DNA of 64,000 bases from contig CANJIM010000005.1 of the NCBI GenBank assembly GCA_947474495.1, positions 27 through 64,026 of the forward strand. The letters are read 5' to 3'. Made by a program: the position numbers and the translations under genes. The DNA comes from Rhodospirillaceae bacterium. GTDB lineage: Bacteria > Pseudomonadota > Alphaproteobacteria > SMXQ01. Within the stretch, counting starts at the first letter, position 1. Each line of letters opens with the position of its first letter. Under the pieces are notes generated by a model. It did no database searches, was not told the origin of the DNA, and saw only the letters and a list, made by a program, of their open reading frames with translations. This document shows, piece after piece, positions 1 to 64,000 of this stretch.

Positions 1-1
1 G

Positions 2-823
2 TTCCTGCTGGGGCCCGATGCCAATCGACTGACCTTCCGCGTTCAGCAGATGTGCAATTGGCTGCAAGGGCTAGAGAGCTCGACCGATCCCGTGCATACC
101 ACCTTCTTGCATCGCCGCCCGCCGGGCATCGCCAGCCAGCGCTCGGGCGCCGACGTGGCCGCCGTCCGCGGCAACGAGGTGCCGGAGGTTTCGACCGAGC
201 CGACCAGCGTCGGCATGCGCATCTATGCGCTGCACAACGCACCGAACGGCAAAAAGTACCTGCGCGTGAACAACTATGTATATCCGACGGGTGCAACGCC
301 TTCGACTTCGGCGGGCGAGGGTGGCTATCAGGGCCGCTGGTACGTGCCGGTCGACGATTACAGCCACTTCCGCTTCGAGTTCTTCTTCAGCGGCGACAAG
401 CCGCTGGATAAGGAGCGTCTGCGCAAGAACCGCGCTGAAAACGTCGGTCCGGATTTGCGCCATGTCCGCCGCATGGAGAATCGCTACCTGCAGGACCGCC
501 AGCTGATGAAGACCGGTCACTTCACCGGCATGGGCATGCATTTCCCGACGCAGGACGCCTTCGCCATCGAGACCCAGGGGCCAATCCAGGATCGCACCCA
601 GGAAAATCTCGGATCGAGCGACGTGGTGATCGCCTCGGTGCGCAAGATTCTCTTCAAGGCGATCAAGCAGGTCCAGGACGGCAAAGAGGCGCCCGGTCTG
701 ATCCGTACGCCGGCCGACAACCCCTTTGCCGATTTCGTCTGCACCTCGGGCTATATCGAGGACAGCGAAGACGGTCCCAGCTTTTGCCGCCGCTTGCTCG
801 CCAGCAAGACGGCTGCCGAATAA
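2..823 (+). CDS. Rieske-type non-haem iron oxygenase, catalytic (C-terminal) domain; 5' end outside the window
   Basis: The reading frame is open from the window edge, with no stop before 823. It carries the mononuclear-iron motif NWLQGLESSTDPVHTTFLH (N-W-x4-E-x3-D-x2-H-x4-H), the same pattern as the second oxygenase alpha subunit at 47390-48643. Confidence 0.8.
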   Translation, partial: FLLGPDANRLTFRVQQMCNWLQGLESSTDPVHTTFLHRRPPGIASQRSGADVAAVRGNEVPEVSTEPTSVGMRIYALHNAPNGKKYLRVNNYVYPTGATPSTSAGEGGYQGRWYVPVDDYSHFRFEFFFSGDKPLDKERLRKNRAENVGPDLRHVRRMENRYLQDRQLMKTGHFTGMGMHFPTQDAFAIETQGPIQDRTQENLGSSDVVIASVRKILFKAIKQVQDGKEAPGLIRTPADNPFADFVCTSGYIEDSEDGPSFCRRLLASKTAAE

Positions 824-843
824 TTACTTCACGGAGGACGACC

Positions 844-1341
844 ATGAAAAATACGTCGGAAGAGACGATCAACGGTATCAGCCACAGCGGCTTCTATGTC
901 GAGGATCTTGATCGCACGATCGAGTTTTACACCAAGACGATCGGCGCCCGCCTGGCGTGGCGCAACGACAATTCGAAGTATCCGCTGATGAAGATGTACG
1001 TCGGCGATTTCGGCCTCTCGATCATCAAATGGCCGCCGGACGAGCCGCGCATCCGCATTCCGCATGCCATTCACTGGTCGTACCGTGTCGATCCGAAGCG
1101 CTGCGAAGAAACCATCGAATATATCCGCTCGCTCGGCATTCCGGTCGAAGGGCCGGTCGGCCACAAGCGCGAGCCCGGCATCCTCAATTGGTTCTTCCTC
1201 GATCCGGACAATTACCGCGTCGAGATCGAGGCCCGCTTCCCCGATCCTAAGGACGCGGAAGCCGTGCTCGAGCGCAACAAAGAGCATCGCAACGAAGAGA
1301 TGGGCCTGTACGGCGGCGACGCGCATCTGCGCAAGCTGTAA
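844..1341 (+). CDS. VOC (glyoxalase/bleomycin-resistance/extradiol dioxygenase) family protein
   Basis: ATG at 844 is preceded by GGAGGA. The N-terminus ISHSGFYVEDLDRTIEFYTKTIG is typical of the VOC beta-alpha-beta-beta-beta module. The upstream part of ORF 784-1341 overlaps the previous gene and lacks an RBS. Confidence 0.75.
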   Translation: MKNTSEETINGISHSGFYVEDLDRTIEFYTKTIGARLAWRNDNSKYPLMKMYVGDFGLSIIKWPPDEPRIRIPHAIHWSYRVDPKRCEETIEYIRSLGIPVEGPVGHKREPGILNWFFLDPDNYRVEIEARFPDPKDAEAVLERNKEHRNEEMGLYGGDAHLRKL

Positions 1342-1420
1342 GACGAGATCGCGCGGACCCCGGCGCAAGACCGGGGCCGCCCCTTCTATGGGATCAAGCT
1401 TCATGAAAATTGGGGGTTTT

Positions 1421-2569
1421 ATGTATAAAAATCTTTTCGCGAGCGTCGCCCTGGTGGCCGGCCTCGGCCTTTGCGCGGGCGCGTCTGCCGCGGATATTCC
1501 GAAGTCGACGCAGAAGTCGCTCGACGAGCTGAAGCTCGGCGCTGACGCGCTGAACGGCCTGGATGCCGAGCTGGCGGTGCCGCAGGCCTGGATCGACGGC
1601 GCGCGCGCCGAAAAGGAAGCGATCATCTCGGGCACTTGGGAGCCCAAGGAATTTCGCGATATGACCGCGCCGTTCCGCGAGCGCTATCCCTTCGTGAATC
1701 TGAAATACGAACGCTCCGGCACCGCCGGCCGCGGCATGCAGGTGCTGGTGGCGCTCGGCGAAGGCCGCGTCGTCGTCGACGTGGTCACCAGTCTGGCCGA
1801 TGCGGTGTTCGAATATATGGAAGCCAAGGCGCTCGCGCCTCTGCAAGAGCTGCCGACCTATAAAGCCATCGATGCGAAATATCGGGCGGCCGACGGCACC
1901 TGGATCAGCCACAAGCTGTCCTACCGCTGCATGGCCTACAACACCGATACAGTGAAGAAGGCGGACCTGCCGGCGACCTGGGAGGATCTCGTCAACAACC
2001 CACGTTGGGCCGGCGGCAAGCTGGCGCTGACCAACAATCCGAGCACCTGGCTGCTCGGCCTGTGGGGCGACAAGGGCGAGAAGTGGGGCGAGGAGTTCAC
2101 CAAGGCGCTATTTGAGAAGCTCAAGCCGCAGCGCCGCAAGGAAGGCCTGACGGCGCTGACCGGCCTGACCGTCGCCGGCGAGTTCGACATGAGCCTGCCG
2201 TCGCCGGAATGGGTCGCGGAGCGTTACGCCAAGAAGGGTGCGCCGCTCGGCTATCATTGCCCGAGCCCGGTGCCGATCACCGTCTCCGGCATCGCCATCA
2301 TCGACAAGAGCCCGCGCAAGAACGCGGCCCGCTTGTTTGTCAATTGGCTGGAAAGCAAAGAGGGCCAGATCGTGCAATATACGACGACCCTCGCCGTGCC
2401 GGTTCACAAGGACCTGCAGGACCCGCGCTTCGTGCCGTTCGCCGACACGATCGTTGGCAAGCCGGCCAACGTGCGCGACGATGCCTTGCTGCTCAGCGAT
2501 ACGAACAAGAAAATGGGCGATCTGTGGGACAGCTACTGGACCTCTGGCGTCGCTGGTACAAAGCCGTAA
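1421..2569 (+). CDS. Periplasmic solute-binding protein (ABC-type, PBP2 fold), orphan
   Basis: Signal peptide MYKNLFASVALVAGLGLCAGASAADIP. An alternative ATG lies at 1403. The long upstream extension of ORF 1064-2569 is Arg/Ser-rich shadow sequence. No permease or ATPase gene is adjacent. Confidence 0.7.
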   Translation: MYKNLFASVALVAGLGLCAGASAADIPKSTQKSLDELKLGADALNGLDAELAVPQAWIDGARAEKEAIISGTWEPKEFRDMTAPFRERYPFVNLKYERSGTAGRGMQVLVALGEGRVVVDVVTSLADAVFEYMEAKALAPLQELPTYKAIDAKYRAADGTWISHKLSYRCMAYNTDTVKKADLPATWEDLVNNPRWAGGKLALTNNPSTWLLGLWGDKGEKWGEEFTKALFEKLKPQRRKEGLTALTGLTVAGEFDMSLPSPEWVAERYAKKGAPLGYHCPSPVPITVSGIAIIDKSPRKNAARLFVNWLESKEGQIVQYTTTLAVPVHKDLQDPRFVPFADTIVGKPANVRDDALLLSDTNKKMGDLWDSYWTSGVAGTKP

Positions 2570-2598
2570 GAAACCAACCGCGTTTTCTATTATGATCC

Positions 2599-2629
2599 AC
2601 GGCGCCCGGATGGTTCATCCGGGCGCCGT
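2599..2629 (+). terminator. Perfect 13-bp stem hairpin between the SBP and LigB-like genes (weak terminator, attenuator or mRNA stabiliser)
   Basis: ACGGCGCCCGGAT-ggttc-ATCCGGGCGCCGT, followed only by CATTTG, so the U-tract is poor. Confidence 0.4.
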
Positions 2630-2649
2630 CATTTGCCGGGAGCCGAAAG

Positions 2650-3663
2650 TTGGCCAAGATCGTTTATGGGTTCGGATCGTCGCATGGGCCGCTGCTGTCG
2701 ACCCCGCCGGAAAAATGGGATCTACGCGCGGCGGATGACCGCCTGAGCCTGCGGCATCCCTACCGCAGCAAGATTTACACCTTTCCCGAGTTGGTCGAAG
2801 CGCGGCGCGGCGAGAAGGATTTCGTACAGGAATCGTCGCTCGAAGTTCGCCAGGAGCGTCATGCGCGCAACCAGAAGGCGCTCGACACGCTGGCCGCCAA
2901 GCTCGAGCAGGTGAACCCGGACATCGTCGTGGTGGTCGGCGACGATCAGCACGAATGGTTCTTCGACGACGTGCAGCCGTCCTTCACGGTCTATTGCGGC
3001 AAAGAGGTCATTAATACCAAGATCGACCAGGAGCGCATGAAGACCAAGAGCCCCGGCATCGCGCTCGCCATGTCGGCGAGCCAGCCGCCGGAGGATCAGA
3101 CCTATCCGGTGCCACAGAGCCTCGCCGAGCGGATCATTGAGCAGTCGATCCTCGACGAGTTCGACGTAGCCGCCTCGATGAAGCAGCGCGCCAATGAGAA
3201 GGGCGTCATCGGCATCGGCCACGCCGTCGGCTTCATCTACCGCCGTATCCTGAAGGACAAACCGATCCCGGTCATACCGATCCTGCTCAACACCTATTTC
3301 CCGCCCAACCAGCCGACTGCCAAGCGCTGCTTCGAGTTCGGCCAGTCGATCGGCCGCGCCATCACCAGTTGGGGCGAGGACAAGCGCGTCGCCATCTGCG
3401 CCTCAGGCGGCATCAGCCATTTCGTCATCGACGAGGATTTCGACCGCCGCATGCTGACGGCGATGCAGAACCGCGACACGGCGACGATCTTCGCCGAACC
3501 GCACAGCATGTTCCGCTCCGGCACCTCGGAGACGAAGAACTGGATCACCGTCGCCGGCATCCTCGCCGAGACGAGCCTGCGGATGAATTTGATCGATTAC
3601 GTGCCAGCCTGCCGCTCGGAAGGCGGCACCGGTTGCGGCATGGCCTTCGCCAGTTGGGAGTAA
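2650..3663 (+). CDS. Class III extradiol ring-cleavage dioxygenase, LigB family
   Basis: TTG start with GGGAG 8 nt upstream. The N-terminus AKIVYGFGSSHGP resembles the LigB/protocatechuate 4,5-dioxygenase beta-subunit start (G-x-x-SSH). Length is 337 aa. No LigA-like small subunit gene is seen. Confidence 0.7.
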   Translation: MAKIVYGFGSSHGPLLSTPPEKWDLRAADDRLSLRHPYRSKIYTFPELVEARRGEKDFVQESSLEVRQERHARNQKALDTLAAKLEQVNPDIVVVVGDDQHEWFFDDVQPSFTVYCGKEVINTKIDQERMKTKSPGIALAMSASQPPEDQTYPVPQSLAERIIEQSILDEFDVAASMKQRANEKGVIGIGHAVGFIYRRILKDKPIPVIPILLNTYFPPNQPTAKRCFEFGQSIGRAITSWGEDKRVAICASGGISHFVIDEDFDRRMLTAMQNRDTATIFAEPHSMFRSGTSETKNWITVAGILAETSLRMNLIDYVPACRSEGGTGCGMAFASWE

Positions 3664-3668
3664 GCCTT

Positions 3669-4664
3669 ATGAAATTGCAGCTCAGCGTCGCCATGGCGAA
3701 CAATCCGCGCACCCGCCCGATCATCGAGGGCAAGGTGAAGCCGGATGGTATCGAGTTCATCTGCTCCGAGCTGCATGCCTCCGAGCTGTTCTGGCGCCAG
3801 CTCAAGTTCGGCGATTTCGACGTGTCGGAAATGTCGATGTCGTCGCTGATGATGGCGGTGGCCGGCGGCGACGACCGTTGGGTCGCCATGCCGATCTTCA
3901 CCACACGCCGGATGTTCCAGGTCGGCGTGCTGGTGCGCAAGGATCGCGGCATCGACAAGCCCGCCGATCTCAAGGGCAAGAAGATGGGCGTGCCGGAGTA
4001 TCAGCAGACGGCGGCGCTGTGGACGCGCGGCTACCTGCAGCATGAATACGACGTGCATCCGCGCGACATGGAATTCTGGATGGAGCGTAACGACGACCAT
4101 AGCCAGGGGGCCGTGGTCGGCTTCACGCCGCCGAAAGACGTGAAGGTCAATTACATCCCGAACGACACCAACATGGGGCAGATGCTGCTCGACGGGAAGC
4201 TCGACGGCGCGCTGCGCTATCTCGCGGGCACCAACAACCTGGTCGATCGCTCATCGGTCGATCTCTACAAGCACCCCGATTTCAAAACAGTGTTCCCCGA
4301 TCCGCATGCCGAGGGCGTGCGTTTCTACGAGAAGACCGGGATTTATCCGATCAACCATTGCATGGTGGTCAAGCGCGAGATCGCCGACCGCCATCCGTGG
4401 GTCGTGCTCAACATCTTCAAGGCCTTCGTGAAGGCCAATGAGATCGCCGAAAAGGCGCGTAAGGAAGCGGTCGAGTACCACTTGGAGACGGGGCTGTTGC
4501 CAGCCAGCGCCCGCAAGGCACTGGCGACGCCGATCATCCAGCATGGCATTGCCGCCAACCGCAAAACGCTGGAGACCACGGCGCAATATTCCTTCGAGCA
4601 GGGGCTGACGCCCCGCCTCGTCAAGATCGAAGAGCTCTTCGCGCCGTCGACGATCGAACAGTAG
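3669..4664 (+). CDS. 4,5-dihydroxyphthalate decarboxylase-like (PhtD / NMT1-type binding-protein fold) protein
   Basis: ATG lies 5 nt after the LigB-like stop, with GGGAG upstream. The N-terminus MKLQLSVAMANNPRTRPIIEGKVKPDGIEF...FDVSEMSMSS matches my recollection of PhtD-type decarboxylases. No signal peptide. Confidence 0.55.
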   Translation: MKLQLSVAMANNPRTRPIIEGKVKPDGIEFICSELHASELFWRQLKFGDFDVSEMSMSSLMMAVAGGDDRWVAMPIFTTRRMFQVGVLVRKDRGIDKPADLKGKKMGVPEYQQTAALWTRGYLQHEYDVHPRDMEFWMERNDDHSQGAVVGFTPPKDVKVNYIPNDTNMGQMLLDGKLDGALRYLAGTNNLVDRSSVDLYKHPDFKTVFPDPHAEGVRFYEKTGIYPINHCMVVKREIADRHPWVVLNIFKAFVKANEIAEKARKEAVEYHLETGLLPASARKALATPIIQHGIAANRKTLETTAQYSFEQGLTPRLVKIEELFAPSTIEQ

Positions 4665-4681
4665 GGAATATCAAGGACCCC

Positions 4682-5059
4682 ATGGCTGACACGGACAACA
4701 ACCCAACGCCGGTGAAGCCGGGCGACATCCTCTGCCGTCTTGAGGAGATGACGGAAGCAGAGTCGCGCGTCTTCCTGCTTCAGTTCGACGATGGCGAGGA
4801 GGTCGAGTTCTTCATCGTGCGACGTGGCGGTGCTGTGCATGCCTATCTCAACAATTGCCCGCACGAGGACCGCTGGCTGCAATGGGAAGGCGACTCCTTC
4901 CTGACGCCGGAGGGTGGCACCATTCTGTGCCAGGCGCATGGCGCCACCTTCGACATCGAGAGCGGCCAGCCGCTCACCGGCCCGGCGCTCTATAGCGGTT
5001 GCTTGACGCGGGTGCCGATCGAGATCGCCGCTGGCGAGGTTCGTCTCGCCCCGCGCTAA
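4682..5059 (+). CDS. Small Rieske [2Fe-2S] domain protein
   Basis: C-P-H ... C-Q-A-H ligand pairs (CPHEDRW...ILCQAHGATF). 125 aa. Confidence 0.8.
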   Translation: MADTDNNPTPVKPGDILCRLEEMTEAESRVFLLQFDDGEEVEFFIVRRGGAVHAYLNNCPHEDRWLQWEGDSFLTPEGGTILCQAHGATFDIESGQPLTGPALYSGCLTRVPIEIAAGEVRLAPR

Positions 5060-5088
5060 GCCTCAACGTTCAGCCGTGCGGCTCTTCT

Positions 5089-6363
5089 TTAGACCGCATG
5101 CGTGACGGCAGCGGGAGCGGCTGATGGCCGCTCCAATTCGTGGCTGACCATATGGAGCCGGCGAATGAGTTCGCGGACGCCAGGCGAGACGGACGCGTCG
5201 GAGCGGGTCGTCACGCCGATGGCCCGTTCGGTGTCGGCCAGCCCGTCCACCCGCAGCGCCGCGAGAATGCCGAAATCCAAGTCGTAATGGACTTGCCCCG
5301 GGGATATCAGTGTCAGGTAATTGCTGTCGAGCAGCAGCGCCCGCGTCGCGCTGAGCGAGCTCGATTCGATGATCTTGCGCGGCGGCGTCACGTCATTCTT
5401 GAGGAACAGCGCCTCGAACAGATTGCGTGTCGGGGCGACGCGGCTCGGCGTGCTGCGGCAGGGCAGAACCCATGCATGATCGGCGACATCGCGCAAGGTC
5501 AGGGCGCTGCGCTTGACCAGCGGGTTGTGGACGCCGGCGACGATGGCAAGGGGCTCGCGGAACAGCACTTCCTCGGTCACGTCGGGAGCGGGGGCGGGGT
5601 TGCGCAGCGCGCCGACGATCACGTCGAGATCGCCGCAGCGCAGGGCCGATAGCAAGGTGCTGTAAGGGCCATCCACCATGGTGAATTCCAGATTGGGATA
5701 GCCGGAGGACATTTGCGCGATAGCGCGCGGCAAGATGTAGGTGCTGGATAGCGCCAGGGCGCCGACCATCACGCGGCCCGAGAGATTGCCCTGGACGGCG
5801 GCGAGGTCGCTATGGGCGAATCGCAGTTCGGCGAAGGCGAGCTTGGCATAACGCACCAGCACTTCGCCGCTGGCCGACAGGGAGATCCCGCTCGGGCGAT
5901 GCTCGACGAGCGGCTCGCCGACCAAGCCGCGCAGCTCGCGCAGAGCGTGCCACACGACCGATTGCGAATAGCCGGTATCTTGCGAGGCGTATTGCACGCT
6001 ACGCCGTTCTGCGACGCTCACCAGCGTCACCAGCTGCTGGCGTGTGATGCGGCGGTGCAGGCCGCGGATATTGTCCCTAACCGCCTGATCGCTCGCATTA
6101 CGCGCGATCTCGGTTTCGGCGGCGAGCAGCAGGTTCATGGCGCGCCGCACACGGCCGCAGAAAATGTCCCCGAGCTCGGTCAGCACCATGCCCTTGGAGC
6201 GCCGGTTGAACAAGACGACGCCGAGGCGTTCTTCGATCAGCTTGATGGCGTGGCTGACGGCGGGCTGGGTGAGATTGAGCGCGCGCGCCGCCTGGTTGGT
6301 GCTGCCGTAATCCGCAGCGGCGAGCAGCGCCCAAAAAGCACGGAATCTCAGCGTGTCATCCAT
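5089..6363 (-). CDS. LysR-family transcriptional regulator with two tandem N-terminal HTH modules
   Basis: HTH 1 (aa 5-64) includes STNQAARALNLTQPAVSHAIKLIEERLGVVLFNR. A second LysR-like HTH (aa 106-165) includes SVQYASQDTGYSQSVVWHALRELRGLVGEPLVEH. A LysR substrate-binding domain follows. Total length is 424 aa, against about 300 for a typical LysR. Confidence 0.8.
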   Translation of the reverse strand: MDDTLRFRAFWALLAAADYGSTNQAARALNLTQPAVSHAIKLIEERLGVVLFNRRSKGMVLTELGDIFCGRVRRAMNLLLAAETEIARNASDQAVRDNIRGLHRRITRQQLVTLVSVAERRSVQYASQDTGYSQSVVWHALRELRGLVGEPLVEHRPSGISLSASGEVLVRYAKLAFAELRFAHSDLAAVQGNLSGRVMVGALALSSTYILPRAIAQMSSGYPNLEFTMVDGPYSTLLSALRCGDLDVIVGALRNPAPAPDVTEEVLFREPLAIVAGVHNPLVKRSALTLRDVADHAWVLPCRSTPSRVAPTRNLFEALFLKNDVTPPRKIIESSSLSATRALLLDSNYLTLISPGQVHYDLDFGILAALRVDGLADTERAIGVTTRSDASVSPGVRELIRRLHMVSHELERPSAAPAAVTHAV

Positions 6364-6580
6364 TTGCGTTCGCGCGGACGGGAGCGCGGATACCGCGCGA
6401 CCATCCGATCGCCTCCCTGAAGAGCCCGCTGGACATATTCCGCAGGTCTTTTTTATAGAATCCTTGGAAGAATTTTTAACGCCGATGACCGAATAACGCC
6501 ATTTTTATTCCGTCTTTTAAGGGCTTTTCCGGACGATCTTTGATTCTCTTTATATATCGGCGCGGAAAATTAATATCTGG

Positions 6581-8428
6581 CTAGGTCGAGCGGTGCGGGT
6601 CGGTCAAGGGTTCGTGGAAATCCTGGACGGCTGCCGGTTGCGCCGTGGTGATGGCGTCGGTTTGGCGCTCGATCATGCGGTGCACGCGCGGCGTTTCGGC
6701 GCCCTTATGCAGCAGGCGCAGCTCCTCGCTGATCGTGGCATCGCCCTCGGTGATGCGGTTGTTGTGGCGGATGTAATCCAGCCATGTCGGCGTATGGTAA
6801 CGCTCGATCCATATCTCTGGATCGTTGAGATCGCGCAGCAGTGTCCAATTGCGCGCGCCGTCGCGTTTGCGAATGCGGCGGCGCTCGGCCATCACGCGCA
6901 GGAAGGTGACCAAGTCTTCCTCGCGAATCCTGTATTCGATGGTGATGACCACGGGACCGCTGCGTGGTTCGATATGTAGAGCGATCTCTGGTTCCTTGAA
7001 GCGATTCAATGGATCGAGTTTGAGGCCGGCGAGCTGGGGCAGCGGCAGCCAGAAGCCGAGCGTGAGATTGGTCAGCAGCACGGCGGCGGCGGCGCAGAGC
7101 GCGATGGGAATGCCGTGAAATTCCGCGACGAGGCCCCAGCACCAGCTGCCAAGCGCCATGCCGCCGAAGGCCGACATCTGGTAGAGCGATAGCGAGCGCG
7201 CCACGACCCAGCGCGGTGCCGACATCTGCACCGAGGTGTTGAACGTCGAGAGCGCAAGCACCCAGCCGGCGCCGGCGAACAGGAAGCCGGCCATGGTCAG
7301 CAGCAGGTAGGGGCTAAAAGCGGCAAGCAAGGTGGCGGCGGCGAAGAACAGGCAGGCGCAGCGCACGACGCCTTCGATCGAGAAGCGTTGGCGCAGCTTG
7401 TCGCTGGAGACGGCACCGCAAACCGCGCCGACACCGTAGGCACCGAGCAGCAGGCCGTAGCCCAAGGGACCGCTGGTGACGTGGTCGCGGGCGATCAAGG
7501 GCATCAGGGCCTGCACGGCGACGGCGGCGAAGCCGAAGATGGCGCTGCGCAGCATGATGACGCGCAGATGCGGCGACATGGAAACATAGCGGATGCCCGA
7601 TCCCATGGCGGTGGCGAGTGGTTCGGCCGGCAGCATTTGTGGCGGCCGGGTGGGCCTCCAGCGCGCGAGGACGAAGATCAGGCCGATGTAGCTCAGCGCG
7701 TTGAGCGCGAAGGCGAAAGCGGCGCCGACTGCCGCGACGATGGCGCCGCCGACGGCCGGGCCGACACTGCGTGCGATGTTGAAGCCCATACTGTTGAGCG
7801 CGACAGCGCTCGGCAGATCGCTACGCGGCACCATCTCGCCGACCGACGCCTGCCAGGCCGGGCCGTTGAAGGCGCTGCCGCAGCCGATCAGGAAGGTGAA
7901 CAGGATCAGCAGCCAGGGCGTGACGACACCGCCCCAGGTGACGGCGGCCAGCGCCACCGAAGCGACGAGCATGAAGCTCTGGGCCGTCAGCATGATTTTG
8001 CGGCGGTCGAGGGTATCGGCGAGCGCACCAGCCATCAGCGAGAACAACATGATGGGCGCAGTGACCGAAGCCTGGATCAGCGCCACCGTGTCGGCTTCCT
8101 TGGCAATCGAGGCCATCAGCCAAGCGGCGCCGACCGATTGGATCATGCCGCCGAAATTCGAGCCCATGCTGGCGAGCCAGACGGCGCGGAAGATCGGATG
8201 TTTGAGCGGCGCCAAGACGCTGCTTGGCGGGCCTTTCGGCTTATCGGCGGGGATGGCAACCACGGGCGGGGGCGTCTCGATCTGGCTCAAGGGGAGGGGA
8301 ATTCTCCCCTCGCGGCGGCCAGGGCGGCCGTGCGATGTCAGGAGGGGAACGCTTGAGGGCGCTACGGGTTCGCCGAGCCTATCAGTTAATGGCAACTGGC
8401 GAAAACCATGCCGGCCCTCCGGCGGCAT
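6581..8428 (-). CDS. MFS transporter (12-TM, EntS/MFS_3-like) with a soluble C-terminal domain of about 135 aa
   Basis: Hydrophobic core from about aa 75 to 470. The C-terminal segment VVITIEYRIREEDLVTFLRVMAERRRIRKRDGARNWTLLRDLNDPEIWIERYHTPTWLDYIRHN looks like a dimeric alpha/beta-barrel (ABM-like) domain. The start is uncertain because the N-terminal 70 aa are Pro/Arg-rich. Confidence 0.75.
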   Translation of the reverse strand: MPPEGRHGFRQLPLTDRLGEPVAPSSVPLLTSHGRPGRREGRIPLPLSQIETPPPVVAIPADKPKGPPSSVLAPLKHPIFRAVWLASMGSNFGGMIQSVGAAWLMASIAKEADTVALIQASVTAPIMLFSLMAGALADTLDRRKIMLTAQSFMLVASVALAAVTWGGVVTPWLLILFTFLIGCGSAFNGPAWQASVGEMVPRSDLPSAVALNSMGFNIARSVGPAVGGAIVAAVGAAFAFALNALSYIGLIFVLARWRPTRPPQMLPAEPLATAMGSGIRYVSMSPHLRVIMLRSAIFGFAAVAVQALMPLIARDHVTSGPLGYGLLLGAYGVGAVCGAVSSDKLRQRFSIEGVVRCACLFFAAATLLAAFSPYLLLTMAGFLFAGAGWVLALSTFNTSVQMSAPRWVVARSLSLYQMSAFGGMALGSWCWGLVAEFHGIPIALCAAAAVLLTNLTLGFWLPLPQLAGLKLDPLNRFKEPEIALHIEPRSGPVVITIEYRIREEDLVTFLRVMAERRRIRKRDGARNWTLLRDLNDPEIWIERYHTPTWLDYIRHNNRITEGDATISEELRLLHKGAETPRVHRMIERQTDAITTAQPAAVQDFHEPLTDPHRST

Positions 8429-8541
8429 ATTTACCGGTCGTCGGCGCTATAAATTTTCCATAAGTCCTTCGATCCAACTGGAAATTCGCCCTCCGCTGGA
8501 AGAAGTTGTCGGCCACGATTGCCTCCTAATCGAAGGACCTG

Positions 8542-9210
8542 ATGAGCATGGAAGACCCGATCACCACGCGCTTGCTGCGGCTCGACGCCTGCGCATTGTC
8601 CGACGCCTCCGACAAGCTCGGCATCACGGCCTGCGTGACAGGGCTGCTGCCCCTGTCCGCGGCGCGCAAGATCGCCGGCCGCGTCCACACGGTCAAACTG
8701 GTGAAAGCGGCGGACGCCCCGGCCACGTCTGGCGCGCCGGTGCATCTCGGCTCCAAGGCGATCATGGCCTGCCAGCCGGGTGAGATTATCGTCGTCGAGC
8801 AGAACACCGGCCTCGATGCCGGATCTTGGGGCGGCATTCTGTCGATGGGCGCGAAAGTGCGCGGTGTCGGCGGCGTGATCGCCAGCGGCCCGGTGCGCGA
8901 TATCGACGAGGCCAAGCAGATGGATTTCGCGGTCTACGCGCCGCGCACCACGGCGCGCACGGCGCGCGGCCGCGTCGTCGAAGCGGCGACCGATGGGCCG
9001 ATCACGGTGGGCGAGGTCACGGTCAATGCCGGCGATTACGTGCTGGCCGACGGCAGCGCTGTCGTCTTCGTCAGCGCGGCCAACGCGGAAAAAGTCGTCG
9101 GCGAGGCGGAGAAAATCGCCAAGCGCGAGGCCGTCATGGCCAAGGCGCTGATGGACGGCAAGCCGATCACCGAAGTGATGGGCGCCGACTACGAACATAT
9201 GCTGCGTTAA
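8542..9210 (+). CDS. RraA-fold protein (RraA / 4-hydroxy-4-methyl-2-oxoglutarate aldolase family), paralogue 1
   Basis: LDACALSDASDKLG ... GSWGGILSMGAKVRGVGGVIASGPVRDIDE. It carries the G-x20-RD signature typical of the family. Confidence 0.8.
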   Translation: MSMEDPITTRLLRLDACALSDASDKLGITACVTGLLPLSAARKIAGRVHTVKLVKAADAPATSGAPVHLGSKAIMACQPGEIIVVEQNTGLDAGSWGGILSMGAKVRGVGGVIASGPVRDIDEAKQMDFAVYAPRTTARTARGRVVEAATDGPITVGEVTVNAGDYVLADGSAVVFVSAANAEKVVGEAEKIAKREAVMAKALMDGKPITEVMGADYEHMLR

Positions 9211-9223
9211 GAACGGGGACATC

Positions 9224-9877
9224 ATGGACAAGAACGTCGAACGGGCCGCCAAGCTCGACACCGCCACGATCTCCGATGCGCTCGACCGCCTCGGTATCGT
9301 CGGCCAGTGCTATCTCATCAAGCCGCGCGATTCGAGTTTCCGCCTCGCCGGTCGCGCGTTCACCATCAAATACGGCCCGTCGCAGACGCCGTCCGGCACG
9401 GTGGGCGACTTTATCGACGACGTGCCGGAAGGCAGCGTCATCGTGCTCGACAACGGCGGACGCGACGACGTCACCGTGTGGGGTGACATCCTTACCGAAA
9501 TCGCCCATCGCCGAAAGATTGCCGGCACGGTCATCGATGGTATCTGTCGCGACGTCGCCCTCTGCATGAAGCTCGGCTATCCGGTCTATGCCAAGGATCA
9601 TTGGATGCGCACCGGCAAGGACCGCGTGCAGGTCGAAGGCACTAACGTCACCGTCACCATCGGCCGCGCCCGCGTCGCGCCGGGCGACCTGCTGCGCGGC
9701 GATGCCGACGGCGTGCTGGTGATTCCCAAGGAGCATGAAGAGAAGGTGCTGGCGGCCGCCGAGGAGATCGAGGCTGCCGAGGAAAAAATCCGCGCGGCGA
9801 TCCGCGGCGGCATGCGGCTCGACGAGGCCCGCAAGGTCAACAAGTACCATTCCCTGCAAACGCGCGAGAAGGCCTGA
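9224..9877 (+). CDS. RraA-fold protein, paralogue 2
   Basis: LDTATISDALDRLG ... VWGDILTEIAHRRKIAGTVIDGICRDV. Starts 13 nt after paralogue 1. Confidence 0.8.
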   Translation: MDKNVERAAKLDTATISDALDRLGIVGQCYLIKPRDSSFRLAGRAFTIKYGPSQTPSGTVGDFIDDVPEGSVIVLDNGGRDDVTVWGDILTEIAHRRKIAGTVIDGICRDVALCMKLGYPVYAKDHWMRTGKDRVQVEGTNVTVTIGRARVAPGDLLRGDADGVLVIPKEHEEKVLAAAEEIEAAEEKIRAAIRGGMRLDEARKVNKYHSLQTREKA

Positions 9878-9880
9878 ACC

Positions 9881-10546
9881 ATGCCCCTGAAAACAGTCGG
9901 CCCGACCGAAATCCTCGACTTCGAGCGTGTGGCCCCGGAGCTGGTCGCCAAGGCGGCTAAATTCGGCACCGCCACCTTGCATGAGGCGGCCGGCAAGATC
10001 GGCGCGCTGCCGTCGGCGATCAAGCCGATGGGCGCAGGTTTTCGCCTGTGCGGCCCGGCCTTCACCGTGCACGGCCCAGGCACCGACAATCTCTGGCTAC
10101 ACAGGGCCATCGCCGCGGCCAAGCCGGGCGACGTGCTGGTCGCCTATGTCAGCGGCGTCTATGAGGCGGGCTATTGGGGCGAGATCATGTCGACCGGTGC
10201 GCTGGCAGCCAAGCTCGGCGGTTTGGTGATCGACGGCTGCGTGCGCGACGGCGATCTGCTGCCGGGTCTCGGCTTTCCGGTCTTCGCGCGCGGCCTCTGC
10301 ATGCGCGGCACCGGCAAGGACTTCGGCGCCACGGGCTGGCTCAACGCGCCAGTGATGATGGGCGATATCATCGTGAAGCCGGGCGATCTTGTCGCCGGCG
10401 ACATCGACGGCGTCGTCGCCATCCCGCGCGCCCGCGTCGCCGACGTGATCGTAGCCTCGCGCGAACGCGAAGAGAAAGAGGCCGAGATCATGAAACAGCT
10501 GCGCCATGGCGCGAACACGCTCGATCTCTATGGCTGGAACCGCTGA
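9881..10546 (+). CDS. RraA-fold protein, paralogue 3
   Basis: FGTATLHEAAGKIG ... YWGEIMSTGALAAKLGGLVIDGCVRDGD. Starts 3 nt after paralogue 2. Confidence 0.8.
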   Translation: MPLKTVGPTEILDFERVAPELVAKAAKFGTATLHEAAGKIGALPSAIKPMGAGFRLCGPAFTVHGPGTDNLWLHRAIAAAKPGDVLVAYVSGVYEAGYWGEIMSTGALAAKLGGLVIDGCVRDGDLLPGLGFPVFARGLCMRGTGKDFGATGWLNAPVMMGDIIVKPGDLVAGDIDGVVAIPRARVADVIVASREREEKEAEIMKQLRHGANTLDLYGWNR

Positions 10547-10567
10547 TTGTATCTGCGGGCGTAAAAG

Positions 10568-10610
10568 AAACGGCGGGTTCTCCGAAAGGAAAACCCGCCG
10601 ATTTCGTTTT
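10568..10610. terminator. Bidirectional rho-independent terminator between convergent genes
   Basis: AAACGGCGGGTT-ctccgaaaggaa-AACCCGCCGATTTCGTTTT. An A-run lies upstream and a T-run downstream. Confidence 0.7.
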
Positions 10611-10627
10611 AGGCTAGATCGACCGAC

Positions 10628-11656
10628 CTACTCTGTGATCGCTTTGGCCTTCAGCACGGCGGCCGGCGGCGCGGCGTAGATCTGGTTGAGCAGGGTGATC
10701 ACTTCATCGCCTGTCATTGGATCAACCGGCAGCTGGGCCTTTTCGCCGTCGGCGATGAAGGCCTTGTCCGTCATCGTCTCGTCGAACGCTTTACGCAGGA
10801 TCGCCAGAACGTTGGCGGGCACCTGCTTAGAGACGATGTAGGGACGGCCGATTTCGCCGGCGCCGTTCAGCACGTTGAGCACCGCGCGGTCCTCGTCCGT
10901 CTTGGCGACGTCGTTGGCCCACGGCACGTCCTTCGGCGCATCCGGCGGCAGTTCCTTGGAGAGCTTGAGGATCGGCGTGATCAGCTTGTTGTTGCGCCAA
11001 TCGTCGGGGATCGACGTCCAGGAGCCGCAGTCGCCGTCCAATTCGCCGCGCTCGACCGCGAGGCGCTGCTCGGGCGAGCCTGGGAAGCCGGTGATGATCT
11101 TCATGTCGACGTTGAAGACGCGCTGCAGCGTGCGCTGGTTGACCCAGTTGGCGGCGCCGACGCCGGTGGTGCCGAAATTCCAGCCCTTGGTCTTCTGGAA
11201 TTCCTCGAATGTCTTGATGCCTTTGCTGCCTTTGCCGGCCCACAGGTAGCAAACGCGCTGGTCGCGCGCGATGTTTCCGACCCAGGCGTAGTCGAGGAAG
11301 TTCAGGCGTCCGACCTTCTCGTCGAGCATACCCTGGGTGATGAGGCCGGGATTGAAGGCGGTGATCGCCGTGCCGTCTTTCGGCGCCGGACCATCGAGCC
11401 AGCGCACGGCGGTGAGCGAACCGGCACCCGGCATGTTCTCGACGATGACGTTCGGCTTGCCGGGCAGATGATTGCCGAAATGGCGCGACAACAGGCGGGC
11501 ATAGGTATCGTAGCCGCCGCCCGGCGTGAAGCCGACGACCAAGCGCACCGTCTTACCCTGGTAGTAAGGGGCTTGGGCAAGGGCGCTCGGCGCGGTCAGC
11601 GCGGCGGAGGCGAGAAGCGCGAGCGCGGCGGCGCCGGCACGGACGGAGGGCTTCAT
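10628..11656 (-). CDS. Bug-family (TctC-like tripartite tricarboxylate transporter) periplasmic binding protein 1
   Basis: ATG at 11656 with GGGAGA upstream. Signal peptide MKPSVRAGAAALALLASAALTAPSALA. Bug hallmarks are GGGYDTYARL...H.PGKP..IVENMPGAGS and GFPGSPEQRLAVERGELDG. Confidence 0.8.
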   Translation of the reverse strand: MKPSVRAGAAALALLASAALTAPSALAQAPYYQGKTVRLVVGFTPGGGYDTYARLLSRHFGNHLPGKPNVIVENMPGAGSLTAVRWLDGPAPKDGTAITAFNPGLITQGMLDEKVGRLNFLDYAWVGNIARDQRVCYLWAGKGSKGIKTFEEFQKTKGWNFGTTGVGAANWVNQRTLQRVFNVDMKIITGFPGSPEQRLAVERGELDGDCGSWTSIPDDWRNNKLITPILKLSKELPPDAPKDVPWANDVAKTDEDRAVLNVLNGAGEIGRPYIVSKQVPANVLAILRKAFDETMTDKAFIADGEKAQLPVDPMTGDEVITLLNQIYAAPPAAVLKAKAITE

Positions 11657-11913
11657 TATAAATGGTCTCCCTGTTGATACGACCCTGTGAAACGAATGTT
11701 TGCCGGCCATGCGTGAAGGTGCGGACCGTTGCAAAAGCTTACGCGGTAAGGCTGGAGGGCCTGGACTGAGCCGAAGAAAGCGGTAGCGCAGCAAATGTTA
11801 ATGCAAAGCCGCAGGCCCTGCCAATCATCATGATGACACCCTGGCGAGGCGCCACCCGATGGGGGAACGGCGTCTGGTCGCGGTTTAGACCGAAAGCGGT
11901 ATGGCCACGGCCT

Positions 11914-13857
11914 TCAGGCCGCGCCGCTCTTGACGCGGAGCGCCAAGTCGATCGTGCGGATCAGGTCGTTCTCGCTGAAAGGCTTAGCGAGCTTCAAGAT
12001 TTGACGGCTCGCCCCTGCTGGCAATTCGCCGTAGCCGGTGGCCAGGATGACCGGCAGGGTGGGGCAGTCGCGCACCGCCGCGTCGGCGAGTTCGACGCCG
12101 GTCATCTGCGGCATGGCTTGATCGGTGATGAGCAGATCGATGGCCGGAAGCTCGCGGATCCTCTCGAGGGCTTCGGGGCCGGATGAGGCCTGTAGGACTG
12201 TATGGCCGAGCTCCTCAAGCATCTCGACGGTATTCATGAGCACCAGGGCGTCGTCGTCCACCGCCACGATCACCAGCGGTCGCGCGGTGGCGGGTGTCGC
12301 CGCGCTGGCGACGGGCTTTTCCGCGACGGCGGGGGCTACCGCGGCGGGCATCCATAGCTCCGCAACGGTGCCTTCGCCCTTGAGGCTTCTCAACACCAGC
12401 TTGCCGCCCGATTGCTCCGCCAGACCATGAATCATCGGCAAGCCGAGTCCCGTGCCTTTACCGACGCCTTTCGTCGTGAAGAAGGGTTCGATGGCGTGAT
12501 TGAGCGTCTCCTCATCCATGCCTTCGCCACTGTCGGCGACGGCGAGGCAGACATAGCGTCCGGGCGCCAAGCCGGAGGGATGCCCCTCGGTGATGGTTTG
12601 CGCATGGGCCGTGATCATCAGCAGGCCGCCCTTCGGCATGGCATCGCGGGCGTTGAGCGCGAGATTGAGCACGGCCATTTCAATTTGATTGGCGTCGGCT
12701 TGCACCGCCTCCAGGTTCGGCGGGAAACGGGTGTCGATAAAGATTTCCGGCCCGAGCGAACGTTTCAAAAGCTCGCTCATGCTCAGGATCAGTTCGCTCA
12801 GATCGATCGGCTTGAGATTGAGCTCCTGGCGGCGGGCGAAGGCCAGCATGCGTTGCGTCAAGGATGCGCCGCGGCGGGCGGCGAGCATTGCGTTGTCGAT
12901 CAAAGGCGTGATGCGGGGGTCGTCGGCCATGCGTTTGCGCGCCAGCTCCAAGCTGCCAAGCACCGCCATCAGGAGATTGTTGAAATCATGGGCGACGCCG
13001 CCGGTGAGCTGGCCGATGGCCTCCATCTTTTGTGACTGAAATAACGCTTCCCGCGCCGCGTCCAGTTCTTGCTGAATCTTCAGCCTGTCGCTGATATCTC
13101 GGGTGATCTTGGCGTAACCGATATGCACGCCCTCTTGGTAGATAGGGTCGATGACGATATGGGCCCAGAAGCGCGTGCCATCTTTGCGCAGGCGCCAGCC
13201 TTCGTGTTCGAAGCGGCCTTCGGTGAGCGCGGTCTTCAAAGCGCGCTCCGGATTGCCTTTGGCGCGATCCTCTTCCGTGTAGAAACGCGAGAAATGCTGA
13301 CCGATGATTTCTTCAGGCGCATAGCCCTTGATGCGCTGGGCGCCCTGGTTCCAGTTCGTCACCGAGCCTTCAGGGCTGACGAAGTAGATGGCATAATCGG
13401 TGACGCCCTGCACGAGCAGGCGGAATTTCTCCTCGCTCTGTTTGAGTTCGTCGTCGCGTTTTTTGCGATCGGTCAGATCGCGGGTGATCTTGGCGAAGCC
13501 GAGCAGCTCTCCAGACGAGCTACGGATCGGATCGATGACCACATGGGTCCAAAAGCGGGTGCCGTCTTTGCGCAAGCGCCAGCCTTCGCATTCGAACTTG
13601 CCCTCCCGCAAGGAGGTCTCGAGCGCACGCTGCGGCAGGCCGGCGGCGCGATCTTCTTCGGTGTAAAAGCGCGAGAAATGCTGGCCGATGATCTCGGAGG
13701 CCGTATAGCCCTTGAAGCGTTGCGCGCCGGGGTTCCAGCTTGCCACGAAGCCTTCGGGACTGAGCATGTAGAGCGCGTAATCGTGAATGGCTTCGACGAG
13801 CAGCCGATAGCGGCTTTCGTCTGTCGGCGGCGCAGCGCGGTCAACGATCTGCTGCAT
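11914..13857 (-). CDS. Hybrid sensor histidine kinase (PAS-PAS-HisKA-HATPase-REC)
   Basis: Two highly similar PAS units (both contain IIGQHFSRFYTEEDRA and EGWRLRKDGTRFW). H-box GGVAHDFNNLL, G-boxes DSGEGMD and GTGLGLPMI. C-terminal receiver (VDDDALVL...LLITDQAMPQMTG). Confidence 0.85.
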   Translation of the reverse strand: MQQIVDRAAPPTDESRYRLLVEAIHDYALYMLSPEGFVASWNPGAQRFKGYTASEIIGQHFSRFYTEEDRAAGLPQRALETSLREGKFECEGWRLRKDGTRFWTHVVIDPIRSSSGELLGFAKITRDLTDRKKRDDELKQSEEKFRLLVQGVTDYAIYFVSPEGSVTNWNQGAQRIKGYAPEEIIGQHFSRFYTEEDRAKGNPERALKTALTEGRFEHEGWRLRKDGTRFWAHIVIDPIYQEGVHIGYAKITRDISDRLKIQQELDAAREALFQSQKMEAIGQLTGGVAHDFNNLLMAVLGSLELARKRMADDPRITPLIDNAMLAARRGASLTQRMLAFARRQELNLKPIDLSELILSMSELLKRSLGPEIFIDTRFPPNLEAVQADANQIEMAVLNLALNARDAMPKGGLLMITAHAQTITEGHPSGLAPGRYVCLAVADSGEGMDEETLNHAIEPFFTTKGVGKGTGLGLPMIHGLAEQSGGKLVLRSLKGEGTVAELWMPAAVAPAVAEKPVASAATPATARPLVIVAVDDDALVLMNTVEMLEELGHTVLQASSGPEALERIRELPAIDLLITDQAMPQMTGVELADAAVRDCPTLPVILATGYGELPAGASRQILKLAKPFSENDLIRTIDLALRVKSGAA

Positions 13858-13958
13858 GGTTGTTCAAGGCTTTCTCTGCGCCGGTCTCGTCCCCCAGGAA
13901 CGAGATTCACGGTAAAACGTATAGATAACGCGGGTGATTCGCAAAAGTTCCGGGCGGC

Positions 13959-14984
13959 TCAGGCGTTTCTAACGGTTTGCCGCTTGATCGCCAGGGAGAC
14001 CAATTGTTGCAGCAGGTCGGCATAAGAGGTGCCGTCATGGAGGGCCGATTGGGCGAATTCCTGGCTTTGGGCGATCTCGGGGTTGGGATTGGCCTCGAGG
14101 AAATAGGGCACCCCCTCGCTCGAAAGGCGGTAATCGATGCGGGCATAGCCATCGAGATCGAGAATGCGACAGATGCGCTTGGCGCTGCGAATGATGGCGG
14201 CGCGCAATTCGGGCGTCAGGTCTTCCGCCGGCCCCTGCATGATGAGGCGCTTTTCCTGATAGTCCGGGTCATGCTTGACGCGCTCGGTGGCGATCGGCCG
14301 CTGGCCTTTGGCGAGATTGTCGAAACGCAATTCCCAGATCGGCAGCACGCGCAGCCGCTGGTTCCCCATGACGCCGACGTAAAGCTCGCGGCCCTCGATA
14401 TATTCCTCGGCGATGGCGTCGGTGCCGATGCGCTCGTGAATGAGCCGCACCCGCTCGGCGAGCTTATCGTCGCTGTCGACCACGGACGCTTGGGCGATGC
14501 CGACGGAGGCGTCGTTGCTGACGCTTTTGACGATCAGCGGCATCTTGAGCTTGGCGGGCCGCTTGACGGCGCGGCCCTGTTTGAACACGGCGAAATTGGG
14601 CGCCGGGATGCGATGATAGCTCAGCAGCTTCTTCGAGATATCCTTGCCGCGCGCCAGCATCATGCCGCGCGGATTGCAGCCCGTGTAAGGGATGCGTAGC
14701 AGTTCGAGATAGCTGGCGACATTCTGGTCATAGGCGGTGTCGCCGTGGAATTCTTCCAGCAGGTTGAACACCGCGTCGGGTTTCCACTCTTCGATGGCGT
14801 CGCGGATGGGCTTCAGCTCATCCTGCACGCCGAGCGGCCGCACTTCATGGCCGGCTTTGCGCAGCGTGGTCACCACGTCATATTCGGTCTTCCAGACGTA
14901 GCTTTCTTGTTCGCTGTAGCCTTTGATCGAGTCCGGGGGGACGAGATCCGGATGCATCAGCACCAGGACGCGGAGCCGCTTCAT
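13959..14984 (-). CDS. ATP-grasp ligase, D-alanine--D-alanine ligase-like family
   Basis: MKRLRVLVLMHPDLVPPD...; ATP-grasp core PLIVKSVSNDASVGI, EEYIEGRELYVGVMG, GYARIDYRL...PYFLEANPNP. The ATG at 14984 overlaps the upstream stop (ATGA). An alternative ATG lies at 14996. Confidence 0.8.
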   Translation of the reverse strand: MKRLRVLVLMHPDLVPPDSIKGYSEQESYVWKTEYDVVTTLRKAGHEVRPLGVQDELKPIRDAIEEWKPDAVFNLLEEFHGDTAYDQNVASYLELLRIPYTGCNPRGMMLARGKDISKKLLSYHRIPAPNFAVFKQGRAVKRPAKLKMPLIVKSVSNDASVGIAQASVVDSDDKLAERVRLIHERIGTDAIAEEYIEGRELYVGVMGNQRLRVLPIWELRFDNLAKGQRPIATERVKHDPDYQEKRLIMQGPAEDLTPELRAAIIRSAKRICRILDLDGYARIDYRLSSEGVPYFLEANPNPEIAQSQEFAQSALHDGTSYADLLQQLVSLAIKRQTVRNA

Positions 14985-16009
14985 AATGCGTACCATTGCC
15001 TCCGTGACGGCCTATAGAGCGCGTGCACCGTCTGGGCCGTCACCAGAACAGTGAGATCGTTCAGCAGCTGTTTCTTCGAACCGGGCGCGCGCAAATTCAT
15101 CTCCCGGCAACGCAGGATCATATCGTCCAAAATCGAATCAAGGGTTAACTGATATTCCCCGGTCCATTTCGAAACCACCGGGCGCACGTCGGCGCGGTGT
15201 TCGCGGATGAAGCTGGAGGCCGCCTTAGCGCGGGCATGGCGCGGCGAATTGGAGAATAGCCGCAGCAAATCCTTGTCGTAGGCTTTGGAGGGATCGAGGA
15301 GGTAGGTCGCCTGCTTTTTCGCGTAATGCTGGGCCAACGTACGGGTGATCGAGCTTGCCGGGTCGACACGCAGTTTGTCGCGTTTCTTGGGCCGTTCCTC
15401 GCCGACCTCGGCCATCAACGCCTCGACATATTCGAGTTTCTTGAGCGCGCCCCAGCCGGCATAACGCTTACGCCAACCTGAGCGCGGCTTGAGCCAGACG
15501 GCGAATGTTTCGGCGAAGTCTTCGTCAGGATGGCTCTGCGCGTACCAGAGGCGCAGATGCTCGACGTAATTCTTGCTCGCCGGATTGGGACGGTAATAGT
15601 TCGGATATCGTTTCGAAGCCGGTCCAAACGTCTTTTGCCATTCGCGGCGGCGGTGCAGTTGATAGGCTGTGCGGATGGCGTGGCCGGACTCATGCCGCAG
15701 GATCTGCATGCATTCGGCGCGGGTGCCGCCTTCGACGTCGATGATCATCTTGCGCTCGAGGCGCATCAGGCGGGGATGCGCCAGATAGAACGGAATGGCG
15801 ATACCCGGCGTATTGTCCGGGCTGAACCATTCATCGGAGATCCAGGCGTGCGGCTTGAAGCGGCCGAGGCCGCGCGCGGCCAATTCGTCGTGCAATTCCT
15901 GCAGGCAGTCTTCAAGCCAGGTGCCCTCAAGCGTGACCTTGAGGTCCTTGATGCGCAGTTGCAGTAATTGGCTTTCGGGCAAGGCAGCCCAGGGAAACCG
16001 GCGCGCCAT
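14981..16009 (-). CDS. Putative zinc metallopeptidase (HExxH) partnered with the ATP-grasp gene
   Basis: ATG at 16009 (MARRFPWAALPES). HESGH motif in CMQILRHESGHAIR, with the downstream acidic segment HPDEDFAETFAVW. The 153 aa upstream in ORF 14981-16468 are Pro/Ser/Arg-rich and overlap dps in antisense. Confidence 0.7.
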   Translation of the reverse strand: MARRFPWAALPESQLLQLRIKDLKVTLEGTWLEDCLQELHDELAARGLGRFKPHAWISDEWFSPDNTPGIAIPFYLAHPRLMRLERKMIIDVEGGTRAECMQILRHESGHAIRTAYQLHRRREWQKTFGPASKRYPNYYRPNPASKNYVEHLRLWYAQSHPDEDFAETFAVWLKPRSGWRKRYAGWGALKKLEYVEALMAEVGEERPKKRDKLRVDPASSITRTLAQHYAKKQATYLLDPSKAYDKDLLRLFSNSPRHARAKAASSFIREHRADVRPVVSKWTGEYQLTLDSILDDMILRCREMNLRAPGSKKQLLNDLTVLVTAQTVHALYRPSRRQWYAL

Positions 16010-16136
16010 AAAATATACGATCCGCGGCTGAGGAGGCGTTCTCGCAACGCCTCGAAGACGGCAAGGTAGCGGTCTTGCCGCGGAGGGTAAAGCGCCGGGG
16101 GACGGAGAGCGGGCCCCCCATCCCCAGCGGTCGGGC

Positions 16137-16616
16137 TCAGTCCGGCGAGAGGTTCGATTCCACCAGCCACAGCTGCTGGTCGATGCCGCGCGACATTTCG
16201 GTGAAGAGGTCAGCACTATCGAGGTCGCCGAAGTCGGTCGCCAGCGTGATGGCTTCACGCGCCGCTTCGCCGAAGGCGGCAAGGGCTTCGGAAACGGCGA
16301 ACAGATGCTTCTTGGTGTCGGCGATGCCGAGCGCATAGGGCACCAGATATGAGCGCTGGGCGGCGATCTGGATGGTCCCCTGGGCGGTGCCGCCGAGCGC
16401 GCCGGCCCGTTCGGCCAACATGTCGGAATAGTTTTCGACCTCGGTGGAGACCCGGTCGAACAGTTCATGGACGGCGATGAAGCCGGGGCCGCGCACGTTC
16501 CAGTGGGCTTGCTGGACTTGGCCGTGTAGGTCGATGGCGGCCGCGAGATGCTTGTTCAAAAGTTCGATCGCCTGAGCCCGAACGTTTTCGGACAGGGTGT
16601 TGTGATTGTGCTGCAT
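16137..16616 (-). CDS. dps: Dps (DNA starvation/stationary-phase protection, ferritin-like) protein
   Basis: MQHNHNTLSENVRAQAIELLNKHLAAAIDLHGQVQQAHWNVRGPGFIAVHELFD. This is the Dps ferroxidase-site H...H-E-x2-D pattern. 159 aa. Confidence 0.9.
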   Translation of the reverse strand: MQHNHNTLSENVRAQAIELLNKHLAAAIDLHGQVQQAHWNVRGPGFIAVHELFDRVSTEVENYSDMLAERAGALGGTAQGTIQIAAQRSYLVPYALGIADTKKHLFAVSEALAAFGEAAREAITLATDFGDLDSADLFTEMSRGIDQQLWLVESNLSPD

Positions 16617-16704
16617 GGGGGGAGGCTCCAGAAAAGGGTGACGGATGCCGGACCGCACTGCACTCCTGCCGGGGTTCCTTGTCAATTGCTGTGAAAATTA
16701 TCGC

Positions 16705-16742
16705 GCAAAAAGAAAGGGGCGCCCGTCAGGAACGGGCGCCCC
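16705..16742 (-). terminator. Rho-independent terminator downstream of Bug gene 2
   Basis: On the minus strand: GGGGCGCCCGT-tcctg-ACGGGCGCCCC followed by TTTCTTTTT. Confidence 0.7.
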
Positions 16743-16764
16743 ACAAATACGTGCTACGTAAGAA

Positions 16765-17844
16765 TCAGTTCGGCGTGCCGCGGTCGGGCAGCACCGCCTT
16801 CACCTTGTCCTTGAGATTCTGCGGCGCGCTCATCACGTCGTCGATGATCTTCTGGAGGGTGGCGCCATCCATCGGATTGATCTCGGCGTTCATCTTCTGC
16901 GCATCGGCGAGGAATTGCGGATCGGTCAAGGTCGCATCAAACGCCTTACGCAACGCCGCAACCCGCTCGGCAGGCACGCCTGGCGTGGTGCCGATCGGAC
17001 GGCCGACGGCGAAGGCGGAGCAGATGAAGCTGAGAACGGCCTTGTCGTTTTCGTTGGTGGCGAGCTCGCTGAGCAGCGGCACGGTGGGCAGGTCCTTTTC
17101 CTTGCGCACGCCGACTTGGGCGAGGATCGAGATCTGCTTGTCGCGCACCAGCTGCGGCGACGCCGACATCAAAGCCGAATAGGGATTGGCGCCGAAGCCG
17201 TTCACTTCCTGGCGTTCCATTGCGAGCTTCACTTCGGTGCCGCTCTTGTAGCCGTTGATGACTTTGAATTTCGTGCCGAGCACGTTGTTGTAGACGATCG
17301 GGATCCACGACGATGTATCGCCGGCGCCCGTGCCGCCCATCGTCGTCTCGTACTTCTTGGCGTCTTCCATCGTCTTGACCGGCGAGGTGTGCCACACGTA
17401 GGAGAGCACGTTCGAATCGCCGATATTGCCGATCCAGCCGAACGTGCGCAGGTCGGCCTTGAAGGTCGGTGTAAAGCCGAGCGATTGATCCATCGGCAGG
17501 GCCTGGCCGATCATGGTCAGATGCGTGCCGTCCTTCGGCGCGATCTCGCCCATGTAGTTGACGGCCTGCAAGCCGCCAGCGCCGGGCATGTTCTGCGGCA
17601 GCATCGAGGGATTGCCGGGGATGTGCTTGACGATGTGGTTGCCGATCAGCCGTGAATAGGTGTCGAAGCCGCCACCGGGCGCGGAGCGGATGATGAATTT
17701 CATCTGCTTGCCCTTGTAGAAGTCCTCGACCGACTGTTGGGCCTGAACGTTCGATACGCCGGCAACGAGGGCGAGCGCGGCGAGCATGGACAGGCGGGCG
17801 GCTTTAGCGACGGCAGGCTTGGTGGCGGGGGTGTGGGCGATCAC
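16765..17844 (-). CDS. Bug-family periplasmic binding protein 2
   Basis: GTG start with AAGGAGA 6 nt upstream. The signal peptide ends in VQAQQ. Mature N-terminus SVEDFYKGKQMKFIIRSAPGGGFDTYSRL; C-terminus KDKVKAVLPDRGTPN. Confidence 0.85.
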   Translation of the reverse strand: MIAHTPATKPAVAKAARLSMLAALALVAGVSNVQAQQSVEDFYKGKQMKFIIRSAPGGGFDTYSRLIGNHIVKHIPGNPSMLPQNMPGAGGLQAVNYMGEIAPKDGTHLTMIGQALPMDQSLGFTPTFKADLRTFGWIGNIGDSNVLSYVWHTSPVKTMEDAKKYETTMGGTGAGDTSSWIPIVYNNVLGTKFKVINGYKSGTEVKLAMERQEVNGFGANPYSALMSASPQLVRDKQISILAQVGVRKEKDLPTVPLLSELATNENDKAVLSFICSAFAVGRPIGTTPGVPAERVAALRKAFDATLTDPQFLADAQKMNAEINPMDGATLQKIIDDVMSAPQNLKDKVKAVLPDRGTPN

Positions 17845-18026
17845 GTAGCGTCTCCTTGTGGCGGCGGCGATCCGGCAAGCGCGTCATCTGCGCGAGCCGT
17901 GCCGCTGTGAATATGTCCGGCCGGTACTGTGGCCCGATTCGGGAATTTCTTCAAATATGCATGGGCCATGCCAAAGGGGGCGCCTGACGCACGGCCTCAC
18001 GATTGCCCGCCCAAAGGCCGGTTCTG

Positions 18027-19178
18027 TCAGGCCTTCTTCTTGGGGCAGGGGCTGAAATAGTCGCACATATCGCACTCAGCGCCATTCTCGTGCAGCGCCT
18101 CGAGGAAGGTTTGGTGGATCGACGGGGCTTCATCCTCGAATTCGACCTGATAGCCGCCTTCCTTGATGCTGGTGAAGCTGGCCTTCAAGTCGCCGGAGTT
18201 CTTCATTAGCGGCTTGTATTTCCAGTTGTTGCGGTGAATCGCGAGGTAGCGCACGCGCTCCGTGCCGCTATTAAAATGCTGGTGGAACCACTGGTCCGGC
18301 GGCACGACGATGGTGCCGGGCTTCCACTCGACACGCATCGGCGGCTGATCTTCTTTGCCCGGCTCCCACAGCAGCGAATAGCCCTTGCCGTTGAGGATGA
18401 TGAGATGCGCGCCCGGCCCGTGGCGGTGCGACTTTTTGTAGGAGCCGACGGGAAATTCCGAAACATGGGCGCCCATCGACTGACCGGCGAGGTTGAACTT
18501 CAGATTGGTGCTGTCCTTGCCGCGCGCGCTGTAGTCGTAGAGCTTGATCGAGCGCGCGTCGGGCACGAAGTTCGTCGTCATGAACAAGCGGCCCTGGATC
18601 TTGCCCTCGCCGGCGAAATAGTCGCCGCTGCCGTCGAAGCGGTCGGTGAAGACGTAGTCGTTGTTGAAGATGTAATCGACCGAGTGGAATAGGTTCATCA
18701 TGAAGCAGCAATTGGTCACGGCATAGAAGCGGGCGCCTTCGAGGCCGCTCGAATTGAAATGCTGATAGTTGGCGTTCATCGGAATGGCGAACAGGCTGCC
18801 CGGGCCCCATTCGAAGCTGTGCTTCTTGCCATCCTTCTGCCAAATCGTCGTCGCGCCATGGCCCTTGGTGACGTAGATCGTTTCCTCGTACATGTGTTTT
18901 TGCGGCTTGGTCTTGGCGCCCGGCGGAATCTCGCAGACGTAAGCGTCGTTCATGCCGCCGGTGCCTTCGAGGATGACGAAGGCGGCCGGCACGCCCTTCA
19001 GTTCCCAATGTTCGAGCGGCAGCTCGTCGATGTCGATGTAAAAGCCGCGATAGATCGGAATGCCTTGCGCGTTGAGCCAGACGTCGTAGGTGTCCTGCCG
19101 CTCGGGCAGGATCAACGGGTTCTTCTCGTTGTCATCGACGTCTTCGGGGGCGACAGTCTCAACTTGCAGGGTCGTCAT
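18027..19178 (-). CDS. Bicupin protein (gentisate-dioxygenase-like fold) with a C-terminal Cys motif
   Basis: ATG at 19178 (MTTLQVETVAPED). Two cupin modules (…PQKHMYEETIYVTKGHG… and …KKSHRHGPGAHLIILNGKG…PPDQWFHQHFN). C-terminal AECDMCDYFSPCPKKKA. Confidence 0.7.
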   Translation of the reverse strand: MTTLQVETVAPEDVDDNEKNPLILPERQDTYDVWLNAQGIPIYRGFYIDIDELPLEHWELKGVPAAFVILEGTGGMNDAYVCEIPPGAKTKPQKHMYEETIYVTKGHGATTIWQKDGKKHSFEWGPGSLFAIPMNANYQHFNSSGLEGARFYAVTNCCFMMNLFHSVDYIFNNDYVFTDRFDGSGDYFAGEGKIQGRLFMTTNFVPDARSIKLYDYSARGKDSTNLKFNLAGQSMGAHVSEFPVGSYKKSHRHGPGAHLIILNGKGYSLLWEPGKEDQPPMRVEWKPGTIVVPPDQWFHQHFNSGTERVRYLAIHRNNWKYKPLMKNSGDLKASFTSIKEGGYQVEFEDEAPSIHQTFLEALHENGAECDMCDYFSPCPKKKA

Positions 19179-19255
19179 GAGCAATTCCTCGAATGGGGTC
19201 TTACGCGGAGGCGGAGCGGGGCGTCCCCGCCAGGACGCCCCAAACAATACTTAAC

Positions 19256-20332
19256 TTAGTTCGGTTCGCCACGGTCGGGCATCACGGCTTTCACCTTGTC
19301 CTTGAGGGACTGCGGCGAGCTCATCACCTTGTCGACCATGGCTTGCAGGGTCACGCCGTCGATCGGCTTGATCTCCGCGCCGGCTTTCTCGGCGGCGGCC
19401 AGGAACACCGGGTCTTTGATGGTATCGAGGAACGCCTTGCGTAGCGCAGCAAGGCGCTCTGGCGGCACGCCCGGCGTCGTGCCGATCGGGCGGCCGACGG
19501 CCATCGCCGTGGAAATCCAGGTCAGGATATCCTTGCTGTCCTGATCGGTCGCCAGTTCGCTGAGCAGCGGCACGTCGGGCAGGTCCTTTTCGCGGGCGAT
19601 GCCGACCTGGGTGAGAATATAAAGCTGCTTGTTCTTCACCAGTTCGGGCGACGCGGCGGCGAGCGCGGCCCACGGGTTGGCGGCGTAGCCTTCGACTTCG
19701 CCGCGCTCCATGGCGAGCTTCACGTCGGCACCGCTCTTGTAGCCCTGGATCAGCTTGAACTTGGTGCCGAGCAACGTGTTGTAGATCACCGGCAGCCAAG
19801 TGGTGGCGCTGCCGGCGCCCGTCGCGCCGATCGTGGTCTCGCGTTTCTTGGCGTCGTCCATCGTCTTGGTCGGCGAGGTGTAATAGGTGTAGCTCAGGAT
19901 GTTCGAGTCGCCGAGATTGCCGACCCAGCCGAAGGTGCGCAAGTCGGCCTTGAAGCTCGGCGTCAGGCCGAGCGCCTGGTCCATCGCCAAAGCCTGGCTG
20001 ATCATCGTCAGCTGCGTGCCGTCCTTCGGCGCGATCTCACCCATGTAGTTGGCGGCGATGATGCCGCCGGCGCCGGGCATGTTCTGCGGCACGATGGTCG
20101 GCTGGCCGGGGATGTGGCGCGCGATGTGCGAGGCGATCAGGCGCGAGTAGAGATCGTAGCCGCCGCCGCCAGCCGAGCGGATGACAAAACGCATCTGCTT
20201 GCCCTTGTAGAAATCCTCGACGGACTGTTGAGCCTTGGCCGGCGCCGCAGCGCCGAGCGCGAGCGCCGCGGCGGCAATGGCGAGCAGGCCACCGGTCTTT
20301 TTTTGATTGCTGTTATGGGTGGTCGCGGTCAT
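19256..20332 (-). CDS. Bug-family periplasmic binding protein 3
   Basis: ATG with GGAGA upstream. Mature N-terminus AQQSVEDFYKGKQMRFVIRSAGGGGYDLYSRL and C-terminus KDKVKAVMPDRGEPN mark it as a close paralogue of Bug 2. Confidence 0.85.
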   Translation of the reverse strand: MTATTHNSNQKKTGGLLAIAAAALALGAAAPAKAQQSVEDFYKGKQMRFVIRSAGGGGYDLYSRLIASHIARHIPGQPTIVPQNMPGAGGIIAANYMGEIAPKDGTQLTMISQALAMDQALGLTPSFKADLRTFGWVGNLGDSNILSYTYYTSPTKTMDDAKKRETTIGATGAGSATTWLPVIYNTLLGTKFKLIQGYKSGADVKLAMERGEVEGYAANPWAALAAASPELVKNKQLYILTQVGIAREKDLPDVPLLSELATDQDSKDILTWISTAMAVGRPIGTTPGVPPERLAALRKAFLDTIKDPVFLAAAEKAGAEIKPIDGVTLQAMVDKVMSSPQSLKDKVKAVMPDRGEPN

Positions 20333-20402
20333 CAGGCGTCTCCAGTTGTTCGGCTGCCGGCGCCCCTGCGCTGGCTGGCCGTCGTTTGAAATCGGTCGAT
20401 TG

Positions 20403-21470
20403 TCAGGTCCTGTCCGGCATGACGGAGCGGACCTTGTCTTTGATCGCTTGCGGCGCGCCCAAGAGATCGTCGATCAGATGGGCAAGTTGGTCGCCGGTCA
20501 TCGGCTTGAGATCGGTACCGTTCTTTTGCGCGGCGGCGATGAAGGCGGGATCGACCATCGTCTCGTCGAACGCCTTGCGCAGCGCCGCAAGGCGGTCGGC
20601 GGGAATGCCGGGGCCGGCGCCGATCGGCTGGCCGACCGCGAAGCCCTTGCTGATGAAGCCGAGAATCGCCGCGGATTCGGCGTCGCGGGCGAAGTCGGTC
20701 AGCAGAGGAATTTGCGGCAGATCCTTCTCCTTCTCGAGGCCGATCTGCACGATGATGTTGATAAGGTTCTTGTGGACCAGTTCCGGCGAGGCGCCGATCA
20801 GCGAGCTCCAGGCGCTCGTGCCATAGCCTTCGACCTCGCCGCGTTCCATGGCGAGCCGCACATCGTTGCCGCTTTTGTAGCCGTTGATGACCTTGAACTG
20901 GGTACCGATCACCTTATTGAAGACTTGGGGCACCCAGGTGGTCGAACTGCCGGCGCCGGTGCCGCCCATCAGGGTCTCGCGTTTCTTGGCGTCTTCCATC
21001 GTCTTGGTCGGCGAGGTGTGCCAGATATAGGACAGCAGGTTCGACGCCCCCATGTTGCCGATCCAGCTGAAGCTGCGCAGGTCGGCCTTAAGGGAGGGCG
21101 TATAGCCGAGCGATTGATCCATCGGCAAAGCCTGGCCGAGCAGCGTCAGCACCGTGCCGTCGCGCGGCGCGATCTCAGCGACGTAATTGACCGAGGTGAT
21201 GCCGCCGGCGCCGGGCATGTTCTGCGGGATGATCGTCGGATTGCCGGGAATATGGCGGACGATATGGCTGGCGATCAATCGCGAGGCGAGATCATAGCCG
21301 CCGCCGGCTTCCGAGCGAATGATGAAGCGCAGTTGCTTGCCCTTATAGAAATCGGCGATCGCCTGCTGCGCCGCCGCCGGCTTGGCCGGCAAGGCCAATG
21401 CCGCCAGCGCGAGCGGCATGGCGATCAGGCAACGCGCCGCGGTACGGATGACGAGTGCTTGAGCGATCAC
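20403..21470 (-). CDS. Bug-family periplasmic binding protein 4
   Basis: GTG at 21470 is preferred (GGGGAGA 6 nt upstream; it begins VIAQ, parallel to Bug 2 MIAH). The tracked ORF starts at TTG 21488. AQQAIADFYKGKQLRFIIRSEAGGGYDL. Confidence 0.8.
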   Translation of the reverse strand: MIAQALVIRTAARCLIAMPLALAALALPAKPAAAQQAIADFYKGKQLRFIIRSEAGGGYDLASRLIASHIVRHIPGNPTIIPQNMPGAGGITSVNYVAEIAPRDGTVLTLLGQALPMDQSLGYTPSLKADLRSFSWIGNMGASNLLSYIWHTSPTKTMEDAKKRETLMGGTGAGSSTTWVPQVFNKVIGTQFKVINGYKSGNDVRLAMERGEVEGYGTSAWSSLIGASPELVHKNLINIIVQIGLEKEKDLPQIPLLTDFARDAESAAILGFISKGFAVGQPIGAGPGIPADRLAALRKAFDETMVDPAFIAAAQKNGTDLKPMTGDQLAHLIDDLLGAPQAIKDKVRSVMPDRT

Positions 21471-21779
21471 GTGACGTCTCCCCTGCAAAACAGCCCAGCG
21501 GCGCCGTGCTTGCGCCGCTGCCGATGAACGCGTTGTGACTAATCCCTAGCCTGCACTGTGAACCAATTTGGGACTTTTTCAAATTACGCAGGGGCCGGGC
21601 CAAGAAAAGTTCGCGATCAGAGGATGCCTGTGCCGCGTCATGAAACGTCGCCTATGAGATTCGGCATAGGCTTGTAAAACTCCCCTGATTCTTCGCGCAA
21701 AACATTCGCTATCGAAGCGGTCGGGCACGATCGGCTAAACTGCGCCAGACGGGTTCTATGGTCTGACGGCAGGGATGTA

Positions 21780-22181
21780 ATGCTTCATTTGCAAAAGCTC
21801 GTGCATTTCACCATTCCGGTAACGGACCTGGATCGGGCCGAAGCCTTCTATACGGGTCTCCTTGGGCTAACGCGGGTGCGGCGCAGCCCGCATATGTGCT
21901 TCTTGCGCTGTGGTGACGATCTTTTCGTCCTGACCCGTTCAGAAAAGCCCATCGACCCCAATCCGCCCGATCGCCATGAGATCCATACGGCCTTCCTGGC
22001 ACAGGGCGCGGCCTATGACGCGGCGTTGCAGACCCTGGCCGCGCACGGCGTGCGCGTCTTTCTCGAGGAGAATCGCGAGCGCGGCACCTTCCAAGGACGC
22101 AGTGCCTATTTCCACGATCCGGACGGCAATGTGCTCGAGCTCATCGACCTAACGAACGACCCGCTCGCCGAGATGGCATAA
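21780..22181 (+). CDS. VOC/glyoxalase-family protein
   Basis: LVHFTIPVTDLDRAEAFYTGLLGL ... HTAF ... YFHDPDGNVLELI. This is a typical VOC fold. 133 aa. Confidence 0.75.
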   Translation: MLHLQKLVHFTIPVTDLDRAEAFYTGLLGLTRVRRSPHMCFLRCGDDLFVLTRSEKPIDPNPPDRHEIHTAFLAQGAAYDAALQTLAAHGVRVFLEENRERGTFQGRSAYFHDPDGNVLELIDLTNDPLAEMA

Positions 22182-22184
22182 CAG

Positions 22185-23213
22185 CTATTCGGCGAAGAAG
22201 GCCTTGGCGCGTTCGCGCACGTCCGGCGGCGCGGTCAACGTCGCGTCGACCACGGCGGTCATCTCCTGCCAGCTCACCGGGCTGAGATCGACCTTCATGG
22301 CCTCGGTCTCCTTCAAGAATTCCGGATCTGTCAGCACGGCTTGGAAGGCGTCGCGCAGGGCTTTGAGGCGGTCGGCCGGCACGCCCGGCGTCGCGGTGAA
22401 GGGATAGCCGAGCTTCAAGCCAGCCAGCACGATGCCGACGACCTGGCGGTTCGCCGGATCGGCGATCAGTTCTTCCAGGCTCGGCACGCCGTTGAGGTCC
22501 GGCGGCTTTATGCCGCCATAGACGAGGACGTAAGCATCCTTGTTGGCGAGCCATTGCGGCTTGCTCGCCTTGACGCCGGACCAAGTGTGCGCACGGCCGA
22601 ACACCTCGCCGCGCTCCATGGCGAGGTCGAGCTGCGGCGAGCCCGGATAGCCTTCAATCACCTTGAATTTGGTGCCGAGAAATTCGTTGATCATGCGCGG
22701 GTAGCTCGAACCGATGCCGCCGGTGCCGACGCCGCCAACGATGATCTCCTGCTTCTTGGCGTCTTCGATGGAGGTCACGCCGGTGGTTTTCCACAGCAAC
22801 AGGATCTCCACGGTGTTGGAGATCGAGCCGATCCAGCCGAACTTGCTGGCGTCGTACTGCACGCCGTCGAGACCGACGGCCTGGCGACTGGGCAGCGTGT
22901 TCGACAAGAGGCCGATGTAGGTGCCGTCCTGCGGCGCCGCGCGATAGAGGTAATTGGCCATCACCAAGCCGGCGGCGCCGATCATGTTCTGCGGTACTAC
23001 GGTCGGCTTGCCGGGAATATGCTTGCCGAGATGGCGCGCCACCAAGCGCATCTGCAAATCGTTGCCGCCGCCGGCGCTGAGGCCGACGAGGGAATGCAGC
23101 GTCTTGCCCTTGTAGAACTGCTCGACCGACTGTGCTTGCGCGCTCGCGCAGAGGAACGACGCGGCGAGGCCGCCCAACAGGCTGCGGCGGATCAAATGAG
23201 CGACGGTCTTCAC
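22185..23213 (-). CDS. Bug-family periplasmic binding protein 5
   Basis: GTG start. Signal peptide ...FLCASAQAQ, then SVEQFYKGKTLHSLVGLSAGGGNDLQMRL...PQNMIGAAG. Confidence 0.8.
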   Translation of the reverse strand: MKTVAHLIRRSLLGGLAASFLCASAQAQSVEQFYKGKTLHSLVGLSAGGGNDLQMRLVARHLGKHIPGKPTVVPQNMIGAAGLVMANYLYRAAPQDGTYIGLLSNTLPSRQAVGLDGVQYDASKFGWIGSISNTVEILLLWKTTGVTSIEDAKKQEIIVGGVGTGGIGSSYPRMINEFLGTKFKVIEGYPGSPQLDLAMERGEVFGRAHTWSGVKASKPQWLANKDAYVLVYGGIKPPDLNGVPSLEELIADPANRQVVGIVLAGLKLGYPFTATPGVPADRLKALRDAFQAVLTDPEFLKETEAMKVDLSPVSWQEMTAVVDATLTAPPDVRERAKAFFAE

Positions 23214-23460
23214 GGGATGGTCCCCCTGCAGGTGAGCTGGATAAGTGAAACTATAGTTCCACCCGGCGGAATAATCCCTAAGCTACTGAACGATTGTGGA
23301 CTATGCGGCATCGGTGGATAATGCAAAAAATGTGCAGGCCGAGCGGCGAAATACTCATAGCCTGCGCCAGCGGCTCCTTTGCTATGCTGACGCAGCTTCT
23401 CAAAGTGCCGCCCCAGGCGCTTTGCCCGCGCATCGCTGAACGTCATCCCCGGAGGACGCC

Positions 23461-23931
23461 ATGTCGCAAGTCGTAGCCACGCATGATCTCGAGGCCAAGC
23501 ATCTCGCCGCCGAGGAGAAAAACCACGCCTATGCCTACGCCAAGCCGGACGGCCTTGCGACGGGCAAGGGCTTCGTCAATCTTGGCCGGAGCGACATCGT
23601 CAAGGGCATGGTTCAGATCGTCAAGAAGGATGGTGGCGAGAACAACCTGCACTATCACTCGCGCATGGACACGTTCTGGATGGTGCTGAAGGGACGGGTG
23701 CGTTTTTATGGTCCGGATGACGTCGTACTCGGCGAATTCGGCCCGCACGAAGGCACGATCACGCCGCGATTCTCGCGCTACTGGTTTGAAAACATTGGCG
23801 ATGGCGAGCTCGAACTACTGCAGGTCGCGGCCTATACAGAACCAGGCAAGGACGGTGGGCGCACCGATGCAAGCCCACAGAAATACGATATCGGCACGGC
23901 GCAGCGCTTCGACGCCGTGAAGAAAGCCTAG
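23461..23931 (+). CDS. Small monocupin protein
   Basis: GGAGGA RBS. Cupin motif NLHYHSRMDTFWMVLKGRVRFYG. 156 aa. Confidence 0.7.
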   Translation: MSQVVATHDLEAKHLAAEEKNHAYAYAKPDGLATGKGFVNLGRSDIVKGMVQIVKKDGGENNLHYHSRMDTFWMVLKGRVRFYGPDDVVLGEFGPHEGTITPRFSRYWFENIGDGELELLQVAAYTEPGKDGGRTDASPQKYDIGTAQRFDAVKKA

Positions 23932-23986
23932 GGTTTTACGTTTTACCGGCGCCGCGACGCGGCCGCCGTCAGCGAGGAGAATGCGC

Positions 23987-25057
23987 ATGGCCACCCAGAT
24001 CGACGAGAAGAAGCTCAATGTCGGCAAAATGGTCGAAACGACCGACGACGCCGAATTGATCAAGCTGATGGATTATCCCGACTCGACGGAGGAGGTCCCC
24101 CTCATCGACATCGGCGATTATCGCGCCGGCAAGCCGGGCGCGGCCGACAAGGTCGCCGCCGATCTGCGTCACGCGACAGAAACGGTCGGATTCTTCTACT
24201 TGAAGAATCATGGCATCCCGCAAGAGATGATCGACCGCATGTTCGCCCAGGCGCAGCGCTTTTTCGACTTGCCGCTCGCCGAGAAGATGAAGGTGCCGCG
24301 CGTCGACAACACCGGTTACGTGCAGATCAAGGAACCGCCCCATTCGGCCAACAGCTCGATCATCAAGAACGTCAAGCCGGCGCTGAATGAATCCTTCATC
24401 ATCAACCGCGAGCGCACGCCGGACGATCCGGCGGTGATCGCCAAGAAGCCGTTTTGCGGCATGAACAATTGGCCGGAAAACCTGCCGGGCTTCCGCGAAA
24501 CGCTGCTTGAGTACCATGCCGCCATCGAGAAGCTCGGCAAGTCGATGCTGCCGCTGTGGGCGCGCTCGGTCGGCATGCCGGATAATTTCTTCGACGGTCT
24601 GTTCAATGAGCCGCATTGTAATTTGCGCCTCGCGCACTATCCGCCGCAGACGGAAGTCGGCAATGGCCAGTACGGCATCCCGCCGCATACCGACAACTGC
24701 CTGACGACGTTCCTCGCCCAGGCCAATGTGCCCGGCCTTGCCGTGCAGATGCCGTCGGGCCATTGGAAGGTCGCCGAAATCGTCCCCGGCACGCTGCTGG
24801 TCAATACCGGCAACCTGATGGTCCGCTGGACCAACGGCCGCTACAAATCGACCAAGCATCGCGTGATCAATCTGTCGGGTCTCGAGCGCTATTCGATCCC
24901 GGTCTTCTTCGGCCCCGACTTCGACGCCATGATCGACGTGATGGACAGCTGTATCACGCCGGACAATCCCAAGCAGTTCGAGCCGATGACCTATATGGAC
25001 CTGCGCCTGTGGTACTACGGCTATCACAAGGGCAAGGGCGAAGCCTACAACGCCTAA
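23987..25057 (+). CDS. 2-oxoglutarate/Fe(II)-dependent oxygenase (isopenicillin-N-synthase-like family) 1
   Basis: GAGGAGA lies 6 nt before the ATG at 23987 (the tracked ORF starts at 23981). H-x-D in GIPPHTDNC, distal His in STKHRVIN, and R-x-S in ERYSIPVFF. Confidence 0.85.
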   Translation: MATQIDEKKLNVGKMVETTDDAELIKLMDYPDSTEEVPLIDIGDYRAGKPGAADKVAADLRHATETVGFFYLKNHGIPQEMIDRMFAQAQRFFDLPLAEKMKVPRVDNTGYVQIKEPPHSANSSIIKNVKPALNESFIINRERTPDDPAVIAKKPFCGMNNWPENLPGFRETLLEYHAAIEKLGKSMLPLWARSVGMPDNFFDGLFNEPHCNLRLAHYPPQTEVGNGQYGIPPHTDNCLTTFLAQANVPGLAVQMPSGHWKVAEIVPGTLLVNTGNLMVRWTNGRYKSTKHRVINLSGLERYSIPVFFGPDFDAMIDVMDSCITPDNPKQFEPMTYMDLRLWYYGYHKGKGEAYNA

Positions 25058-25067
25058 TCTATCAGCA

Positions 25068-25100
25068 GCGCCGGATCGGCTCGCCGATCCGGCGTTTTTG
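25068..25100 (+). terminator. Rho-independent terminator
   Basis: GCGCCGGATCGG-ctcg-CCGATCCGGCG followed by TTTTT. Confidence 0.75.
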
Positions 25101-25132
25101 TATCTGCGATATGTGAGATATCAGGGGGCGAT

Positions 25133-26404
25133 ATGCCTAAGACGACCGTGAAGCGTGCGATCTATGCGGCAATCGGCTTGGCGCTATGCGGCGCCGCGGC
25201 CGAGGCCCAGACGCCCGAGCAGTTCTACAAGGGCCGCCAAGTCGACATGTTCATCGGCTCGGAGCCGTCCGGCGGCTACGACGCCTATGCCCGCATCGTC
25301 GGTCAGTTCTACGCCCGCCATATTCCCGGCAATCCGACGATGGTCTATCGCAACATGCCGGGCGCCAGCGGTCTTGTCATGGCGGCCTCGCTCTACAACA
25401 AGGCGCCGCGCGACGGCTCGGCTGTCGCCATCCTGCATAACACCATCGTCATCGAGCCTTTGATGGGCCGCAAGGTCGCGTTCGAGCCGGAGAAGTTTTC
25501 CTGGATCGGCAGCGCCAACCAGCTCACCAGCATCTGCATCGTGTCGGACAAATCGCCGGTGCAGACCATGAAGGAAGCGCAGCAGAAGCAGGTGCTGATC
25601 GGCGCCTCCGGTTCGACCAGCTCCAGCACCTACATGGTCGGCGCCTTCCTCAACACGCTGGCCGACGCCAAATTCAAGATCATCCGCGGCTACCCCTCGG
25701 TGCCGTCCGTCATGCTCGCCATGGAGCGCGGCGAGGTCGACGGGCTGTGCGGGATCGGCTGGGACACGGTGCTGACGACGGCGCAGCAGAAGCTCGACGA
25801 CAAGTCGATCCGCGTGCTGGTACAGGTCAACGTCGAGCCGATCGACGATCTCAAGGGCGTCGCCGCCGCCGTCGATCTTGCCAAGTCGCCGGCCGACCGC
25901 GAGGTGATGGATTTCCTGATCTCGCGCCAGTATATCGGCCGTCCGTTCGGCGCCCCGCCGGACATTCCGAAGGACCGCCTGGCGGCGCTGCGCAAAGCCT
26001 TCGACGACACGATGACAGACCCGGCCTTCGTCGCCGAAGCCAAGCGCCTGCAGTTGGAAGCCAACTGGATTCCGGGCGACAAGGTGCAGGCCCATGTCGC
26101 CAAAATGATCGCCACGCCGCAGGCGATTCAAGACCGCGCCAACGAGGCGAGCCTGCTGAAAGACGGCGTCGTGCAGGCCACCCTGAAATGGATCACGGTC
26201 AAGGACACCAAACTCACGGCCGACGCGAAGGGCGGCAGCGTCGCTTTCACCGACGGCGGCAAAGCGGTGAGCGCCGCGCTCGAAGGCGCCAAGATCACGC
26301 TGGCCGGTGAAGAGGCCAAGACGAGCGATCTCAAGGCGGGCCTCACGTGCGACGTGGTCTATCTCGGCAACAAGGATGCCGCCCAGTCAGTGACCTGCCG
26401 CTAA
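25133..26404 (+). CDS. Bug-family periplasmic binding protein 6, with a C-terminal extension of about 95 aa
   Basis: Signal peptide, then AQTPEQFYKGRQVDMFIGSEPSGGYDAYARI...NMPGASG. The Bug core ends near aa 330. The extra sequence is LLKDGVVQATLKWITVKDTKLTADAKGG...LTCDVVYLGNKDAAQSVTCR. Confidence 0.8.
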   Translation: MPKTTVKRAIYAAIGLALCGAAAEAQTPEQFYKGRQVDMFIGSEPSGGYDAYARIVGQFYARHIPGNPTMVYRNMPGASGLVMAASLYNKAPRDGSAVAILHNTIVIEPLMGRKVAFEPEKFSWIGSANQLTSICIVSDKSPVQTMKEAQQKQVLIGASGSTSSSTYMVGAFLNTLADAKFKIIRGYPSVPSVMLAMERGEVDGLCGIGWDTVLTTAQQKLDDKSIRVLVQVNVEPIDDLKGVAAAVDLAKSPADREVMDFLISRQYIGRPFGAPPDIPKDRLAALRKAFDDTMTDPAFVAEAKRLQLEANWIPGDKVQAHVAKMIATPQAIQDRANEASLLKDGVVQATLKWITVKDTKLTADAKGGSVAFTDGGKAVSAALEGAKITLAGEEAKTSDLKAGLTCDVVYLGNKDAAQSVTCR

Positions 26405-26421
26405 TCGACCCTTGCGGATAT

Positions 26422-26468
26422 GAAAAGGCCCGAGCCCGTTTAAATATTTGGGGTTCGGGCCTTTTTTA
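26422..26468. terminator. Bidirectional rho-independent terminator between convergent genes
   Basis: GAAAAGGCCCGAGCCC-gtttaaatattt-GGGGTTCGGGCCTTTTTT (one G-U pair). Confidence 0.7.
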
Positions 26469-26485
26469 TTTGAACGCGACGGCGA

Positions 26486-27466
26486 TCAATATTCGCCTTC
26501 GCCGAAGGCCGGCCAGCTCTTGCGGTACTGCGCCAGGGTGTTCTCGCCGGCGATCATGGGCGGGTGGTCGTTGCCGTAGTCCTCGGTGCCGGGCACAGGC
26601 GCGACGATGGCGTCGTAGTCCGGGTTGGTGAAGAAGGGCATGGAATAGCGGTTGTCGCCGTCGCGGTTGATGACGCGGTGCGGCGTTGCGACGAAGCGGC
26701 CGTTGGTCCAGGTCTCCATGGCGCGGCCGAGATTGACGATGAAGCTGCCCGCAACGGGGCGCGCCTGCACCCATTCCTTTTCTTTGTTGAGCACTTCGAG
26801 GCCGCCGACATCGTCTTGCAGGATGATGGTCAGCTCGCCGGAATCGGTATGGGCGCGGACGCCGATCTCGCTCTCGTCGGTCGCCTTGTGGCGCGGGTAA
26901 TGCAAGATGCGCAGCATCGACAGAGACTTCTTGTGGCGCGCGTCGAAATAGCTGTCGTCCAGGCCGAGGCCGCGCGCGAAAGCGCGCATCAGCTCCATGC
27001 TGAGGCCTTCCATCGCGGCATAATACTCGAGCATGACGGTGCGCAATTCCGGCTGTTCTTTCGGCCAGAGATTGGGCGCGTGCAGCGGCTTGCCGGACTT
27101 CACGTCGGGGTCGTCGGCGCCGAGTTCGCGCTGAATCTGGAAGCCTTCCTGGCCGCGCGCCTTCTTGGTCTTGTCGACGCCGATGGCGCCGAACGGCCGA
27201 TAGCCGCGAAAGGCTTGCGACTTGGTCATGACCACGTCCATCTTCGCCTCCGTCGGCAGGGCGAAAAACTCTTCGGTGACGCGCATCATGCGCTGCTGGA
27301 TATCCTCCGGCACGCGATGGTTGGTCACGTAAAAAAAGCCGACGCGCTCGCAGGCATCGATTAGGGCGGCGTCCATCGCGCGTCGCGCCGGCGTGTCGCC
27401 GCCGAAGATCGGGGCAATGTCGACGAGCGGGATTTCCGTGAAGGACAGGCGGCGGCTGATGAACAT
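26486..27466 (-). CDS. 2-oxoglutarate/Fe(II)-dependent oxygenase (isopenicillin-N-synthase-like family) 2
   Basis: H-x-D in VRAHTDSGE, distal His in ATPHRVIN, R-x-S in NRYSMPFF. 326 aa. Confidence 0.85.
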   Translation of the reverse strand: MFISRRLSFTEIPLVDIAPIFGGDTPARRAMDAALIDACERVGFFYVTNHRVPEDIQQRMMRVTEEFFALPTEAKMDVVMTKSQAFRGYRPFGAIGVDKTKKARGQEGFQIQRELGADDPDVKSGKPLHAPNLWPKEQPELRTVMLEYYAAMEGLSMELMRAFARGLGLDDSYFDARHKKSLSMLRILHYPRHKATDESEIGVRAHTDSGELTIILQDDVGGLEVLNKEKEWVQARPVAGSFIVNLGRAMETWTNGRFVATPHRVINRDGDNRYSMPFFTNPDYDAIVAPVPGTEDYGNDHPPMIAGENTLAQYRKSWPAFGEGEY

Positions 27467-27585
27467 GGCGGCCTCGACAAACCCAGGGGGAAGCCGATTT
27501 TAGGCGGGCCCGCCGCCGACGCCCATGCTTTTCGCGAAAAAGCCCCCGTTTTTCTCTAAGGCTGGGCCGCTTGTCGAAACGCTGC

Positions 27586-28443
27586 TCAAGCGGAGCGCTT
27601 GCGCCAAGCTTCGATCGGCCGCCAGAGGGCGGCGGCGAGCGGCAGCAGCAGCGTAATCCCCAGCACGATCCAAGCCGGGCGTGGGCCCGCCATGGTGGTC
27701 AGGTTGGCCTGCAGCACCAAGCTCGCGTCAATGCCGGTGAAGATCGCGTAATAAGCCCATTCGCCGGCGACGGTGATGAGGGCGGCGGCGACCGCGAGCA
27801 GGATCAGCGCCCACAGCGTCGTCACGCTCTTGCGGCTGAGAAACTCTTCCCAAACGCGATAGAGCATCAGCCAGGTGAACAGACCGGCCATGATCGTCGG
27901 CTCGGACACATTCAGTTTCGTCTGCATGAAGAAATGCACCACGGCAATCAGGCCGATGGGATAAGCGAGGCGGTGCAGCTTCTTCCAGCGCTTGCCGCCG
28001 AGCCGGCGCACCATGCCGTCGGTCGAGGTGGCGGCGAGCAGCGCGAGGCCGATGAGCCCGACGAAGCCGATGGTCAGGTAATAGCGCAGCAGGATTTCCG
28101 AGGCGACCTTGGCGAGATTGAACATCTCGTCGGCCATGTAGCCGACCAGATGAATGGCGATGTAGCAGAACGAGGCGACGCCGATGATACGGCGCACCGA
28201 GACCAGCTTGTGCGCTTTCAGCACTTGGCGCAGCGGCGTGATCAACAAGCTGACGAACAGCAAGCGGATCGACCAATCGCCGCTGCGATGGATGATCTCG
28301 GTGATCGGCTTGGCGCCGAGCATATGCTGCGCGAAGTCGACCGCGGTGATCAGGCCGGGCAGCATGACGAGCAGCAGCACCAGGCCCTTCAGAATAGGAA
28401 TGGTGCGGTCGGGGCGGGCCAGGGTGTCGTCTGCTGTTGTCAT
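27586..28443 (-). CDS. MsrQ/YedZ-like ferric-reductase-domain haem-b membrane protein, orphan
   Basis: RRIIGVASFCYIAIHLVGY and WKKLHRLAYPIGLIAVVHFF are YedZ-type His pairs. About 2 extra C-terminal TM helices. In-frame ATGs lie at 28443, 28455 and 28473. No msrP is adjacent. Confidence 0.65.
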   Translation of the reverse strand: MTTADDTLARPDRTIPILKGLVLLLVMLPGLITAVDFAQHMLGAKPITEIIHRSGDWSIRLLFVSLLITPLRQVLKAHKLVSVRRIIGVASFCYIAIHLVGYMADEMFNLAKVASEILLRYYLTIGFVGLIGLALLAATSTDGMVRRLGGKRWKKLHRLAYPIGLIAVVHFFMQTKLNVSEPTIMAGLFTWLMLYRVWEEFLSRKSVTTLWALILLAVAAALITVAGEWAYYAIFTGIDASLVLQANLTTMAGPRPAWIVLGITLLLPLAAALWRPIEAWRKRSA

Positions 28444-28448
28444 GGCTC

Positions 28449-28477
28449 TCAACATAAAGATGATTTTCAACATAAAG
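28449..28477. repeat. 11-bp perfect direct repeat TCAACATAAAG x2 (18-bp period) overlapping the candidate start codons of the MsrQ-like gene
   Basis: Copies at 28449-28459 and 28467-28477 are identical. On the minus strand each copy contains TTT ATG TTG A. Confidence 0.8.
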
Positions 28478-28751
28478 CCTGGGCCTGCCCGGGCAAATCA
28501 AAAGCCGTTCAGGGCCGTTTCGGAACGCCGCGGGCGGATGCCGGCAGCCAGCTTCTCGTTCGCTGCCCGGCGGCAAAGGTTACGCGAAGGCGAGTTTGCC
28601 GCGAATCACTCGCAAAACCATCCCTTCGTCGGTCATTCGAAGGGCATAGGTACAGTCTTAATGATGGGGGACAAAACTTAGGCTTAGCAGATATTGCCGC
28701 GAGGAGGAGGCATGGTCCGGGCACTGATTTCCCCAGAGCCCAGGAGCTCAC

Positions 28752-30440
28752 ATGTCCTCGTTCCAACGTTTGTCGATCCGCAACCAGTTGATCGCTGCAT
28801 TTTCTCTGTTGAGCGTTCTTATCGTCGCGCTTGGCGGCATCGCCGTCAGCCGCATCAATGCGATGGACGAGATCGCCGCGGAACTGACTGACAAGTGGTT
28901 GCCCAGCGTCCGCGAAGGCGGCGCACTTCAAGCCGATGCCGCAACCTATCGCGCAGCCGTTTTGCGTCACCTTTTGAACAGCGATGAAAAGGCAATGTCT
29001 GCAGCGGATGATGAGCGCGCCAAGGCGGCGGGCGATATCGCAAAAGCTGGGGCGGTTTTTGAAAAGCTGATTTCGTCGCCGGAGGAACGCGCGTTGTACG
29101 AGACTTTCGCCAATGCTTGGCAGTCCTACACGCGCCAAATCGAGGCCGTCATCGAGGTATCCCGCAAGGGGGATAAAGCCGGTGCCTTGGCCTTGAATAA
29201 CGCTCAAGCCTTGCCGGTTTATTTTACCGCATATAAGGCCTTGGCGCAGATGATCGAGCTCGACAACGTGGGCGCGACTGATGCCGATCGGCGCAGCGAA
29301 CAGATCATCGCCTTGGCGATGCAGCTTTTCGGCGGCGCTATCGTGATCGCCCTGCTGCTGGCTGTTGGATTGACGATCCTGATCGTGCGTAGCGTCGGCC
29401 AGGGCATCGCCTCTGTGGTCAAGCCGATGCAGGCCTTGTCACAGGGTGATCTTGACGTCGAGATCCCGTCGCGCGGCGAGAAGACCGAGATCGGCACCAT
29501 CGCCGACGCGGTCCAGCTCTTCAAGGATGCCTTGATCGAGAAGAAGCGCCTCGACGAAGCGTCCGCGCTCGATAGCGAAACGAAGATCAAGCGGGCGCAG
29601 AAGCTCGAGCTATTGACGCGCAACTTCGAGGACAAGGTCGGCGCTCTCGTGCAGTCCCTCACCTCGGCCTCGACCGAGCTCGAGGCCACTGCGCAGTCGA
29701 TGTCCGGCACGGCGGGCGAGACCAACAGCCAGGCGCTGGCCGTCGCCGCCTCGGCCGAACAGACCTCGGCCAACGTGCAGACCGTGGCGACCGCCACCGA
29801 GGAACTGTCTTCGTCGATTCAAGAGATCGGCCGTCAGGTCGAAGGCTCCAGCCGCCACGCGGCGCAGGCCGTGCAAGAGGCCAAGCGGACCGATGAGACC
29901 GTGCAGGCGCTGGCGCTCAGCGCCCAGAAGATCGGCGACGTCGTCAGCTTGATCACTGACATCGCCGCCCAGACCAACCTGCTGGCGCTCAATGCCACCA
30001 TCGAGGCGGCGCGCGCCGGCGAGGCCGGTAAGGGCTTCGCGGTCGTCGCCTCCGAGGTGAAGAATTTGGCCAATCAGACGGCAAAGGCGACTGAAGATAT
30101 CGGCACCCAGGTCGCGCAGATTCAGGCGACGACCCGCGATGCCGTGGCGGCGATCAAGACGATCGCGGCGACCATCGAGGAGATGAGCCAGACGACGTCG
30201 GCCATCGCCGCTGCGGTCGAGCAGCAGGGCGCTGCGACTCAGGAGATCGCCCACAACGTTCAGCAGGCCGCCCAGGGCACGCAGGAAGTCACCAGCAACA
30301 TCGGGCAGGTCAAGGATGCCGCGACCACGACCGGCGCGTCGGCCGACCAGGTGCTGAGCGCCGCCGGCGAATTGGCCCGACACTCGTCCGACCTGCGCCG
30401 CGAAGTCAGCGATTATATCGATGGCGTCAAGGCGGCTTGA
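28752..30440 (+). CDS. Methyl-accepting chemotaxis protein (4-helix-bundle sensor, TM, HAMP, signalling domain)
   Basis: AGGAG RBS. Two TM segments, and a HAMP-like segment after the second TM helix ([19 protein letters not shown]). The signalling hairpin [35 protein letters not shown] is highly conserved. Confidence 0.9.
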
Positions 30441-30442
30441 TC

Positions 30443-30880
30443 ATGAGCAACAAGCTTTTGCGTCTGTGCTACTTCAGCGCGTCTCGCTTGACCAGCACAT
30501 GGGACGTCACCTGCCTTGTCGAGCAATGCCGGTTGCACAATATGCTATCGGGCCTCACCGGCATTCTCCTCTATGAGGACAATACCTTCATGCAGATCCT
30601 CGAAGGAGAGCCGGAGGTTGTCGAGGCGGTCTTCCGCAAGATTCAGAATGACCCGCGGCATCGCTACGTGACGGAATTGCACACGGTCGAAGCCGATAGT
30701 CGTCTGCTCGGCGAATGGCCGATGGCCTTCATGAGCCGCAAGGAGTTTTCGCGGGTCGGGATTTCGCCGAATAAGGAGATGCTGGCCGCCCTGCAGACGT
30801 CGTATCGCGAAGCCGGCAACAACGAGTTGCAGAAGGTTCTTTCGAGCTTCTTTCTCGATATCAAGCAGGTCGTGAATTAA
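30443..30880 (+). CDS. Short BLUF-domain (blue-light FAD sensor) protein
   Basis: LLRLCYFS (photoactive Tyr), NTFMQILEG (Gln) and GEWPMAF (Trp-x-Met). The ATG lies 2 nt after the MCP stop, and the alternative TTG at 30437 overlaps it. Confidence 0.8.
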   Translation: MSNKLLRLCYFSASRLTSTWDVTCLVEQCRLHNMLSGLTGILLYEDNTFMQILEGEPEVVEAVFRKIQNDPRHRYVTELHTVEADSRLLGEWPMAFMSRKEFSRVGISPNKEMLAALQTSYREAGNNELQKVLSSFFLDIKQVVN

Positions 30881-30898
30881 GCATTCCCATAACCATCG

Positions 30899-31369
30899 TT
30901 AGGTCAGGGGCTTGGCATGGCTATGGCCATGTTTGCTGCCGTGGCCGTGCTTATGCTGGCTTTGCACCAGCTCCGTGCCGATCAAGTGCAGTTTGCCGTG
31001 GCGGACACCGGTTTCAGCGATGGTGGCCTCGGCGAAGCTCCGCAGGCTTTCGGTTTCGCCGTTGAGGACGACGACCTCCATGCAATTCTCGTGATCGAGA
31101 TGCACATGTAGCGTCGAGAGCACGTAAGAATGGTGGTCATGCTGCGCTTCGGTCAGGCGGCTGGCCAGCTCTCGTTGATGATGATTGTAGACATATGACA
31201 GGCAGCCGACCGAATGGGCGGCGCCGCCTTGCTTTTCCTGATCGCGCTCCAGGCGTTCGCGCAGCAGGTCGCGGATCGCTTCGGAACGGTTCGCGTATCC
31301 TTTGCGGTGCATATAGGCGTCGAACTTCACCAGAAGATCGTCGTCGAGGGAAATGCTGACCCGTTCCAT
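30899..31369 (-). CDS. nikR: NikR-type nickel-responsive ribbon-helix-helix regulator with a His-rich tail
   Basis: RHH N-terminus MERVSISLDDDLLVKFDAYM...RSEAIRDLLR. C-terminal ACT-like domain with HDHH...TLHVHLDHENCMEVV metal ligands. Tail QHKHGHGSKHGHSH. Confidence 0.8.
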   Translation of the reverse strand: MERVSISLDDDLLVKFDAYMHRKGYANRSEAIRDLLRERLERDQEKQGGAAHSVGCLSYVYNHHQRELASRLTEAQHDHHSYVLSTLHVHLDHENCMEVVVLNGETESLRSFAEATIAETGVRHGKLHLIGTELVQSQHKHGHGSKHGHSHAKPLT

Positions 31370-31441
31370 GCTGTCCGTCCTCTGTCGATGGGTGCGCCCA
31401 TCTTAGGCGAAGCCGGGCTTCAGGGAAATCGGCGGCTGCGC

Positions 31442-32806
31442 TCACAGGCGCGGTAAAAACATTGCCACTCTCGTGCCGGCGCCGGGAGCGGACTCGAGGA
31501 CAAGAAAACCCTTCGACTGGCGGGCGAAACCTTGCGCCATAGATAGGCCCAGGCCAGGGCCGCTGCCGACAGGCTTGGTCGTGAAGAACGGTTCGCAAGC
31601 GCGGATGCGAACTTCGTCGCTCATGCCGGGGCCGTTGTCGGAAACCGTGAGGCGTACGAAAGCGCCGGGCCGGCCATCGGGATTCAGGGATTTTGCGGCG
31701 TCTTCCGTCAAGGTTACATTGCTTGCGGCGAGCGTGATGCCGGCTGCGCCCGGCGCCGCGGCTTCCACGGCATTGGCCGCCAGTTCGGCAAGCGCTGCCA
31801 TCAATTGACGTCCATCGGCGTCGATCGCGCCGCAATCGTCCGAGATATCGAGTGCGATCTTGGCTGATTTCCCGTGCAAGGCGGAAATCATGGCGCTCAC
31901 GTTCTGCAGGACAGGTCCGATCTCAAGCCTACCCGGTTCAAGGAACTGCCTGCCGGAATAGGCCAGCATCCCGTTTGTCAAATTGCTGCCTTGATGGAAG
32001 GCATCCATCATCATGACAAGTGATTTTTGCAGCTTGGCGTCTGCGCTGCTTTGAAGATTTTCAGTGAGCAGGATCAATCCCGTGAAAAGATTATTGAACT
32101 CGTGAGCGATGCCGCCGGTCAGGCGCGTCAATGATTGATCCGCGCGCTGGCGCACGGCGACCGATTCGGCATAGGCCCGCGCTTGCTCGGCGCTTTGGCG
32201 TTGGCGGATTTCTTCGTTCAACTGGCGAGCGAGCTGGCGTAATTCGATCTCGTCGGCGGCGATATGCGCGAGCTCCATCAGAATCGATGCTTCGCGAGGA
32301 CCGATATCGGCGCGCGGCTTGTTGTCGATGGCGCAGACCGTGCCCAGGGCATAGCCGTCGTGAGTGACGATCGGCGCGCCGGCATAGAAGCGGATATGTG
32401 GTGCGCCGGTAACGAGCGGATTGCCGCGAAAGCGCACGTCGGTCGCGGCATCGGGGACGATCAATACTGCGTCGGGCTTCAAGATGGCGTGGGCGCAAAA
32501 GGCCCAATCGCGCGGCGTTTGGCTGGCCTCGAGCCCGGCCTTGGCCTTAAACCATTGCCGCTCTCCGTCGATCAGGGAGACGAGCGTGATGGGCGTGCCG
32601 ATCAACTGGGCCGCGATGCGCGTGAGGCGGTCGAACGCCGCTTCGGGGGGTGTGTCGAGAATGTCGGCGCGGCGCAGCGCAGCGAGACGCTCGGCCTCGT
32701 TCTTAGGCAGCGGGGCGGGTAGGTAATCGGAGGGGAGGAAGGACATGACGGCGTGACTCATCAAAATGTCGGGCATTGTCGTCCCGCGCCGATGAGCATC
32801 GGTCAC
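31442..32806 (-). CDS. GAF-domain sensor histidine kinase
   Basis: GAF region (ITLVSLIDGERQWFKAKAGL...RFYAGAPI). H-box GGIAHEFNNLFTGL. ATPase boxes DNGPGMS and GSGPGLGLSM. The start is uncertain (in-frame ATGs at 32806, 32776, 32761 and 32746). Confidence 0.8.
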   Translation of the reverse strand: MTDAHRRGTTMPDILMSHAVMSFLPSDYLPAPLPKNEAERLAALRRADILDTPPEAAFDRLTRIAAQLIGTPITLVSLIDGERQWFKAKAGLEASQTPRDWAFCAHAILKPDAVLIVPDAATDVRFRGNPLVTGAPHIRFYAGAPIVTHDGYALGTVCAIDNKPRADIGPREASILMELAHIAADEIELRQLARQLNEEIRQRQSAEQARAYAESVAVRQRADQSLTRLTGGIAHEFNNLFTGLILLTENLQSSADAKLQKSLVMMMDAFHQGSNLTNGMLAYSGRQFLEPGRLEIGPVLQNVSAMISALHGKSAKIALDISDDCGAIDADGRQLMAALAELAANAVEAAAPGAAGITLAASNVTLTEDAAKSLNPDGRPGAFVRLTVSDNGPGMSDEVRIRACEPFFTTKPVGSGPGLGLSMAQGFARQSKGFLVLESAPGAGTRVAMFLPRL

Positions 32807-32846
32807 GCTTTACGGCCTCTGGAAAGGCCGGCGAAATTTCAAGGCG

Positions 32847-33164
32847 CTATGGTTTGCGCTTGGTCGCTTCGCTGGCATCGCGCGCGCGTTGCGCATCGCG
32901 ATCACTCTGCATCCTGCTGCGCTGCTCGATCTGGCGTTGCTGCTGTTGCAGGCGAAGCTCGTTCTGATTCTGCAACTGCTGCTCGCGGGCATCCTGGCTG
33001 CGCTGCAGGCGCTTGCTCTCCAGGTCGCGGTTGAGCTGATCCTGGCGCTGCTCCTGCGCAGTCTGCGCAAAGCCGAGCACCGGAATGGCCATGACGCCCG
33101 CCGCGATCGCGAGAATGGCGGCTATGCGGACAAGATCTGGGCTGCGTTTGTTCATGCTGGTCAT
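32847..33164 (-). CDS. Small exported Gln/Arg-rich coiled-coil protein (hypothetical)
   Basis: Hydrophobic signal/anchor segment IAAILAIAAGVMAIPVLGFA, then QTAQEQRQDQLNRDLESKRLQRSQDAREQQLQNQNELRLQQQQRQIEQRSR. The start is ambiguous (33176 TTG, 33164 ATG or 33155 ATG). Confidence 0.5.
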   Translation of the reverse strand: MTSMNKRSPDLVRIAAILAIAAGVMAIPVLGFAQTAQEQRQDQLNRDLESKRLQRSQDAREQQLQNQNELRLQQQQRQIEQRSRMQSDRDAQRARDASEATKRKP

Positions 33165-33468
33165 ATGGCCTTTCAATTTCGGCCTTAGTAAGGCGGCGCG
33201 GCGTTATTTATATCAACGCTAACGCGCGCTGTGGCGTTCCGCCTTGCCGGCAAACGGCGATGGCCGGAGGCTCTCTATACAAAATGTTATATACTTAGGG
33301 ATGCAGTTTCGAGCATCACCTACTTTCAGTTATGTCAATGAAATCAGTGATATTAGACATTTTTTAATAGGTTAAAAGTCATATTCAGGTGGCGCGATCG
33401 AGGATGTTCGATGCGCATTTCCCCCACCCCTCGCAGGCAGCGCCTGCGTGACCTCAAGGAAAACTTCA

Positions 33469-33744
33469 ATGAATAAGACGCTGATCGCCGCCTCTCTGTT
33501 CGCGGCCTTTGTTAGCCTTTCCCTGGCCGCTCCGAGCAAGGCCGATATCGCCAACTGCGTCGAGGAAGTGACTGTCGTTGAAAATGAGATCGGCGGCGCG
33601 ACTCCGGGCGATCTGAAGGAAAAGGCTTGGCAGAAGCACTCTGCGGCCGGCAAAGCGATCGTCGCTAAGAATGAAGAGCTGTGCTTTTCCCTGCTGAATG
33701 ACGCGCGTCTCGCGCTGAACGATGGGCAAGGTCGTTCTGAGTAA
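33469..33744 (+). CDS. Small secreted protein (hypothetical, 91 aa)
   Basis: AAGGAAA RBS 7 nt before the ATG. Signal peptide MNKTLIAASLFAAFVSLSLAAPSKA. Two Cys in the mature part. Confidence 0.55.
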   Translation: MNKTLIAASLFAAFVSLSLAAPSKADIANCVEEVTVVENEIGGATPGDLKEKAWQKHSAAGKAIVAKNEELCFSLLNDARLALNDGQGRSE

Positions 33745-33761
33745 CAGCGGCGCAGCCACTG

Positions 33762-33800
33762 AAAAAAGAAACGGCTCCCGCATGGGAGCCGTTTCCGTTT
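33762..33800. terminator. Bidirectional rho-independent terminator
   Basis: AAAAAAGAAACGGCTCCC-gcat-GGGAGCCGTTTCCGTTTC. Confidence 0.75.
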
Positions 33801-33821
33801 CAGAGTATCTGGCAGAGAAGC

Positions 33822-35303
33822 TTAGACGCTCTTGCCCCAGCCTTCGAGCAGGTGGCCGAACTTCTGGCGGGCTTCCTTGGACTGCGCTTCCGACGGCATG
33901 TTGACCTTCGGGAACTGGTCGCGCCAGTGGAACGGACGGCACGCGTCGATGATGGCGCGGCTGTTCGTGAAGTCGCCACGCTCGCGCTGTTCCGGCGTGA
34001 TGCGCGGATCGAGCGGCGTGGACCAGGCGTTGTGCACGATGTCGATCGAGGTCGCCGGATCCGAACGGGTGACCACCGCCCACATCAGCTGCTCGAGGTT
34101 CGACACGTCGATGTCGTCGTCGACGACGAAGACATACTTGCCGGCGTAAGCGCCGACGTGGCATTGGCAAGCGATGTGGCCGACCTGGCGGGCGTGGCCC
34201 GGATAGCGCTGCTTGATCGAGACGGCGACAAGCATGCGCGCCGTGCCGACTTCATGCGCCCAGACGTTGGTGACGTCGGGGACGCCGGCCGCCTGGATCG
34301 ACTGCTTGAGCAGGGCCGAACGGGCGACGGCGCGGTAGCGGGCCAGCTCGTCGGGCGGACGCTGCGGAGGGCAGCCGAGGATGATCGGGTCGTTGCGGTG
34401 ATAGATCGCCTCGACGTGCAGCACGGGCTCCGGACGCATGTCCGACGCGTAGTAACCGGTCCATTCGCCGAACGGACCTTCGTCCATCAGCTCCTTCGGA
34501 TCGATCCAGCCTTCGAGGACGATTTCGGCGTCCTTGGGGAACGGCAGGCCGGTGATCTTGCCCTTCACGCATTCGATCGGCTTCTTGTAGAGGCCGCCGA
34601 GGATGTCGTACTCGCTGATGCCGTACGGCACTTCCTGCGACGAGAGCAGGAACATCATCGGGCTGCCGCCGACGACGATGCAGGCGGGCATCCGCTCGCC
34701 GCGTTCGGCGTACTTGTCGCGATGGATACGGCCGTGCTTGCCCGGCGAGATGTAGAAGCCGATTTTGTTCTTGGTCTGGATCATGCAGCGGTAGGTGCCG
34801 CAGTTGACCCACTTCTCATCGGGATCCATCGTCACGTTGTACGAGCCGGTGCCGAGATAGCGCCCGCCGTCTTCCTCGTGCCACTTCGGCGTCGGGAAGA
34901 TGTTCAGGTCGACGTCGTCGCCCGTCAGGATGTTTTCGAAGATCGGGCCGGTCTCGACGATCTTGTGCGGGATCGGCTTGTTTTCCGGATTGCGATAGAC
35001 CTTCAGGAAGGCCTCGCTCAGATCCAGGCGGTTCAGGCCGGTCGGGAAGCCGAGCGTCATGTTCGCACGCTGGGCGCCGAAGAAGTTGGTCAGAACGCGG
35101 AAGCCCTTCTTAATGCCGGGCACTTCGTCGAACAGGCCGCAAGGCGCCGGATCGGTGTGATGGAGCATCTCCGTCACCATGCCGATCTCGCGTTCCCAGT
35201 TCAGGCCATTGATGTATTTCATTTCGCCGAGCTTGTCCGCTTCGGCGATCCAGCCGCGCAGATCCTGGTAGGCGAATTGATGCTTCAGATTGTCATCAGC
35301 CAT
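33822..35303 (-). CDS. UbiD-family (prFMN-dependent) reversible decarboxylase
   Basis: 493 aa. UbiD-type blocks DGGRYLGTGS, GPFGEWTGYY and ARMLVAVSIKQRYPGHARQV. GGGAGAG RBS. Confidence 0.85.
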   Translation of the reverse strand: MADDNLKHQFAYQDLRGWIAEADKLGEMKYINGLNWEREIGMVTEMLHHTDPAPCGLFDEVPGIKKGFRVLTNFFGAQRANMTLGFPTGLNRLDLSEAFLKVYRNPENKPIPHKIVETGPIFENILTGDDVDLNIFPTPKWHEEDGGRYLGTGSYNVTMDPDEKWVNCGTYRCMIQTKNKIGFYISPGKHGRIHRDKYAERGERMPACIVVGGSPMMFLLSSQEVPYGISEYDILGGLYKKPIECVKGKITGLPFPKDAEIVLEGWIDPKELMDEGPFGEWTGYYASDMRPEPVLHVEAIYHRNDPIILGCPPQRPPDELARYRAVARSALLKQSIQAAGVPDVTNVWAHEVGTARMLVAVSIKQRYPGHARQVGHIACQCHVGAYAGKYVFVVDDDIDVSNLEQLMWAVVTRSDPATSIDIVHNAWSTPLDPRITPEQRERGDFTNSRAIIDACRPFHWRDQFPKVNMPSEAQSKEARQKFGHLLEGWGKSV

Positions 35304-35368
35304 AGGTCTCTCCCTGATGGGGGCTTTAAGCGTTTAAATGGATCGTCGTGTTCATCGTCGCGGACGGC

Positions 35369-35905
35369 CTAACGGTTCGCCGCCGCGCGCTGCGGCGGAT
35401 CGATCCGGTTGAGGTCGTGGTCGCGAAGATTCCTAAGCATGCGCACCAGCGCATCCCGGAATTGCTGAGCGTCCCGCGAGGCGAAGCCATCGAGCAGGAT
35501 GCGTTCGTAATCTTTGTAGAACACCGGCTGGTTTTGCAGCGCAAGCTTGCGGCCTTTTGCCGTCAGGCTCACCTGTACCGAGCGGGCGTCTTCTGCATCG
35601 CGCTGGCGGCGAATCAGGCCGTTGTCGCCCATGCGGTCCAGCAGGCGCGACAGGGTGGAGATTTCGGCGCCGGTCAGCCGCGCCAGCTCCTTCACCGAGG
35701 CGCTGTCGCGTGACATCAGGCGAAACAGCACGCGCACGCCCTCGATGGTCAGGCCGTAAGCCCGAGCGCGCTTTTTCGCCGCGCCATCCACCAAATTGAG
35801 GATCTCGTGCATGACGAAGGGGATACTGCGCTCGGACTCGTCGATCGGCCGGTCGTCGTCAACCGACGAAGCGCGCGAGGCGGAGAGGCGAGCGGTATCG
35901 GCCAT
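35369..35905 (-). CDS. MarR-family transcriptional regulator
   Basis: Winged-helix core VRVLFRLMSRDSASVKELARLTGAEISTLSRLLDRMGDNGLIRRQRDAEDARSVQVSLTAKG. The start was chosen at MADTARL; the tracked ORF extends to 36013. Confidence 0.8.
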   Translation of the reverse strand: MADTARLSASRASSVDDDRPIDESERSIPFVMHEILNLVDGAAKKRARAYGLTIEGVRVLFRLMSRDSASVKELARLTGAEISTLSRLLDRMGDNGLIRRQRDAEDARSVQVSLTAKGRKLALQNQPVFYKDYERILLDGFASRDAQQFRDALVRMLRNLRDHDLNRIDPPQRAAANR

Positions 35906-36095
35906 GAAATCGGTCGCTGCAAGGTTGGAGAGCGGCGGGTCTTGAAGGCCCGGTTTTGCCGTGGCGCGGACTCTGCCGGGATTTAGTTGCAAACGCAACA
36001 ATTGATTTTGCAAATATTGCGGCGCAGCACGGCGGCCGAGTCATCTACAAGAGTCTGTGGATAAATCCGGGGCGGGTTGCAACAGCCAGCGCGGC

Positions 36096-36863
36096 CTAGA
36101 AAACCGCCGTCCGGATCATGTTGAGCCCGATCACGATCAAGGCGATGAGCAGCACCTTGCGGAAGACCTCTTCGTTGACATGCTGGCGGATATATTGGCC
36201 GGCGAACATGCCGAGGATCACGGGAATGGCAGCGAGCAGCGCCGGCACGATGTGTTCGGCCCGGAAGGTGCCGTCGATCACGTAGAACATGCCGGTCGGC
36301 ACCACGCCCAGCAGGTACACCAGCCCGATGGTGCCGATGAACTCTTCCTTTTTCACCTGCAGGGCGACCAGGAACATGATAATCGCCGGGCCGATGAACA
36401 GGGTCAGGCCGCCGAAGAAGCCGCCGGTCAAGCCGATCAGCACGCTCATCCAGGTCTCGTGGCGCGGCGGCACGGTCAGCTTGGGATTGAACAGGTTAAC
36501 CGACGAGAAGAAGGCGACCGTGGCGCCGACGATGCCGGTCAGCCACATGGGGTCGATGGCGACCAGGGTTTTGCTGCCGAACCAGGCGCCGACGATCACC
36601 GCCAGCATCATCGGCCAGAACCGCTTGAACGCCTGGACGAAATAGCCGCCGCGGAAGGCCTGCCAGATGTTGGTGACCAGCACCGAGACATAGAGGATGG
36701 CGATGGTGTCGCGCAGCGACACGGCGGTCGAGAGCAGCGGCAAGGCCAGCATGGGCAGGCCGACGCCGATCATGCCTTTCACCAATCCGCCGGCGAGCAA
36801 GGCGCCGAAGCAGACGAGAATGGCGATGGTGCCGATTTCTGTGCCGGAGACGGTCAGCGACAT
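36096..36863 (-). CDS. TauE/SafE-family (DUF81) anion exporter membrane protein
   Basis: 255 aa, 7-8 TM. LLAGGLVKGMIGVGLPMLALPLL and GLTGGFFGGLTLFIGPAI are the repeated G-rich motifs typical of the family. Confidence 0.75.
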   Translation of the reverse strand: MSLTVSGTEIGTIAILVCFGALLAGGLVKGMIGVGLPMLALPLLSTAVSLRDTIAILYVSVLVTNIWQAFRGGYFVQAFKRFWPMMLAVIVGAWFGSKTLVAIDPMWLTGIVGATVAFFSSVNLFNPKLTVPPRHETWMSVLIGLTGGFFGGLTLFIGPAIIMFLVALQVKKEEFIGTIGLVYLLGVVPTGMFYVIDGTFRAEHIVPALLAAIPVILGMFAGQYIRQHVNEEVFRKVLLIALIVIGLNMIRTAVF

Positions 36864-36984
36864 GATGCGGGGGACTCATAAGGTGGGGGGATGACGGGGT
36901 ACTCCCGCGATCAGGGGCAGGTCAAGCCCTGCGCGGGGCCATATCCCGAGATGACCCTGCTGCGATAAGGGGTTTATGCGGCGG

Positions 36985-37025
36985 CTATGAATTTTTCTCC
37001 GTTTCGCCAGTCACCTATGAATTTT
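36985..37025. repeat. Direct repeat CTATGAATTTT x2 (30-bp period) upstream of the ferredoxin reductase gene
   Basis: Copies at 36985-36995 and 37015-37025 are identical 11-mers in an otherwise GC-rich spacer, 116-156 bp before the GTG at 37141. Confidence 0.6.
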
Positions 37026-37140
37026 CCACGCGAACCATGTGATGCGAGACGCGTGACGGCATTGCCGCTGTCATGCTAACCACATCGGCATGTTTGGCGG
37101 TCCTGACTGCCTGGATTATTGCGAGCGATAGGGGATTTGA

Positions 37141-38388
37141 GTGGCTGAGCAAGCGGACATCGTTATCGTTGGTGCAGGGCAAGCGGGCGGCCGCGCGGCG
37201 CAGGCCGCGCGCCATGCGCCTTTCGCGGGACGCATCGTGCTGATCGGCGATGAGGCACAGCCGCCGTACGAGCGCCCGCCTTTGTCGAAGGACGTGTTGA
37301 CTGGCGCGACGCCCATCGAAAAGACCTATCTCGGCCCGCTCGAGCAATATGAAGAGTTCAAGATCGATCTGTGGACCGGCACGCGCGCCGAGAAACTCGA
37401 TCCTGCCGCGCATAAATTGACGCTGTCGGGCAAGCATGGCGGCGAAATCACCTACAAGAAGCTGCTGATCGTCACCGGCGGCCGCGTCCGCCATCTGCCG
37501 ACCAAGGGCGCCGATCTGTTCGGCGTGCATTACATCCGCACCATCGACGACAGCCTGGCGCTGAAGCCCAAGCTTGTGGCCGGCGCCAAAGTTGTGGTGA
37601 TCGGTGGCGGCTTCATCGGCCTGGAGACCGCCGCGAGCGCCAAGAAACTCGGCTGCGAGGTGACGATTCTCGAGATGCAGCCGACGCTGCTCGGCCGCGT
37701 CTGCGACAAATGGGTCGGCGATTGGTACGTCGGGCTGCATCGCAAGAACGGCGCGACTGTCATCACCCAGGCGGTGATCGATAGCATCGAGGGTGACGGC
37801 AAGGTCACCGGCGTGCGGCTCGGCGACGGTACCGTGCTGCCGGCCGACATCGTGGTGGTCGGCATCGGCATCATCCCCAACGTCGAATTGGCGACCGATG
37901 CCGGCATCGCCGCCAGCAACGGCATCACGGTCGATGAATTCGGCCATACCAGCGCCGCCGATGTTTATGCCGCCGGTGACGTTGCCAACATCCCCGTCCA
38001 CGTGCATGGCATTCAAGCGCGCCTGGAAACCTGGGCGAACGCGCAAAACGGCGGCATCGCGGTGGCGGGAAATATGGTTGCCGAGTTGAAGGGCGAGGCG
38101 CCCAAACCGTTCATGGACACGCCGTGGTTCTGGTCGGATCAGTATGACGTGAACCTGCAGATCGTCGGCGTGCCGACCGGCTGGGACATGGTGGTCACGC
38201 GCGGAAATCCCGATTCGGGCAAGTTCATGCTGTTCTACTTGCACGGCGGCAAGGTGGTCGCGATCAATCTCTTCAACATGGGCCGTGAAGCCCGTTTCGC
38301 GAAGCAGATCGTGCAGGCCGGGAAAGTGCTGGCCGAAGCCGATCTGGCGAACGAAGCCGTGAAGATGGCGGACCTCGCGAAAGCCTGA
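37141..38388 (+). CDS. FAD-dependent ferredoxin--NAD(P)+ reductase (putidaredoxin/Rieske-ferredoxin reductase type)
   Basis: GTG start with AGGGGA upstream. FAD fold IVIVGAGQAGG, NAD fold VVVIGGGFIGLETA, and YAAGDVA. Confidence 0.85.
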   Translation: MAEQADIVIVGAGQAGGRAAQAARHAPFAGRIVLIGDEAQPPYERPPLSKDVLTGATPIEKTYLGPLEQYEEFKIDLWTGTRAEKLDPAAHKLTLSGKHGGEITYKKLLIVTGGRVRHLPTKGADLFGVHYIRTIDDSLALKPKLVAGAKVVVIGGGFIGLETAASAKKLGCEVTILEMQPTLLGRVCDKWVGDWYVGLHRKNGATVITQAVIDSIEGDGKVTGVRLGDGTVLPADIVVVGIGIIPNVELATDAGIAASNGITVDEFGHTSAADVYAAGDVANIPVHVHGIQARLETWANAQNGGIAVAGNMVAELKGEAPKPFMDTPWFWSDQYDVNLQIVGVPTGWDMVVTRGNPDSGKFMLFYLHGGKVVAINLFNMGREARFAKQIVQAGKVLAEADLANEAVKMADLAKA

Positions 38389-38529
38389 TTCAGCGGTCTT
38401 CGCAGGCTTGTCGTCGCTGACTTGATGTTCATGCGTGGACAATCCCGTACGCTTAAACCCTATTATCAGGGCCATAACCGGTCGCTATAACCGGTTCTTT
38501 CGTTTTCAGGGATCAAGGGGACAAGACCA

Positions 38530-40359
38530 ATGGCGACCCGCAACAAGAAATCGTCCGAAGGCAAGCTGGCCCATGCCGATCGTCCGGCGAAGCTCAGCAG
38601 CAATCGCCGCATGGGGTGGAATTCCGACGCCATCGCCGAATTCGCCCAGCGCCTCGATCTGAAATACATGAGCTTGGTGCCGGGCGCGAGCTATCGCGGC
38701 TTCCATGACTCGATCGTCAATTACCTCGGCAACACCAATCCGCAGATGGTCATCTGCATGCACGAGGAACATTCGGTCGCCATCGCCCACGGTTATGCCA
38801 AGGTCACCGAAAAGCCGATGTTTGTCAGCGTGCACAGCAACGTCGGCCTGATGCATGCCAGCATGGCGATCTTCAATGCTTGGTGCGACCGCGTGCCGAT
38901 GATCATCTTCGGCGCCACGGGCCCGGTCGATGCCGACCAGCGCCGGCCGTGGATCGACTGGATCCACACCGCGCGCGATCAGGGCGCTCTGATCCGCGAC
39001 TTCACCAAATGGGACGACCAGCCGGGCTCGGTGCCCGCCACCATCGAAGCCATTGCCCGCGCGCGCCAGATCACCCTGACCGCGCCGAACGGCCCGACCT
39101 ACATCAACCTCGATGCCGGCCTGCAGGAAGGCAAGCTGACGGGCGAGGTCGAATTCCCCGACATGTCGCGCTATGAGCCGGCTGCGCCGCCGGCCCCGCC
39201 GGCCGACAGCATCGCCGCAGCCGCCGATCTTCTCGTCAAGGCGAAGAAGCCGGTGTTCCTGTGCGGCCGCGTCTCGCGTAGCCAAGAAGACTGGGACAAG
39301 CGCGTCGAGCTGGCCGAGGCGATGGGCGCCGTGGTGCTCACCGACATGCACAATTCCTCGGCCTTCCCGACCGAGCATCCGCTGCACGTCGTCGAGGGCC
39401 GCTTCCGTCCGGCTGACGCCACCAAGCAGGTCATCGAGGCCGCCGACGTGATCCTCGCTTACGACTGGCTCGATCTCGCCGGCTTCCTGACGCAATGCAC
39501 CGGCTCGCCCAACGTCAAGGCGAAGGTCATCAACTGCTCGGTCGATATGTATATCCATCGTGGCTGGAGCATGGATTACCAGGCGCTGCCGGCCGCCGAT
39601 CTCTTCATGCTGTCACCGCCCGACGCGGTGACCGGCCCGTTGCTCGCCGCCATCGACAAGAAGACCAAGGGCGCGCGCTTCAAGACGCCGAAGATGAAGA
39701 TCAAGCTGGCCAAGCCGCCGGCGCCGCCCAAGAAGGGCGCCAAGGACGGCATGAGTCTGCGCGAGATGGCGAGCTGCGTCACCGAGGCGCTGGCCGGCAA
39801 GCCGGTGTCCTACGCCCGCGTGTCGCTCGGCTGGCCGGGCTTCGCCAGCAAGTTCACCGGCCCGATGGATTACTACGGCCATGACGGCGGCGGCGGCGTC
39901 GGCTCCGGCCCGGGCATCGCCATCGGCATCGCGCTCGCCCTGATGGGGTCGGGCCGCATTCCGGTCGCCATCGTCGGCGACGGTGACTTCATGATGGGCA
40001 GCAATGCCCTGTGGACCGCCGCGCGCTTCAAGATCCCGTTGTTGATGGTCGTCGCCAACAATCGCTCCTACTACAACGACGAGACCCACCAGGAGCGGAT
40101 GGCCATCGTTCGCGGCCGCCCGGTGGAGAACAAGTGGATCGGCCAGCGCCTCGACGATCCGGCCGTCGACCTGGCCAAGATCGCGGAGGCCCAGGGCATC
40201 GATTCGGAAGGTCCGATCTGGGAGCTGAAGGACTTGCCGGCGGCGCTTGCCCGTGGCGTCAAGGCGGTCCAGGCCGGCAAGCCCTATGTCATCGATGTCC
40301 GTATCGATCCGGGCTATGCCGAGATCAACATGACCACGGCGAGCCGCAAGAAGGGCTGA
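38530..40359 (+). CDS. Thiamine-diphosphate-dependent enzyme (acetolactate-synthase-like superfamily)
   Basis: The N-terminal PYR domain with the HEEHSVAIAHGYA catalytic-Glu region. TPP-binding motif GDGDFMMGSNALWTAARFKIPLLMVVANN. A possible later start lies at 38611 (MGWNSD). Confidence 0.8.
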   Translation: MATRNKKSSEGKLAHADRPAKLSSNRRMGWNSDAIAEFAQRLDLKYMSLVPGASYRGFHDSIVNYLGNTNPQMVICMHEEHSVAIAHGYAKVTEKPMFVSVHSNVGLMHASMAIFNAWCDRVPMIIFGATGPVDADQRRPWIDWIHTARDQGALIRDFTKWDDQPGSVPATIEAIARARQITLTAPNGPTYINLDAGLQEGKLTGEVEFPDMSRYEPAAPPAPPADSIAAAADLLVKAKKPVFLCGRVSRSQEDWDKRVELAEAMGAVVLTDMHNSSAFPTEHPLHVVEGRFRPADATKQVIEAADVILAYDWLDLAGFLTQCTGSPNVKAKVINCSVDMYIHRGWSMDYQALPAADLFMLSPPDAVTGPLLAAIDKKTKGARFKTPKMKIKLAKPPAPPKKGAKDGMSLREMASCVTEALAGKPVSYARVSLGWPGFASKFTGPMDYYGHDGGGGVGSGPGIAIGIALALMGSGRIPVAIVGDGDFMMGSNALWTAARFKIPLLMVVANNRSYYNDETHQERMAIVRGRPVENKWIGQRLDDPAVDLAKIAEAQGIDSEGPIWELKDLPAALARGVKAVQAGKPYVIDVRIDPGYAEINMTTASRKKG

Positions 40360-40382
40360 GTTCCCGCCGCCCAAGACCGATC

Positions 40383-40420
40383 GGGCCGGGTCCGCGATGG
40401 CGGGCCCGGCCCTTTTCTTT
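40383..40420 (+). terminator. Rho-independent terminator after the TPP-enzyme gene
   Basis: GGGCCGGGTCCGC-gatg-GCGGGCCCGGCCC followed by TTTTCTTT (one mismatch in the stem). Confidence 0.7.
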
Positions 40421-40584
40421 GGCGGCGGCGGTTAAAGCCTTTTTGGCCCGTTTCATTGAGCTTATTGCAGGGAATCGCCGTTGCCCGCGTTTGGGCGAGC
40501 GTTTAGGATGCGCCCCTTGCCGATAGCCCCCTGCGCGTTGCCGGGCCGTTCCCGCCTTGACGGGTTTGGGGCTAAATGCAAAGG

Positions 40585-40606
40585 TATCTAATCATTAGAT
40601 ATCAAT
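40585..40606. promoter_or_regulatory. Operator candidate S1: a 17-bp perfect palindrome TATCTAAT-C-ATTAGATA overlapping TTAGATATCAAT
   Basis: The perfect palindrome is read directly from the sequence. The site shares the 12-mer ATTAGATATCAA with S2 (48783-48794). Its centre is about 135 bp upstream of the Rieske-ferredoxin ATG. Confidence 0.6.
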
Positions 40607-40734
40607 CAAACTAGGGCGCTGGGGGCTCGCGGCTTGTTAGGTCGCGCTGTTTTGGCGTCGGGGGATCGGCTCATCGGAGCCGGCATGACCATGATGGCCG
40701 CCCGGGACGGGCGCCGCAGGAGAGAGAACGTTTT

Positions 40735-41046
40735 ATGGCCCAAGAGCACCGCGTAGCGAAAGTCGGCGACATCGAGGCGGAGTCCGGCAAGCATTTCAAG
40801 ATCGGCGACCTCGAAATCGCCGTATGGAATAACGAAGGCAAGTTCTACGCGACCGACGCGATCTGCACCCACGCATGGGTGTCGCTGATCGACGGCTATG
40901 TCGAGGACGGCTGCGTCGAGTGCCCGCTGCATGCGGGGCGCTTCGAGTTGGCCACCGGCAAGGCGCAGGGCGCGCCGGTGTTCGTCGATCTCAAGACCTA
41001 CCCGCTACGCATCGACGGCGACGATATCGTGATCGAGACGCCGTAA
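40735..41046 (+). CDS. Rieske-type [2Fe-2S] ferredoxin component
   Basis: CTHAWVSL...CVECPLHAGRF (C-x-H ... C-x2-H). 103 aa. AGGAGAGAG RBS. Confidence 0.85.
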   Translation: MAQEHRVAKVGDIEAESGKHFKIGDLEIAVWNNEGKFYATDAICTHAWVSLIDGYVEDGCVECPLHAGRFELATGKAQGAPVFVDLKTYPLRIDGDDIVIETP

Positions 41047-41076
41047 GGCGCCACACTCAACCGCAGGGAGGCGGCA

Positions 41077-41670
41077 ATGAGCGATAAGGCGGCCAATCAA
41101 GCTAAAAAGGGCGGCGCGAAAATTCCGCGCATTCCGTTCGAGGACTTCGAGCCGGGCTTGAAAGAGTCTTTGCGCCCGAAGGTCGAGCGCCTGGGCTATT
41201 GCGGCGAGATCTGGCAGATCGGCGCCAATGTGCCGAAGTCGATGCTGTCCTTCTGCAACATCACCGAAGACCTGAAAGACGAAATACCGATGAAGATCGT
41301 CGAGCTCGTCGCGCTCACGGTCGCCGGCGTGATGGACAACACCTACGAGCGCAATCAGCACGAGAACCTTGCCGACAAGCTTGGCTACGGGCGCGACTGG
41401 ATCGCCGCCGTGAATGCGCTGAAGGCCGACGAGGCCGAGGCGCTGTCGCCCGATGAGCGCAAGATTCAGAAGTTCGTCATTGCCGCGATTTATCGCCGTG
41501 GCCAGGATTGCGGCAAGCTGTTCGACGACGTCGTCGAGGCGGTCGGCCCCAAGAGCGCGACCGGCATCCTGCTGTCGATCGGTCGTTGCGTGCAGCATGC
41601 CATTTTCCGCAACGTGCTCGAGCTTGAGCCGCCGGTGAAGTCGATCTTCGAAAAGGGCCAGGCGGCATGA
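41077..41670 (+). CDS. AhpD-like / carboxymuconolactone-decarboxylase-superfamily protein, paralogue A
   Basis: All-helical 197-aa protein with a VALTVAGVMDNTYERNQHENL block. GGGAGG RBS. The family assignment is tentative. Confidence 0.55.
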   Translation: MSDKAANQAKKGGAKIPRIPFEDFEPGLKESLRPKVERLGYCGEIWQIGANVPKSMLSFCNITEDLKDEIPMKIVELVALTVAGVMDNTYERNQHENLADKLGYGRDWIAAVNALKADEAEALSPDERKIQKFVIAAIYRRGQDCGKLFDDVVEAVGPKSATGILLSIGRCVQHAIFRNVLELEPPVKSIFEKGQAA

Positions 41671-42230
41671 GCGACGTCAAAGGTACAGAGCATCTCGTTC
41701 CGCGCATCGCGTTCGAGGACATCGAGCCGAAGCTGAAGGAGCTGTTCCGTCCGCGTGTCGAGCGGCTCGGCTATCTCGGCGAGTTCTTTCGAGTCATGTC
41801 GGCGCAGCCCGAGACCATGCTCGGCTATTTCACCATCACCGAGAGTTTGAAGAAGGCGCTGCCGGACAACTTCACCGAGATCATCTCGCTGTCGATCTCC
41901 AGCCGCCTCGGCAATCTCTACGAGCAGTATCAGAACGAGCAGCTGAGCCGCAAACTCGGTTTCTCCGACGAGTGGATCCGCGAAGCCCTCGAAGGGCAGG
42001 GCGCTAGCCAGCTGTTCGACGCCAAGGAAAAGGCCGTGCAGGACTACGCTATCGCCGCGGCGCTGCGCTCGGGCCGCGACGTCGAAGCCGAGTTCGAAGC
42101 CTTGGTCAAGGCCGTCGGTCCCGAGCAGGCCATTGCCGTCGTCTGGCTCGTCATCCGCACGGTGTCGCACGCCATCATCAGCAACACGCTGCAGCTGGCT
42201 TCGCCGGTCAAATCGATTTTCGCCGTATAA
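41667..42230 (+). CDS. AhpD-like / CMD-superfamily protein, paralogue B
   Basis: ATGA overlap with paralogue A. It aligns with A along its full length (PRI.FED.EP.LKE..RP.VERLGY.GE ... SPVKSIFA). The equivalent block reads LYEQYQNEQL. Confidence 0.55.
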   Translation: MSDVKGTEHLVPRIAFEDIEPKLKELFRPRVERLGYLGEFFRVMSAQPETMLGYFTITESLKKALPDNFTEIISLSISSRLGNLYEQYQNEQLSRKLGFSDEWIREALEGQGASQLFDAKEKAVQDYAIAAALRSGRDVEAEFEALVKAVGPEQAIAVVWLVIRTVSHAIISNTLQLASPVKSIFAV

Positions 42231-42255
42231 TCAGAAGAAATCTCCAGGAGCCATC

Positions 42256-43263
42256 ATGTCCACGCACGATATCGTCATTCCCGACACCTTTCTGTGGATC
42301 AGCGAAGCCGACGTCTGCTCGCTGATCGACTTGAAGGACAGCATCACGGCCCTGGAAAAGGGCCTGATCATGGAAGCGAATGGCGAAGCCATCAACATGA
42401 CCAAGACGCAGACCGTGTGGAAGAGCGGCAGCCTGAACGTGACAGGCGCCCAGTTCACCGGCGCCGGCCTGGTCGGCGCGAAGGTCTGGTCGAACGCCAA
42501 CCTCGGCGCTGCGCCGCTCATCATCCTGCACGGCTCGGAAGACGGCCAGATCCGTTCGATCATCGAAGCTTTCGCGCTCGGCCAGATGCGCACCGCCGCC
42601 CTGTCGTCGGTCGCCACCAAATGGCTGGCGGATGAGAAGGCCGACGAGATGACCATGATCGGTTCGGGCCATCAGGCCCTGCCGCAGGTCTCCGCCGTCA
42701 TGTCCGTGCGCCCGATCAAGCGCGTGCGCGTGTGGAGCCGCACCCCGGCCAACCGCGCCGCCTTCGTCGCCGACATCAAGAAGGCCTATCCCAAGATCGA
42801 AGTTGTCGATTGCGCCTCGCCGGAAGAAGCGGTGAAGAATTCGCCGATCATCACGACCTTCACGCGCGCCAAAGAGCCCTATATTTTCGCCGACATGCTG
42901 GCGAAGGGCGCCCATATCAACGCCGGCGGCGCGATCATCCCGACCAACAAGGAAATCGACACCAGCGTGCTGATGCGCTGCGACAAGATCATTTGCGACA
43001 ATCTTGCGCAGGTCCAGAAGGGCGCCAAGGAACTGATCGATTATGTGGCGGCCGGCGGCAGCTGGGACAAGGTCAAACCGATTTGTGATCTTGTGAAAGA
43101 GCAAAAACCCCGCCCGGCCGGCGCGGACCTCACTATATATAAGTTCATGGGTATGGGGCTGGCGGACATGGCGTCCGCCGTCGAAGTCTACCAGCGAGCC
43201 GTGGCCAAGAAGGTGGGAACAGACTACCCCCACCCGAAACGCTCGCAGCCGAAACTGCTGTAA
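42256..43263 (+). CDS. Ornithine cyclodeaminase / mu-crystallin family NAD(P)-dependent enzyme
   Basis: ATG at 42256 with GGAG upstream. Rossmann motif MTMIGSGHQA. Family-typical RTAALSSVATKWLA. Confidence 0.75.
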   Translation: MSTHDIVIPDTFLWISEADVCSLIDLKDSITALEKGLIMEANGEAINMTKTQTVWKSGSLNVTGAQFTGAGLVGAKVWSNANLGAAPLIILHGSEDGQIRSIIEAFALGQMRTAALSSVATKWLADEKADEMTMIGSGHQALPQVSAVMSVRPIKRVRVWSRTPANRAAFVADIKKAYPKIEVVDCASPEEAVKNSPIITTFTRAKEPYIFADMLAKGAHINAGGAIIPTNKEIDTSVLMRCDKIICDNLAQVQKGAKELIDYVAAGGSWDKVKPICDLVKEQKPRPAGADLTIYKFMGMGLADMASAVEVYQRAVAKKVGTDYPHPKRSQPKLL

Positions 43264-43289
43264 TCTCTCTCGACGAGACGGAGGAACAA

Positions 43290-44429
43290 ATGCCGTTCGA
43301 TTTTGAACAGAAATTTAAGATGGTGGATGCCTCGGGCCGCCAGACGCCTGACGTCCACACCTGGAAGGACCATTCGATGGACCTCTGGGCGCCGCTCATC
43401 ATCCGCAAGGAAGAGATCGACGCCGAGGTCGAGCGGTTGGCCGCTCTGCCGCGCCCGAACAACGGCGTGCGCCGCACCCAGTTCGTGCATCCGCAGTGCG
43501 AAGAAGGCCTCAAGAGCTTCGCGCCGGGTATCGGCCTGTCGCTCGATGTCCTGTTGCCGGGCGAGCGCACCCAGCGCGTCCGTACCAACTCGTCGATCGT
43601 CAACTTCCCGATCAAAGGCGCCGGCTCGATGATCGTCGGCGACAAGCGCTTCGAGTTCGGCCAGTACGACGTGCTCACCACGCCGTCGATGGCGGTGCAC
43701 GAGTACATCAACGACACCAAAGAGATTCAGGTGCGTCTGCGCTACGACAACGCGCCGCTGCTCGAGCGCCTGAAGATCCATTGGCTCGACGAGAATCCGC
43801 CGGAGCACACCACCGACGTGCATGACGCCAAAGCGGAATACGAGGCCAAAGGCAAGGAATTGCCGCAGAGCCCCTATGGCACCTTCCAGCTTACCGAAGA
43901 CGGCGCCTGGATGATGCCCTACGAGAAGCTCATCAACCCCGAGCCGATCTCGATCACGCCGCACCAGTGGCCGTGGAAGAAGGTCAAGACCGAGCTCGAC
44001 AAGCTTGCCGATCTCGGCGCGAGCTATAAGGGCCGTCGTCTATACCTGCTGTGGGACCCGGCGACGGGCCGCACCAACGGCACCAACCCGAACTTCTTCT
44101 CGGCCATCACGATCCGTCCGCAAGGCATCGTCGATCGCCCGCATCGCCATGCTTCGGCCGCCATCAACTACTACTTCGGCGGCGAGGGCCATTCGGTGGT
44201 GCAGGGCCAGCGGCTCGACTGGAAGGCCGGCGACCTGATGTTCTCGGCGCCAGGCTGGGCGATCCACAACCACGCGACCGACGTCGGCCCCGTGTACGAG
44301 ATGACCATTCAGGACATGCCCTTCTGCATCAACACCGACGCGCTGCTGTGGCAGGAAGACCTTAAGGGTCCGATCTCGCTCCTCGGCTCGCACGCCGGCT
44401 TCGAAACCAACCGCACCAAGGTGGCCTAA
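43290..44429 (+). CDS. Bicupin dioxygenase-like protein (gentisate 1,2-dioxygenase-like)
   Basis: GGAGGA RBS. 379 aa with two cupin barrels (…ERTQRVRTNSSIVNFPIKGAG… and …RPHRHASAAINYYFGGEGHS…). Confidence 0.7.
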   Translation: MPFDFEQKFKMVDASGRQTPDVHTWKDHSMDLWAPLIIRKEEIDAEVERLAALPRPNNGVRRTQFVHPQCEEGLKSFAPGIGLSLDVLLPGERTQRVRTNSSIVNFPIKGAGSMIVGDKRFEFGQYDVLTTPSMAVHEYINDTKEIQVRLRYDNAPLLERLKIHWLDENPPEHTTDVHDAKAEYEAKGKELPQSPYGTFQLTEDGAWMMPYEKLINPEPISITPHQWPWKKVKTELDKLADLGASYKGRRLYLLWDPATGRTNGTNPNFFSAITIRPQGIVDRPHRHASAAINYYFGGEGHSVVQGQRLDWKAGDLMFSAPGWAIHNHATDVGPVYEMTIQDMPFCINTDALLWQEDLKGPISLLGSHAGFETNRTKVA

Positions 44430-44430
44430 C

Positions 44431-45363
44431 GTGATTAAGCTGAAGAAGAATTTTCTGCGCGGCTCTTACCCGCCCGCCGTTACCCCGTTCAAGAACGGCA
44501 AGGTGGATTACGCCAAGTTCGAGGAAGTCGTCGACTACATGATCGTCAACGGCAGCCATGGCGTGCTCATCACCGGCACGACCGGCGAGCCGTCGACGCT
44601 GACCAGCGATGAGCGCAAGCAGCTCTACAAGATCGCCGTCGACGTCACCGCGAAGCGCGTGCCCGTCGTCGCCGCCACCGGCTCGCAGTCGGAAGCGGAA
44701 ACGATGGACCTGAGCTATGCCGCCGAAAAGGCCGGCGTCGATTCTCTGCTCGTCGTCACGCCGTACTACGTCCGTCCGCCGCAGCGCGGCCTGGTCGAGT
44801 ACTACGTGCAGATCGGCAAGAAGATCGACCTGCCGCTGATGATCTATCACATTCCCGGCCGCACGGCCGTGAGCGTGACCCTCGACACCGTCGAGCAGAT
44901 CATGAACCGCACCGAAAACCTCGTCGGCATCAAGCACGCGGTGAACGACATGGGCTTCGTCACCCACGCGCTCGACCGCTTCGGCTTCGACTTCCGCGTG
45001 TTCGTCGGCCTCGAAGACCTCAGCTTCCCGATGCTCTGCATCGGCGCCTGCGGCCTGATGAACGCCGTCGGCAACATCGCGCCGCGCAAGGTCGCCGACC
45101 TCTATGAGCAGACGGTCGCCGGCAACATCGAGAAGGCCCGTAAGATCCACTACGAGCTGACCGAGTTGAACGAGTCGGTGTTCTACGACACCAACCCGAT
45201 CGCGATTAAGTACATGATGATGAAGATGGGCGTTCTCGAGAAGAACGAGCATCGCCTGCCGATGATGTCGGCGACCGCCGAAGTGGCCGCGCGACTGGAC
45301 GGCGTCATGAAGCGCGCCGGCTTGACCGGCAACGGCAAGAAGGCGAAAAAGAAAGCGGCTTAA
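44431..45363 (+). CDS. Dihydrodipicolinate-synthase/N-acetylneuraminate-lyase family class I aldolase
   Basis: GTG lies 1 nt after the previous stop, with AAGGTGG upstream. GTTGEPSTLT, IYHIPGRT and the Schiff-base Lys in VGIKHAVND. Lys-rich tail. Confidence 0.85.
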   Translation: MIKLKKNFLRGSYPPAVTPFKNGKVDYAKFEEVVDYMIVNGSHGVLITGTTGEPSTLTSDERKQLYKIAVDVTAKRVPVVAATGSQSEAETMDLSYAAEKAGVDSLLVVTPYYVRPPQRGLVEYYVQIGKKIDLPLMIYHIPGRTAVSVTLDTVEQIMNRTENLVGIKHAVNDMGFVTHALDRFGFDFRVFVGLEDLSFPMLCIGACGLMNAVGNIAPRKVADLYEQTVAGNIEKARKIHYELTELNESVFYDTNPIAIKYMMMKMGVLEKNEHRLPMMSATAEVAARLDGVMKRAGLTGNGKKAKKKAA

Positions 45364-45387
45364 GCGCGTCTTTTTCTGCAGAACCGA

Positions 45388-45421
45388 AGCCCGGCGGAGA
45401 GATCCGCCGGGCTTTTTCTTT
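45388..45421 (+). terminator. Rho-independent terminator ending the 40735-45363 operon
   Basis: AGCCCGGCGG-agagat-CCGCCGGGCT followed by TTTTCTTT. Confidence 0.8.
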
Positions 45422-45603
45422 GCGCAGAGAGAGACTTCATGCGTCGCCGCGCATTGATGGATATTTCGGATAGATCGGCTGACCAAGCCGCCGGGCATGG
45501 AACCAATTCCTAACCGAAATCGTTAGTTGTCAGTTAGTCTGGAATAATGCTGAAACGCGCTGCTGTTCTCGTGATTCGCGCCTTGTAGACCGAGCGAGAT
45601 GGC

Positions 45604-46824
45604 ATGACGCTGCAGGATGCACCCATGCCGTTCGCCTCAAATGAACAGCTAAATAGTCCCTCGATGCCAGCGCAGCAGCGTAGCTCGGCGCGCGGCCATT
45701 TGGCTGTGCTCGACGACGAAGCGATGTTTTGCGAATTTGTCGGTGAAGCGGCAGATATTTGCGGCTACGACGCCTTTTTTACAACGCGACCGGATGCGTT
45801 CTTCCAGCATATCGAACGCCATCCCGCGGCGGTGATCGTGCTCGATCTGCTCATGCCGGGGATGGATGGAATGCAGGCCTTGCGCCGTCTCGCCGAAGAA
45901 GGCGTGAAAGCGTGCATATTGCTCGCCAGCGGCGCCGACGGTCAGGTGCTCGATAACGCGATATGTCTGGGCCGCGAGCATGGGTTGAACATGACCGGCA
46001 TCATCCGCAAGCCGATCGATCTTGACGCTTTGCGCGAGCTGCTCGAAAGCCAGGTGCAAGTCGTTAGTCCAGTGATTCAGGCGCATCTCGAAGCCGCTTT
46101 GTCGGGCGACGAGTTGAAGTTGCATTACCAACCCATTTTGGATCTCCGCACGGGTCGTCCAGTCGGTGTCGAAGCCCTGGTGCGTTGGCATCACCCGCAA
46201 CTTGGCCTGGTAATGCCTTCGGCCTTTGTGCCGCTGGCTGAGCAAGGTGGTCTGATTGGCGCCTTAACCGATTGGGCGTTGGCGGAGGCGGTGACGCAGA
46301 ATGCCGCTTGGCGGAGCGCGGGCACTATGTTGAAGATCGCTGTCAACGTCTCCAATGCCAGCGCCCCCGACCCCGGCTTGCCCGAACGGCTCGAGCGCAT
46401 GTGTAGCGACGCAGGACTGCCGCCCTCCGCCATTGCGCTCGAGCTGACTGAAAGCGTGGCGACCGGAGATCCGGCCCGCGCCATGGAATTATTCGTTCGT
46501 CTGCGCTCCAAGGGTTTCGATCTGTCGATCGACGATTTCGGCACGGGCTATTCGTCGCTCGCCCAGTTGCAGCGATTGCCGTTCACGTCGCTCAAGATCG
46601 ACCGCTCTTTCGTATCGTCGGTTCTATCGTCCGACGCCAGCGCCTCGATCGTGCTGGCAATTATCTCCCTTGCTCATGCCCTCGGCCTAACATGTATTGC
46701 CGAAGGCGTCGAATCGGCGGAGACATTGCTGTTTCTCAAAGAGAACGGCTGTGATTGCGCCCAGGGCTATCACATTGCCCGGCCCATGCCGGCCACGGAC
46801 ATTCCCGCCTTCTGCCGGGCATAA
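45604..46824 (+). CDS. Response-regulator receiver + EAL domain protein (putative c-di-GMP phosphodiesterase)
   Basis: REC (LAVLDDEAMF...VIVLDLLMPGMDG...RKP). EAL domain (EALVRW, ELTE, DDFGTGYSS, KIDRSF). Confidence 0.85.
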   Translation: MTLQDAPMPFASNEQLNSPSMPAQQRSSARGHLAVLDDEAMFCEFVGEAADICGYDAFFTTRPDAFFQHIERHPAAVIVLDLLMPGMDGMQALRRLAEEGVKACILLASGADGQVLDNAICLGREHGLNMTGIIRKPIDLDALRELLESQVQVVSPVIQAHLEAALSGDELKLHYQPILDLRTGRPVGVEALVRWHHPQLGLVMPSAFVPLAEQGGLIGALTDWALAEAVTQNAAWRSAGTMLKIAVNVSNASAPDPGLPERLERMCSDAGLPPSAIALELTESVATGDPARAMELFVRLRSKGFDLSIDDFGTGYSSLAQLQRLPFTSLKIDRSFVSSVLSSDASASIVLAIISLAHALGLTCIAEGVESAETLLFLKENGCDCAQGYHIARPMPATDIPAFCRA

Positions 46825-46860
46825 AAAAACCCGGCGAGGTGAAGCGCCGGGTTTTTTTGT
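46824..46860. terminator. Bidirectional rho-independent terminator
   Basis: AAAAAAACCCGGCG-aggtgaag-CGCCGGGTTTTTTT between convergent genes. Confidence 0.8.
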
Positions 46861-46871
46861 TTCGCTCTTTT

Positions 46872-47387
46872 TTAAAGCGGGTAGACGATCGTAGCCGGCA
46901 CCATTTCCGAATCATAGACGCAGAGACGCTCTTTCAGTTTCAACGCGCCGCCTTGGCGCGTGAAAATGTCCATGTAGCGGCCGGCGTTGAGAATCTTGGT
47001 GTATTCGCCGGGCAGCGTCTCCAGCACCTGATAGTTCGCTTCGGCCCGTACCGTGTCGCCCCCCGTCGCGTCATGGGCCACGCTGCGGATGCGCGTGTTG
47101 GTGATGAAATGGCGCAGGTAGCGCTTGCGGTAGACCGTCGTCTTGGTGACGCCGACGACACGGTCGGTCAGGCCGCCATGGCCCTCGGCGTAAATCACCG
47201 CGAGCGGCAGGTTCTGTTCGAGGTTCTCGCGCGGCAGCACCTTGTAGATGCAGTCCGGCGTGAAGAAGCCGATCCAGTCGTTCAAATCGCCGTCGTCGAG
47301 GCAATCGGCATAGGCGGTATTGAATTCATCGATCTCAGCGCGGAGCGCGGCAAGGTCTTCGGCGCGGAGCTTGGTGGTCGTGGTCAT
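46872..47387 (-). CDS. Aromatic-ring-hydroxylating oxygenase beta (small, NTF2-like) subunit
   Basis: DEFNTAYADCLDDGDLNDWIGFFTPDCIYKV...RHFITNTRI...GRYMD is typical of the small subunit. The ATG lies 2 nt after the alpha stop; the alternative TTG at 47393 overlaps it. Confidence 0.85.
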   Translation of the reverse strand: MTTTTKLRAEDLAALRAEIDEFNTAYADCLDDGDLNDWIGFFTPDCIYKVLPRENLEQNLPLAVIYAEGHGGLTDRVVGVTKTTVYRKRYLRHFITNTRIRSVAHDATGGDTVRAEANYQVLETLPGEYTKILNAGRYMDIFTRQGGALKLKERLCVYDSEMVPATIVYPL

Positions 47388-47389
47388 GT

Positions 47390-48643
47390 TCAAAGCCCCA
47401 TCACTTTGCGGTAGCCGTCATAGAAGGCGCGAATCGCCGTTTCGGTGACCATATGGTCGGTATCCTCGACGCCGCGCCCACCCATCTCGACCACCGCGTC
47501 GCTGGCGGCATATTTCGAGATGCCGGCCTGGATCGCTTCCATCACTTCCGAATCGTCGGCCGAGACATAGCCAGCCGGGCCCATCAGATTGGCCTGGCGC
47601 AAGCGCTTCTGCGTCATTTCCTCGGACTCGTCGGCGAAACCGAAGTAGGTCCAGTGAAGTTCGAACTCTTCCGGGCCGACGAGATGAATCTGGCGCATCG
47701 CCAGCGTGTTGGACTGCTGCTGCACCATCAGGTTCGGCCAGATGGTCTGCATCACCACGGTTGCTTCGCCAGGGAATTCTTTTTCCGGCTGTAGCATCAG
47801 AGGATTGGCGAGGGTGAAACTCGCCTGGTTCTGACGGATGTCGGCGGTTGTGTCGTCGGCCTTCTTCTCGCCGCGCTGCGAGACCAGCACGGAATGCAGG
47901 CCGAGCTTCTCGTCCATCTGCACCTTCGACGGGTTGTCGGCGCGGAACAGGCTGAAGGAGACGAGGAACACATGCAGCAGGGAGGCGTGGTAGGGGTCCT
48001 TGATATTCTCGAACACCAGCTTCCAATTGCAGCGGATGCGTTGGCGCTGATAGCCGAGCACCTTCAACGGACGGCCGCTGAAAACACGGTCGAACCAGCC
48101 GACCATCTTGGGACCGATATATTCCTCGAACGACGGCATGGAATGATCGAAGCTGGCGAAGATCACGCCGTGGCGCGTCGCCACTTTCAGCTTCTGCAGG
48201 CCGTTCGCCTTCATGTCGAAGTCGCCCGGCATGCCGCCCTGCTTTTGCAGACCGCGGCGGAAGGGCACGGCGGTGGTCTCGCCCTTCAGATTGTAAGTCC
48301 ACTGATGGTAGGGGCAGATGAATTCGGTTTTGCCAGAGCCGTGCATGTCGTAGCAGAACTGCACGCCGCGATGGGCGCAGCGATTGACCACGACCTGCAC
48401 CTGACCGTCCTCGTCGCGCATGAAGATCACAGGCTTGTCGCCGACCTTGGTCTGGCGGAAGTCGCCAGGCTTCGGAATTTCGCATTCAAGGCCAATGTAA
48501 TTGTAGCTGGCGCCGCCGAACACCATCTCCTGCTCGCGCTTGTAAATCTCCGGCGAGGAATAGACCCAATAGGGCACCCGCGACGGGCCTTCCTTCGGCC
48601 ATTTGAGATTGAGCAAATTGTCGGTCTGTACGGCGGTGGCCAT
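47390..48643 (-). CDS. Rieske non-haem iron oxygenase alpha (large) subunit
   Basis: Rieske CAHRGVQFC...CPYHQWTY. Iron site NWKLVFENIKDPYHASLLH. The ATG at 48643 has CAGGGA 8 nt upstream; the tracked ORF starts at 48652. Confidence 0.9.
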   Translation of the reverse strand: MATAVQTDNLLNLKWPKEGPSRVPYWVYSSPEIYKREQEMVFGGASYNYIGLECEIPKPGDFRQTKVGDKPVIFMRDEDGQVQVVVNRCAHRGVQFCYDMHGSGKTEFICPYHQWTYNLKGETTAVPFRRGLQKQGGMPGDFDMKANGLQKLKVATRHGVIFASFDHSMPSFEEYIGPKMVGWFDRVFSGRPLKVLGYQRQRIRCNWKLVFENIKDPYHASLLHVFLVSFSLFRADNPSKVQMDEKLGLHSVLVSQRGEKKADDTTADIRQNQASFTLANPLMLQPEKEFPGEATVVMQTIWPNLMVQQQSNTLAMRQIHLVGPEEFELHWTYFGFADESEEMTQKRLRQANLMGPAGYVSADDSEVMEAIQAGISKYAASDAVVEMGGRGVEDTDHMVTETAIRAFYDGYRKVMGL

Positions 48644-48780
48644 CGGTCGCATCCCTGTTCTGTATGCCGGTAGCTGCGGCGGGTGTCCGGAGACGCTGGG
48701 GCGACGATGGGCTTTTGGCCGGACATCGCGGGAGTTGATCCCGTCATTCGTCCCGCAGCGTGAGTGGCTCTCCTGAACAA

Positions 48781-48795
48781 AGATTAGATATCAAA
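48781..48795. promoter_or_regulatory. Operator candidate S2: AGATTAGATATCAAA
   Basis: It contains the same 12-mer ATTAGATATCAA as S1. Its centre is about 147 bp upstream of the oxygenase alpha start, in the divergent spacer. Confidence 0.55.
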
Positions 48796-48969
48796 TTAAA
48801 TTCGCCGGAGCAAGCGGAACGGCTCTGCCAGCAGCATTTGTGACCTGCAGTTTCTTCAGCGTGACCAGGTTTGCGTGATTTTTTTGCGGATGCGCAATGC
48901 AGCAGTTATGCGCAGCTAATTTGAGTGTCGGAAAAAATCCGGCTTGGGCGGGCGAAAAAGCCGTGCCTA

Positions 48970-48985
48970 TGATTAGACATCTAAC
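48970..48985. promoter_or_regulatory. Operator candidate S3: TGATTAGACATCTAAC
   Basis: TTAGACATCTAA matches the palindrome TTAGATATCTAA at 11 of 12 positions. Its centre is about 147 bp upstream of the TAXI-TRAP SBP ATG. Confidence 0.55.
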
Positions 48986-49124
48986 GGCTGGCGGAGGTGG
49001 GGATCATTACCCGCCCGGCAATCGACCAGCCGACGGGGAGAGACGTTCCAGAAGATCGCCATAACGGATCGATCCGCGCCGCAGAACGTCGGCGCGAACA
49101 GAAATCGACAGGAAGGACTGGGAG

Positions 49125-50123
49125 ATGCGGAAGATCGCTTTAGCATGCGCGGCCGTTGCCGGCATGACCTTCGCAATGATGTCGGGCGCCGTTCAGGCGC
49201 AGCCCTATCAGATCTCGCTGGCCGGCGCGAGCCCGGGCGGTTTGTGGTCGAACATCGGCATCGGCATGGATCAGGTGATGAAGGCCGCCTATCCCGGCTC
49301 GACCGTCACCTATCAGACCACCGGCGGCGGCTTCGCCAACGCCATCCTCTTGCAGCAGAAAAAGGTGCCGATCGGCATTATCCACAATGTGGAGCTGAGG
49401 ATGGCGCAGAACGGCGTCGATCCTTTCAAAGCGCCGATCACGGAGATTCGTCCGCTCGCTTATCTTTACGATTGGTCGCCGTTTCAGCTCCTCCTGACCA
49501 AGGACTTCGCCGACAAGTACGGGATCAAGACGTTCGAGGATCTGATCGTCAAGAAGGCGCCGGTGCGCATGGTACTCAACCGCCGCGGCAACGTCGCCCA
49601 TGACGTCGCCATCAGCATGCTGAAGGTCAACGGCGCCAGCCTTGACGACATCAAGGCCTGGGGGGGCAACGTCGTGCTCGCTGGCTCGGAAGAGCAGAGC
49701 GACTTGATGAAGGACCGCCGCGTCGACATGATCTTCAACAGCCTGTTCGTCGGCATCCGCTCGCTCGTCGAAGTTGGCACGTCAGTCAACGTCGTCATGT
49801 TGCCGGTCGGCAAGGAGACCGTCGACAAGGTCGGCAAGGAGATGGGCACGGATCCCTATGTTATTAAGGCCAACTCCTACCCGTTCCAGCCAAGCGATGT
49901 CCCGACGCTGACCATGGGCGCCTTCGTCGCGGCCAACAAAGACATGCCGGACGCGCAGGCTCAGGCAATCACCAAGGCTCTCATCGAGAAGATCGACGCC
50001 ATGCGCGCCGTGCATCCGTCGATGAAGGAATTGACGCCGCAGCTGCTGCCCAGTCTGGCCGGCAATTTCCCCTACCATCCCGGTGCCATCGCAGCCTACA
50101 AGGCGGCCGGCTTGATGAAGTGA
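49125..50123 (+). CDS. TAXI-family TRAP transporter solute-binding protein
   Basis: Signal peptide MRKIALACAAVAGMTFAMMSGAVQA. ISLAGASPGGLWSNIGIGM and YQTTGGGFANAILL are typical of the TAXI/immunogenic-protein family. Confidence 0.8.
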   Translation: MRKIALACAAVAGMTFAMMSGAVQAQPYQISLAGASPGGLWSNIGIGMDQVMKAAYPGSTVTYQTTGGGFANAILLQQKKVPIGIIHNVELRMAQNGVDPFKAPITEIRPLAYLYDWSPFQLLLTKDFADKYGIKTFEDLIVKKAPVRMVLNRRGNVAHDVAISMLKVNGASLDDIKAWGGNVVLAGSEEQSDLMKDRRVDMIFNSLFVGIRSLVEVGTSVNVVMLPVGKETVDKVGKEMGTDPYVIKANSYPFQPSDVPTLTMGAFVAANKDMPDAQAQAITKALIEKIDAMRAVHPSMKELTPQLLPSLAGNFPYHPGAIAAYKAAGLMK

Positions 50124-50160
50124 GTCGAGCCTAGTCTATTCGTCAGTCGGAGTTCGTTCA

Positions 50161-51999
50161 GTGTCCGTCGCGGAAGTTCTGTTCAGCACCGGCATGCAGC
50201 GCCAGCTTTCGCCGGCGATGGATGCTGCGGTTAAACCGGTCGGTGTGGCGATCACCTGCGGGGTGATCTATTCCACGGTCATCGCCACGCCCGACCTGTT
50301 CGCCATGACGACGATCTTCCTGTCGGCGGTGCTGGCGCTCTGCTTCCTCACCATCACGCCGACGTCGAAGGAAGCCGATCGCATCCATCCGATCGATTGG
50401 CTGTTGGCGACGGCGTCGGTGGCGGTCGGCATCTTCTTCGCCATGAATACGAAGATGCTGATCGAGCGCATCGCCCTGTTCGACGATCTGTCGACGCAGG
50501 AGATGATTTTCGGAAGTCTGCTGCTGTTCCTGGTGGTAGAAATTTCGCGGCGCGCGACCGGCCTTGGCCTCACTGTGCTGGTACTGATGTTTTTCGCCTA
50601 TAACCTATGGGGCCATGTCCTGCCCGGCGCCATGGGCCACGGCTATATCTCCTACGGCCATTTCCTCGACCTCATCGCTTTTACCACCGACGGCATCTTC
50701 GGCGGACCGCTGCGCGTTGCGGCGACCTACGCCTTCCTCTTCGTGCTGTTCGGCGCTGTGCTCAACAAGGCCAAGGGTGGCGAGTTCTTCTTCGATATTG
50801 CCTCGGCCATGACCGGCCGCGCCGTCGGCGGCCCAGCCAAGATCGCCGTGGTCTCATCCGGCCTCTATGGCACCATCTCGGGCAATCCGGTGGCCGACGT
50901 GGTGACCACCGGCGCCGTGACCATTCCGGTGATGAAGCGCCTCGGCTATCCCGCCGCGCTCGCCGGCGGCATCGAGGTCGCGGCCTCGACCGGCGGCAGC
51001 TTGGCGCCGCCAGTGATGGGCTCTGCCGCTTTCATCATGGCGGAATACACCAGCATTCCCTATGCCGACATCGCCATTGCGGCGACCCTGCCGGCCTTCC
51101 TTTATTACCTCGGCGTCTACGCCCAAGTGCATCTCTACGCCGCCAAGCACAAGCTGCGCGGCCTGGAGGACGAAGTGCTGCCGAAGGTGCTGCCGACGCT
51201 GTTGCGCGGTTGGGTTTTCATCGTGCCGCTGGTGGTGCTCGTCGTCTTCATCATTCTCGGCTATTCCGCCAACCTGACGGCGATCGGCGCGACCATTGCC
51301 GTTTTCCTGATGACGCTGTTCGACAAGCGCACGCGGCTCGGCGTGATTGCCATTTATGACGTGCTGGCGGAGGCGGCGCTCCGCATGGTGCCGGTGGCCG
51401 GCGCTTGCGCCGCGGCCGGGCTTATCGTTGGCGCACTCAGCATGACAGGGCTCTCGGTGAAATTCGTCGACGTCATCACGCTGCTGACCGGCGACAGCCT
51501 GTTCCTCACCCTACTTGTTACCGCGCTGCTCACGCTGCTGCTCGGCCTCGGCTTGCCGACCTCGAGCTCTTACATCCTGGCCGCCGTGCTGATCGCGCCA
51601 GTGTTGACCAGGCTCGGCCTCTCGGTGATGGCCGCGCATATGTTCATTCTCTATTACGCCGTGCTGTCGGCGCTGACGCCGCCGGTCGCAGTGGCGGGCT
51701 ATGCCGCGGCGGCCATCGCGCAGGCCAATCCGCTGACGATCTCGGTGCTGGCCTGCCGCATGTCGATCGTCGCTTTTATCGCGCCCTTCAGCTTCGCCTA
51801 TGGCGAGTCGCTGTTGCTGGTCGGTGAATGGTACGTGATCCTCGCCACTTTGATCTCCGCGTCGCTCGGCGTGATCCTGTTGGCGGTTGGGTTGGAAGGC
51901 TATTTCCGCCAGCCGTTGAACAGGCCCTTGCGCGCGCTGGCCGCTATAGCCGGCTTGGTGTTCCTAGCGCCGGCGGCGTTCTACTCGATTTTCGATTAA
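50161..51999 (+). CDS. TRAP transporter fused permease (TAXI-type small+large membrane component)
   Basis: 612 aa, highly hydrophobic throughout. It directly follows the TAXI SBP. GTG start, uncertain. Confidence 0.8.
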   Translation: MSVAEVLFSTGMQRQLSPAMDAAVKPVGVAITCGVIYSTVIATPDLFAMTTIFLSAVLALCFLTITPTSKEADRIHPIDWLLATASVAVGIFFAMNTKMLIERIALFDDLSTQEMIFGSLLLFLVVEISRRATGLGLTVLVLMFFAYNLWGHVLPGAMGHGYISYGHFLDLIAFTTDGIFGGPLRVAATYAFLFVLFGAVLNKAKGGEFFFDIASAMTGRAVGGPAKIAVVSSGLYGTISGNPVADVVTTGAVTIPVMKRLGYPAALAGGIEVAASTGGSLAPPVMGSAAFIMAEYTSIPYADIAIAATLPAFLYYLGVYAQVHLYAAKHKLRGLEDEVLPKVLPTLLRGWVFIVPLVVLVVFIILGYSANLTAIGATIAVFLMTLFDKRTRLGVIAIYDVLAEAALRMVPVAGACAAAGLIVGALSMTGLSVKFVDVITLLTGDSLFLTLLVTALLTLLLGLGLPTSSSYILAAVLIAPVLTRLGLSVMAAHMFILYYAVLSALTPPVAVAGYAAAAIAQANPLTISVLACRMSIVAFIAPFSFAYGESLLLVGEWYVILATLISASLGVILLAVGLEGYFRQPLNRPLRALAAIAGLVFLAPAAFYSIFD

Positions 52000-53075
52000 T
52001 CGCGCAGCTTCAGCGTCCGCATCGTCCACAACAGGCAGGCGAGCAAGACGACGGCGGCGGCCTGATGCAGGGCGCCGAGCGATACGGGGACGGCGGTGAT
52101 CAGCGTGGCGATCCCGAGTGTCGGTTGGATCACGGCCATGGCGAGCAGCGCGCCCGTCGCCTGTTTGGCGGCGCGCGGCGGCGCCTTGCTCCGGGCATAG
52201 AGCGCGAAGGCAATCAGCGACACCGCCGTCGTCACCGCAAGCCAGCGGTGGTTGAACTGCACCGCGGGAATGTTCTCGAACAGGTTGTGCCAGAACGGCG
52301 AGAGGGTGGCGTAACCCTCCGGCACGAAGCGGCCGTCCATCAGGGGGAACGTGTTGTAGGTCAGGCCAGCATCGAGCCCGGCGACGAAGCCGCCGCTGGC
52401 AATGGTGACCACCAGCAACAGCGCCAGCGGATGGGCGAGCGCGCGCAAGCGGCGCGCGTCATTGGAAAAGCCGCCGTCGATGGCCGTCCAGCCGTCGTTG
52501 GGGCGCAGGCGGGCGAGCGCCAGCCACAAGAGCCAGCCGAACACGGCGAGCGCCAGGAGAAGATGCGCGGTCAGACGATAGGGACTGACGCGCGGATCGT
52601 TGACCAGGCCGCTTTTCACCATGAACCAGCCGAGCGCGCCCTGGGCGCCGCCGAGGACGAACAGCACGGCGACTTGACCGAGCAACTTGCCGCGCAGCCA
52701 GCCCTTGAGGAAAAAGACGAGGGCCGGCAGGGCGAAGACGAGGCCGATCAGCCGGCCCCAGAGGCGATGGATATATTCGAGCCAGAAGATGCCTTTGAAG
52801 TCGGCCAGGGTCATGCCGGCGTTGACCTTCTGGTACTCGGGATACTGGCGGTACTTGTCGAACAGCTCCTGCCAATGGGCTTGGTTGAGCGGCGGCAGGG
52901 CGCCCATCAGGGGCTGCCATTCGACGATCGAGAGGCCCGATTCGGTCAGCCGGGTCACGCCGCCGATCACCACCATGACGAAGACCATGGCCGCCGATAG
53001 GGCGAGCCAGGCGCCGATCAGGCGGTCCGGGGCAGGGATGGGATTGGGGGCGGTGAGGGACGCGGTGGCGGACAT
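51996..53075 (-). CDS. ctaA: Haem A synthase (COX15/CtaA)
   Basis: ATG at 53075 (MSATASL). VTRLTESGLSIVEWQPLMG...HWQELFDKYRQYPEY...EYIHRLWGR are COX15 hallmarks. Confidence 0.85.
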   Translation of the reverse strand: MSATASLTAPNPIPAPDRLIGAWLALSAAMVFVMVVIGGVTRLTESGLSIVEWQPLMGALPPLNQAHWQELFDKYRQYPEYQKVNAGMTLADFKGIFWLEYIHRLWGRLIGLVFALPALVFFLKGWLRGKLLGQVAVLFVLGGAQGALGWFMVKSGLVNDPRVSPYRLTAHLLLALAVFGWLLWLALARLRPNDGWTAIDGGFSNDARRLRALAHPLALLLVVTIASGGFVAGLDAGLTYNTFPLMDGRFVPEGYATLSPFWHNLFENIPAVQFNHRWLAVTTAVSLIAFALYARSKAPPRAAKQATGALLAMAVIQPTLGIATLITAVPVSLGALHQAAAVVLLACLLWTMRTLKLRD

Positions 53076-53209
53076 ATGGGCACCTGACGCGGCTGACGGG
53101 GGCGGGGCAGATATGCGCGTCGGAGACCCCAGATGCAAGGATTGCCAAGCCAAATCGAGCATAATAACAAAATATTATTGTAGTATATTCTATTTCACAG
53201 CGCGGGCCG

Positions 53210-53237
53210 TTGACTTTGAGGTCTTGCTGGTCATAAT
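53210..53237 (+). promoter_or_regulatory. Sigma70-like promoter candidate for the siroheme-reductase gene
   Basis: TTGACT, a 16-nt spacer, then CATAAT, ending 48 nt before the ATG at 53285. An AT-rich inverted repeat ATAATA-N6-TATTAT (53161-53178) lies upstream. Confidence 0.45.
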
Positions 53238-53284
53238 GCGCGCCAGTTGAGCGCCCCTTCATCCGGGGGCGAGGGAGATTCCGC

Positions 53285-55453
53285 ATGTCCGAGACCTTCG
53301 ATCTGGCTGCCGCCGCGCGCAGCCGGCAAGCCCCGCCCTCATTCGACGAAGCCAACGGCCTCGAGCCCTTGGCGCGCGTCACCGACGCCGATGAGTTCCG
53401 CGCCGCCTATGCCAAGGTAAAGTCGGGCGAATGGGACGCCACCAAATGGCAGGGCTTCCGCCTGCGCTTCGGCCTTTACGGCCAGCTGCAGCCCAACGTC
53501 CACATGCTGCGTATCAAGATACCGGGCGGTCTGCTGCCGTTCGATTGGGCGCGCACCGTCGCCGAGGCCAACCGCAAGTTTGCCGGCGCCAAGATCCACG
53601 TCTCGACGCGCCAGGACCTGCAGATCTATTTCATCAAGCCGGACGACGCGCCGGACCTGCTGCAGTTCCTCTATGAGCGCGGCCTGACCTCGCGCGAGGC
53701 CTGCGGCAATACGCTGCGCAACATGACCTCCTGCCAGCTCGCCGGCATCTGCCCGCGCGAGCATGTCGACGCCGGAAAGGTCGCCGACCGCCTGGCGCTG
53801 AGCTGGATCCGCCATCCGCTGGTTCAGCATATGCCGCGCAAGTTCAAGATCACCGTGTCGGGCTGCGAGACCGATTGCGCCTCGTCGTCGATTCATGATC
53901 TCGGCCTCGTCGCCGTGCGCGACGCACAGGGCCGTGCCGGCTTCAAGGCCTATGCTGGTGGCGGCACCGGCGGCATCGCCGTGCCGGCCTCGCTGGTCGC
54001 CGATTTCGTCGAAGAGAAAGACCTGCCCGCCGTGGTCGAGGCTTTGGTGCGCATCCATCAGCGCTATTCCAACCGCCGCAATCGCAATCAGGCGCGCATC
54101 AAGTTCGTCAACAAGCGCTTCGGGGCCGCGAAGTTCCGTGCCCTGTTCGAGGAAGAATTCGCCCGCACCAAGACGATGCCGCAGCGCCCGTGGCAGCCGC
54201 TCGAGTGGCGCCAGGGCGAGAACGCCCCGGAGCCGACGTCGCCCGGCGGCGTCGTGCATCAGCATGACGGCAATTTCTCGGTCGTGGCCAAGCCGGAGCT
54301 TGGTCTGCTGACGTCCGACGAGATGGACCAGTTCGTCGCCATCGCCGAACAGAACGGCGCGACGCGCCTGCGCACCACGCGCGACCAGAACCTCGTCATC
54401 GAAGGCCTCAAGCAGGGCGTCGTCGAGAAGGTCGTCGCCGCCGTGCGCGCCCTCGGCTTCGGCATCGAGAATCATGCGGGCGATGTCGCCAACGTCATCG
54501 CCTGCCCAGGCACCACGACCTGCGGCATCGGCATTACCACTTCGCAGACCTTCGGTCTCGAAGTGCAGGAACTGGCCACCAACTACAAGGCCAAGCCGAA
54601 CCTCAACATCAAGATCTCCGGCTGCCAGAACGGCTGCGGCCTGCATCACGTGGCGGACTTTGGCTTCCGCGGCATGGGCAAGAAGATCGGTTCGCGCAAC
54701 GCGCCGCATTACCAGATCTATGTCGGCGGCGAAGAGCGCAAGAACGGCCATCTCGGCCTGTTGGGTCCGGTCGTGCCGGCCCGCCTCGCCAAGCGCGCGC
54801 TTGAGCTGTTGCTCGACGGCTATGCCGCCGGCAAGCAGGGCGACGAAAGCGTGCGCGACTGGTCTCTGCGTCTCGGCAAGGACGGTATCCGCGCCTTGAT
54901 CGAGCCGGTCGAGCGCGAAGTCGATCCGGCGAACGAAGGCCTGTTCTTCGACTTCGGCGAAGACTGGGAATTCATGCCGCCGGCCGGCCGCACCGCCGAA
55001 TGCGCCGCCGCCACGGCGGACGATGACGTGCAGAAGGATCTGGCCGACGACGCGCTGATCTCGACCGACCGCGCGCTCGCCGCCGGGCAGAGTGATCGCG
55101 CCCGCGAATTCGCCGACCTCGGCTTCCGTTACTCGGCCCAGCGCTTGCGCATTCGCGCCATGATGCCGGGCGCCGAGGACGATACCGAGGATATGGCGAT
55201 CAGCGGCGTGCGCACCGCCTATGCCGGCGACGCCGAGGTGATCGGCGCGCTCGACGGCTACCTGGCGACGCGCGCCAAATTGAGCACGAAGGACGGCCAA
55301 GTGGACGCCCTGCGCGAGGCGCTCGCCCTGTGGCAGGACACCGTCGAGGACGTCATCGCCAAGCCGGCCGCCGCAGCAGGCTTTGCCGGCTTCGGGTCTG
55401 GCCTCGACGATTCGGCCGGCAGCTCCGTTCTCGACATGATCAAGGGCAAGTAG
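53285..55453 (+). CDS. Nitrite/sulfite-reductase-family sirohaem/[4Fe-4S] protein, 722 aa, with a C-terminal extension
   Basis: C-terminal half: ACPGTTTCG...GCQNGCG (C-x5-C...C-x3-C). The N-terminal half has the same pattern: SCQLAGIC...GCETDC. About 150 extra C-terminal residues. Confidence 0.8.
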   Translation: MSETFDLAAAARSRQAPPSFDEANGLEPLARVTDADEFRAAYAKVKSGEWDATKWQGFRLRFGLYGQLQPNVHMLRIKIPGGLLPFDWARTVAEANRKFAGAKIHVSTRQDLQIYFIKPDDAPDLLQFLYERGLTSREACGNTLRNMTSCQLAGICPREHVDAGKVADRLALSWIRHPLVQHMPRKFKITVSGCETDCASSSIHDLGLVAVRDAQGRAGFKAYAGGGTGGIAVPASLVADFVEEKDLPAVVEALVRIHQRYSNRRNRNQARIKFVNKRFGAAKFRALFEEEFARTKTMPQRPWQPLEWRQGENAPEPTSPGGVVHQHDGNFSVVAKPELGLLTSDEMDQFVAIAEQNGATRLRTTRDQNLVIEGLKQGVVEKVVAAVRALGFGIENHAGDVANVIACPGTTTCGIGITTSQTFGLEVQELATNYKAKPNLNIKISGCQNGCGLHHVADFGFRGMGKKIGSRNAPHYQIYVGGEERKNGHLGLLGPVVPARLAKRALELLLDGYAAGKQGDESVRDWSLRLGKDGIRALIEPVEREVDPANEGLFFDFGEDWEFMPPAGRTAECAAATADDDVQKDLADDALISTDRALAAGQSDRAREFADLGFRYSAQRLRIRAMMPGAEDDTEDMAISGVRTAYAGDAEVIGALDGYLATRAKLSTKDGQVDALREALALWQDTVEDVIAKPAAAAGFAGFGSGLDDSAGSSVLDMIKGK

Positions 55454-55508
55454 CGCCGTTTGATCCGGGCTGGCCGATCTAGGCCAGCCACCCCATATGC
55501 TGTAAATA

Positions 55509-55557
55509 GGGCGCGCCGGCAGTCATGCGTGACTGGCCCGGCGCGCCCCTTCTTTCA
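55509..55557 (+). terminator. Long bulged hairpin + T-rich tract between the reductase and flavoprotein genes (terminator or attenuator candidate)
   Basis: GGGCGCGCCGGCAGTCA-tgcg-TGACTG(gc)CCGGCGCGCCC followed by CTTCTTTC. 17 paired positions with a 2-nt bulge. Confidence 0.5.
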
Positions 55558-55589
55558 CAGAAGCTCTTTCACAAAAGCCGCTTGCCGTC

Positions 55590-58500
55590 ATGACCCAGTC
55601 CGCCGCGCCCCTGAACCTCTCTCACGGCCTCGCCTTCGCCGATCTTTATGCGCGGGATGGCTTGGTGAAGCTCGACGGCGCCTTCGTCGCGCATCTGCAG
55701 ACGGCGGACGTCGAGCTGTTCAACCGCCTGATGGCGGCGCGAGCCACGCCGGGTGCGGTCGAGGACAAGGACGAATCGGCGCTGATCATCGATCTCGCGC
55801 CGCATCTGGAAGACTTCCTCAGCGGCCTGTTCGGCATCCAGGACGAATTGCGCGCGCTGGCTGGCAAGCATGACGCGCTGGCGCCGCTCTACGAAGTGAA
55901 GCGGCTGTTCGTGCAGCGCCGCGCCGTGAAGCGATTCAAGCCTGATGAATTGGCGGCGCTCGACATTGCGCCGATCGAAGCGGCGCTGATCGCCAAACTG
56001 GGCGTGCCGATCACCGAAGAGACATTCGCCAACGCCGTGCTCGTTTGGCAGAACGACGAGGCCGCGAACAAAGAGGCGCTCGATCTCGCCGAAGCGTTCG
56101 CCGCCTGGGCGACGCTGCATTCGGTCGGCCAGGCTCGCTTCGCCGCTGGCGTGCTGTTCAAGGTGCCGAAGAAGCTCGACTTCCAGCATCTCGTGCCGGT
56201 CGAGACCGAGCAGCGCGACGGCGTGACGATGATCCGCCTGTCGCCGCACCATTGGCGTCAGCGCCAGGGCTTTGCGCTGACCGACAGCGGCATGGACCTC
56301 AAGGCCGCGCTCGATCAGGCCAACTACTGCATCTTCTGCCATAACCAGGGCAAGGATTCCTGCTCGAAGGGCCTGAAGGACCGCAAGACCGGCGCCTATC
56401 AGAAGAGCCCGTTCGGCGTGACCTTGGCCGGCTGTCCGCTCGAAGAGAAAATCTCCGAGATGAACAGCCTCAAATCGGCGGGCCATACGCTCGGCGCGCT
56501 CGCCGTCGTCGTGATCGACAATCCGATGACGGCCGGCACCGGCCATCGCATCTGCAACGATTGCATGAAGTCCTGCATCTATCAGAAGCAGGAGCCGGTC
56601 AATATCCCGCAGGTTGAGACGCGCACGCTGAAAGACGTGCTGGCGCTGCCCTGGGGCTTCGAGCTTTACAGCCTGCTGACGCGCTGGAATCCGCTCAACA
56701 TCCATCGGCCGCTGCCGAAGGTCGATGCCGGCTACAAGGTGCTGGTCGTCGGCCTGGGACCTGCCGGCTACACGCTCGCCCATCATTTGATGAACGATGG
56801 CCACACGGTCGTCGCCGTCGACGGCTTGAAGATCGAGCCCTTGCCGCAGGATATCTCCGGCGTGGCGCTCGACGGTTCGCGCGTGCCGTTCAAGCCGATT
56901 CGCGACATCGCCGAACTGACCGAGCCCTTGGGCGATCGCGCCATGGCCGGTTTCGGCGGCGTCGCCGAATACGGCATCACCGTGCGCTGGGACAAGAACT
57001 TCCTCAAGATCGTGCGCCTGCTGTTGGAGCGCCGCGCCAGCTTCGCCATGTTCGGCGGCGTCCGCTTCGGCGGCACCTTGACCATCGAGTCGGCCTTGGC
57101 GCGCGGCTTCGACCATATCGCGCTCTGCGCCGGCGCAGGCCGTCCGACCTTCATCGAAATGCCGAACGCGCTGGCGCGCGGCGTGCGGCAGGCGTCCGAC
57201 TTCCTGATGGGCTTGCAGCTCACCGGCGCGGCCAAGCCGGGCTCGCTCGCCAATCTGCAAGTGCGATTGCCGGTCGTCGTCATCGGCGGCGGCCTCACCG
57301 CCATCGACACGGCCACCGAATCGCTCGCCTACTACCCGGTGCAGGTCGAGAAGTTCCTGCTGCGCTACGAGACCCTTGTCGCCGAGCGCGGCGAGGCGAA
57401 GGTGCGCGCCGCCTGGAATCCGGAAGATACGATCATCGCCGACGAATTCCTCGCACACGCACGCGCCATTCGCGCCGAGCGTGAAGCGGCTGCGAAAGAG
57501 AAGCGCGAAGCGAACCTGATCAAGCTGCTGCGCTCCTGGGGCGGCGCGACGCTGGCCTATCGCCGTTGGATGACCGACAGCCCGAGCTACACGCTGAACC
57601 ACGAGGAAGTGGAAAAGGCGATGGAAGAGGGCATCGATTTCGCTGAGGGCTTGAGCCCGGTCGAGATCGAGGTCGACGAGTTCGGCCATGCCCGCGCCAT
57701 CACCTGCGCCCGTATGGAAGCGGGCGACGACGGCCGCCTGGTGGATAGCGGCAAGACCGTGCAGTTGCCGGCCAAGAGCGTGCTGATCGCCGCCGGCACC
57801 CAGCCCAACACCGTGTTGGCGCGCGAAGACGCTGCCCACATGACGCTCGACGGCAAGTATTTCCGCGCTCTCGATGAAGACGGCAACCCGGCGACGCCGG
57901 AGAAGCTCGCCAAGCCCGAACAAGTGCGCGTGCTGACCGCCATCGAGCCGGACGGCCGTGCCGTGAGCTTCTTCGGCGATCTGCATCCGTCCTTCGCCGG
58001 CAATGTCGTTAAGGCCATGGGCAGCGCCAAGCAGGGCTATCCGGTGGTCAGCCGCGTGCTCGCCAAGCGGGCGCCGACCGCCGTGAAACCGGCCGATCTC
58101 GTCGCCGACATGAACCGCGCCCTGCGCGCCACGGTCCATGCGGTCAATCGCCTGACGCCGACGATCATCGAGGTGGTTATCCATGCGCCGCTCGCCGCCA
58201 AGAATTTCGAGCCGGGCCAGTTCTACCGCCTGCAGAATTTCGAGAGCCTGGCGCCGCGCATTGACGGCACGATCCTGAATATGGAAGGCCTGGCGCTGAC
58301 CGGCGCCTGGGTCAACCGCGACAAGGGCCTGATCTCCGTCATCGCTTTGGAGATGGGCGGCTCATCTGATCTTTGCGCCTCGCTCAAGATCGGCGAGCCG
58401 GTGATCCTGATGGGTCCGACGGGCTCGGCGACCGAGACGCCGGCGGGCGAGACCGTGCTGCTGGTCGGCGGCGGCCTTGGCAACGCCGTGCTGTTCTCGA

Positions 58501-59105
58501 TCGGCCAGGCGCTGCGCGCCGCCGGTTCGAAGGTGCTCTACTTCGCCGGGTACAAGAAGCTGATCGACCGCTACAAGGTCGAGCAGATCGAAGCGGCGGC
58601 CGATGTGGTGATCTGGTGCTCGGACGAAGGTCCCGGCTTCGAGCCGACGCGGCCGCAGGACAAGCGCTTCGTCGGCAATATCGTCGAGGCGATGGTCTCT
58701 TATGGCTCGGGCGCGCTCGGCAACATCCCGATCAAGCTCGACCGCGTCAACCGCATCATCGCCATTGGCTCGGACGGCATGATGGCGGCCGTCGGCCGTT
58801 CGCGCCACACGGTGCTGAAGCCTTATCTGCGCCCCGATCATCAAGCCTTCGGCAGCATCAACTCGCCGATGCAGTGCATGATGAAGGAAATCTGCGCCCA
58901 GTGTTTGCAGACTCATACCGACCCGATCACCGGAAAGAGCCATGTTGTCTTCACCTGCTACAACCAGGATCAGCGGCTCGACGTGGTGGATTTCCGATCT
59001 TTGCGCGAACGTCTGGGGCAAAATCGCGCGCAGGAGAAACTGACGGCGCAATGGATTGACCGCTGCCTGAAGCGCCTCAATCTGCGCGCCACGGCCGCTG
59101 AATAA
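55590..59105 (+). CDS. 1171-aa iron-sulfur flavoprotein: unknown N-domain + GltD/NfnB-like module + PyrK/NfnA-like module
   Basis: Cys clusters CIFCHNQGKDSC...GCPLEE and CNDCMKSC. Dinucleotide folds VLVVGLGPAGY and VVVIGGGLTAID. FNR-like module (FEPGQFYRLQNFE, VLLVGGGLGNAV). PyrK-type 2Fe-2S motif C-x5-C-x2-C...C (CMMKEICAQC...FTCYN). Confidence 0.75.
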   Translation: MTQSAAPLNLSHGLAFADLYARDGLVKLDGAFVAHLQTADVELFNRLMAARATPGAVEDKDESALIIDLAPHLEDFLSGLFGIQDELRALAGKHDALAPLYEVKRLFVQRRAVKRFKPDELAALDIAPIEAALIAKLGVPITEETFANAVLVWQNDEAANKEALDLAEAFAAWATLHSVGQARFAAGVLFKVPKKLDFQHLVPVETEQRDGVTMIRLSPHHWRQRQGFALTDSGMDLKAALDQANYCIFCHNQGKDSCSKGLKDRKTGAYQKSPFGVTLAGCPLEEKISEMNSLKSAGHTLGALAVVVIDNPMTAGTGHRICNDCMKSCIYQKQEPVNIPQVETRTLKDVLALPWGFELYSLLTRWNPLNIHRPLPKVDAGYKVLVVGLGPAGYTLAHHLMNDGHTVVAVDGLKIEPLPQDISGVALDGSRVPFKPIRDIAELTEPLGDRAMAGFGGVAEYGITVRWDKNFLKIVRLLLERRASFAMFGGVRFGGTLTIESALARGFDHIALCAGAGRPTFIEMPNALARGVRQASDFLMGLQLTGAAKPGSLANLQVRLPVVVIGGGLTAIDTATESLAYYPVQVEKFLLRYETLVAERGEAKVRAAWNPEDTIIADEFLAHARAIRAEREAAAKEKREANLIKLLRSWGGATLAYRRWMTDSPSYTLNHEEVEKAMEEGIDFAEGLSPVEIEVDEFGHARAITCARMEAGDDGRLVDSGKTVQLPAKSVLIAAGTQPNTVLAREDAAHMTLDGKYFRALDEDGNPATPEKLAKPEQVRVLTAIEPDGRAVSFFGDLHPSFAGNVVKAMGSAKQGYPVVSRVLAKRAPTAVKPADLVADMNRALRATVHAVNRLTPTIIEVVIHAPLAAKNFEPGQFYRLQNFESLAPRIDGTILNMEGLALTGAWVNRDKGLISVIALEMGGSSDLCASLKIGEPVILMGPTGSATETPAGETVLLVGGGLGNAVLFSIGQALRAAGSKVLYFAGYKKLIDRYKVEQIEAAADVVIWCSDEGPGFEPTRPQDKRFVGNIVEAMVSYGSGALGNIPIKLDRVNRIIAIGSDGMMAAVGRSRHTVLKPYLRPDHQAFGSINSPMQCMMKEICAQCLQTHTDPITGKSHVVFTCYNQDQRLDVVDFRSLRERLGQNRAQEKLTAQWIDRCLKRLNLRATAAE

Positions 59106-59124
59106 GCGCCGGCCGAATAGCCTG

Positions 59125-59571
59125 ATGTCCGCCGAATCCCGCGCCCAGATCACTGCTGACATCGTCGCCCGCACGGGAATCGACGAGGCGATGATCGAGC
59201 GCTTGGTGCGGGGCTTTTACGCCAAGGTGCAAGAGGACGATCTCATCGGGCCAGTGTTCGCCGCGCGCATCAAAGACTGGGAACCGCATCTCCAGCGCAT
59301 GTTCGCCTTCTGGTCGTCGGTCGCGCTGCTCAACGGCCGCTATAGCGGCACGCCGATGCCCATCCATATGAAGCTGCCGGTCGATGCGGCGCATTTCGAC
59401 CGCTGGCTGATGGTGTTCGAGGCGACGGCGCGCGAGCTTTGCCCACCGGCTGCCGCCGATCATTTCCTCGAGCGGGCGCGCAATATCGCCAATAGCCTGG
59501 AGATGGGCGTGGCCATGGGGCAGGGCGTAGCCCTGCGCAAAGGCGAGCGCTTCTATCGGACGGAGAGTTGA
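59125..59571 (+). CDS. Group III truncated haemoglobin
   Basis: IDEAMIERLVRGFYAKVQEDDLIGPVFAARIKDWEPHLQRMFAFWSSVALLNGRYSGTPMPIHMKL...HFDRWL matches the trHb-III pattern as I recall it. Confidence 0.75.
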   Translation: MSAESRAQITADIVARTGIDEAMIERLVRGFYAKVQEDDLIGPVFAARIKDWEPHLQRMFAFWSSVALLNGRYSGTPMPIHMKLPVDAAHFDRWLMVFEATARELCPPAAADHFLERARNIANSLEMGVAMGQGVALRKGERFYRTES

Positions 59572-59575
59572 GGGC

Positions 59576-59983
59576 TTACGACCGCGCGTAGCGGGCGGCG
59601 GCGCCGCGTTCGATGCCGGCGGCGACGAGCCGCTCCACGTCGAGGCGGTGGCGCATCAATTCGAGAACGCGCAATTCTTCCTGGCTGGCTTCCTGGTCGA
59701 CGGCGACGACTTCCACCGCGAAGGCGTAAGCCGTCTCGCGCAGATGCTTCGGCAGATGCTTCTTCACTTCTTTCAGTGCGCCTTCGAGGCCGTCGTCATC
59801 TTCCATCAGCTTGGCGAAGGACTTGGTCGCCTTGGGCAGGCGCTCGATGTCGAAGTCGGCGAAAATCGGCGCCAGGCGCACGATCTCGCCGATGGTGGCC
59901 ATTTCCGCGTCCGTCATATTGCCGTCGGCCGCCGAGACCAGCAGCATGGAATAGATCAGCGCGTCGTGATGCTCGATGCTCAT
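59576..59983 (-). CDS. TerB-like (tellurite-resistance TerB fold) protein
   Basis: 135 aa. LLVSAADGNMTDAEMATIGEIV ... AVEVVAVDQEASQEELRVLELM is the two-repeat TerB-type pattern. Confidence 0.6.
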   Translation of the reverse strand: MSIEHHDALIYSMLLVSAADGNMTDAEMATIGEIVRLAPIFADFDIERLPKATKSFAKLMEDDDGLEGALKEVKKHLPKHLRETAYAFAVEVVAVDQEASQEELRVLELMRHRLDVERLVAAGIERGAAARYARS

Positions 59984-60043
59984 GGGAATCCTCGAGGGGG
60001 AAGGGATCGCCGGGGGAAATTCTTGTCGGATGACTGTAGCGCG

Positions 60044-62869
60044 TTAAGCCGGCTTCGTCGGGTTGGAAACGCCGGAACTTGCGAAAAAGTTCCTAATCTC
60101 CGTCACGGCATCCGCTAACCCGAGGCGCTGCACGGCGACGCCGGGCGGGAACGCCGCGGCGAGCCGGCTCGGCAGCGCCGAATCGAGCATGACGAAGACG
60201 CCATGGTCGCCGGCGCGGCGGATCAGACGCCCGTATGCCTGCTTGAGCTTGAGGCGCGCCAGCGTCTCGTCCCAGGTCTTGCCGCCGAACACTTGGCGGC
60301 GCGCCTTGTGAAGAATGTCGGGGCGCGGCCAGGGCACGCGGTCGAACACGATCAGGCGCAGGGCGCTGCCCGGCACGTCGACGCCGTCGCGTACCGCATC
60401 GGTGCCGAGCAGGCAGCTGTCTTCCTCGGCACGAAAGATGTCGACCAGGGTGCCGGTGTCGAGCCCGTCGATATGCTGGGCGAGCAGGGTGATGTCGGCT
60501 TCTTCGAGCGCTGGTGCGATGCGGCTATGCACGTCGCGCAGCCGCGCGATCGAGGTGAAGAGCCCGAGCGCGCCGCCACCCGAGGCGAGGAACAGGCTGC
60601 GATAGGCGCTCGCCACGGCGGCGGGATTGGCTTTCGCCACGTCGGTGACGACAAGCACGCGCGTGCAGGCGGGATAGTCGAACGGCGAGGGCACGGCGAT
60701 ATGGGTCGCCGGGCTCGGCAGATGGCGCGCGCCGCTGCGCGCTTCGGCGCTGCGCCAATCGTCTGTCGCCATGTCGGGCCCCGAATCGCGCAAGGTCGCC
60801 GAGGTGATCAGCGCGCCATGGGACGGTTCAAGCACGTTGCGCGCGAAGGGCACCGAGGGATCGACCCAATGGCGGTGCAGGCCGACGTCGACCTCGCGCC
60901 CGTCCATGCGCTCGACCGAGAACCAGTCGGCGAAATCGGGCGGCGCGTCGTCATCGACAGTCGCCAGCATGGAGCGCCAGGCGGCCAGCGGAATGGCGGC
61001 GCGCCGTTCGAGACTTTTCAGCGCGCCTTCGATGCGCTGGCGCGTCGCGGTATCCAATTCATCGGCCTTCTCGTCGAGCATGCGCGCGAGTTTGGCGCCG
61101 AGCTTGGCGATCGGCGTTTGCAGGCTTTGCAGTGCCTCGTCGAGCACCCGGGCCGCGTCGGCGAGGCCGCCGATTAGCGGCGTCTTTTCGGCTTCGAGGC
61201 TGTAGCCGGCTTCGGCGTCCGGCGCGCGGGCGAGCACTTGCTGGCGGATGAAGCCGAGGAACACTTCCGTCGCGCCGCGCGGCACGCCGGATAGCGCCTG
61301 GTCTTCGCCGAGCCGCTTCTGCCAACCGTCGCCCGGCAGCACCCGGGCCGCCTTCAAGGCCGAGGTCAGTAGGTCTTCGGCTTCGCCGTCGCCGGCGAAC
61401 AGATCGCCGATACGCTTTTGCAGGCCTCTGGCACGCGAGGGACGACCGGTCGTCGTCTCGGCGCCGAGCAGCCAGCGGCGCAATTCGGCCGTCTCGCGGC
61501 CGCCGAGATGGGCGGCGAAGGCGCTATCGGCGGCATCGAACAGATGATGGCCTTCGTCGAACACGTAGCGCGTCGGCACGTTGGCGTCGTCGAGCCCGGC
61601 GAGCGCCGCTTGCGCCATCACCAGTGCATGGTTGGCGACGACGATGTCGGCATGGCGGGCCCGCCGCACGGTTTTTTCAATGAAGCATTTGCGCCAGTGA
61701 TCGCAGGCGGCATAGATGCATTCGCCGCGCCGGTCGGCGAGCCCCAGCGTCGGCGCATAGCCGAGCAGTTGCGCCAGCCAGGAGGGGAAATCACCGCCGA
61801 CCATGTCGCCGTCGCGCGTCGCCCGCGCCCAGCGCGCCATCAGCGCGGTCGCCACCGTCTCGCGCGGCGTCACTGCAGCGCGGTTCACCTGCTCTTCGAG
61901 ATTGAGCAGGCAGAGATAATTCTCGCGGCCTTTACGGATGACCACGCGCGCGGCTTTCTCGGCGGGATCGGGATGCAGGCGGTCAAGCTCGGCATCCAAT
62001 TGCCGTTGCAGATTGCGCGTGTAGGTGCTGAGCCAGACGGCGCCCTTGTTCTTCTCGGCCCACAGGCTGGCGGGCGCGATATAGCCCAGCGTCTTGCCGG
62101 TGCCGGTGCCGGCTTCGGCGAGCACGACGCGTGGATCGCCCGCCGCATCGCGCGGCGCGAAAGCCGCCGCGGCGGCGGCGGCATAGTCGGATTGCTGGGT
62201 GCGGGCTTCTCTGGTGTGGCCGACGAGATCGACCAGCCGCTCGCGCGCTTCGTCGGGATCGACCGCCAAGGTGCCGGGCGGCGCGGGCGGCGGTTCGTCC
62301 TGCCATTCGCGCAGCTTCGTCCAGACGCGGAGTGGCGACAGGCTGGTGACGCCAGGAATGGGCGCATCCGCCGTCGACGCGAGGGTGTTCAAGGCCGCCA
62401 TGCATTCGGGGCCCCAGGCCCAGCCGGCGCGGGTCATGACGCGGGCGGTTTCGGCGGCTTCGCGCAAGGGCTCGCCGTCGAGCTTGGCCAGCTTGTCGAG
62501 CAGCGCCCCGGCGGCGGCTTGCAGGGCTTCGGCCTCGGCCAGCAGGCCGGTGGCGACGGTGAGGCCGAGCGCTTCGGCGAGCCCGCGCGGCGTCGGCAGG
62601 CAGAATTTGGCCGGGCAGACGAAGGCGTAAAGCTCCAGCAGGTCGCGCGCCGGGAAGACCGGCACGTTCAGTCGCCGGGCGATGGCCGGAGCATGGCAGA
62701 GCAGCGGTGGGGCGTTCTCGAACAGGCTGCCATCCCGCGATTTATGCAGGCCGAGATGGCGCGCCATCTCGCGCGGCGGCATTTCGACGATCTCGCCGTC
62801 AGCGGTAATCGCTACCGCCCGGCTGATGCCGGCGACCAGGACGGGGGCGAAAGAGGCCGTCATCTTCAT
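60044..62869 (-). CDS. ATP-dependent DNA helicase, DinG/Rad3 (XPD-like) family, with an N-terminal extension of about 230 aa
   Basis: Walker A AEAGTGTGKTLGY. DEAH-type box VFDEGHHL. Cys-containing insert GECIYAACDHWRKCF. C-terminal helicase_C_2-like region (LGLFTS...GVDVPG...VPWP). Confidence 0.8.
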   Translation of the reverse strand: MKMTASFAPVLVAGISRAVAITADGEIVEMPPREMARHLGLHKSRDGSLFENAPPLLCHAPAIARRLNVPVFPARDLLELYAFVCPAKFCLPTPRGLAEALGLTVATGLLAEAEALQAAAGALLDKLAKLDGEPLREAAETARVMTRAGWAWGPECMAALNTLASTADAPIPGVTSLSPLRVWTKLREWQDEPPPAPPGTLAVDPDEARERLVDLVGHTREARTQQSDYAAAAAAAFAPRDAAGDPRVVLAEAGTGTGKTLGYIAPASLWAEKNKGAVWLSTYTRNLQRQLDAELDRLHPDPAEKAARVVIRKGRENYLCLLNLEEQVNRAAVTPRETVATALMARWARATRDGDMVGGDFPSWLAQLLGYAPTLGLADRRGECIYAACDHWRKCFIEKTVRRARHADIVVANHALVMAQAALAGLDDANVPTRYVFDEGHHLFDAADSAFAAHLGGRETAELRRWLLGAETTTGRPSRARGLQKRIGDLFAGDGEAEDLLTSALKAARVLPGDGWQKRLGEDQALSGVPRGATEVFLGFIRQQVLARAPDAEAGYSLEAEKTPLIGGLADAARVLDEALQSLQTPIAKLGAKLARMLDEKADELDTATRQRIEGALKSLERRAAIPLAAWRSMLATVDDDAPPDFADWFSVERMDGREVDVGLHRHWVDPSVPFARNVLEPSHGALITSATLRDSGPDMATDDWRSAEARSGARHLPSPATHIAVPSPFDYPACTRVLVVTDVAKANPAAVASAYRSLFLASGGGALGLFTSIARLRDVHSRIAPALEEADITLLAQHIDGLDTGTLVDIFRAEEDSCLLGTDAVRDGVDVPGSALRLIVFDRVPWPRPDILHKARRQVFGGKTWDETLARLKLKQAYGRLIRRAGDHGVFVMLDSALPSRLAAAFPPGVAVQRLGLADAVTEIRNFFASSGVSNPTKPA

Positions 62870-63108
62870 TGAGGTGGGTTCATTGAGGTGGGCTTGTTCA
62901 TGGTTTACCCCAATGTAAGGGCTGAGCCGTCGGTCGGCCAGAAAAAGTGCCGCTCGCCGAAAGATCCTAAAATGCTGCCGATTAACCTGGCGTTGGGAAA
63001 GCGCGACGGATCATCCGGCGCCGACCGTATAATCTTCAAGTCGTCCCATGCGGGACGCTCAGTATGCACGAAGCGCCCTTGGGAGCGCTCAATTGCCGGA
63101 GCCGTTCG

Positions 63109-64000
63109 ATGCGATTGATCGCCGTCCCTCTGCTGCGTTCCATCATGGTCGCCCTGCTGCTGCTGGGAGCGACGCTGCAGGCTGCGCAAGCTCTGGAACC
63201 CGCCGACGCGCGCCATCTTCTGGCGCGCACCGGCTTCGGCGCGACGGCGGAGGAAGCCGCCGGTCTGGCACCGCTGACCCGCGCCCAAGCCGTCGATAAA
63301 ATTCTGGATGGCGTCCGCACCACGGCGATGACGCCGGGACCCGCTTGGCTCGAGGACAAGAAGCCGCCGTTTCCTGCGCTCGGCCAGTTGAACGCCGAAG
63401 ACCGCGCGGCGCAGCAGAAGCGGACCAACGAGCATGTCCAGCAGATCAAGGCCTGGTGGTATGACGAGATGCTCGCCACGCCGTCGCCTTTCACCGAACG
63501 CATGACGCTGTTCTGGCACAACCATTTCACCTCGTCGCTGCGCAAGACACGCTCGCCGGTGCTGCACTACCGCCAGAACGCCCTGCTGCGGCGCGAGAGT
63601 CTCGGTAATTTCGCCACCCTGCTGCGCGAGGTGTCGCGCGATCCGGTGATGCTCGATTATCTCGACAATCGCCTCAACCGTTGGGAAAAGCCCAATGAGA
63701 ACTTCGCCCGCGAACTGCTCGAACTGTTCACGCTCGGCGAAGGCCATTACACCGAGCAGGACATCAAGAACGCGGCACGCGCCTTCACCGGCTGGACGAC
63801 GACGCCCGACCGCGCCCGTTTTATCGACAATGTCAAAATTCACGATCCGGACAGCAAGACCTTCCTCGACCGCAATGGCCGCTTCGATGGCGACGACATT
63901 CTGAAGATCATCCTGCAGCAGCCGCGCACCGCCGAATTCATCACCGAGAAGCTGTGGCGCGAATTCGTCTCGCCGACGCCCGACGCGGCGGAGGTCAAGC
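63109..64000 (+). CDS. DUF1800-family exported protein, 3' end outside the window
   Basis: It is absent from the ORF track because it has no stop codon inside the window. My translation from the ATG at 63109 reads MRLIAVPLLRSIMVALLLLGATLQAAQA...LLARTGFGAT...MTLFWHNHFTSS...ELLELFTLGEGHYTEQDIKNAARAFTGW, which are typical DUF1800 blocks. Confidence 0.75.
   Translation, partial: MRLIAVPLLRSIMVALLLLGATLQAAQALEPADARHLLARTGFGATAEEAAGLAPLTRAQAVDKILDGVRTTAMTPGPAWLEDKKPPFPALGQLNAEDRAAQQKRTNEHVQQIKAWWYDEMLATPSPFTERMTLFWHNHFTSSLRKTRSPVLHYRQNALLRRESLGNFATLLREVSRDPVMLDYLDNRLNRWEKPNENFARELLELFTLGEGHYTEQDIKNAARAFTGWTTTPDRARFIDNVKIHDPDSKTFLDRNGRFDGDDILKIILQQPRTAEFITEKLWREFVSPTPDAAEVK

What the first reader, a model, noticed from the sequence alone, without database searches (positions are those of the whole stretch)
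53210..59571. Sirohaem reductase with cluster-ligand motifs in both half-domains, next to a fused GltD/NfnB-PyrK/NfnA-like flavoprotein and a truncated haemoglobin
Three adjacent co-directional genes make up this locus. (i) The first is a 722-aa nitrite/sulfite-reductase-family protein. The canonical C-x5-C...C-x3-C sirohaem/[4Fe-4S] ligand pattern occurs in the C-terminal half (ACPGTTTCG...GCQNGCG). It also occurs, with similar spacing, in the N-terminal half (SCQLAGIC...GCETDC). In assimilatory CysI/NirA enzymes only one pseudo-symmetric half keeps these ligands, as far as I recall. A tail of about 150 aa of unknown function follows (nt 54980-55450). (ii) The second is a 1171-aa protein with an unknown N-domain of about 250 aa. 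This is fused to a GltD/NfnB-like module (Cys clusters and two dinucleotide folds) and a PyrK/NfnA-like FNR module with a C-x5-C-x2-C...C 2Fe-2S site. That is the cofactor architecture of SudAB/NfnAB-type oxidoreductases in a single chain. No CysJ-like flavoprotein or ferredoxin gene is nearby, so this protein is a candidate dedicated electron donor. (iii) The third is a group III truncated haemoglobin, 19 nt downstream. A haemoglobin linked to a flavoprotein and an N-oxide reductase recalls the Bradyrhizobium nitrate-assimilation/NO-detoxification operon logic, as I remember it. Here the components are different. The locus may be a novel NAD(P)H-linked nitrite/sulfite (or NO/hydroxylamine) reducing system.
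Basis: partly seen in the sequence, partly recalled or inferred. Interest (0 to 1): 0.72.

Follow-up and report, generated by a model that had tools for sequence, protein, structure and literature searches.

The report
Two-cluster-motif sulfite reductase with flavoprotein neighbour
The locus most likely encodes a sulfur-assimilating sulfite reductase from a large, unstudied branch of the family that still carries iron-sulfur ligand motifs in both of its halves; the big flavoprotein next door is a plausible but unproven electron supplier, and the haemoglobin gene is a recent, non-conserved neighbour.

Summary
Three co-directional genes sit at the stated coordinates, with the stated lengths and motifs.

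Gene 1 is a sirohaem reductase. Its N-half CX5C...CX3C motif lies at positions homologous to the C-half cluster ligands. The motif is invariant in 80 family members and complete in 86 of 146 distant representatives.

The N-oxide/haemoglobin reading is not supported.
- In 49 of 57 more distant relatives the gene heads an operon with cysH, usually cysH-cysD-cysNC.
- Some relatives are fused to PAPS reductase or TusA.
- The substrate-site Lys-x-Lys is the sulfite-reductase type.

So this is an assimilatory sulfite reductase. It also has an unreported conserved G-E-C-A cysteine and a helical tail.

The flavoprotein is NfnB+NfnA-like and belongs to the uncharacterised RP005/PRK06567 family. That family is widespread and usually stands alone. 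It follows this reductase in about 20 related genomes. It also closes an independent operon headed by a canonical cysI. This makes it a plausible CysJ substitute. The adjacency could instead be inherited gene order beside ctaA.

The group III globin is present in only 4 of 7 closest genomes and is unlinked elsewhere.

Verdict: a new variant of a known kind, of moderate interest.

The parts
53163..53237 (+). Regulatory region of the reductase gene. It holds an AT-rich ACA-N9-TGT palindrome, a TTCTATTTCACA element, and a sigma-70-like promoter (TTGACT at 53210, CATAAT ending at 53237).
   Evidence: Promoter scan scored 10 of 12. The -35, the -10 and the upstream element are conserved in 8 related genomes.
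53285..55453 (+). Sirohaem sulfite reductase haemoprotein, 722 aa, of an uncharacterised clade.
   Evidence: Pfam NIR_SIR x2 and NIR_SIR_ferr x2. AF2 model pLDDT 88.6. Best fold match M. tuberculosis NirA/SirA, 1zj8, E 7e-32. Orthologues head operons starting with cysH, mostly cysH-cysD-cysNC.
53732..53878 (+). N-half CX5C...CX3C motif (C150, C156, C194, C198), a putative second [4Fe-4S] site.
   Evidence: Invariant in 80 sequences. Homologous to the C-half ligands. Absent in NiR/NirA/CysI. Complete in 86 of 146 distant representatives.
54503..54637 (+). Canonical C-half CX5C...CX3C motif (C407, C413, C447, C451), ligands of the sirohaem-coupled [4Fe-4S] cluster.
   Evidence: Aligns with the cluster Cys of 3b0h and 1zj8. 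Invariant.
54998..55006 (+). Conserved E572-C573-A574 ('GECA') motif just after the reductase core.
   Evidence: Invariant in the family. Cys present in 124 of 149 representatives; 50 of those proteins end 0-5 residues after it.
55019..55360 (+). C-terminal five-helix domain (aa 579-692) of unknown function.
   Evidence: Five helices between aa 579 and 692 in the AF2 model, most 10-residue blocks with mean pLDDT 82-97. No PDB or Pfam match. In relatives the same position links the core to TusA or PAPS-reductase domains.
55468..55556 (+). Two stem-loops in the 136-nt spacer. The second, GGGCGCGCCGG...CCGGCGCGCCC followed by TTCTTTC, looks like a terminator or attenuator.
   Evidence: MFE -56.8 kcal/mol, z -4.2. 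The stem is conserved in 6 genomes, with a compensatory change in L001.
55590..59105 (+). Fe-S flavoprotein of 1171 aa. Modules: RP005_N helical domain (aa 1 to about 250); a region with seven invariant Cys (aa 247-329); an NfnB/GltD-like FAD/NAD(P)H module; and an NfnA/PyrK-like FNR module with a C-x5-C-x2-C...C site (aa 1096-1123).
   Evidence: NCBIfam PRK06567, 797 bits. Pfam RP005_N, precomputed. PDB and Foldseek hits to NfnAB/Xfn. Invariant Cys.
59125..59571 (+). Group III truncated haemoglobin, 148 aa, 19 nt after the flavoprotein gene. A lineage-specific insertion.
   Evidence: Pfam Bac_globin. Best PDB match 2ig3, Ctb. Present in L002, L004, L005 and L007 but absent in L001, L003 and L006.
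51996..53162 (-). Haem A synthase CtaA, divergent upstream neighbour (context).
   Evidence: Pfam COX15-CtaA. NCBIfam alphaproteobacterial CtaA, 293 bits, below the 550 cut-off. Also found next to the flavoprotein gene in 8 loci that lack the reductase.

Best explanation
Gene 1 encodes the haemoprotein of an assimilatory sulfite reductase, taking sulfite to sulfide or sulfane sulfur for cysteine synthesis. It belongs to a large, uncharacterised, ferredoxin-type (NirA/Sir-like) clade. Catalysis occurs at the canonical site: the C-half [4Fe-4S]-sirohaem centre plus R76, R145, K186 and K188.

The N half has kept the ancestral four-Cys motif and probably binds a second [4Fe-4S] cluster. That cluster would be structural or electron-relaying rather than part of a second active site, because the mirror positions of the four anion-binding residues are V, A, N and N. 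A conserved G-E-C-A cysteine and a helical tail follow the core. Their role is unknown.

Electrons are inferred to come from NAD(P)H through the downstream NfnB+NfnA-like Fe-S flavoprotein, either directly or through a ferredoxin encoded elsewhere. This flavoprotein is a general, widely conserved alphaproteobacterial reductase (RP005 family). In this lineage it would serve the sulfite reductase as one of several clients, taking the place of the absent CysJ.

The truncated haemoglobin is a recently acquired gene, probably co-transcribed with the flavoprotein. It is not part of the sulfite-reducing system.

Shown: gene structure, motifs and their conservation, fold, operon contexts, fusions.
Inferred: cofactor content of the N half, substrate in this organism, electron path.
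For: Sulfite reductase identity:
- Fold and sequence are closest to M. tuberculosis NirA/SirA and to plant NiR/SiR.
- The K186-x-K188 pair matches sulfite reductases; tobacco NiR has Asn at the second position.
- 49 of 57 more distant family loci have cysH directly downstream, most with cysD and cysNC as well.
- Relatives are fused to PAPS reductase or TusA.
- A sirohaem-synthesis gene (sirC-like) follows the reductase gene in 19 loci.

Second cluster motif.

Flavoprotein as donor:
- It is adjacent in 20 of 21 informative close loci, with nothing, sirC or cysHDNC in between.
- L127 is independent: a canonical CysI (PRK13504, 677 bits, above the 457 cut-off) followed by sirC-cysH-cysD-cysNC-flavoprotein, with gaps of 0-30 nt and no ctaA.
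- It has an NfnAB-type fold and Cys ligands.
- No cysJ or ferredoxin motif is present in the window.
- Precedents exist. DsrL is an iron-sulfur flavoprotein that carries electrons between NADH and the sirohaem enzyme rDsrAB (Loffler 2020, cited in PMC10839748); that it is GltD/NfnB-like is my recollection. Alphaproteobacteria lack cysJ and their donor is unresolved (bioRxiv 10.1101/072470).
Against: - In the window's own clade cysH, cysD and cysN are not within 10 kb, nor anywhere in the window. The substrate assignment therefore rests on orthology.
- The flavoprotein family is far larger than the reductase family and about 70% identical across lineages. Its N-domain family is named after Rickettsia RP005.
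- In 78 of 80 metagenome loci, and in 6 of 6 long-contig look-ups, it has no reductase neighbour.
- Every reductase-flavoprotein adjacency of this family with enough upstream sequence also has ctaA upstream. ctaA-flavoprotein pairs occur without the reductase, so inherited gene order could explain the adjacency.
- A conserved terminator-like hairpin separates the two genes here.
- Most family members (Magnetospirillum and relatives) have no flavoprotein within 10 kb.
- No cofactor or activity data exist.
Confidence: 0.6

Rival explanations
1. The adjacency is a relic of gene order. ctaA(-) and the flavoprotein(+) are old neighbours in Alphaproteobacteria, and the sulfur-assimilation genes were inserted between them. 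The reductase takes electrons from an ordinary ferredoxin/FNR pair encoded elsewhere. The flavoprotein has an unrelated housekeeping role.
For: - ctaA lies divergently next to the flavoprotein gene, with no reductase, in L081, L086, L089, L091, L106, L111, L122 and L134.
- All reductase-flavoprotein loci of this family with enough upstream sequence also carry ctaA upstream.
- L022, L045, L029, L034 and L035 keep ctaA-SiR but have no flavoprotein.
- Neighbours of the flavoprotein are otherwise highly variable.
- A hairpin lies between the two genes.
- An alphaproteobacterial SiR (R. pomeroyi SPO2634) works in vitro with Fd plus FNR (PMC13188885).
Against: - L127 places the flavoprotein at the end of an unrelated, tightly packed cysI operon without ctaA.
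- Three different insert contents all keep the flavoprotein co-directional and closely spaced: 29-60 nt after cysNC in L040 and L026, and about 55-95 nt after sirC.
Confidence: 0.3
2. One reading: a nitrite, NO or hydroxylamine reducing and detoxifying system in which reductase, flavoprotein and haemoglobin work together.
For: - Sirohaem reductases commonly also reduce nitrite; Fsr prefers nitrite (PMC10229431).
- The globin is 19 nt downstream of the flavoprotein gene.
- A 48%-identical globin also sits near the flavoprotein gene in L089.
- The group III globin Ctb is linked to nitrosative stress (own knowledge).
Against: - No nitrate or nitrite assimilation genes were found in the part of the window examined (38-64 kb) or in relatives.
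- All conserved partners are sulfur genes.
- The substrate site is K-x-K, not K-x-N.
- The globin is missing from L001, L003 and L006, whose reductases are 95%, 87% and 76% identical. It is unlinked in Afipia and Roseococcus.
Confidence: 0.05
3. The flavoprotein's main client is haem A synthase (CtaA), by analogy with Cox15 plus ferredoxin and ferredoxin reductase in mitochondria. Its position beside the reductase would then be incidental.
For: Divergent ctaA-flavoprotein pairs recur in at least 8 loci without the reductase and in all window-clade loci. The family is conserved in aerobic Alphaproteobacteria, including Rickettsia (by name only).
Against: About 70 of 80 sampled flavoprotein loci have no ctaA nearby. 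There is no experimental link. The Cox15 analogy comes from memory.
Confidence: 0.08
4. The N half binds a complete second sirohaem-[4Fe-4S] centre, giving two active sites per polypeptide.
For: All four Cys are conserved. The N half is the better NIR_SIR match. The C-half 'TTRDQN' mirrors the sirohaem-region motif 'TTRQDLQ' and keeps R366 within the family.
Against: The mirror positions of R76, R145, K186 and K188 are V334, A402, N439 and N441. R366 is not conserved among distant representatives that keep the four Cys.
Confidence: 0.1

Closest known systems
Ferredoxin-dependent assimilatory sulfite reductases (M. tuberculosis NirA/SirA, 1zj8; plant SiR, 5h8v)
   Same: Monomeric two-repeat fold, C-half CX5C...CX3C, Arg/Arg/Lys/Lys anion site, role in sulfate assimilation. 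Best sequence and fold matches.
   Different: About 24% identity. The N half keeps a full four-Cys motif. There is an extra GECA cysteine and a helical tail of about 150 aa. No NCBIfam equivalog cut-off is reached.
E. coli CysIJ (NADPH sulfite reductase)
   Same: The same overall reaction is expected, with NAD(P)H as ultimate donor through a flavoprotein. In L127 the RP005-type flavoprotein sits where cysJ would, in an operon with a canonical CysI.
   Different: The flavoprotein is not a diflavin (FMN/FAD) reductase. It is an NfnB+NfnA-like Fe-S flavoprotein. The haemoprotein scores only about 58 bits against 1aop.
DsrAB with DsrL
   Same: Both repeats keep cluster-binding Cys, as DsrA and DsrB do, with one site likely non-catalytic (PMC10229431). 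DsrL is an iron-sulfur flavoprotein that links NAD(P)H to a sirohaem reductase (Loffler 2020, cited in PMC10839748); that it is GltD/NfnB-like is from memory.
   Different: Here there is a single fused chain, no inserted ferredoxin domains, and a CX5C motif rather than the DsrB type. The context is assimilatory. There is no DsrC, although a conserved C-terminal-region Cys exists.
NfnAB / SudAB / Xfn
   Same: The flavoprotein has both modules: two Cys-rich cluster sites plus FAD/NAD(P)H (NfnB), and FNR-like with [2Fe-2S] (NfnA). TM-score is up to 0.84 to 5jca_S.
   Different: The modules are fused in the order B then A. There is an added 250-aa RP005_N domain. The [2Fe-2S] site has four Cys. 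The hosts are aerobic. Activity is unknown.
AsrABC anaerobic sulfite reductase
   Same: A PyrK-like flavoprotein (AsrB) feeds a sirohaem subunit (AsrC). Own knowledge; AsrC model TIGR02912 is hit at 80 bits.
   Different: Different subunit set, an anaerobic dissimilatory-type role, and no GltD-like module.
DUF2849 and DUF934 partners of CysI in cysJ-less Proteobacteria
   Same: They address the same gap, the missing donor or accessory protein for CysI (bioRxiv 10.1101/072470).
   Different: Pfam scans of the whole reductase and of its tail list neither domain, and the 136-nt spacer to the flavoprotein gene holds no ORF.
C. jejuni Ctb (group III truncated haemoglobin)
   Same: Best PDB match. 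In the alignment a His (Ctb 'KKHLDLP' / query 'PIHMKLP'), a Tyr ('FYEKV' / 'FYAKV'), a Trp ('EIWLKLF' / 'DRWLMVF') and a second His ('KEHKAK' / 'EPHLQR') are matched. I take these, from memory, to be the proximal His, B10 Tyr, G8 Trp and E7 His.
   Different: Alphaproteobacterial orthologue family. No regulatory or functional data.

Membership tests
Assimilatory sirohaem sulfite reductase haemoprotein (aSiR) | Two tandem sulfite/nitrite-reductase repeats (NIR_SIR_ferr + NIR_SIR, twice) in one chain | tested here: met
   Pfam. Internal duplication by hhalign, probability 95.7%. Fold match to 1zj8, 5h8y and 1aop.
Assimilatory sirohaem sulfite reductase haemoprotein (aSiR) | C-half CX5C...CX3C ligands of the sirohaem-coupled [4Fe-4S] cluster | tested here: met
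   C407, C413, C447 and C451 are invariant and align to the cluster Cys of solved enzymes.
Assimilatory sirohaem sulfite reductase haemoprotein (aSiR) | Anion-binding Arg, Arg, Lys, Lys (E. coli R83, R153, K215, K217) | tested here: met
   R76, R145, K186 and K188 are invariant in the family and conserved in essentially all of the 149 representatives that cover them, with one His at R145.
Assimilatory sirohaem sulfite reductase haemoprotein (aSiR) | N-terminal repeat has lost its cluster-binding motif (textbook description, PMC10229431) | tested here: not met
   C150, C156, C194 and C198 are present and invariant.
Assimilatory sirohaem sulfite reductase haemoprotein (aSiR) | Genomic linkage to sulfate-activation and reduction genes | tested here: inconclusive
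   Met in 49 of 57 more distant orthologue loci and in fusion proteins. Not met in the window or its closest clade.
Assimilatory sirohaem sulfite reductase haemoprotein (aSiR) | Curated model cut-offs (CysI TIGR02041, Sir TIGR02042, PRK13504, PRK09567) | tested here: not met
   Scores 108, 97, 150 and 204 bits against cut-offs 757, 732, 457 and 523.
Assimilatory sirohaem sulfite reductase haemoprotein (aSiR) | Binds sirohaem and reduces sulfite by six electrons | not testable with these tools
   Needs purified protein.
Ferredoxin-nitrite reductase (NirA) | Model PRK09566 cut-off; Lys-x-Asn at the substrate site; nitrate-assimilation context | tested here: not met
   174 bits against a 594 cut-off. 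K-x-K here, where tobacco NiR has K-x-N. No nas or nir genes found in the loci examined.
NfnAB/SudAB-type oxidoreductase | NfnB-like module: N-terminal Cys ligands for two [4Fe-4S] clusters, plus FAD and NAD(P)H folds | tested here: met
   Seven invariant Cys at aa 247-329. PDB hits 5vj7_A, 5jca_L and 4ylf_B. Foldseek.
NfnAB/SudAB-type oxidoreductase | NfnA-like FNR module with [2Fe-2S] | tested here: met
   Hits to 4ylf_A and 5jca_S. C1096, C1102, C1105 and C1123 are invariant.
NfnAB/SudAB-type oxidoreductase | Two separate subunits; ferredoxin-coupled NADH/NADPH activity (bifurcation) | not testable with these tools
   Here a single chain with an extra N-domain. Activity is unknown.
RP005 / PRK06567 flavoprotein family | RP005_N domain followed by GltD-like and PyrK-like modules, length about 1030-1200 aa | tested here: met
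   Precomputed Pfam PF27156 on a 100%-identical protein and on all listed homologues. The NCBIfam PRK06567 hit of 797 bits is below the equivalog cut-off of 1072.
Group III truncated haemoglobin | Bac_globin fold, best similarity to Ctb, and conservation of the residues I take from memory to be the proximal His, B10 Tyr, G8 Trp and E7 His | tested here: met
   Pfam 26.1 bits against a 21 cut-off. 2ig3 at E 4.5e-12 with those residues aligned. NCBI names orthologues 'group III truncated hemoglobin'.
Conserved three-gene module (reductase + flavoprotein + globin) | Synteny of all three genes across related genomes | tested here: not met
   The globin is present only in L002, L004, L005 and L007.

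The most novel reading that the evidence does not exclude
This clade is a surviving intermediate of sulfite-reductase evolution with three new properties:
1. It is a fused two-repeat assimilatory enzyme that still binds a second [4Fe-4S] cluster (possibly with a macrocycle) in its N half.
2. It carries a built-in DsrC-like cysteine arm (the G-E-C-A motif, C-terminal in the short forms). The arm would take the reduced sulfur as a persulfide and hand it to TusA-type carriers or to cysteine synthase.
3. In Alphaproteobacteria it is driven by NAD(P)H through the RP005-type NfnAB-like flavoprotein.

The third point would reveal both the long-sought CysJ substitute and the function of a protein family conserved down to Rickettsia.
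Probability: 0.15. Interest if true: 0.85.

Novelty: new variant of a known kind. Interest (0 to 1): 0.55.

Why it matters
Reviews and structural papers state that assimilatory sulfite reductases kept only one sirohaem-[4Fe-4S] site after duplication and fusion (PMC10229431). Here a large clade of environmental and culturable bacteria (Magnetospirillum, Phaeospirillum, Terasakiella) keeps the second ligand set. It also has an unreported, nearly universal cysteine motif after the core. That makes the evolutionary model, and the role of a second cluster, testable in culturable organisms.

Separately, the electron donor of CysI in the many bacteria that lack CysJ is still unresolved. Only small DUF2849 and DUF934 proteins have been proposed. 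The RP005/PRK06567 flavoprotein family has no known function. Its position at the end of two unrelated kinds of sulfate-assimilation operon gives a concrete candidate to test.

Tried and rejected
- Tail as a fused DUF934, DUF2849 or HEPN domain: the Pfam scan at E up to 10 found nothing, and Foldseek gave no significant match for the tail.
- PF26540, seen on some homologues: it is a faint GcpE_C hit on the N-half cluster domain, not a tail domain.
- Literature on 'RP005', on GltD-PyrK fusions, on globin with sulfite reductase, and on TusA-sulfite reductase fusions: nothing relevant found.
- Sulfonate-derived sulfite as substrate source: the TPP enzyme at 38530-40359 is not Xsc (96 bits against a 676 cut-off). 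The upstream genes look like aromatic and amino-acid catabolism plus a TAXI-TRAP transporter.
- A ferredoxin gene in the window: the motif scan found none in any real ORF.
- Globin-flavoprotein linkage outside this clade: one further case (L089). Two orthologue contexts (Afipia, Roseococcus) are unlinked, and one look-up was not on record.

Full report
**1. Observation**

The three co-directional ORFs are as described: 53285-55453 (722 aa), 55590-59105 (1171 aa) and 59125-59571 (148 aa). The spacers are 136 nt and 19 nt.

Gene 1 carries NIR_SIR and NIR_SIR_ferr twice each. Both quoted Cys motifs are present, as CQLAGIC...CETDC and CPGTTTC...CQNGC.

A profile-profile alignment of the two halves is significant (probability 95.7%, E 3.8e-9). 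It places C150, C156, C194 and C198 exactly opposite the C-half ligands C407, C413, C447 and C451.

In alignments to solved enzymes the C-half Cys match the known cluster ligands. The N-half positions are Asn/Asp or Ser/Ser, and non-Cys, in tobacco NiR and M. tuberculosis NirA. They are also absent from a canonical CysI.

All eight Cys, plus C140 and C573, are invariant in 80 homologues down to 49% identity. The feature is real and under selection.

**2. What gene 1 is**

The AF2 model is confident (pLDDT 88.6, pTM 0.88). Its best structural neighbours are, in order:
- M. tuberculosis NirA/SirA (E 7e-32);
- plant NiR and SiR;
- E. coli SiRHP;
- more distantly, Fsr and DsrAB.

The four anion-binding residues (R76, R145, K186, K188) are invariant. 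The second lysine is Asn in tobacco NiR, so the site is of the sulfite type.

Context is decisive. I examined 80 genomic loci encoding relatives. Of the 57 more distant ones (47-58% identity by best aligned segment; two split matches read 60-63%), 49 have cysH immediately downstream, most with cysD and cysNC as well. These include Magnetospirillum, Paramagnetospirillum and Terasakiella. Most of the rest are truncated contigs.

Among 149 representatives of 50%-identity clusters:
- two are fused to a PAPS-reductase domain;
- 28 carry a C-terminal GVxCPxN motif, and four of four tested have a Pfam TusA domain.

A sirC-like gene (precorrin-2 dehydrogenase/ferrochelatase) follows the reductase gene in 19 loci.

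The protein is therefore an assimilatory sulfite reductase haemoprotein. One caveat applies: in the window's own clade the cysHDN genes are not nearby.

No NCBIfam equivalog cut-off is reached by it or by nine diverse relatives. The clade is annotated only as 'nitrite/sulfite reductase'.

**3. The second motif in context**

Here 86 of 146 distant representatives keep all four N-half Cys. Others show partial patterns (C-S-C-H, C-A-C-C) or complete loss (D-A-S-R). This pattern suggests an ancestral feature with repeated decay.

The mirror positions of the four anion-binding residues are V334, A402, N439 and N441. A second catalytic site is therefore unlikely.

R366 mirrors the sirohaem-region R109. 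It is conserved within the family but not across the wider clade.

I infer a second, sirohaem-free [4Fe-4S] cluster. Whether it is structural or a relay cannot be decided without coordinates or protein.

**4. Tail**

After the core comes a motif D-x-G...G-E-C-A (E572-C573-A574).
- The Cys is present in 124 of 149 representatives.
- In 50 of these the protein ends 0-5 residues later.

In the window's protein a five-helix domain follows, most of it modelled with high confidence. It has no known relatives. In other members the same region connects to TusA or PAPS reductase.

A cysteine on a C-terminal arm next to a sirohaem reductase recalls DsrC. A 2026 report claims that aSiRs release sulfane sulfur (PMC13188885), which would fit a persulfide relay. 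This is speculation.

**5. The flavoprotein**

Sequence and fold searches confirm the NfnB/GltD-like and NfnA/PyrK-like modules. The best matches are 5vj7, 5jca and 4ylf, with TM-score up to 0.84. Seven invariant Cys lie in the N-terminal cluster region and four in the C-terminal [2Fe-2S] motif.

The N-domain is Pfam RP005_N. The best NCBIfam model is PRK06567, at 797 bits against a 1072 cut-off.

The family is very large and about 70% identical across lineages.

Its neighbours are highly variable:
- In six long-contig look-ups and 80 metagenome loci, only L092 and L127 have a sulfite reductase nearby.
- Eight loci have ctaA divergently adjacent, four of them with a MarR-like gene between.
- About 70 have neither.

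**6. Is the reductase-flavoprotein adjacency functional?**

For:
- 20 of 21 informative close loci have the flavoprotein gene downstream, either directly or after sirC.
- L026 and L040 have it after cysHDNC, with gaps of 29-60 nt.
- L127 is independent. It encodes a canonical CysI (above the PRK13504 cut-off, with no N-half Cys) in the order cysI-sirC-cysH-cysD-cysNC-flavoprotein. The gaps are 0-30 nt, there is no ctaA, and pilus genes follow.

Against:
- Every adjacency within this family with enough upstream sequence also has ctaA upstream.
- ctaA-flavoprotein pairs exist without the reductase.
- A conserved hairpin, with a compensatory change in L001 and followed by TTCTTTC, lies between the two genes here.
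- Magnetospirillum-type loci have no flavoprotein within 10 kb.

I judge the donor role plausible (about 0.5) but as one client of a general reductase, not a dedicated partner. DsrL (NADH to rDsrAB; Loffler 2020, cited in PMC10839748) and AsrB are precedents. The unresolved donor in cysJ-less Alphaproteobacteria (bioRxiv 10.1101/072470) gives the idea relevance.

**7. The globin**

It is a group III truncated haemoglobin. The best PDB match is Ctb, with a His, a Tyr, a Trp and a second His matched in the alignment; I take these from memory to be the proximal His, B10 Tyr, G8 Trp and E7 His.

It belongs to a widespread alphaproteobacterial family. Next to the flavoprotein gene it occurs only in L002, L004 and L005, and displaced in L007. 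It is absent from L001, L003 and L006, where TerB follows the flavoprotein directly. In L021, L023 and L088 a CMD/AhpD-like gene takes its place.

Orthologues in Afipia and Roseococcus lie in unrelated contexts. One further case (L089: ctaA(-), globin, MarR, flavoprotein) hints at a loose globin-flavoprotein association.

The globin is not part of a conserved reductase system.

**8. Verdict**

The locus is an assimilatory sulfite reductase of an undescribed two-motif clade, a plausible NfnAB-like electron supplier from an uncharacterised but known family, and an incidental globin.

It is a new variant of a known kind, with interest about 0.55.

Noticed in passing
window 54998-55006; relatives P0241-P0389: A G-E-C-A motif after the reductase core is conserved in 124 of 149 distant representatives. 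In 50 of them it is essentially the C-terminus (...GECAx*), which recalls the cysteine arm of DsrC.
   Followed up: partly
P0250, P0264, P0267, P0350 (TusA); P0241, P0244 (PAPS reductase): Natural fusions of this reductase clade with a C-terminal TusA sulfur-carrier domain (28 representatives by motif) or with PAPS reductase. I found no literature on them.
   Followed up: partly
L127:2096-11453: The operon canonical cysI-sirC-cysH-cysD-cysNC-RP005-type flavoprotein, with gaps of 0-30 nt, on a metagenome contig with 57% GC. The flavoprotein occupies the place of cysJ.
   Followed up: yes
L081, L086, L089, L091, L106, L111, L122, L134; window 51996-53162: Haem A synthase ctaA lies divergently next to the RP005-type flavoprotein gene in many genomes without any sulfite reductase, often with a MarR gene between. 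This is either a possible functional link to haem A synthesis or simply old synteny.
   Followed up: partly
L008:12184-12744, L014:12075-12632 and 17 other loci: A 185-aa sirC-like gene (NAD_binding_7 + Sirohm_synth_M) sits immediately after the reductase gene. In 12 loci it lies between the reductase and the flavoprotein genes.
   Followed up: yes
window 53163-53237: The reductase promoter (-35 TTGAC, -10 CATAAT) and an upstream AT-rich ACA-N9-TGT palindrome plus TTCTATTTCACA are conserved in eight genomes. This is a likely operator for an unidentified regulator.
   Followed up: partly
window 55468-55556: Two strong stem-loops lie between the reductase and flavoprotein genes. The second is conserved in six genomes, with a compensatory change, and is followed by TTCTTTC. 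The start codon of the flavoprotein is only about 40 nt beyond it, so any promoter of its own would have to overlap the hairpin.
   Followed up: partly
L001 vs L002 (both 95% identical to the window's reductase): There is a presence/absence polymorphism of the globin gene between very close genomes. In L001 the flavoprotein gene is followed directly by TerB.
   Followed up: yes
L021/L088, L044, L051, L064, L078: MAGs labelled Gemmatimonas, Actinomycetota, Sulfotelmatobacter, Solirubrobacterales and Stygiobacter carry loci with alphaproteobacterial-type synteny and 47-65% identical reductases. This is probably binning contamination or horizontal transfer.
   Followed up: no
window 46872-51999: Upstream lie an AndAc-like Rieske dioxygenase (alpha and beta subunits, minus strand) and a TAXI-type TRAP transporter with a fused permease. 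The same block lies upstream of ctaA in L088, so the synteny extends beyond the finding.
   Followed up: partly
window 53702-53704 (C140): C140 ('EAC') aligns with Cys161 of M. tuberculosis NirA. From memory, that residue forms a Tyr-Cys cross-link near the sirohaem. C140 is invariant in the family but variable (C, G, S or A) in distant relatives.
   Followed up: no
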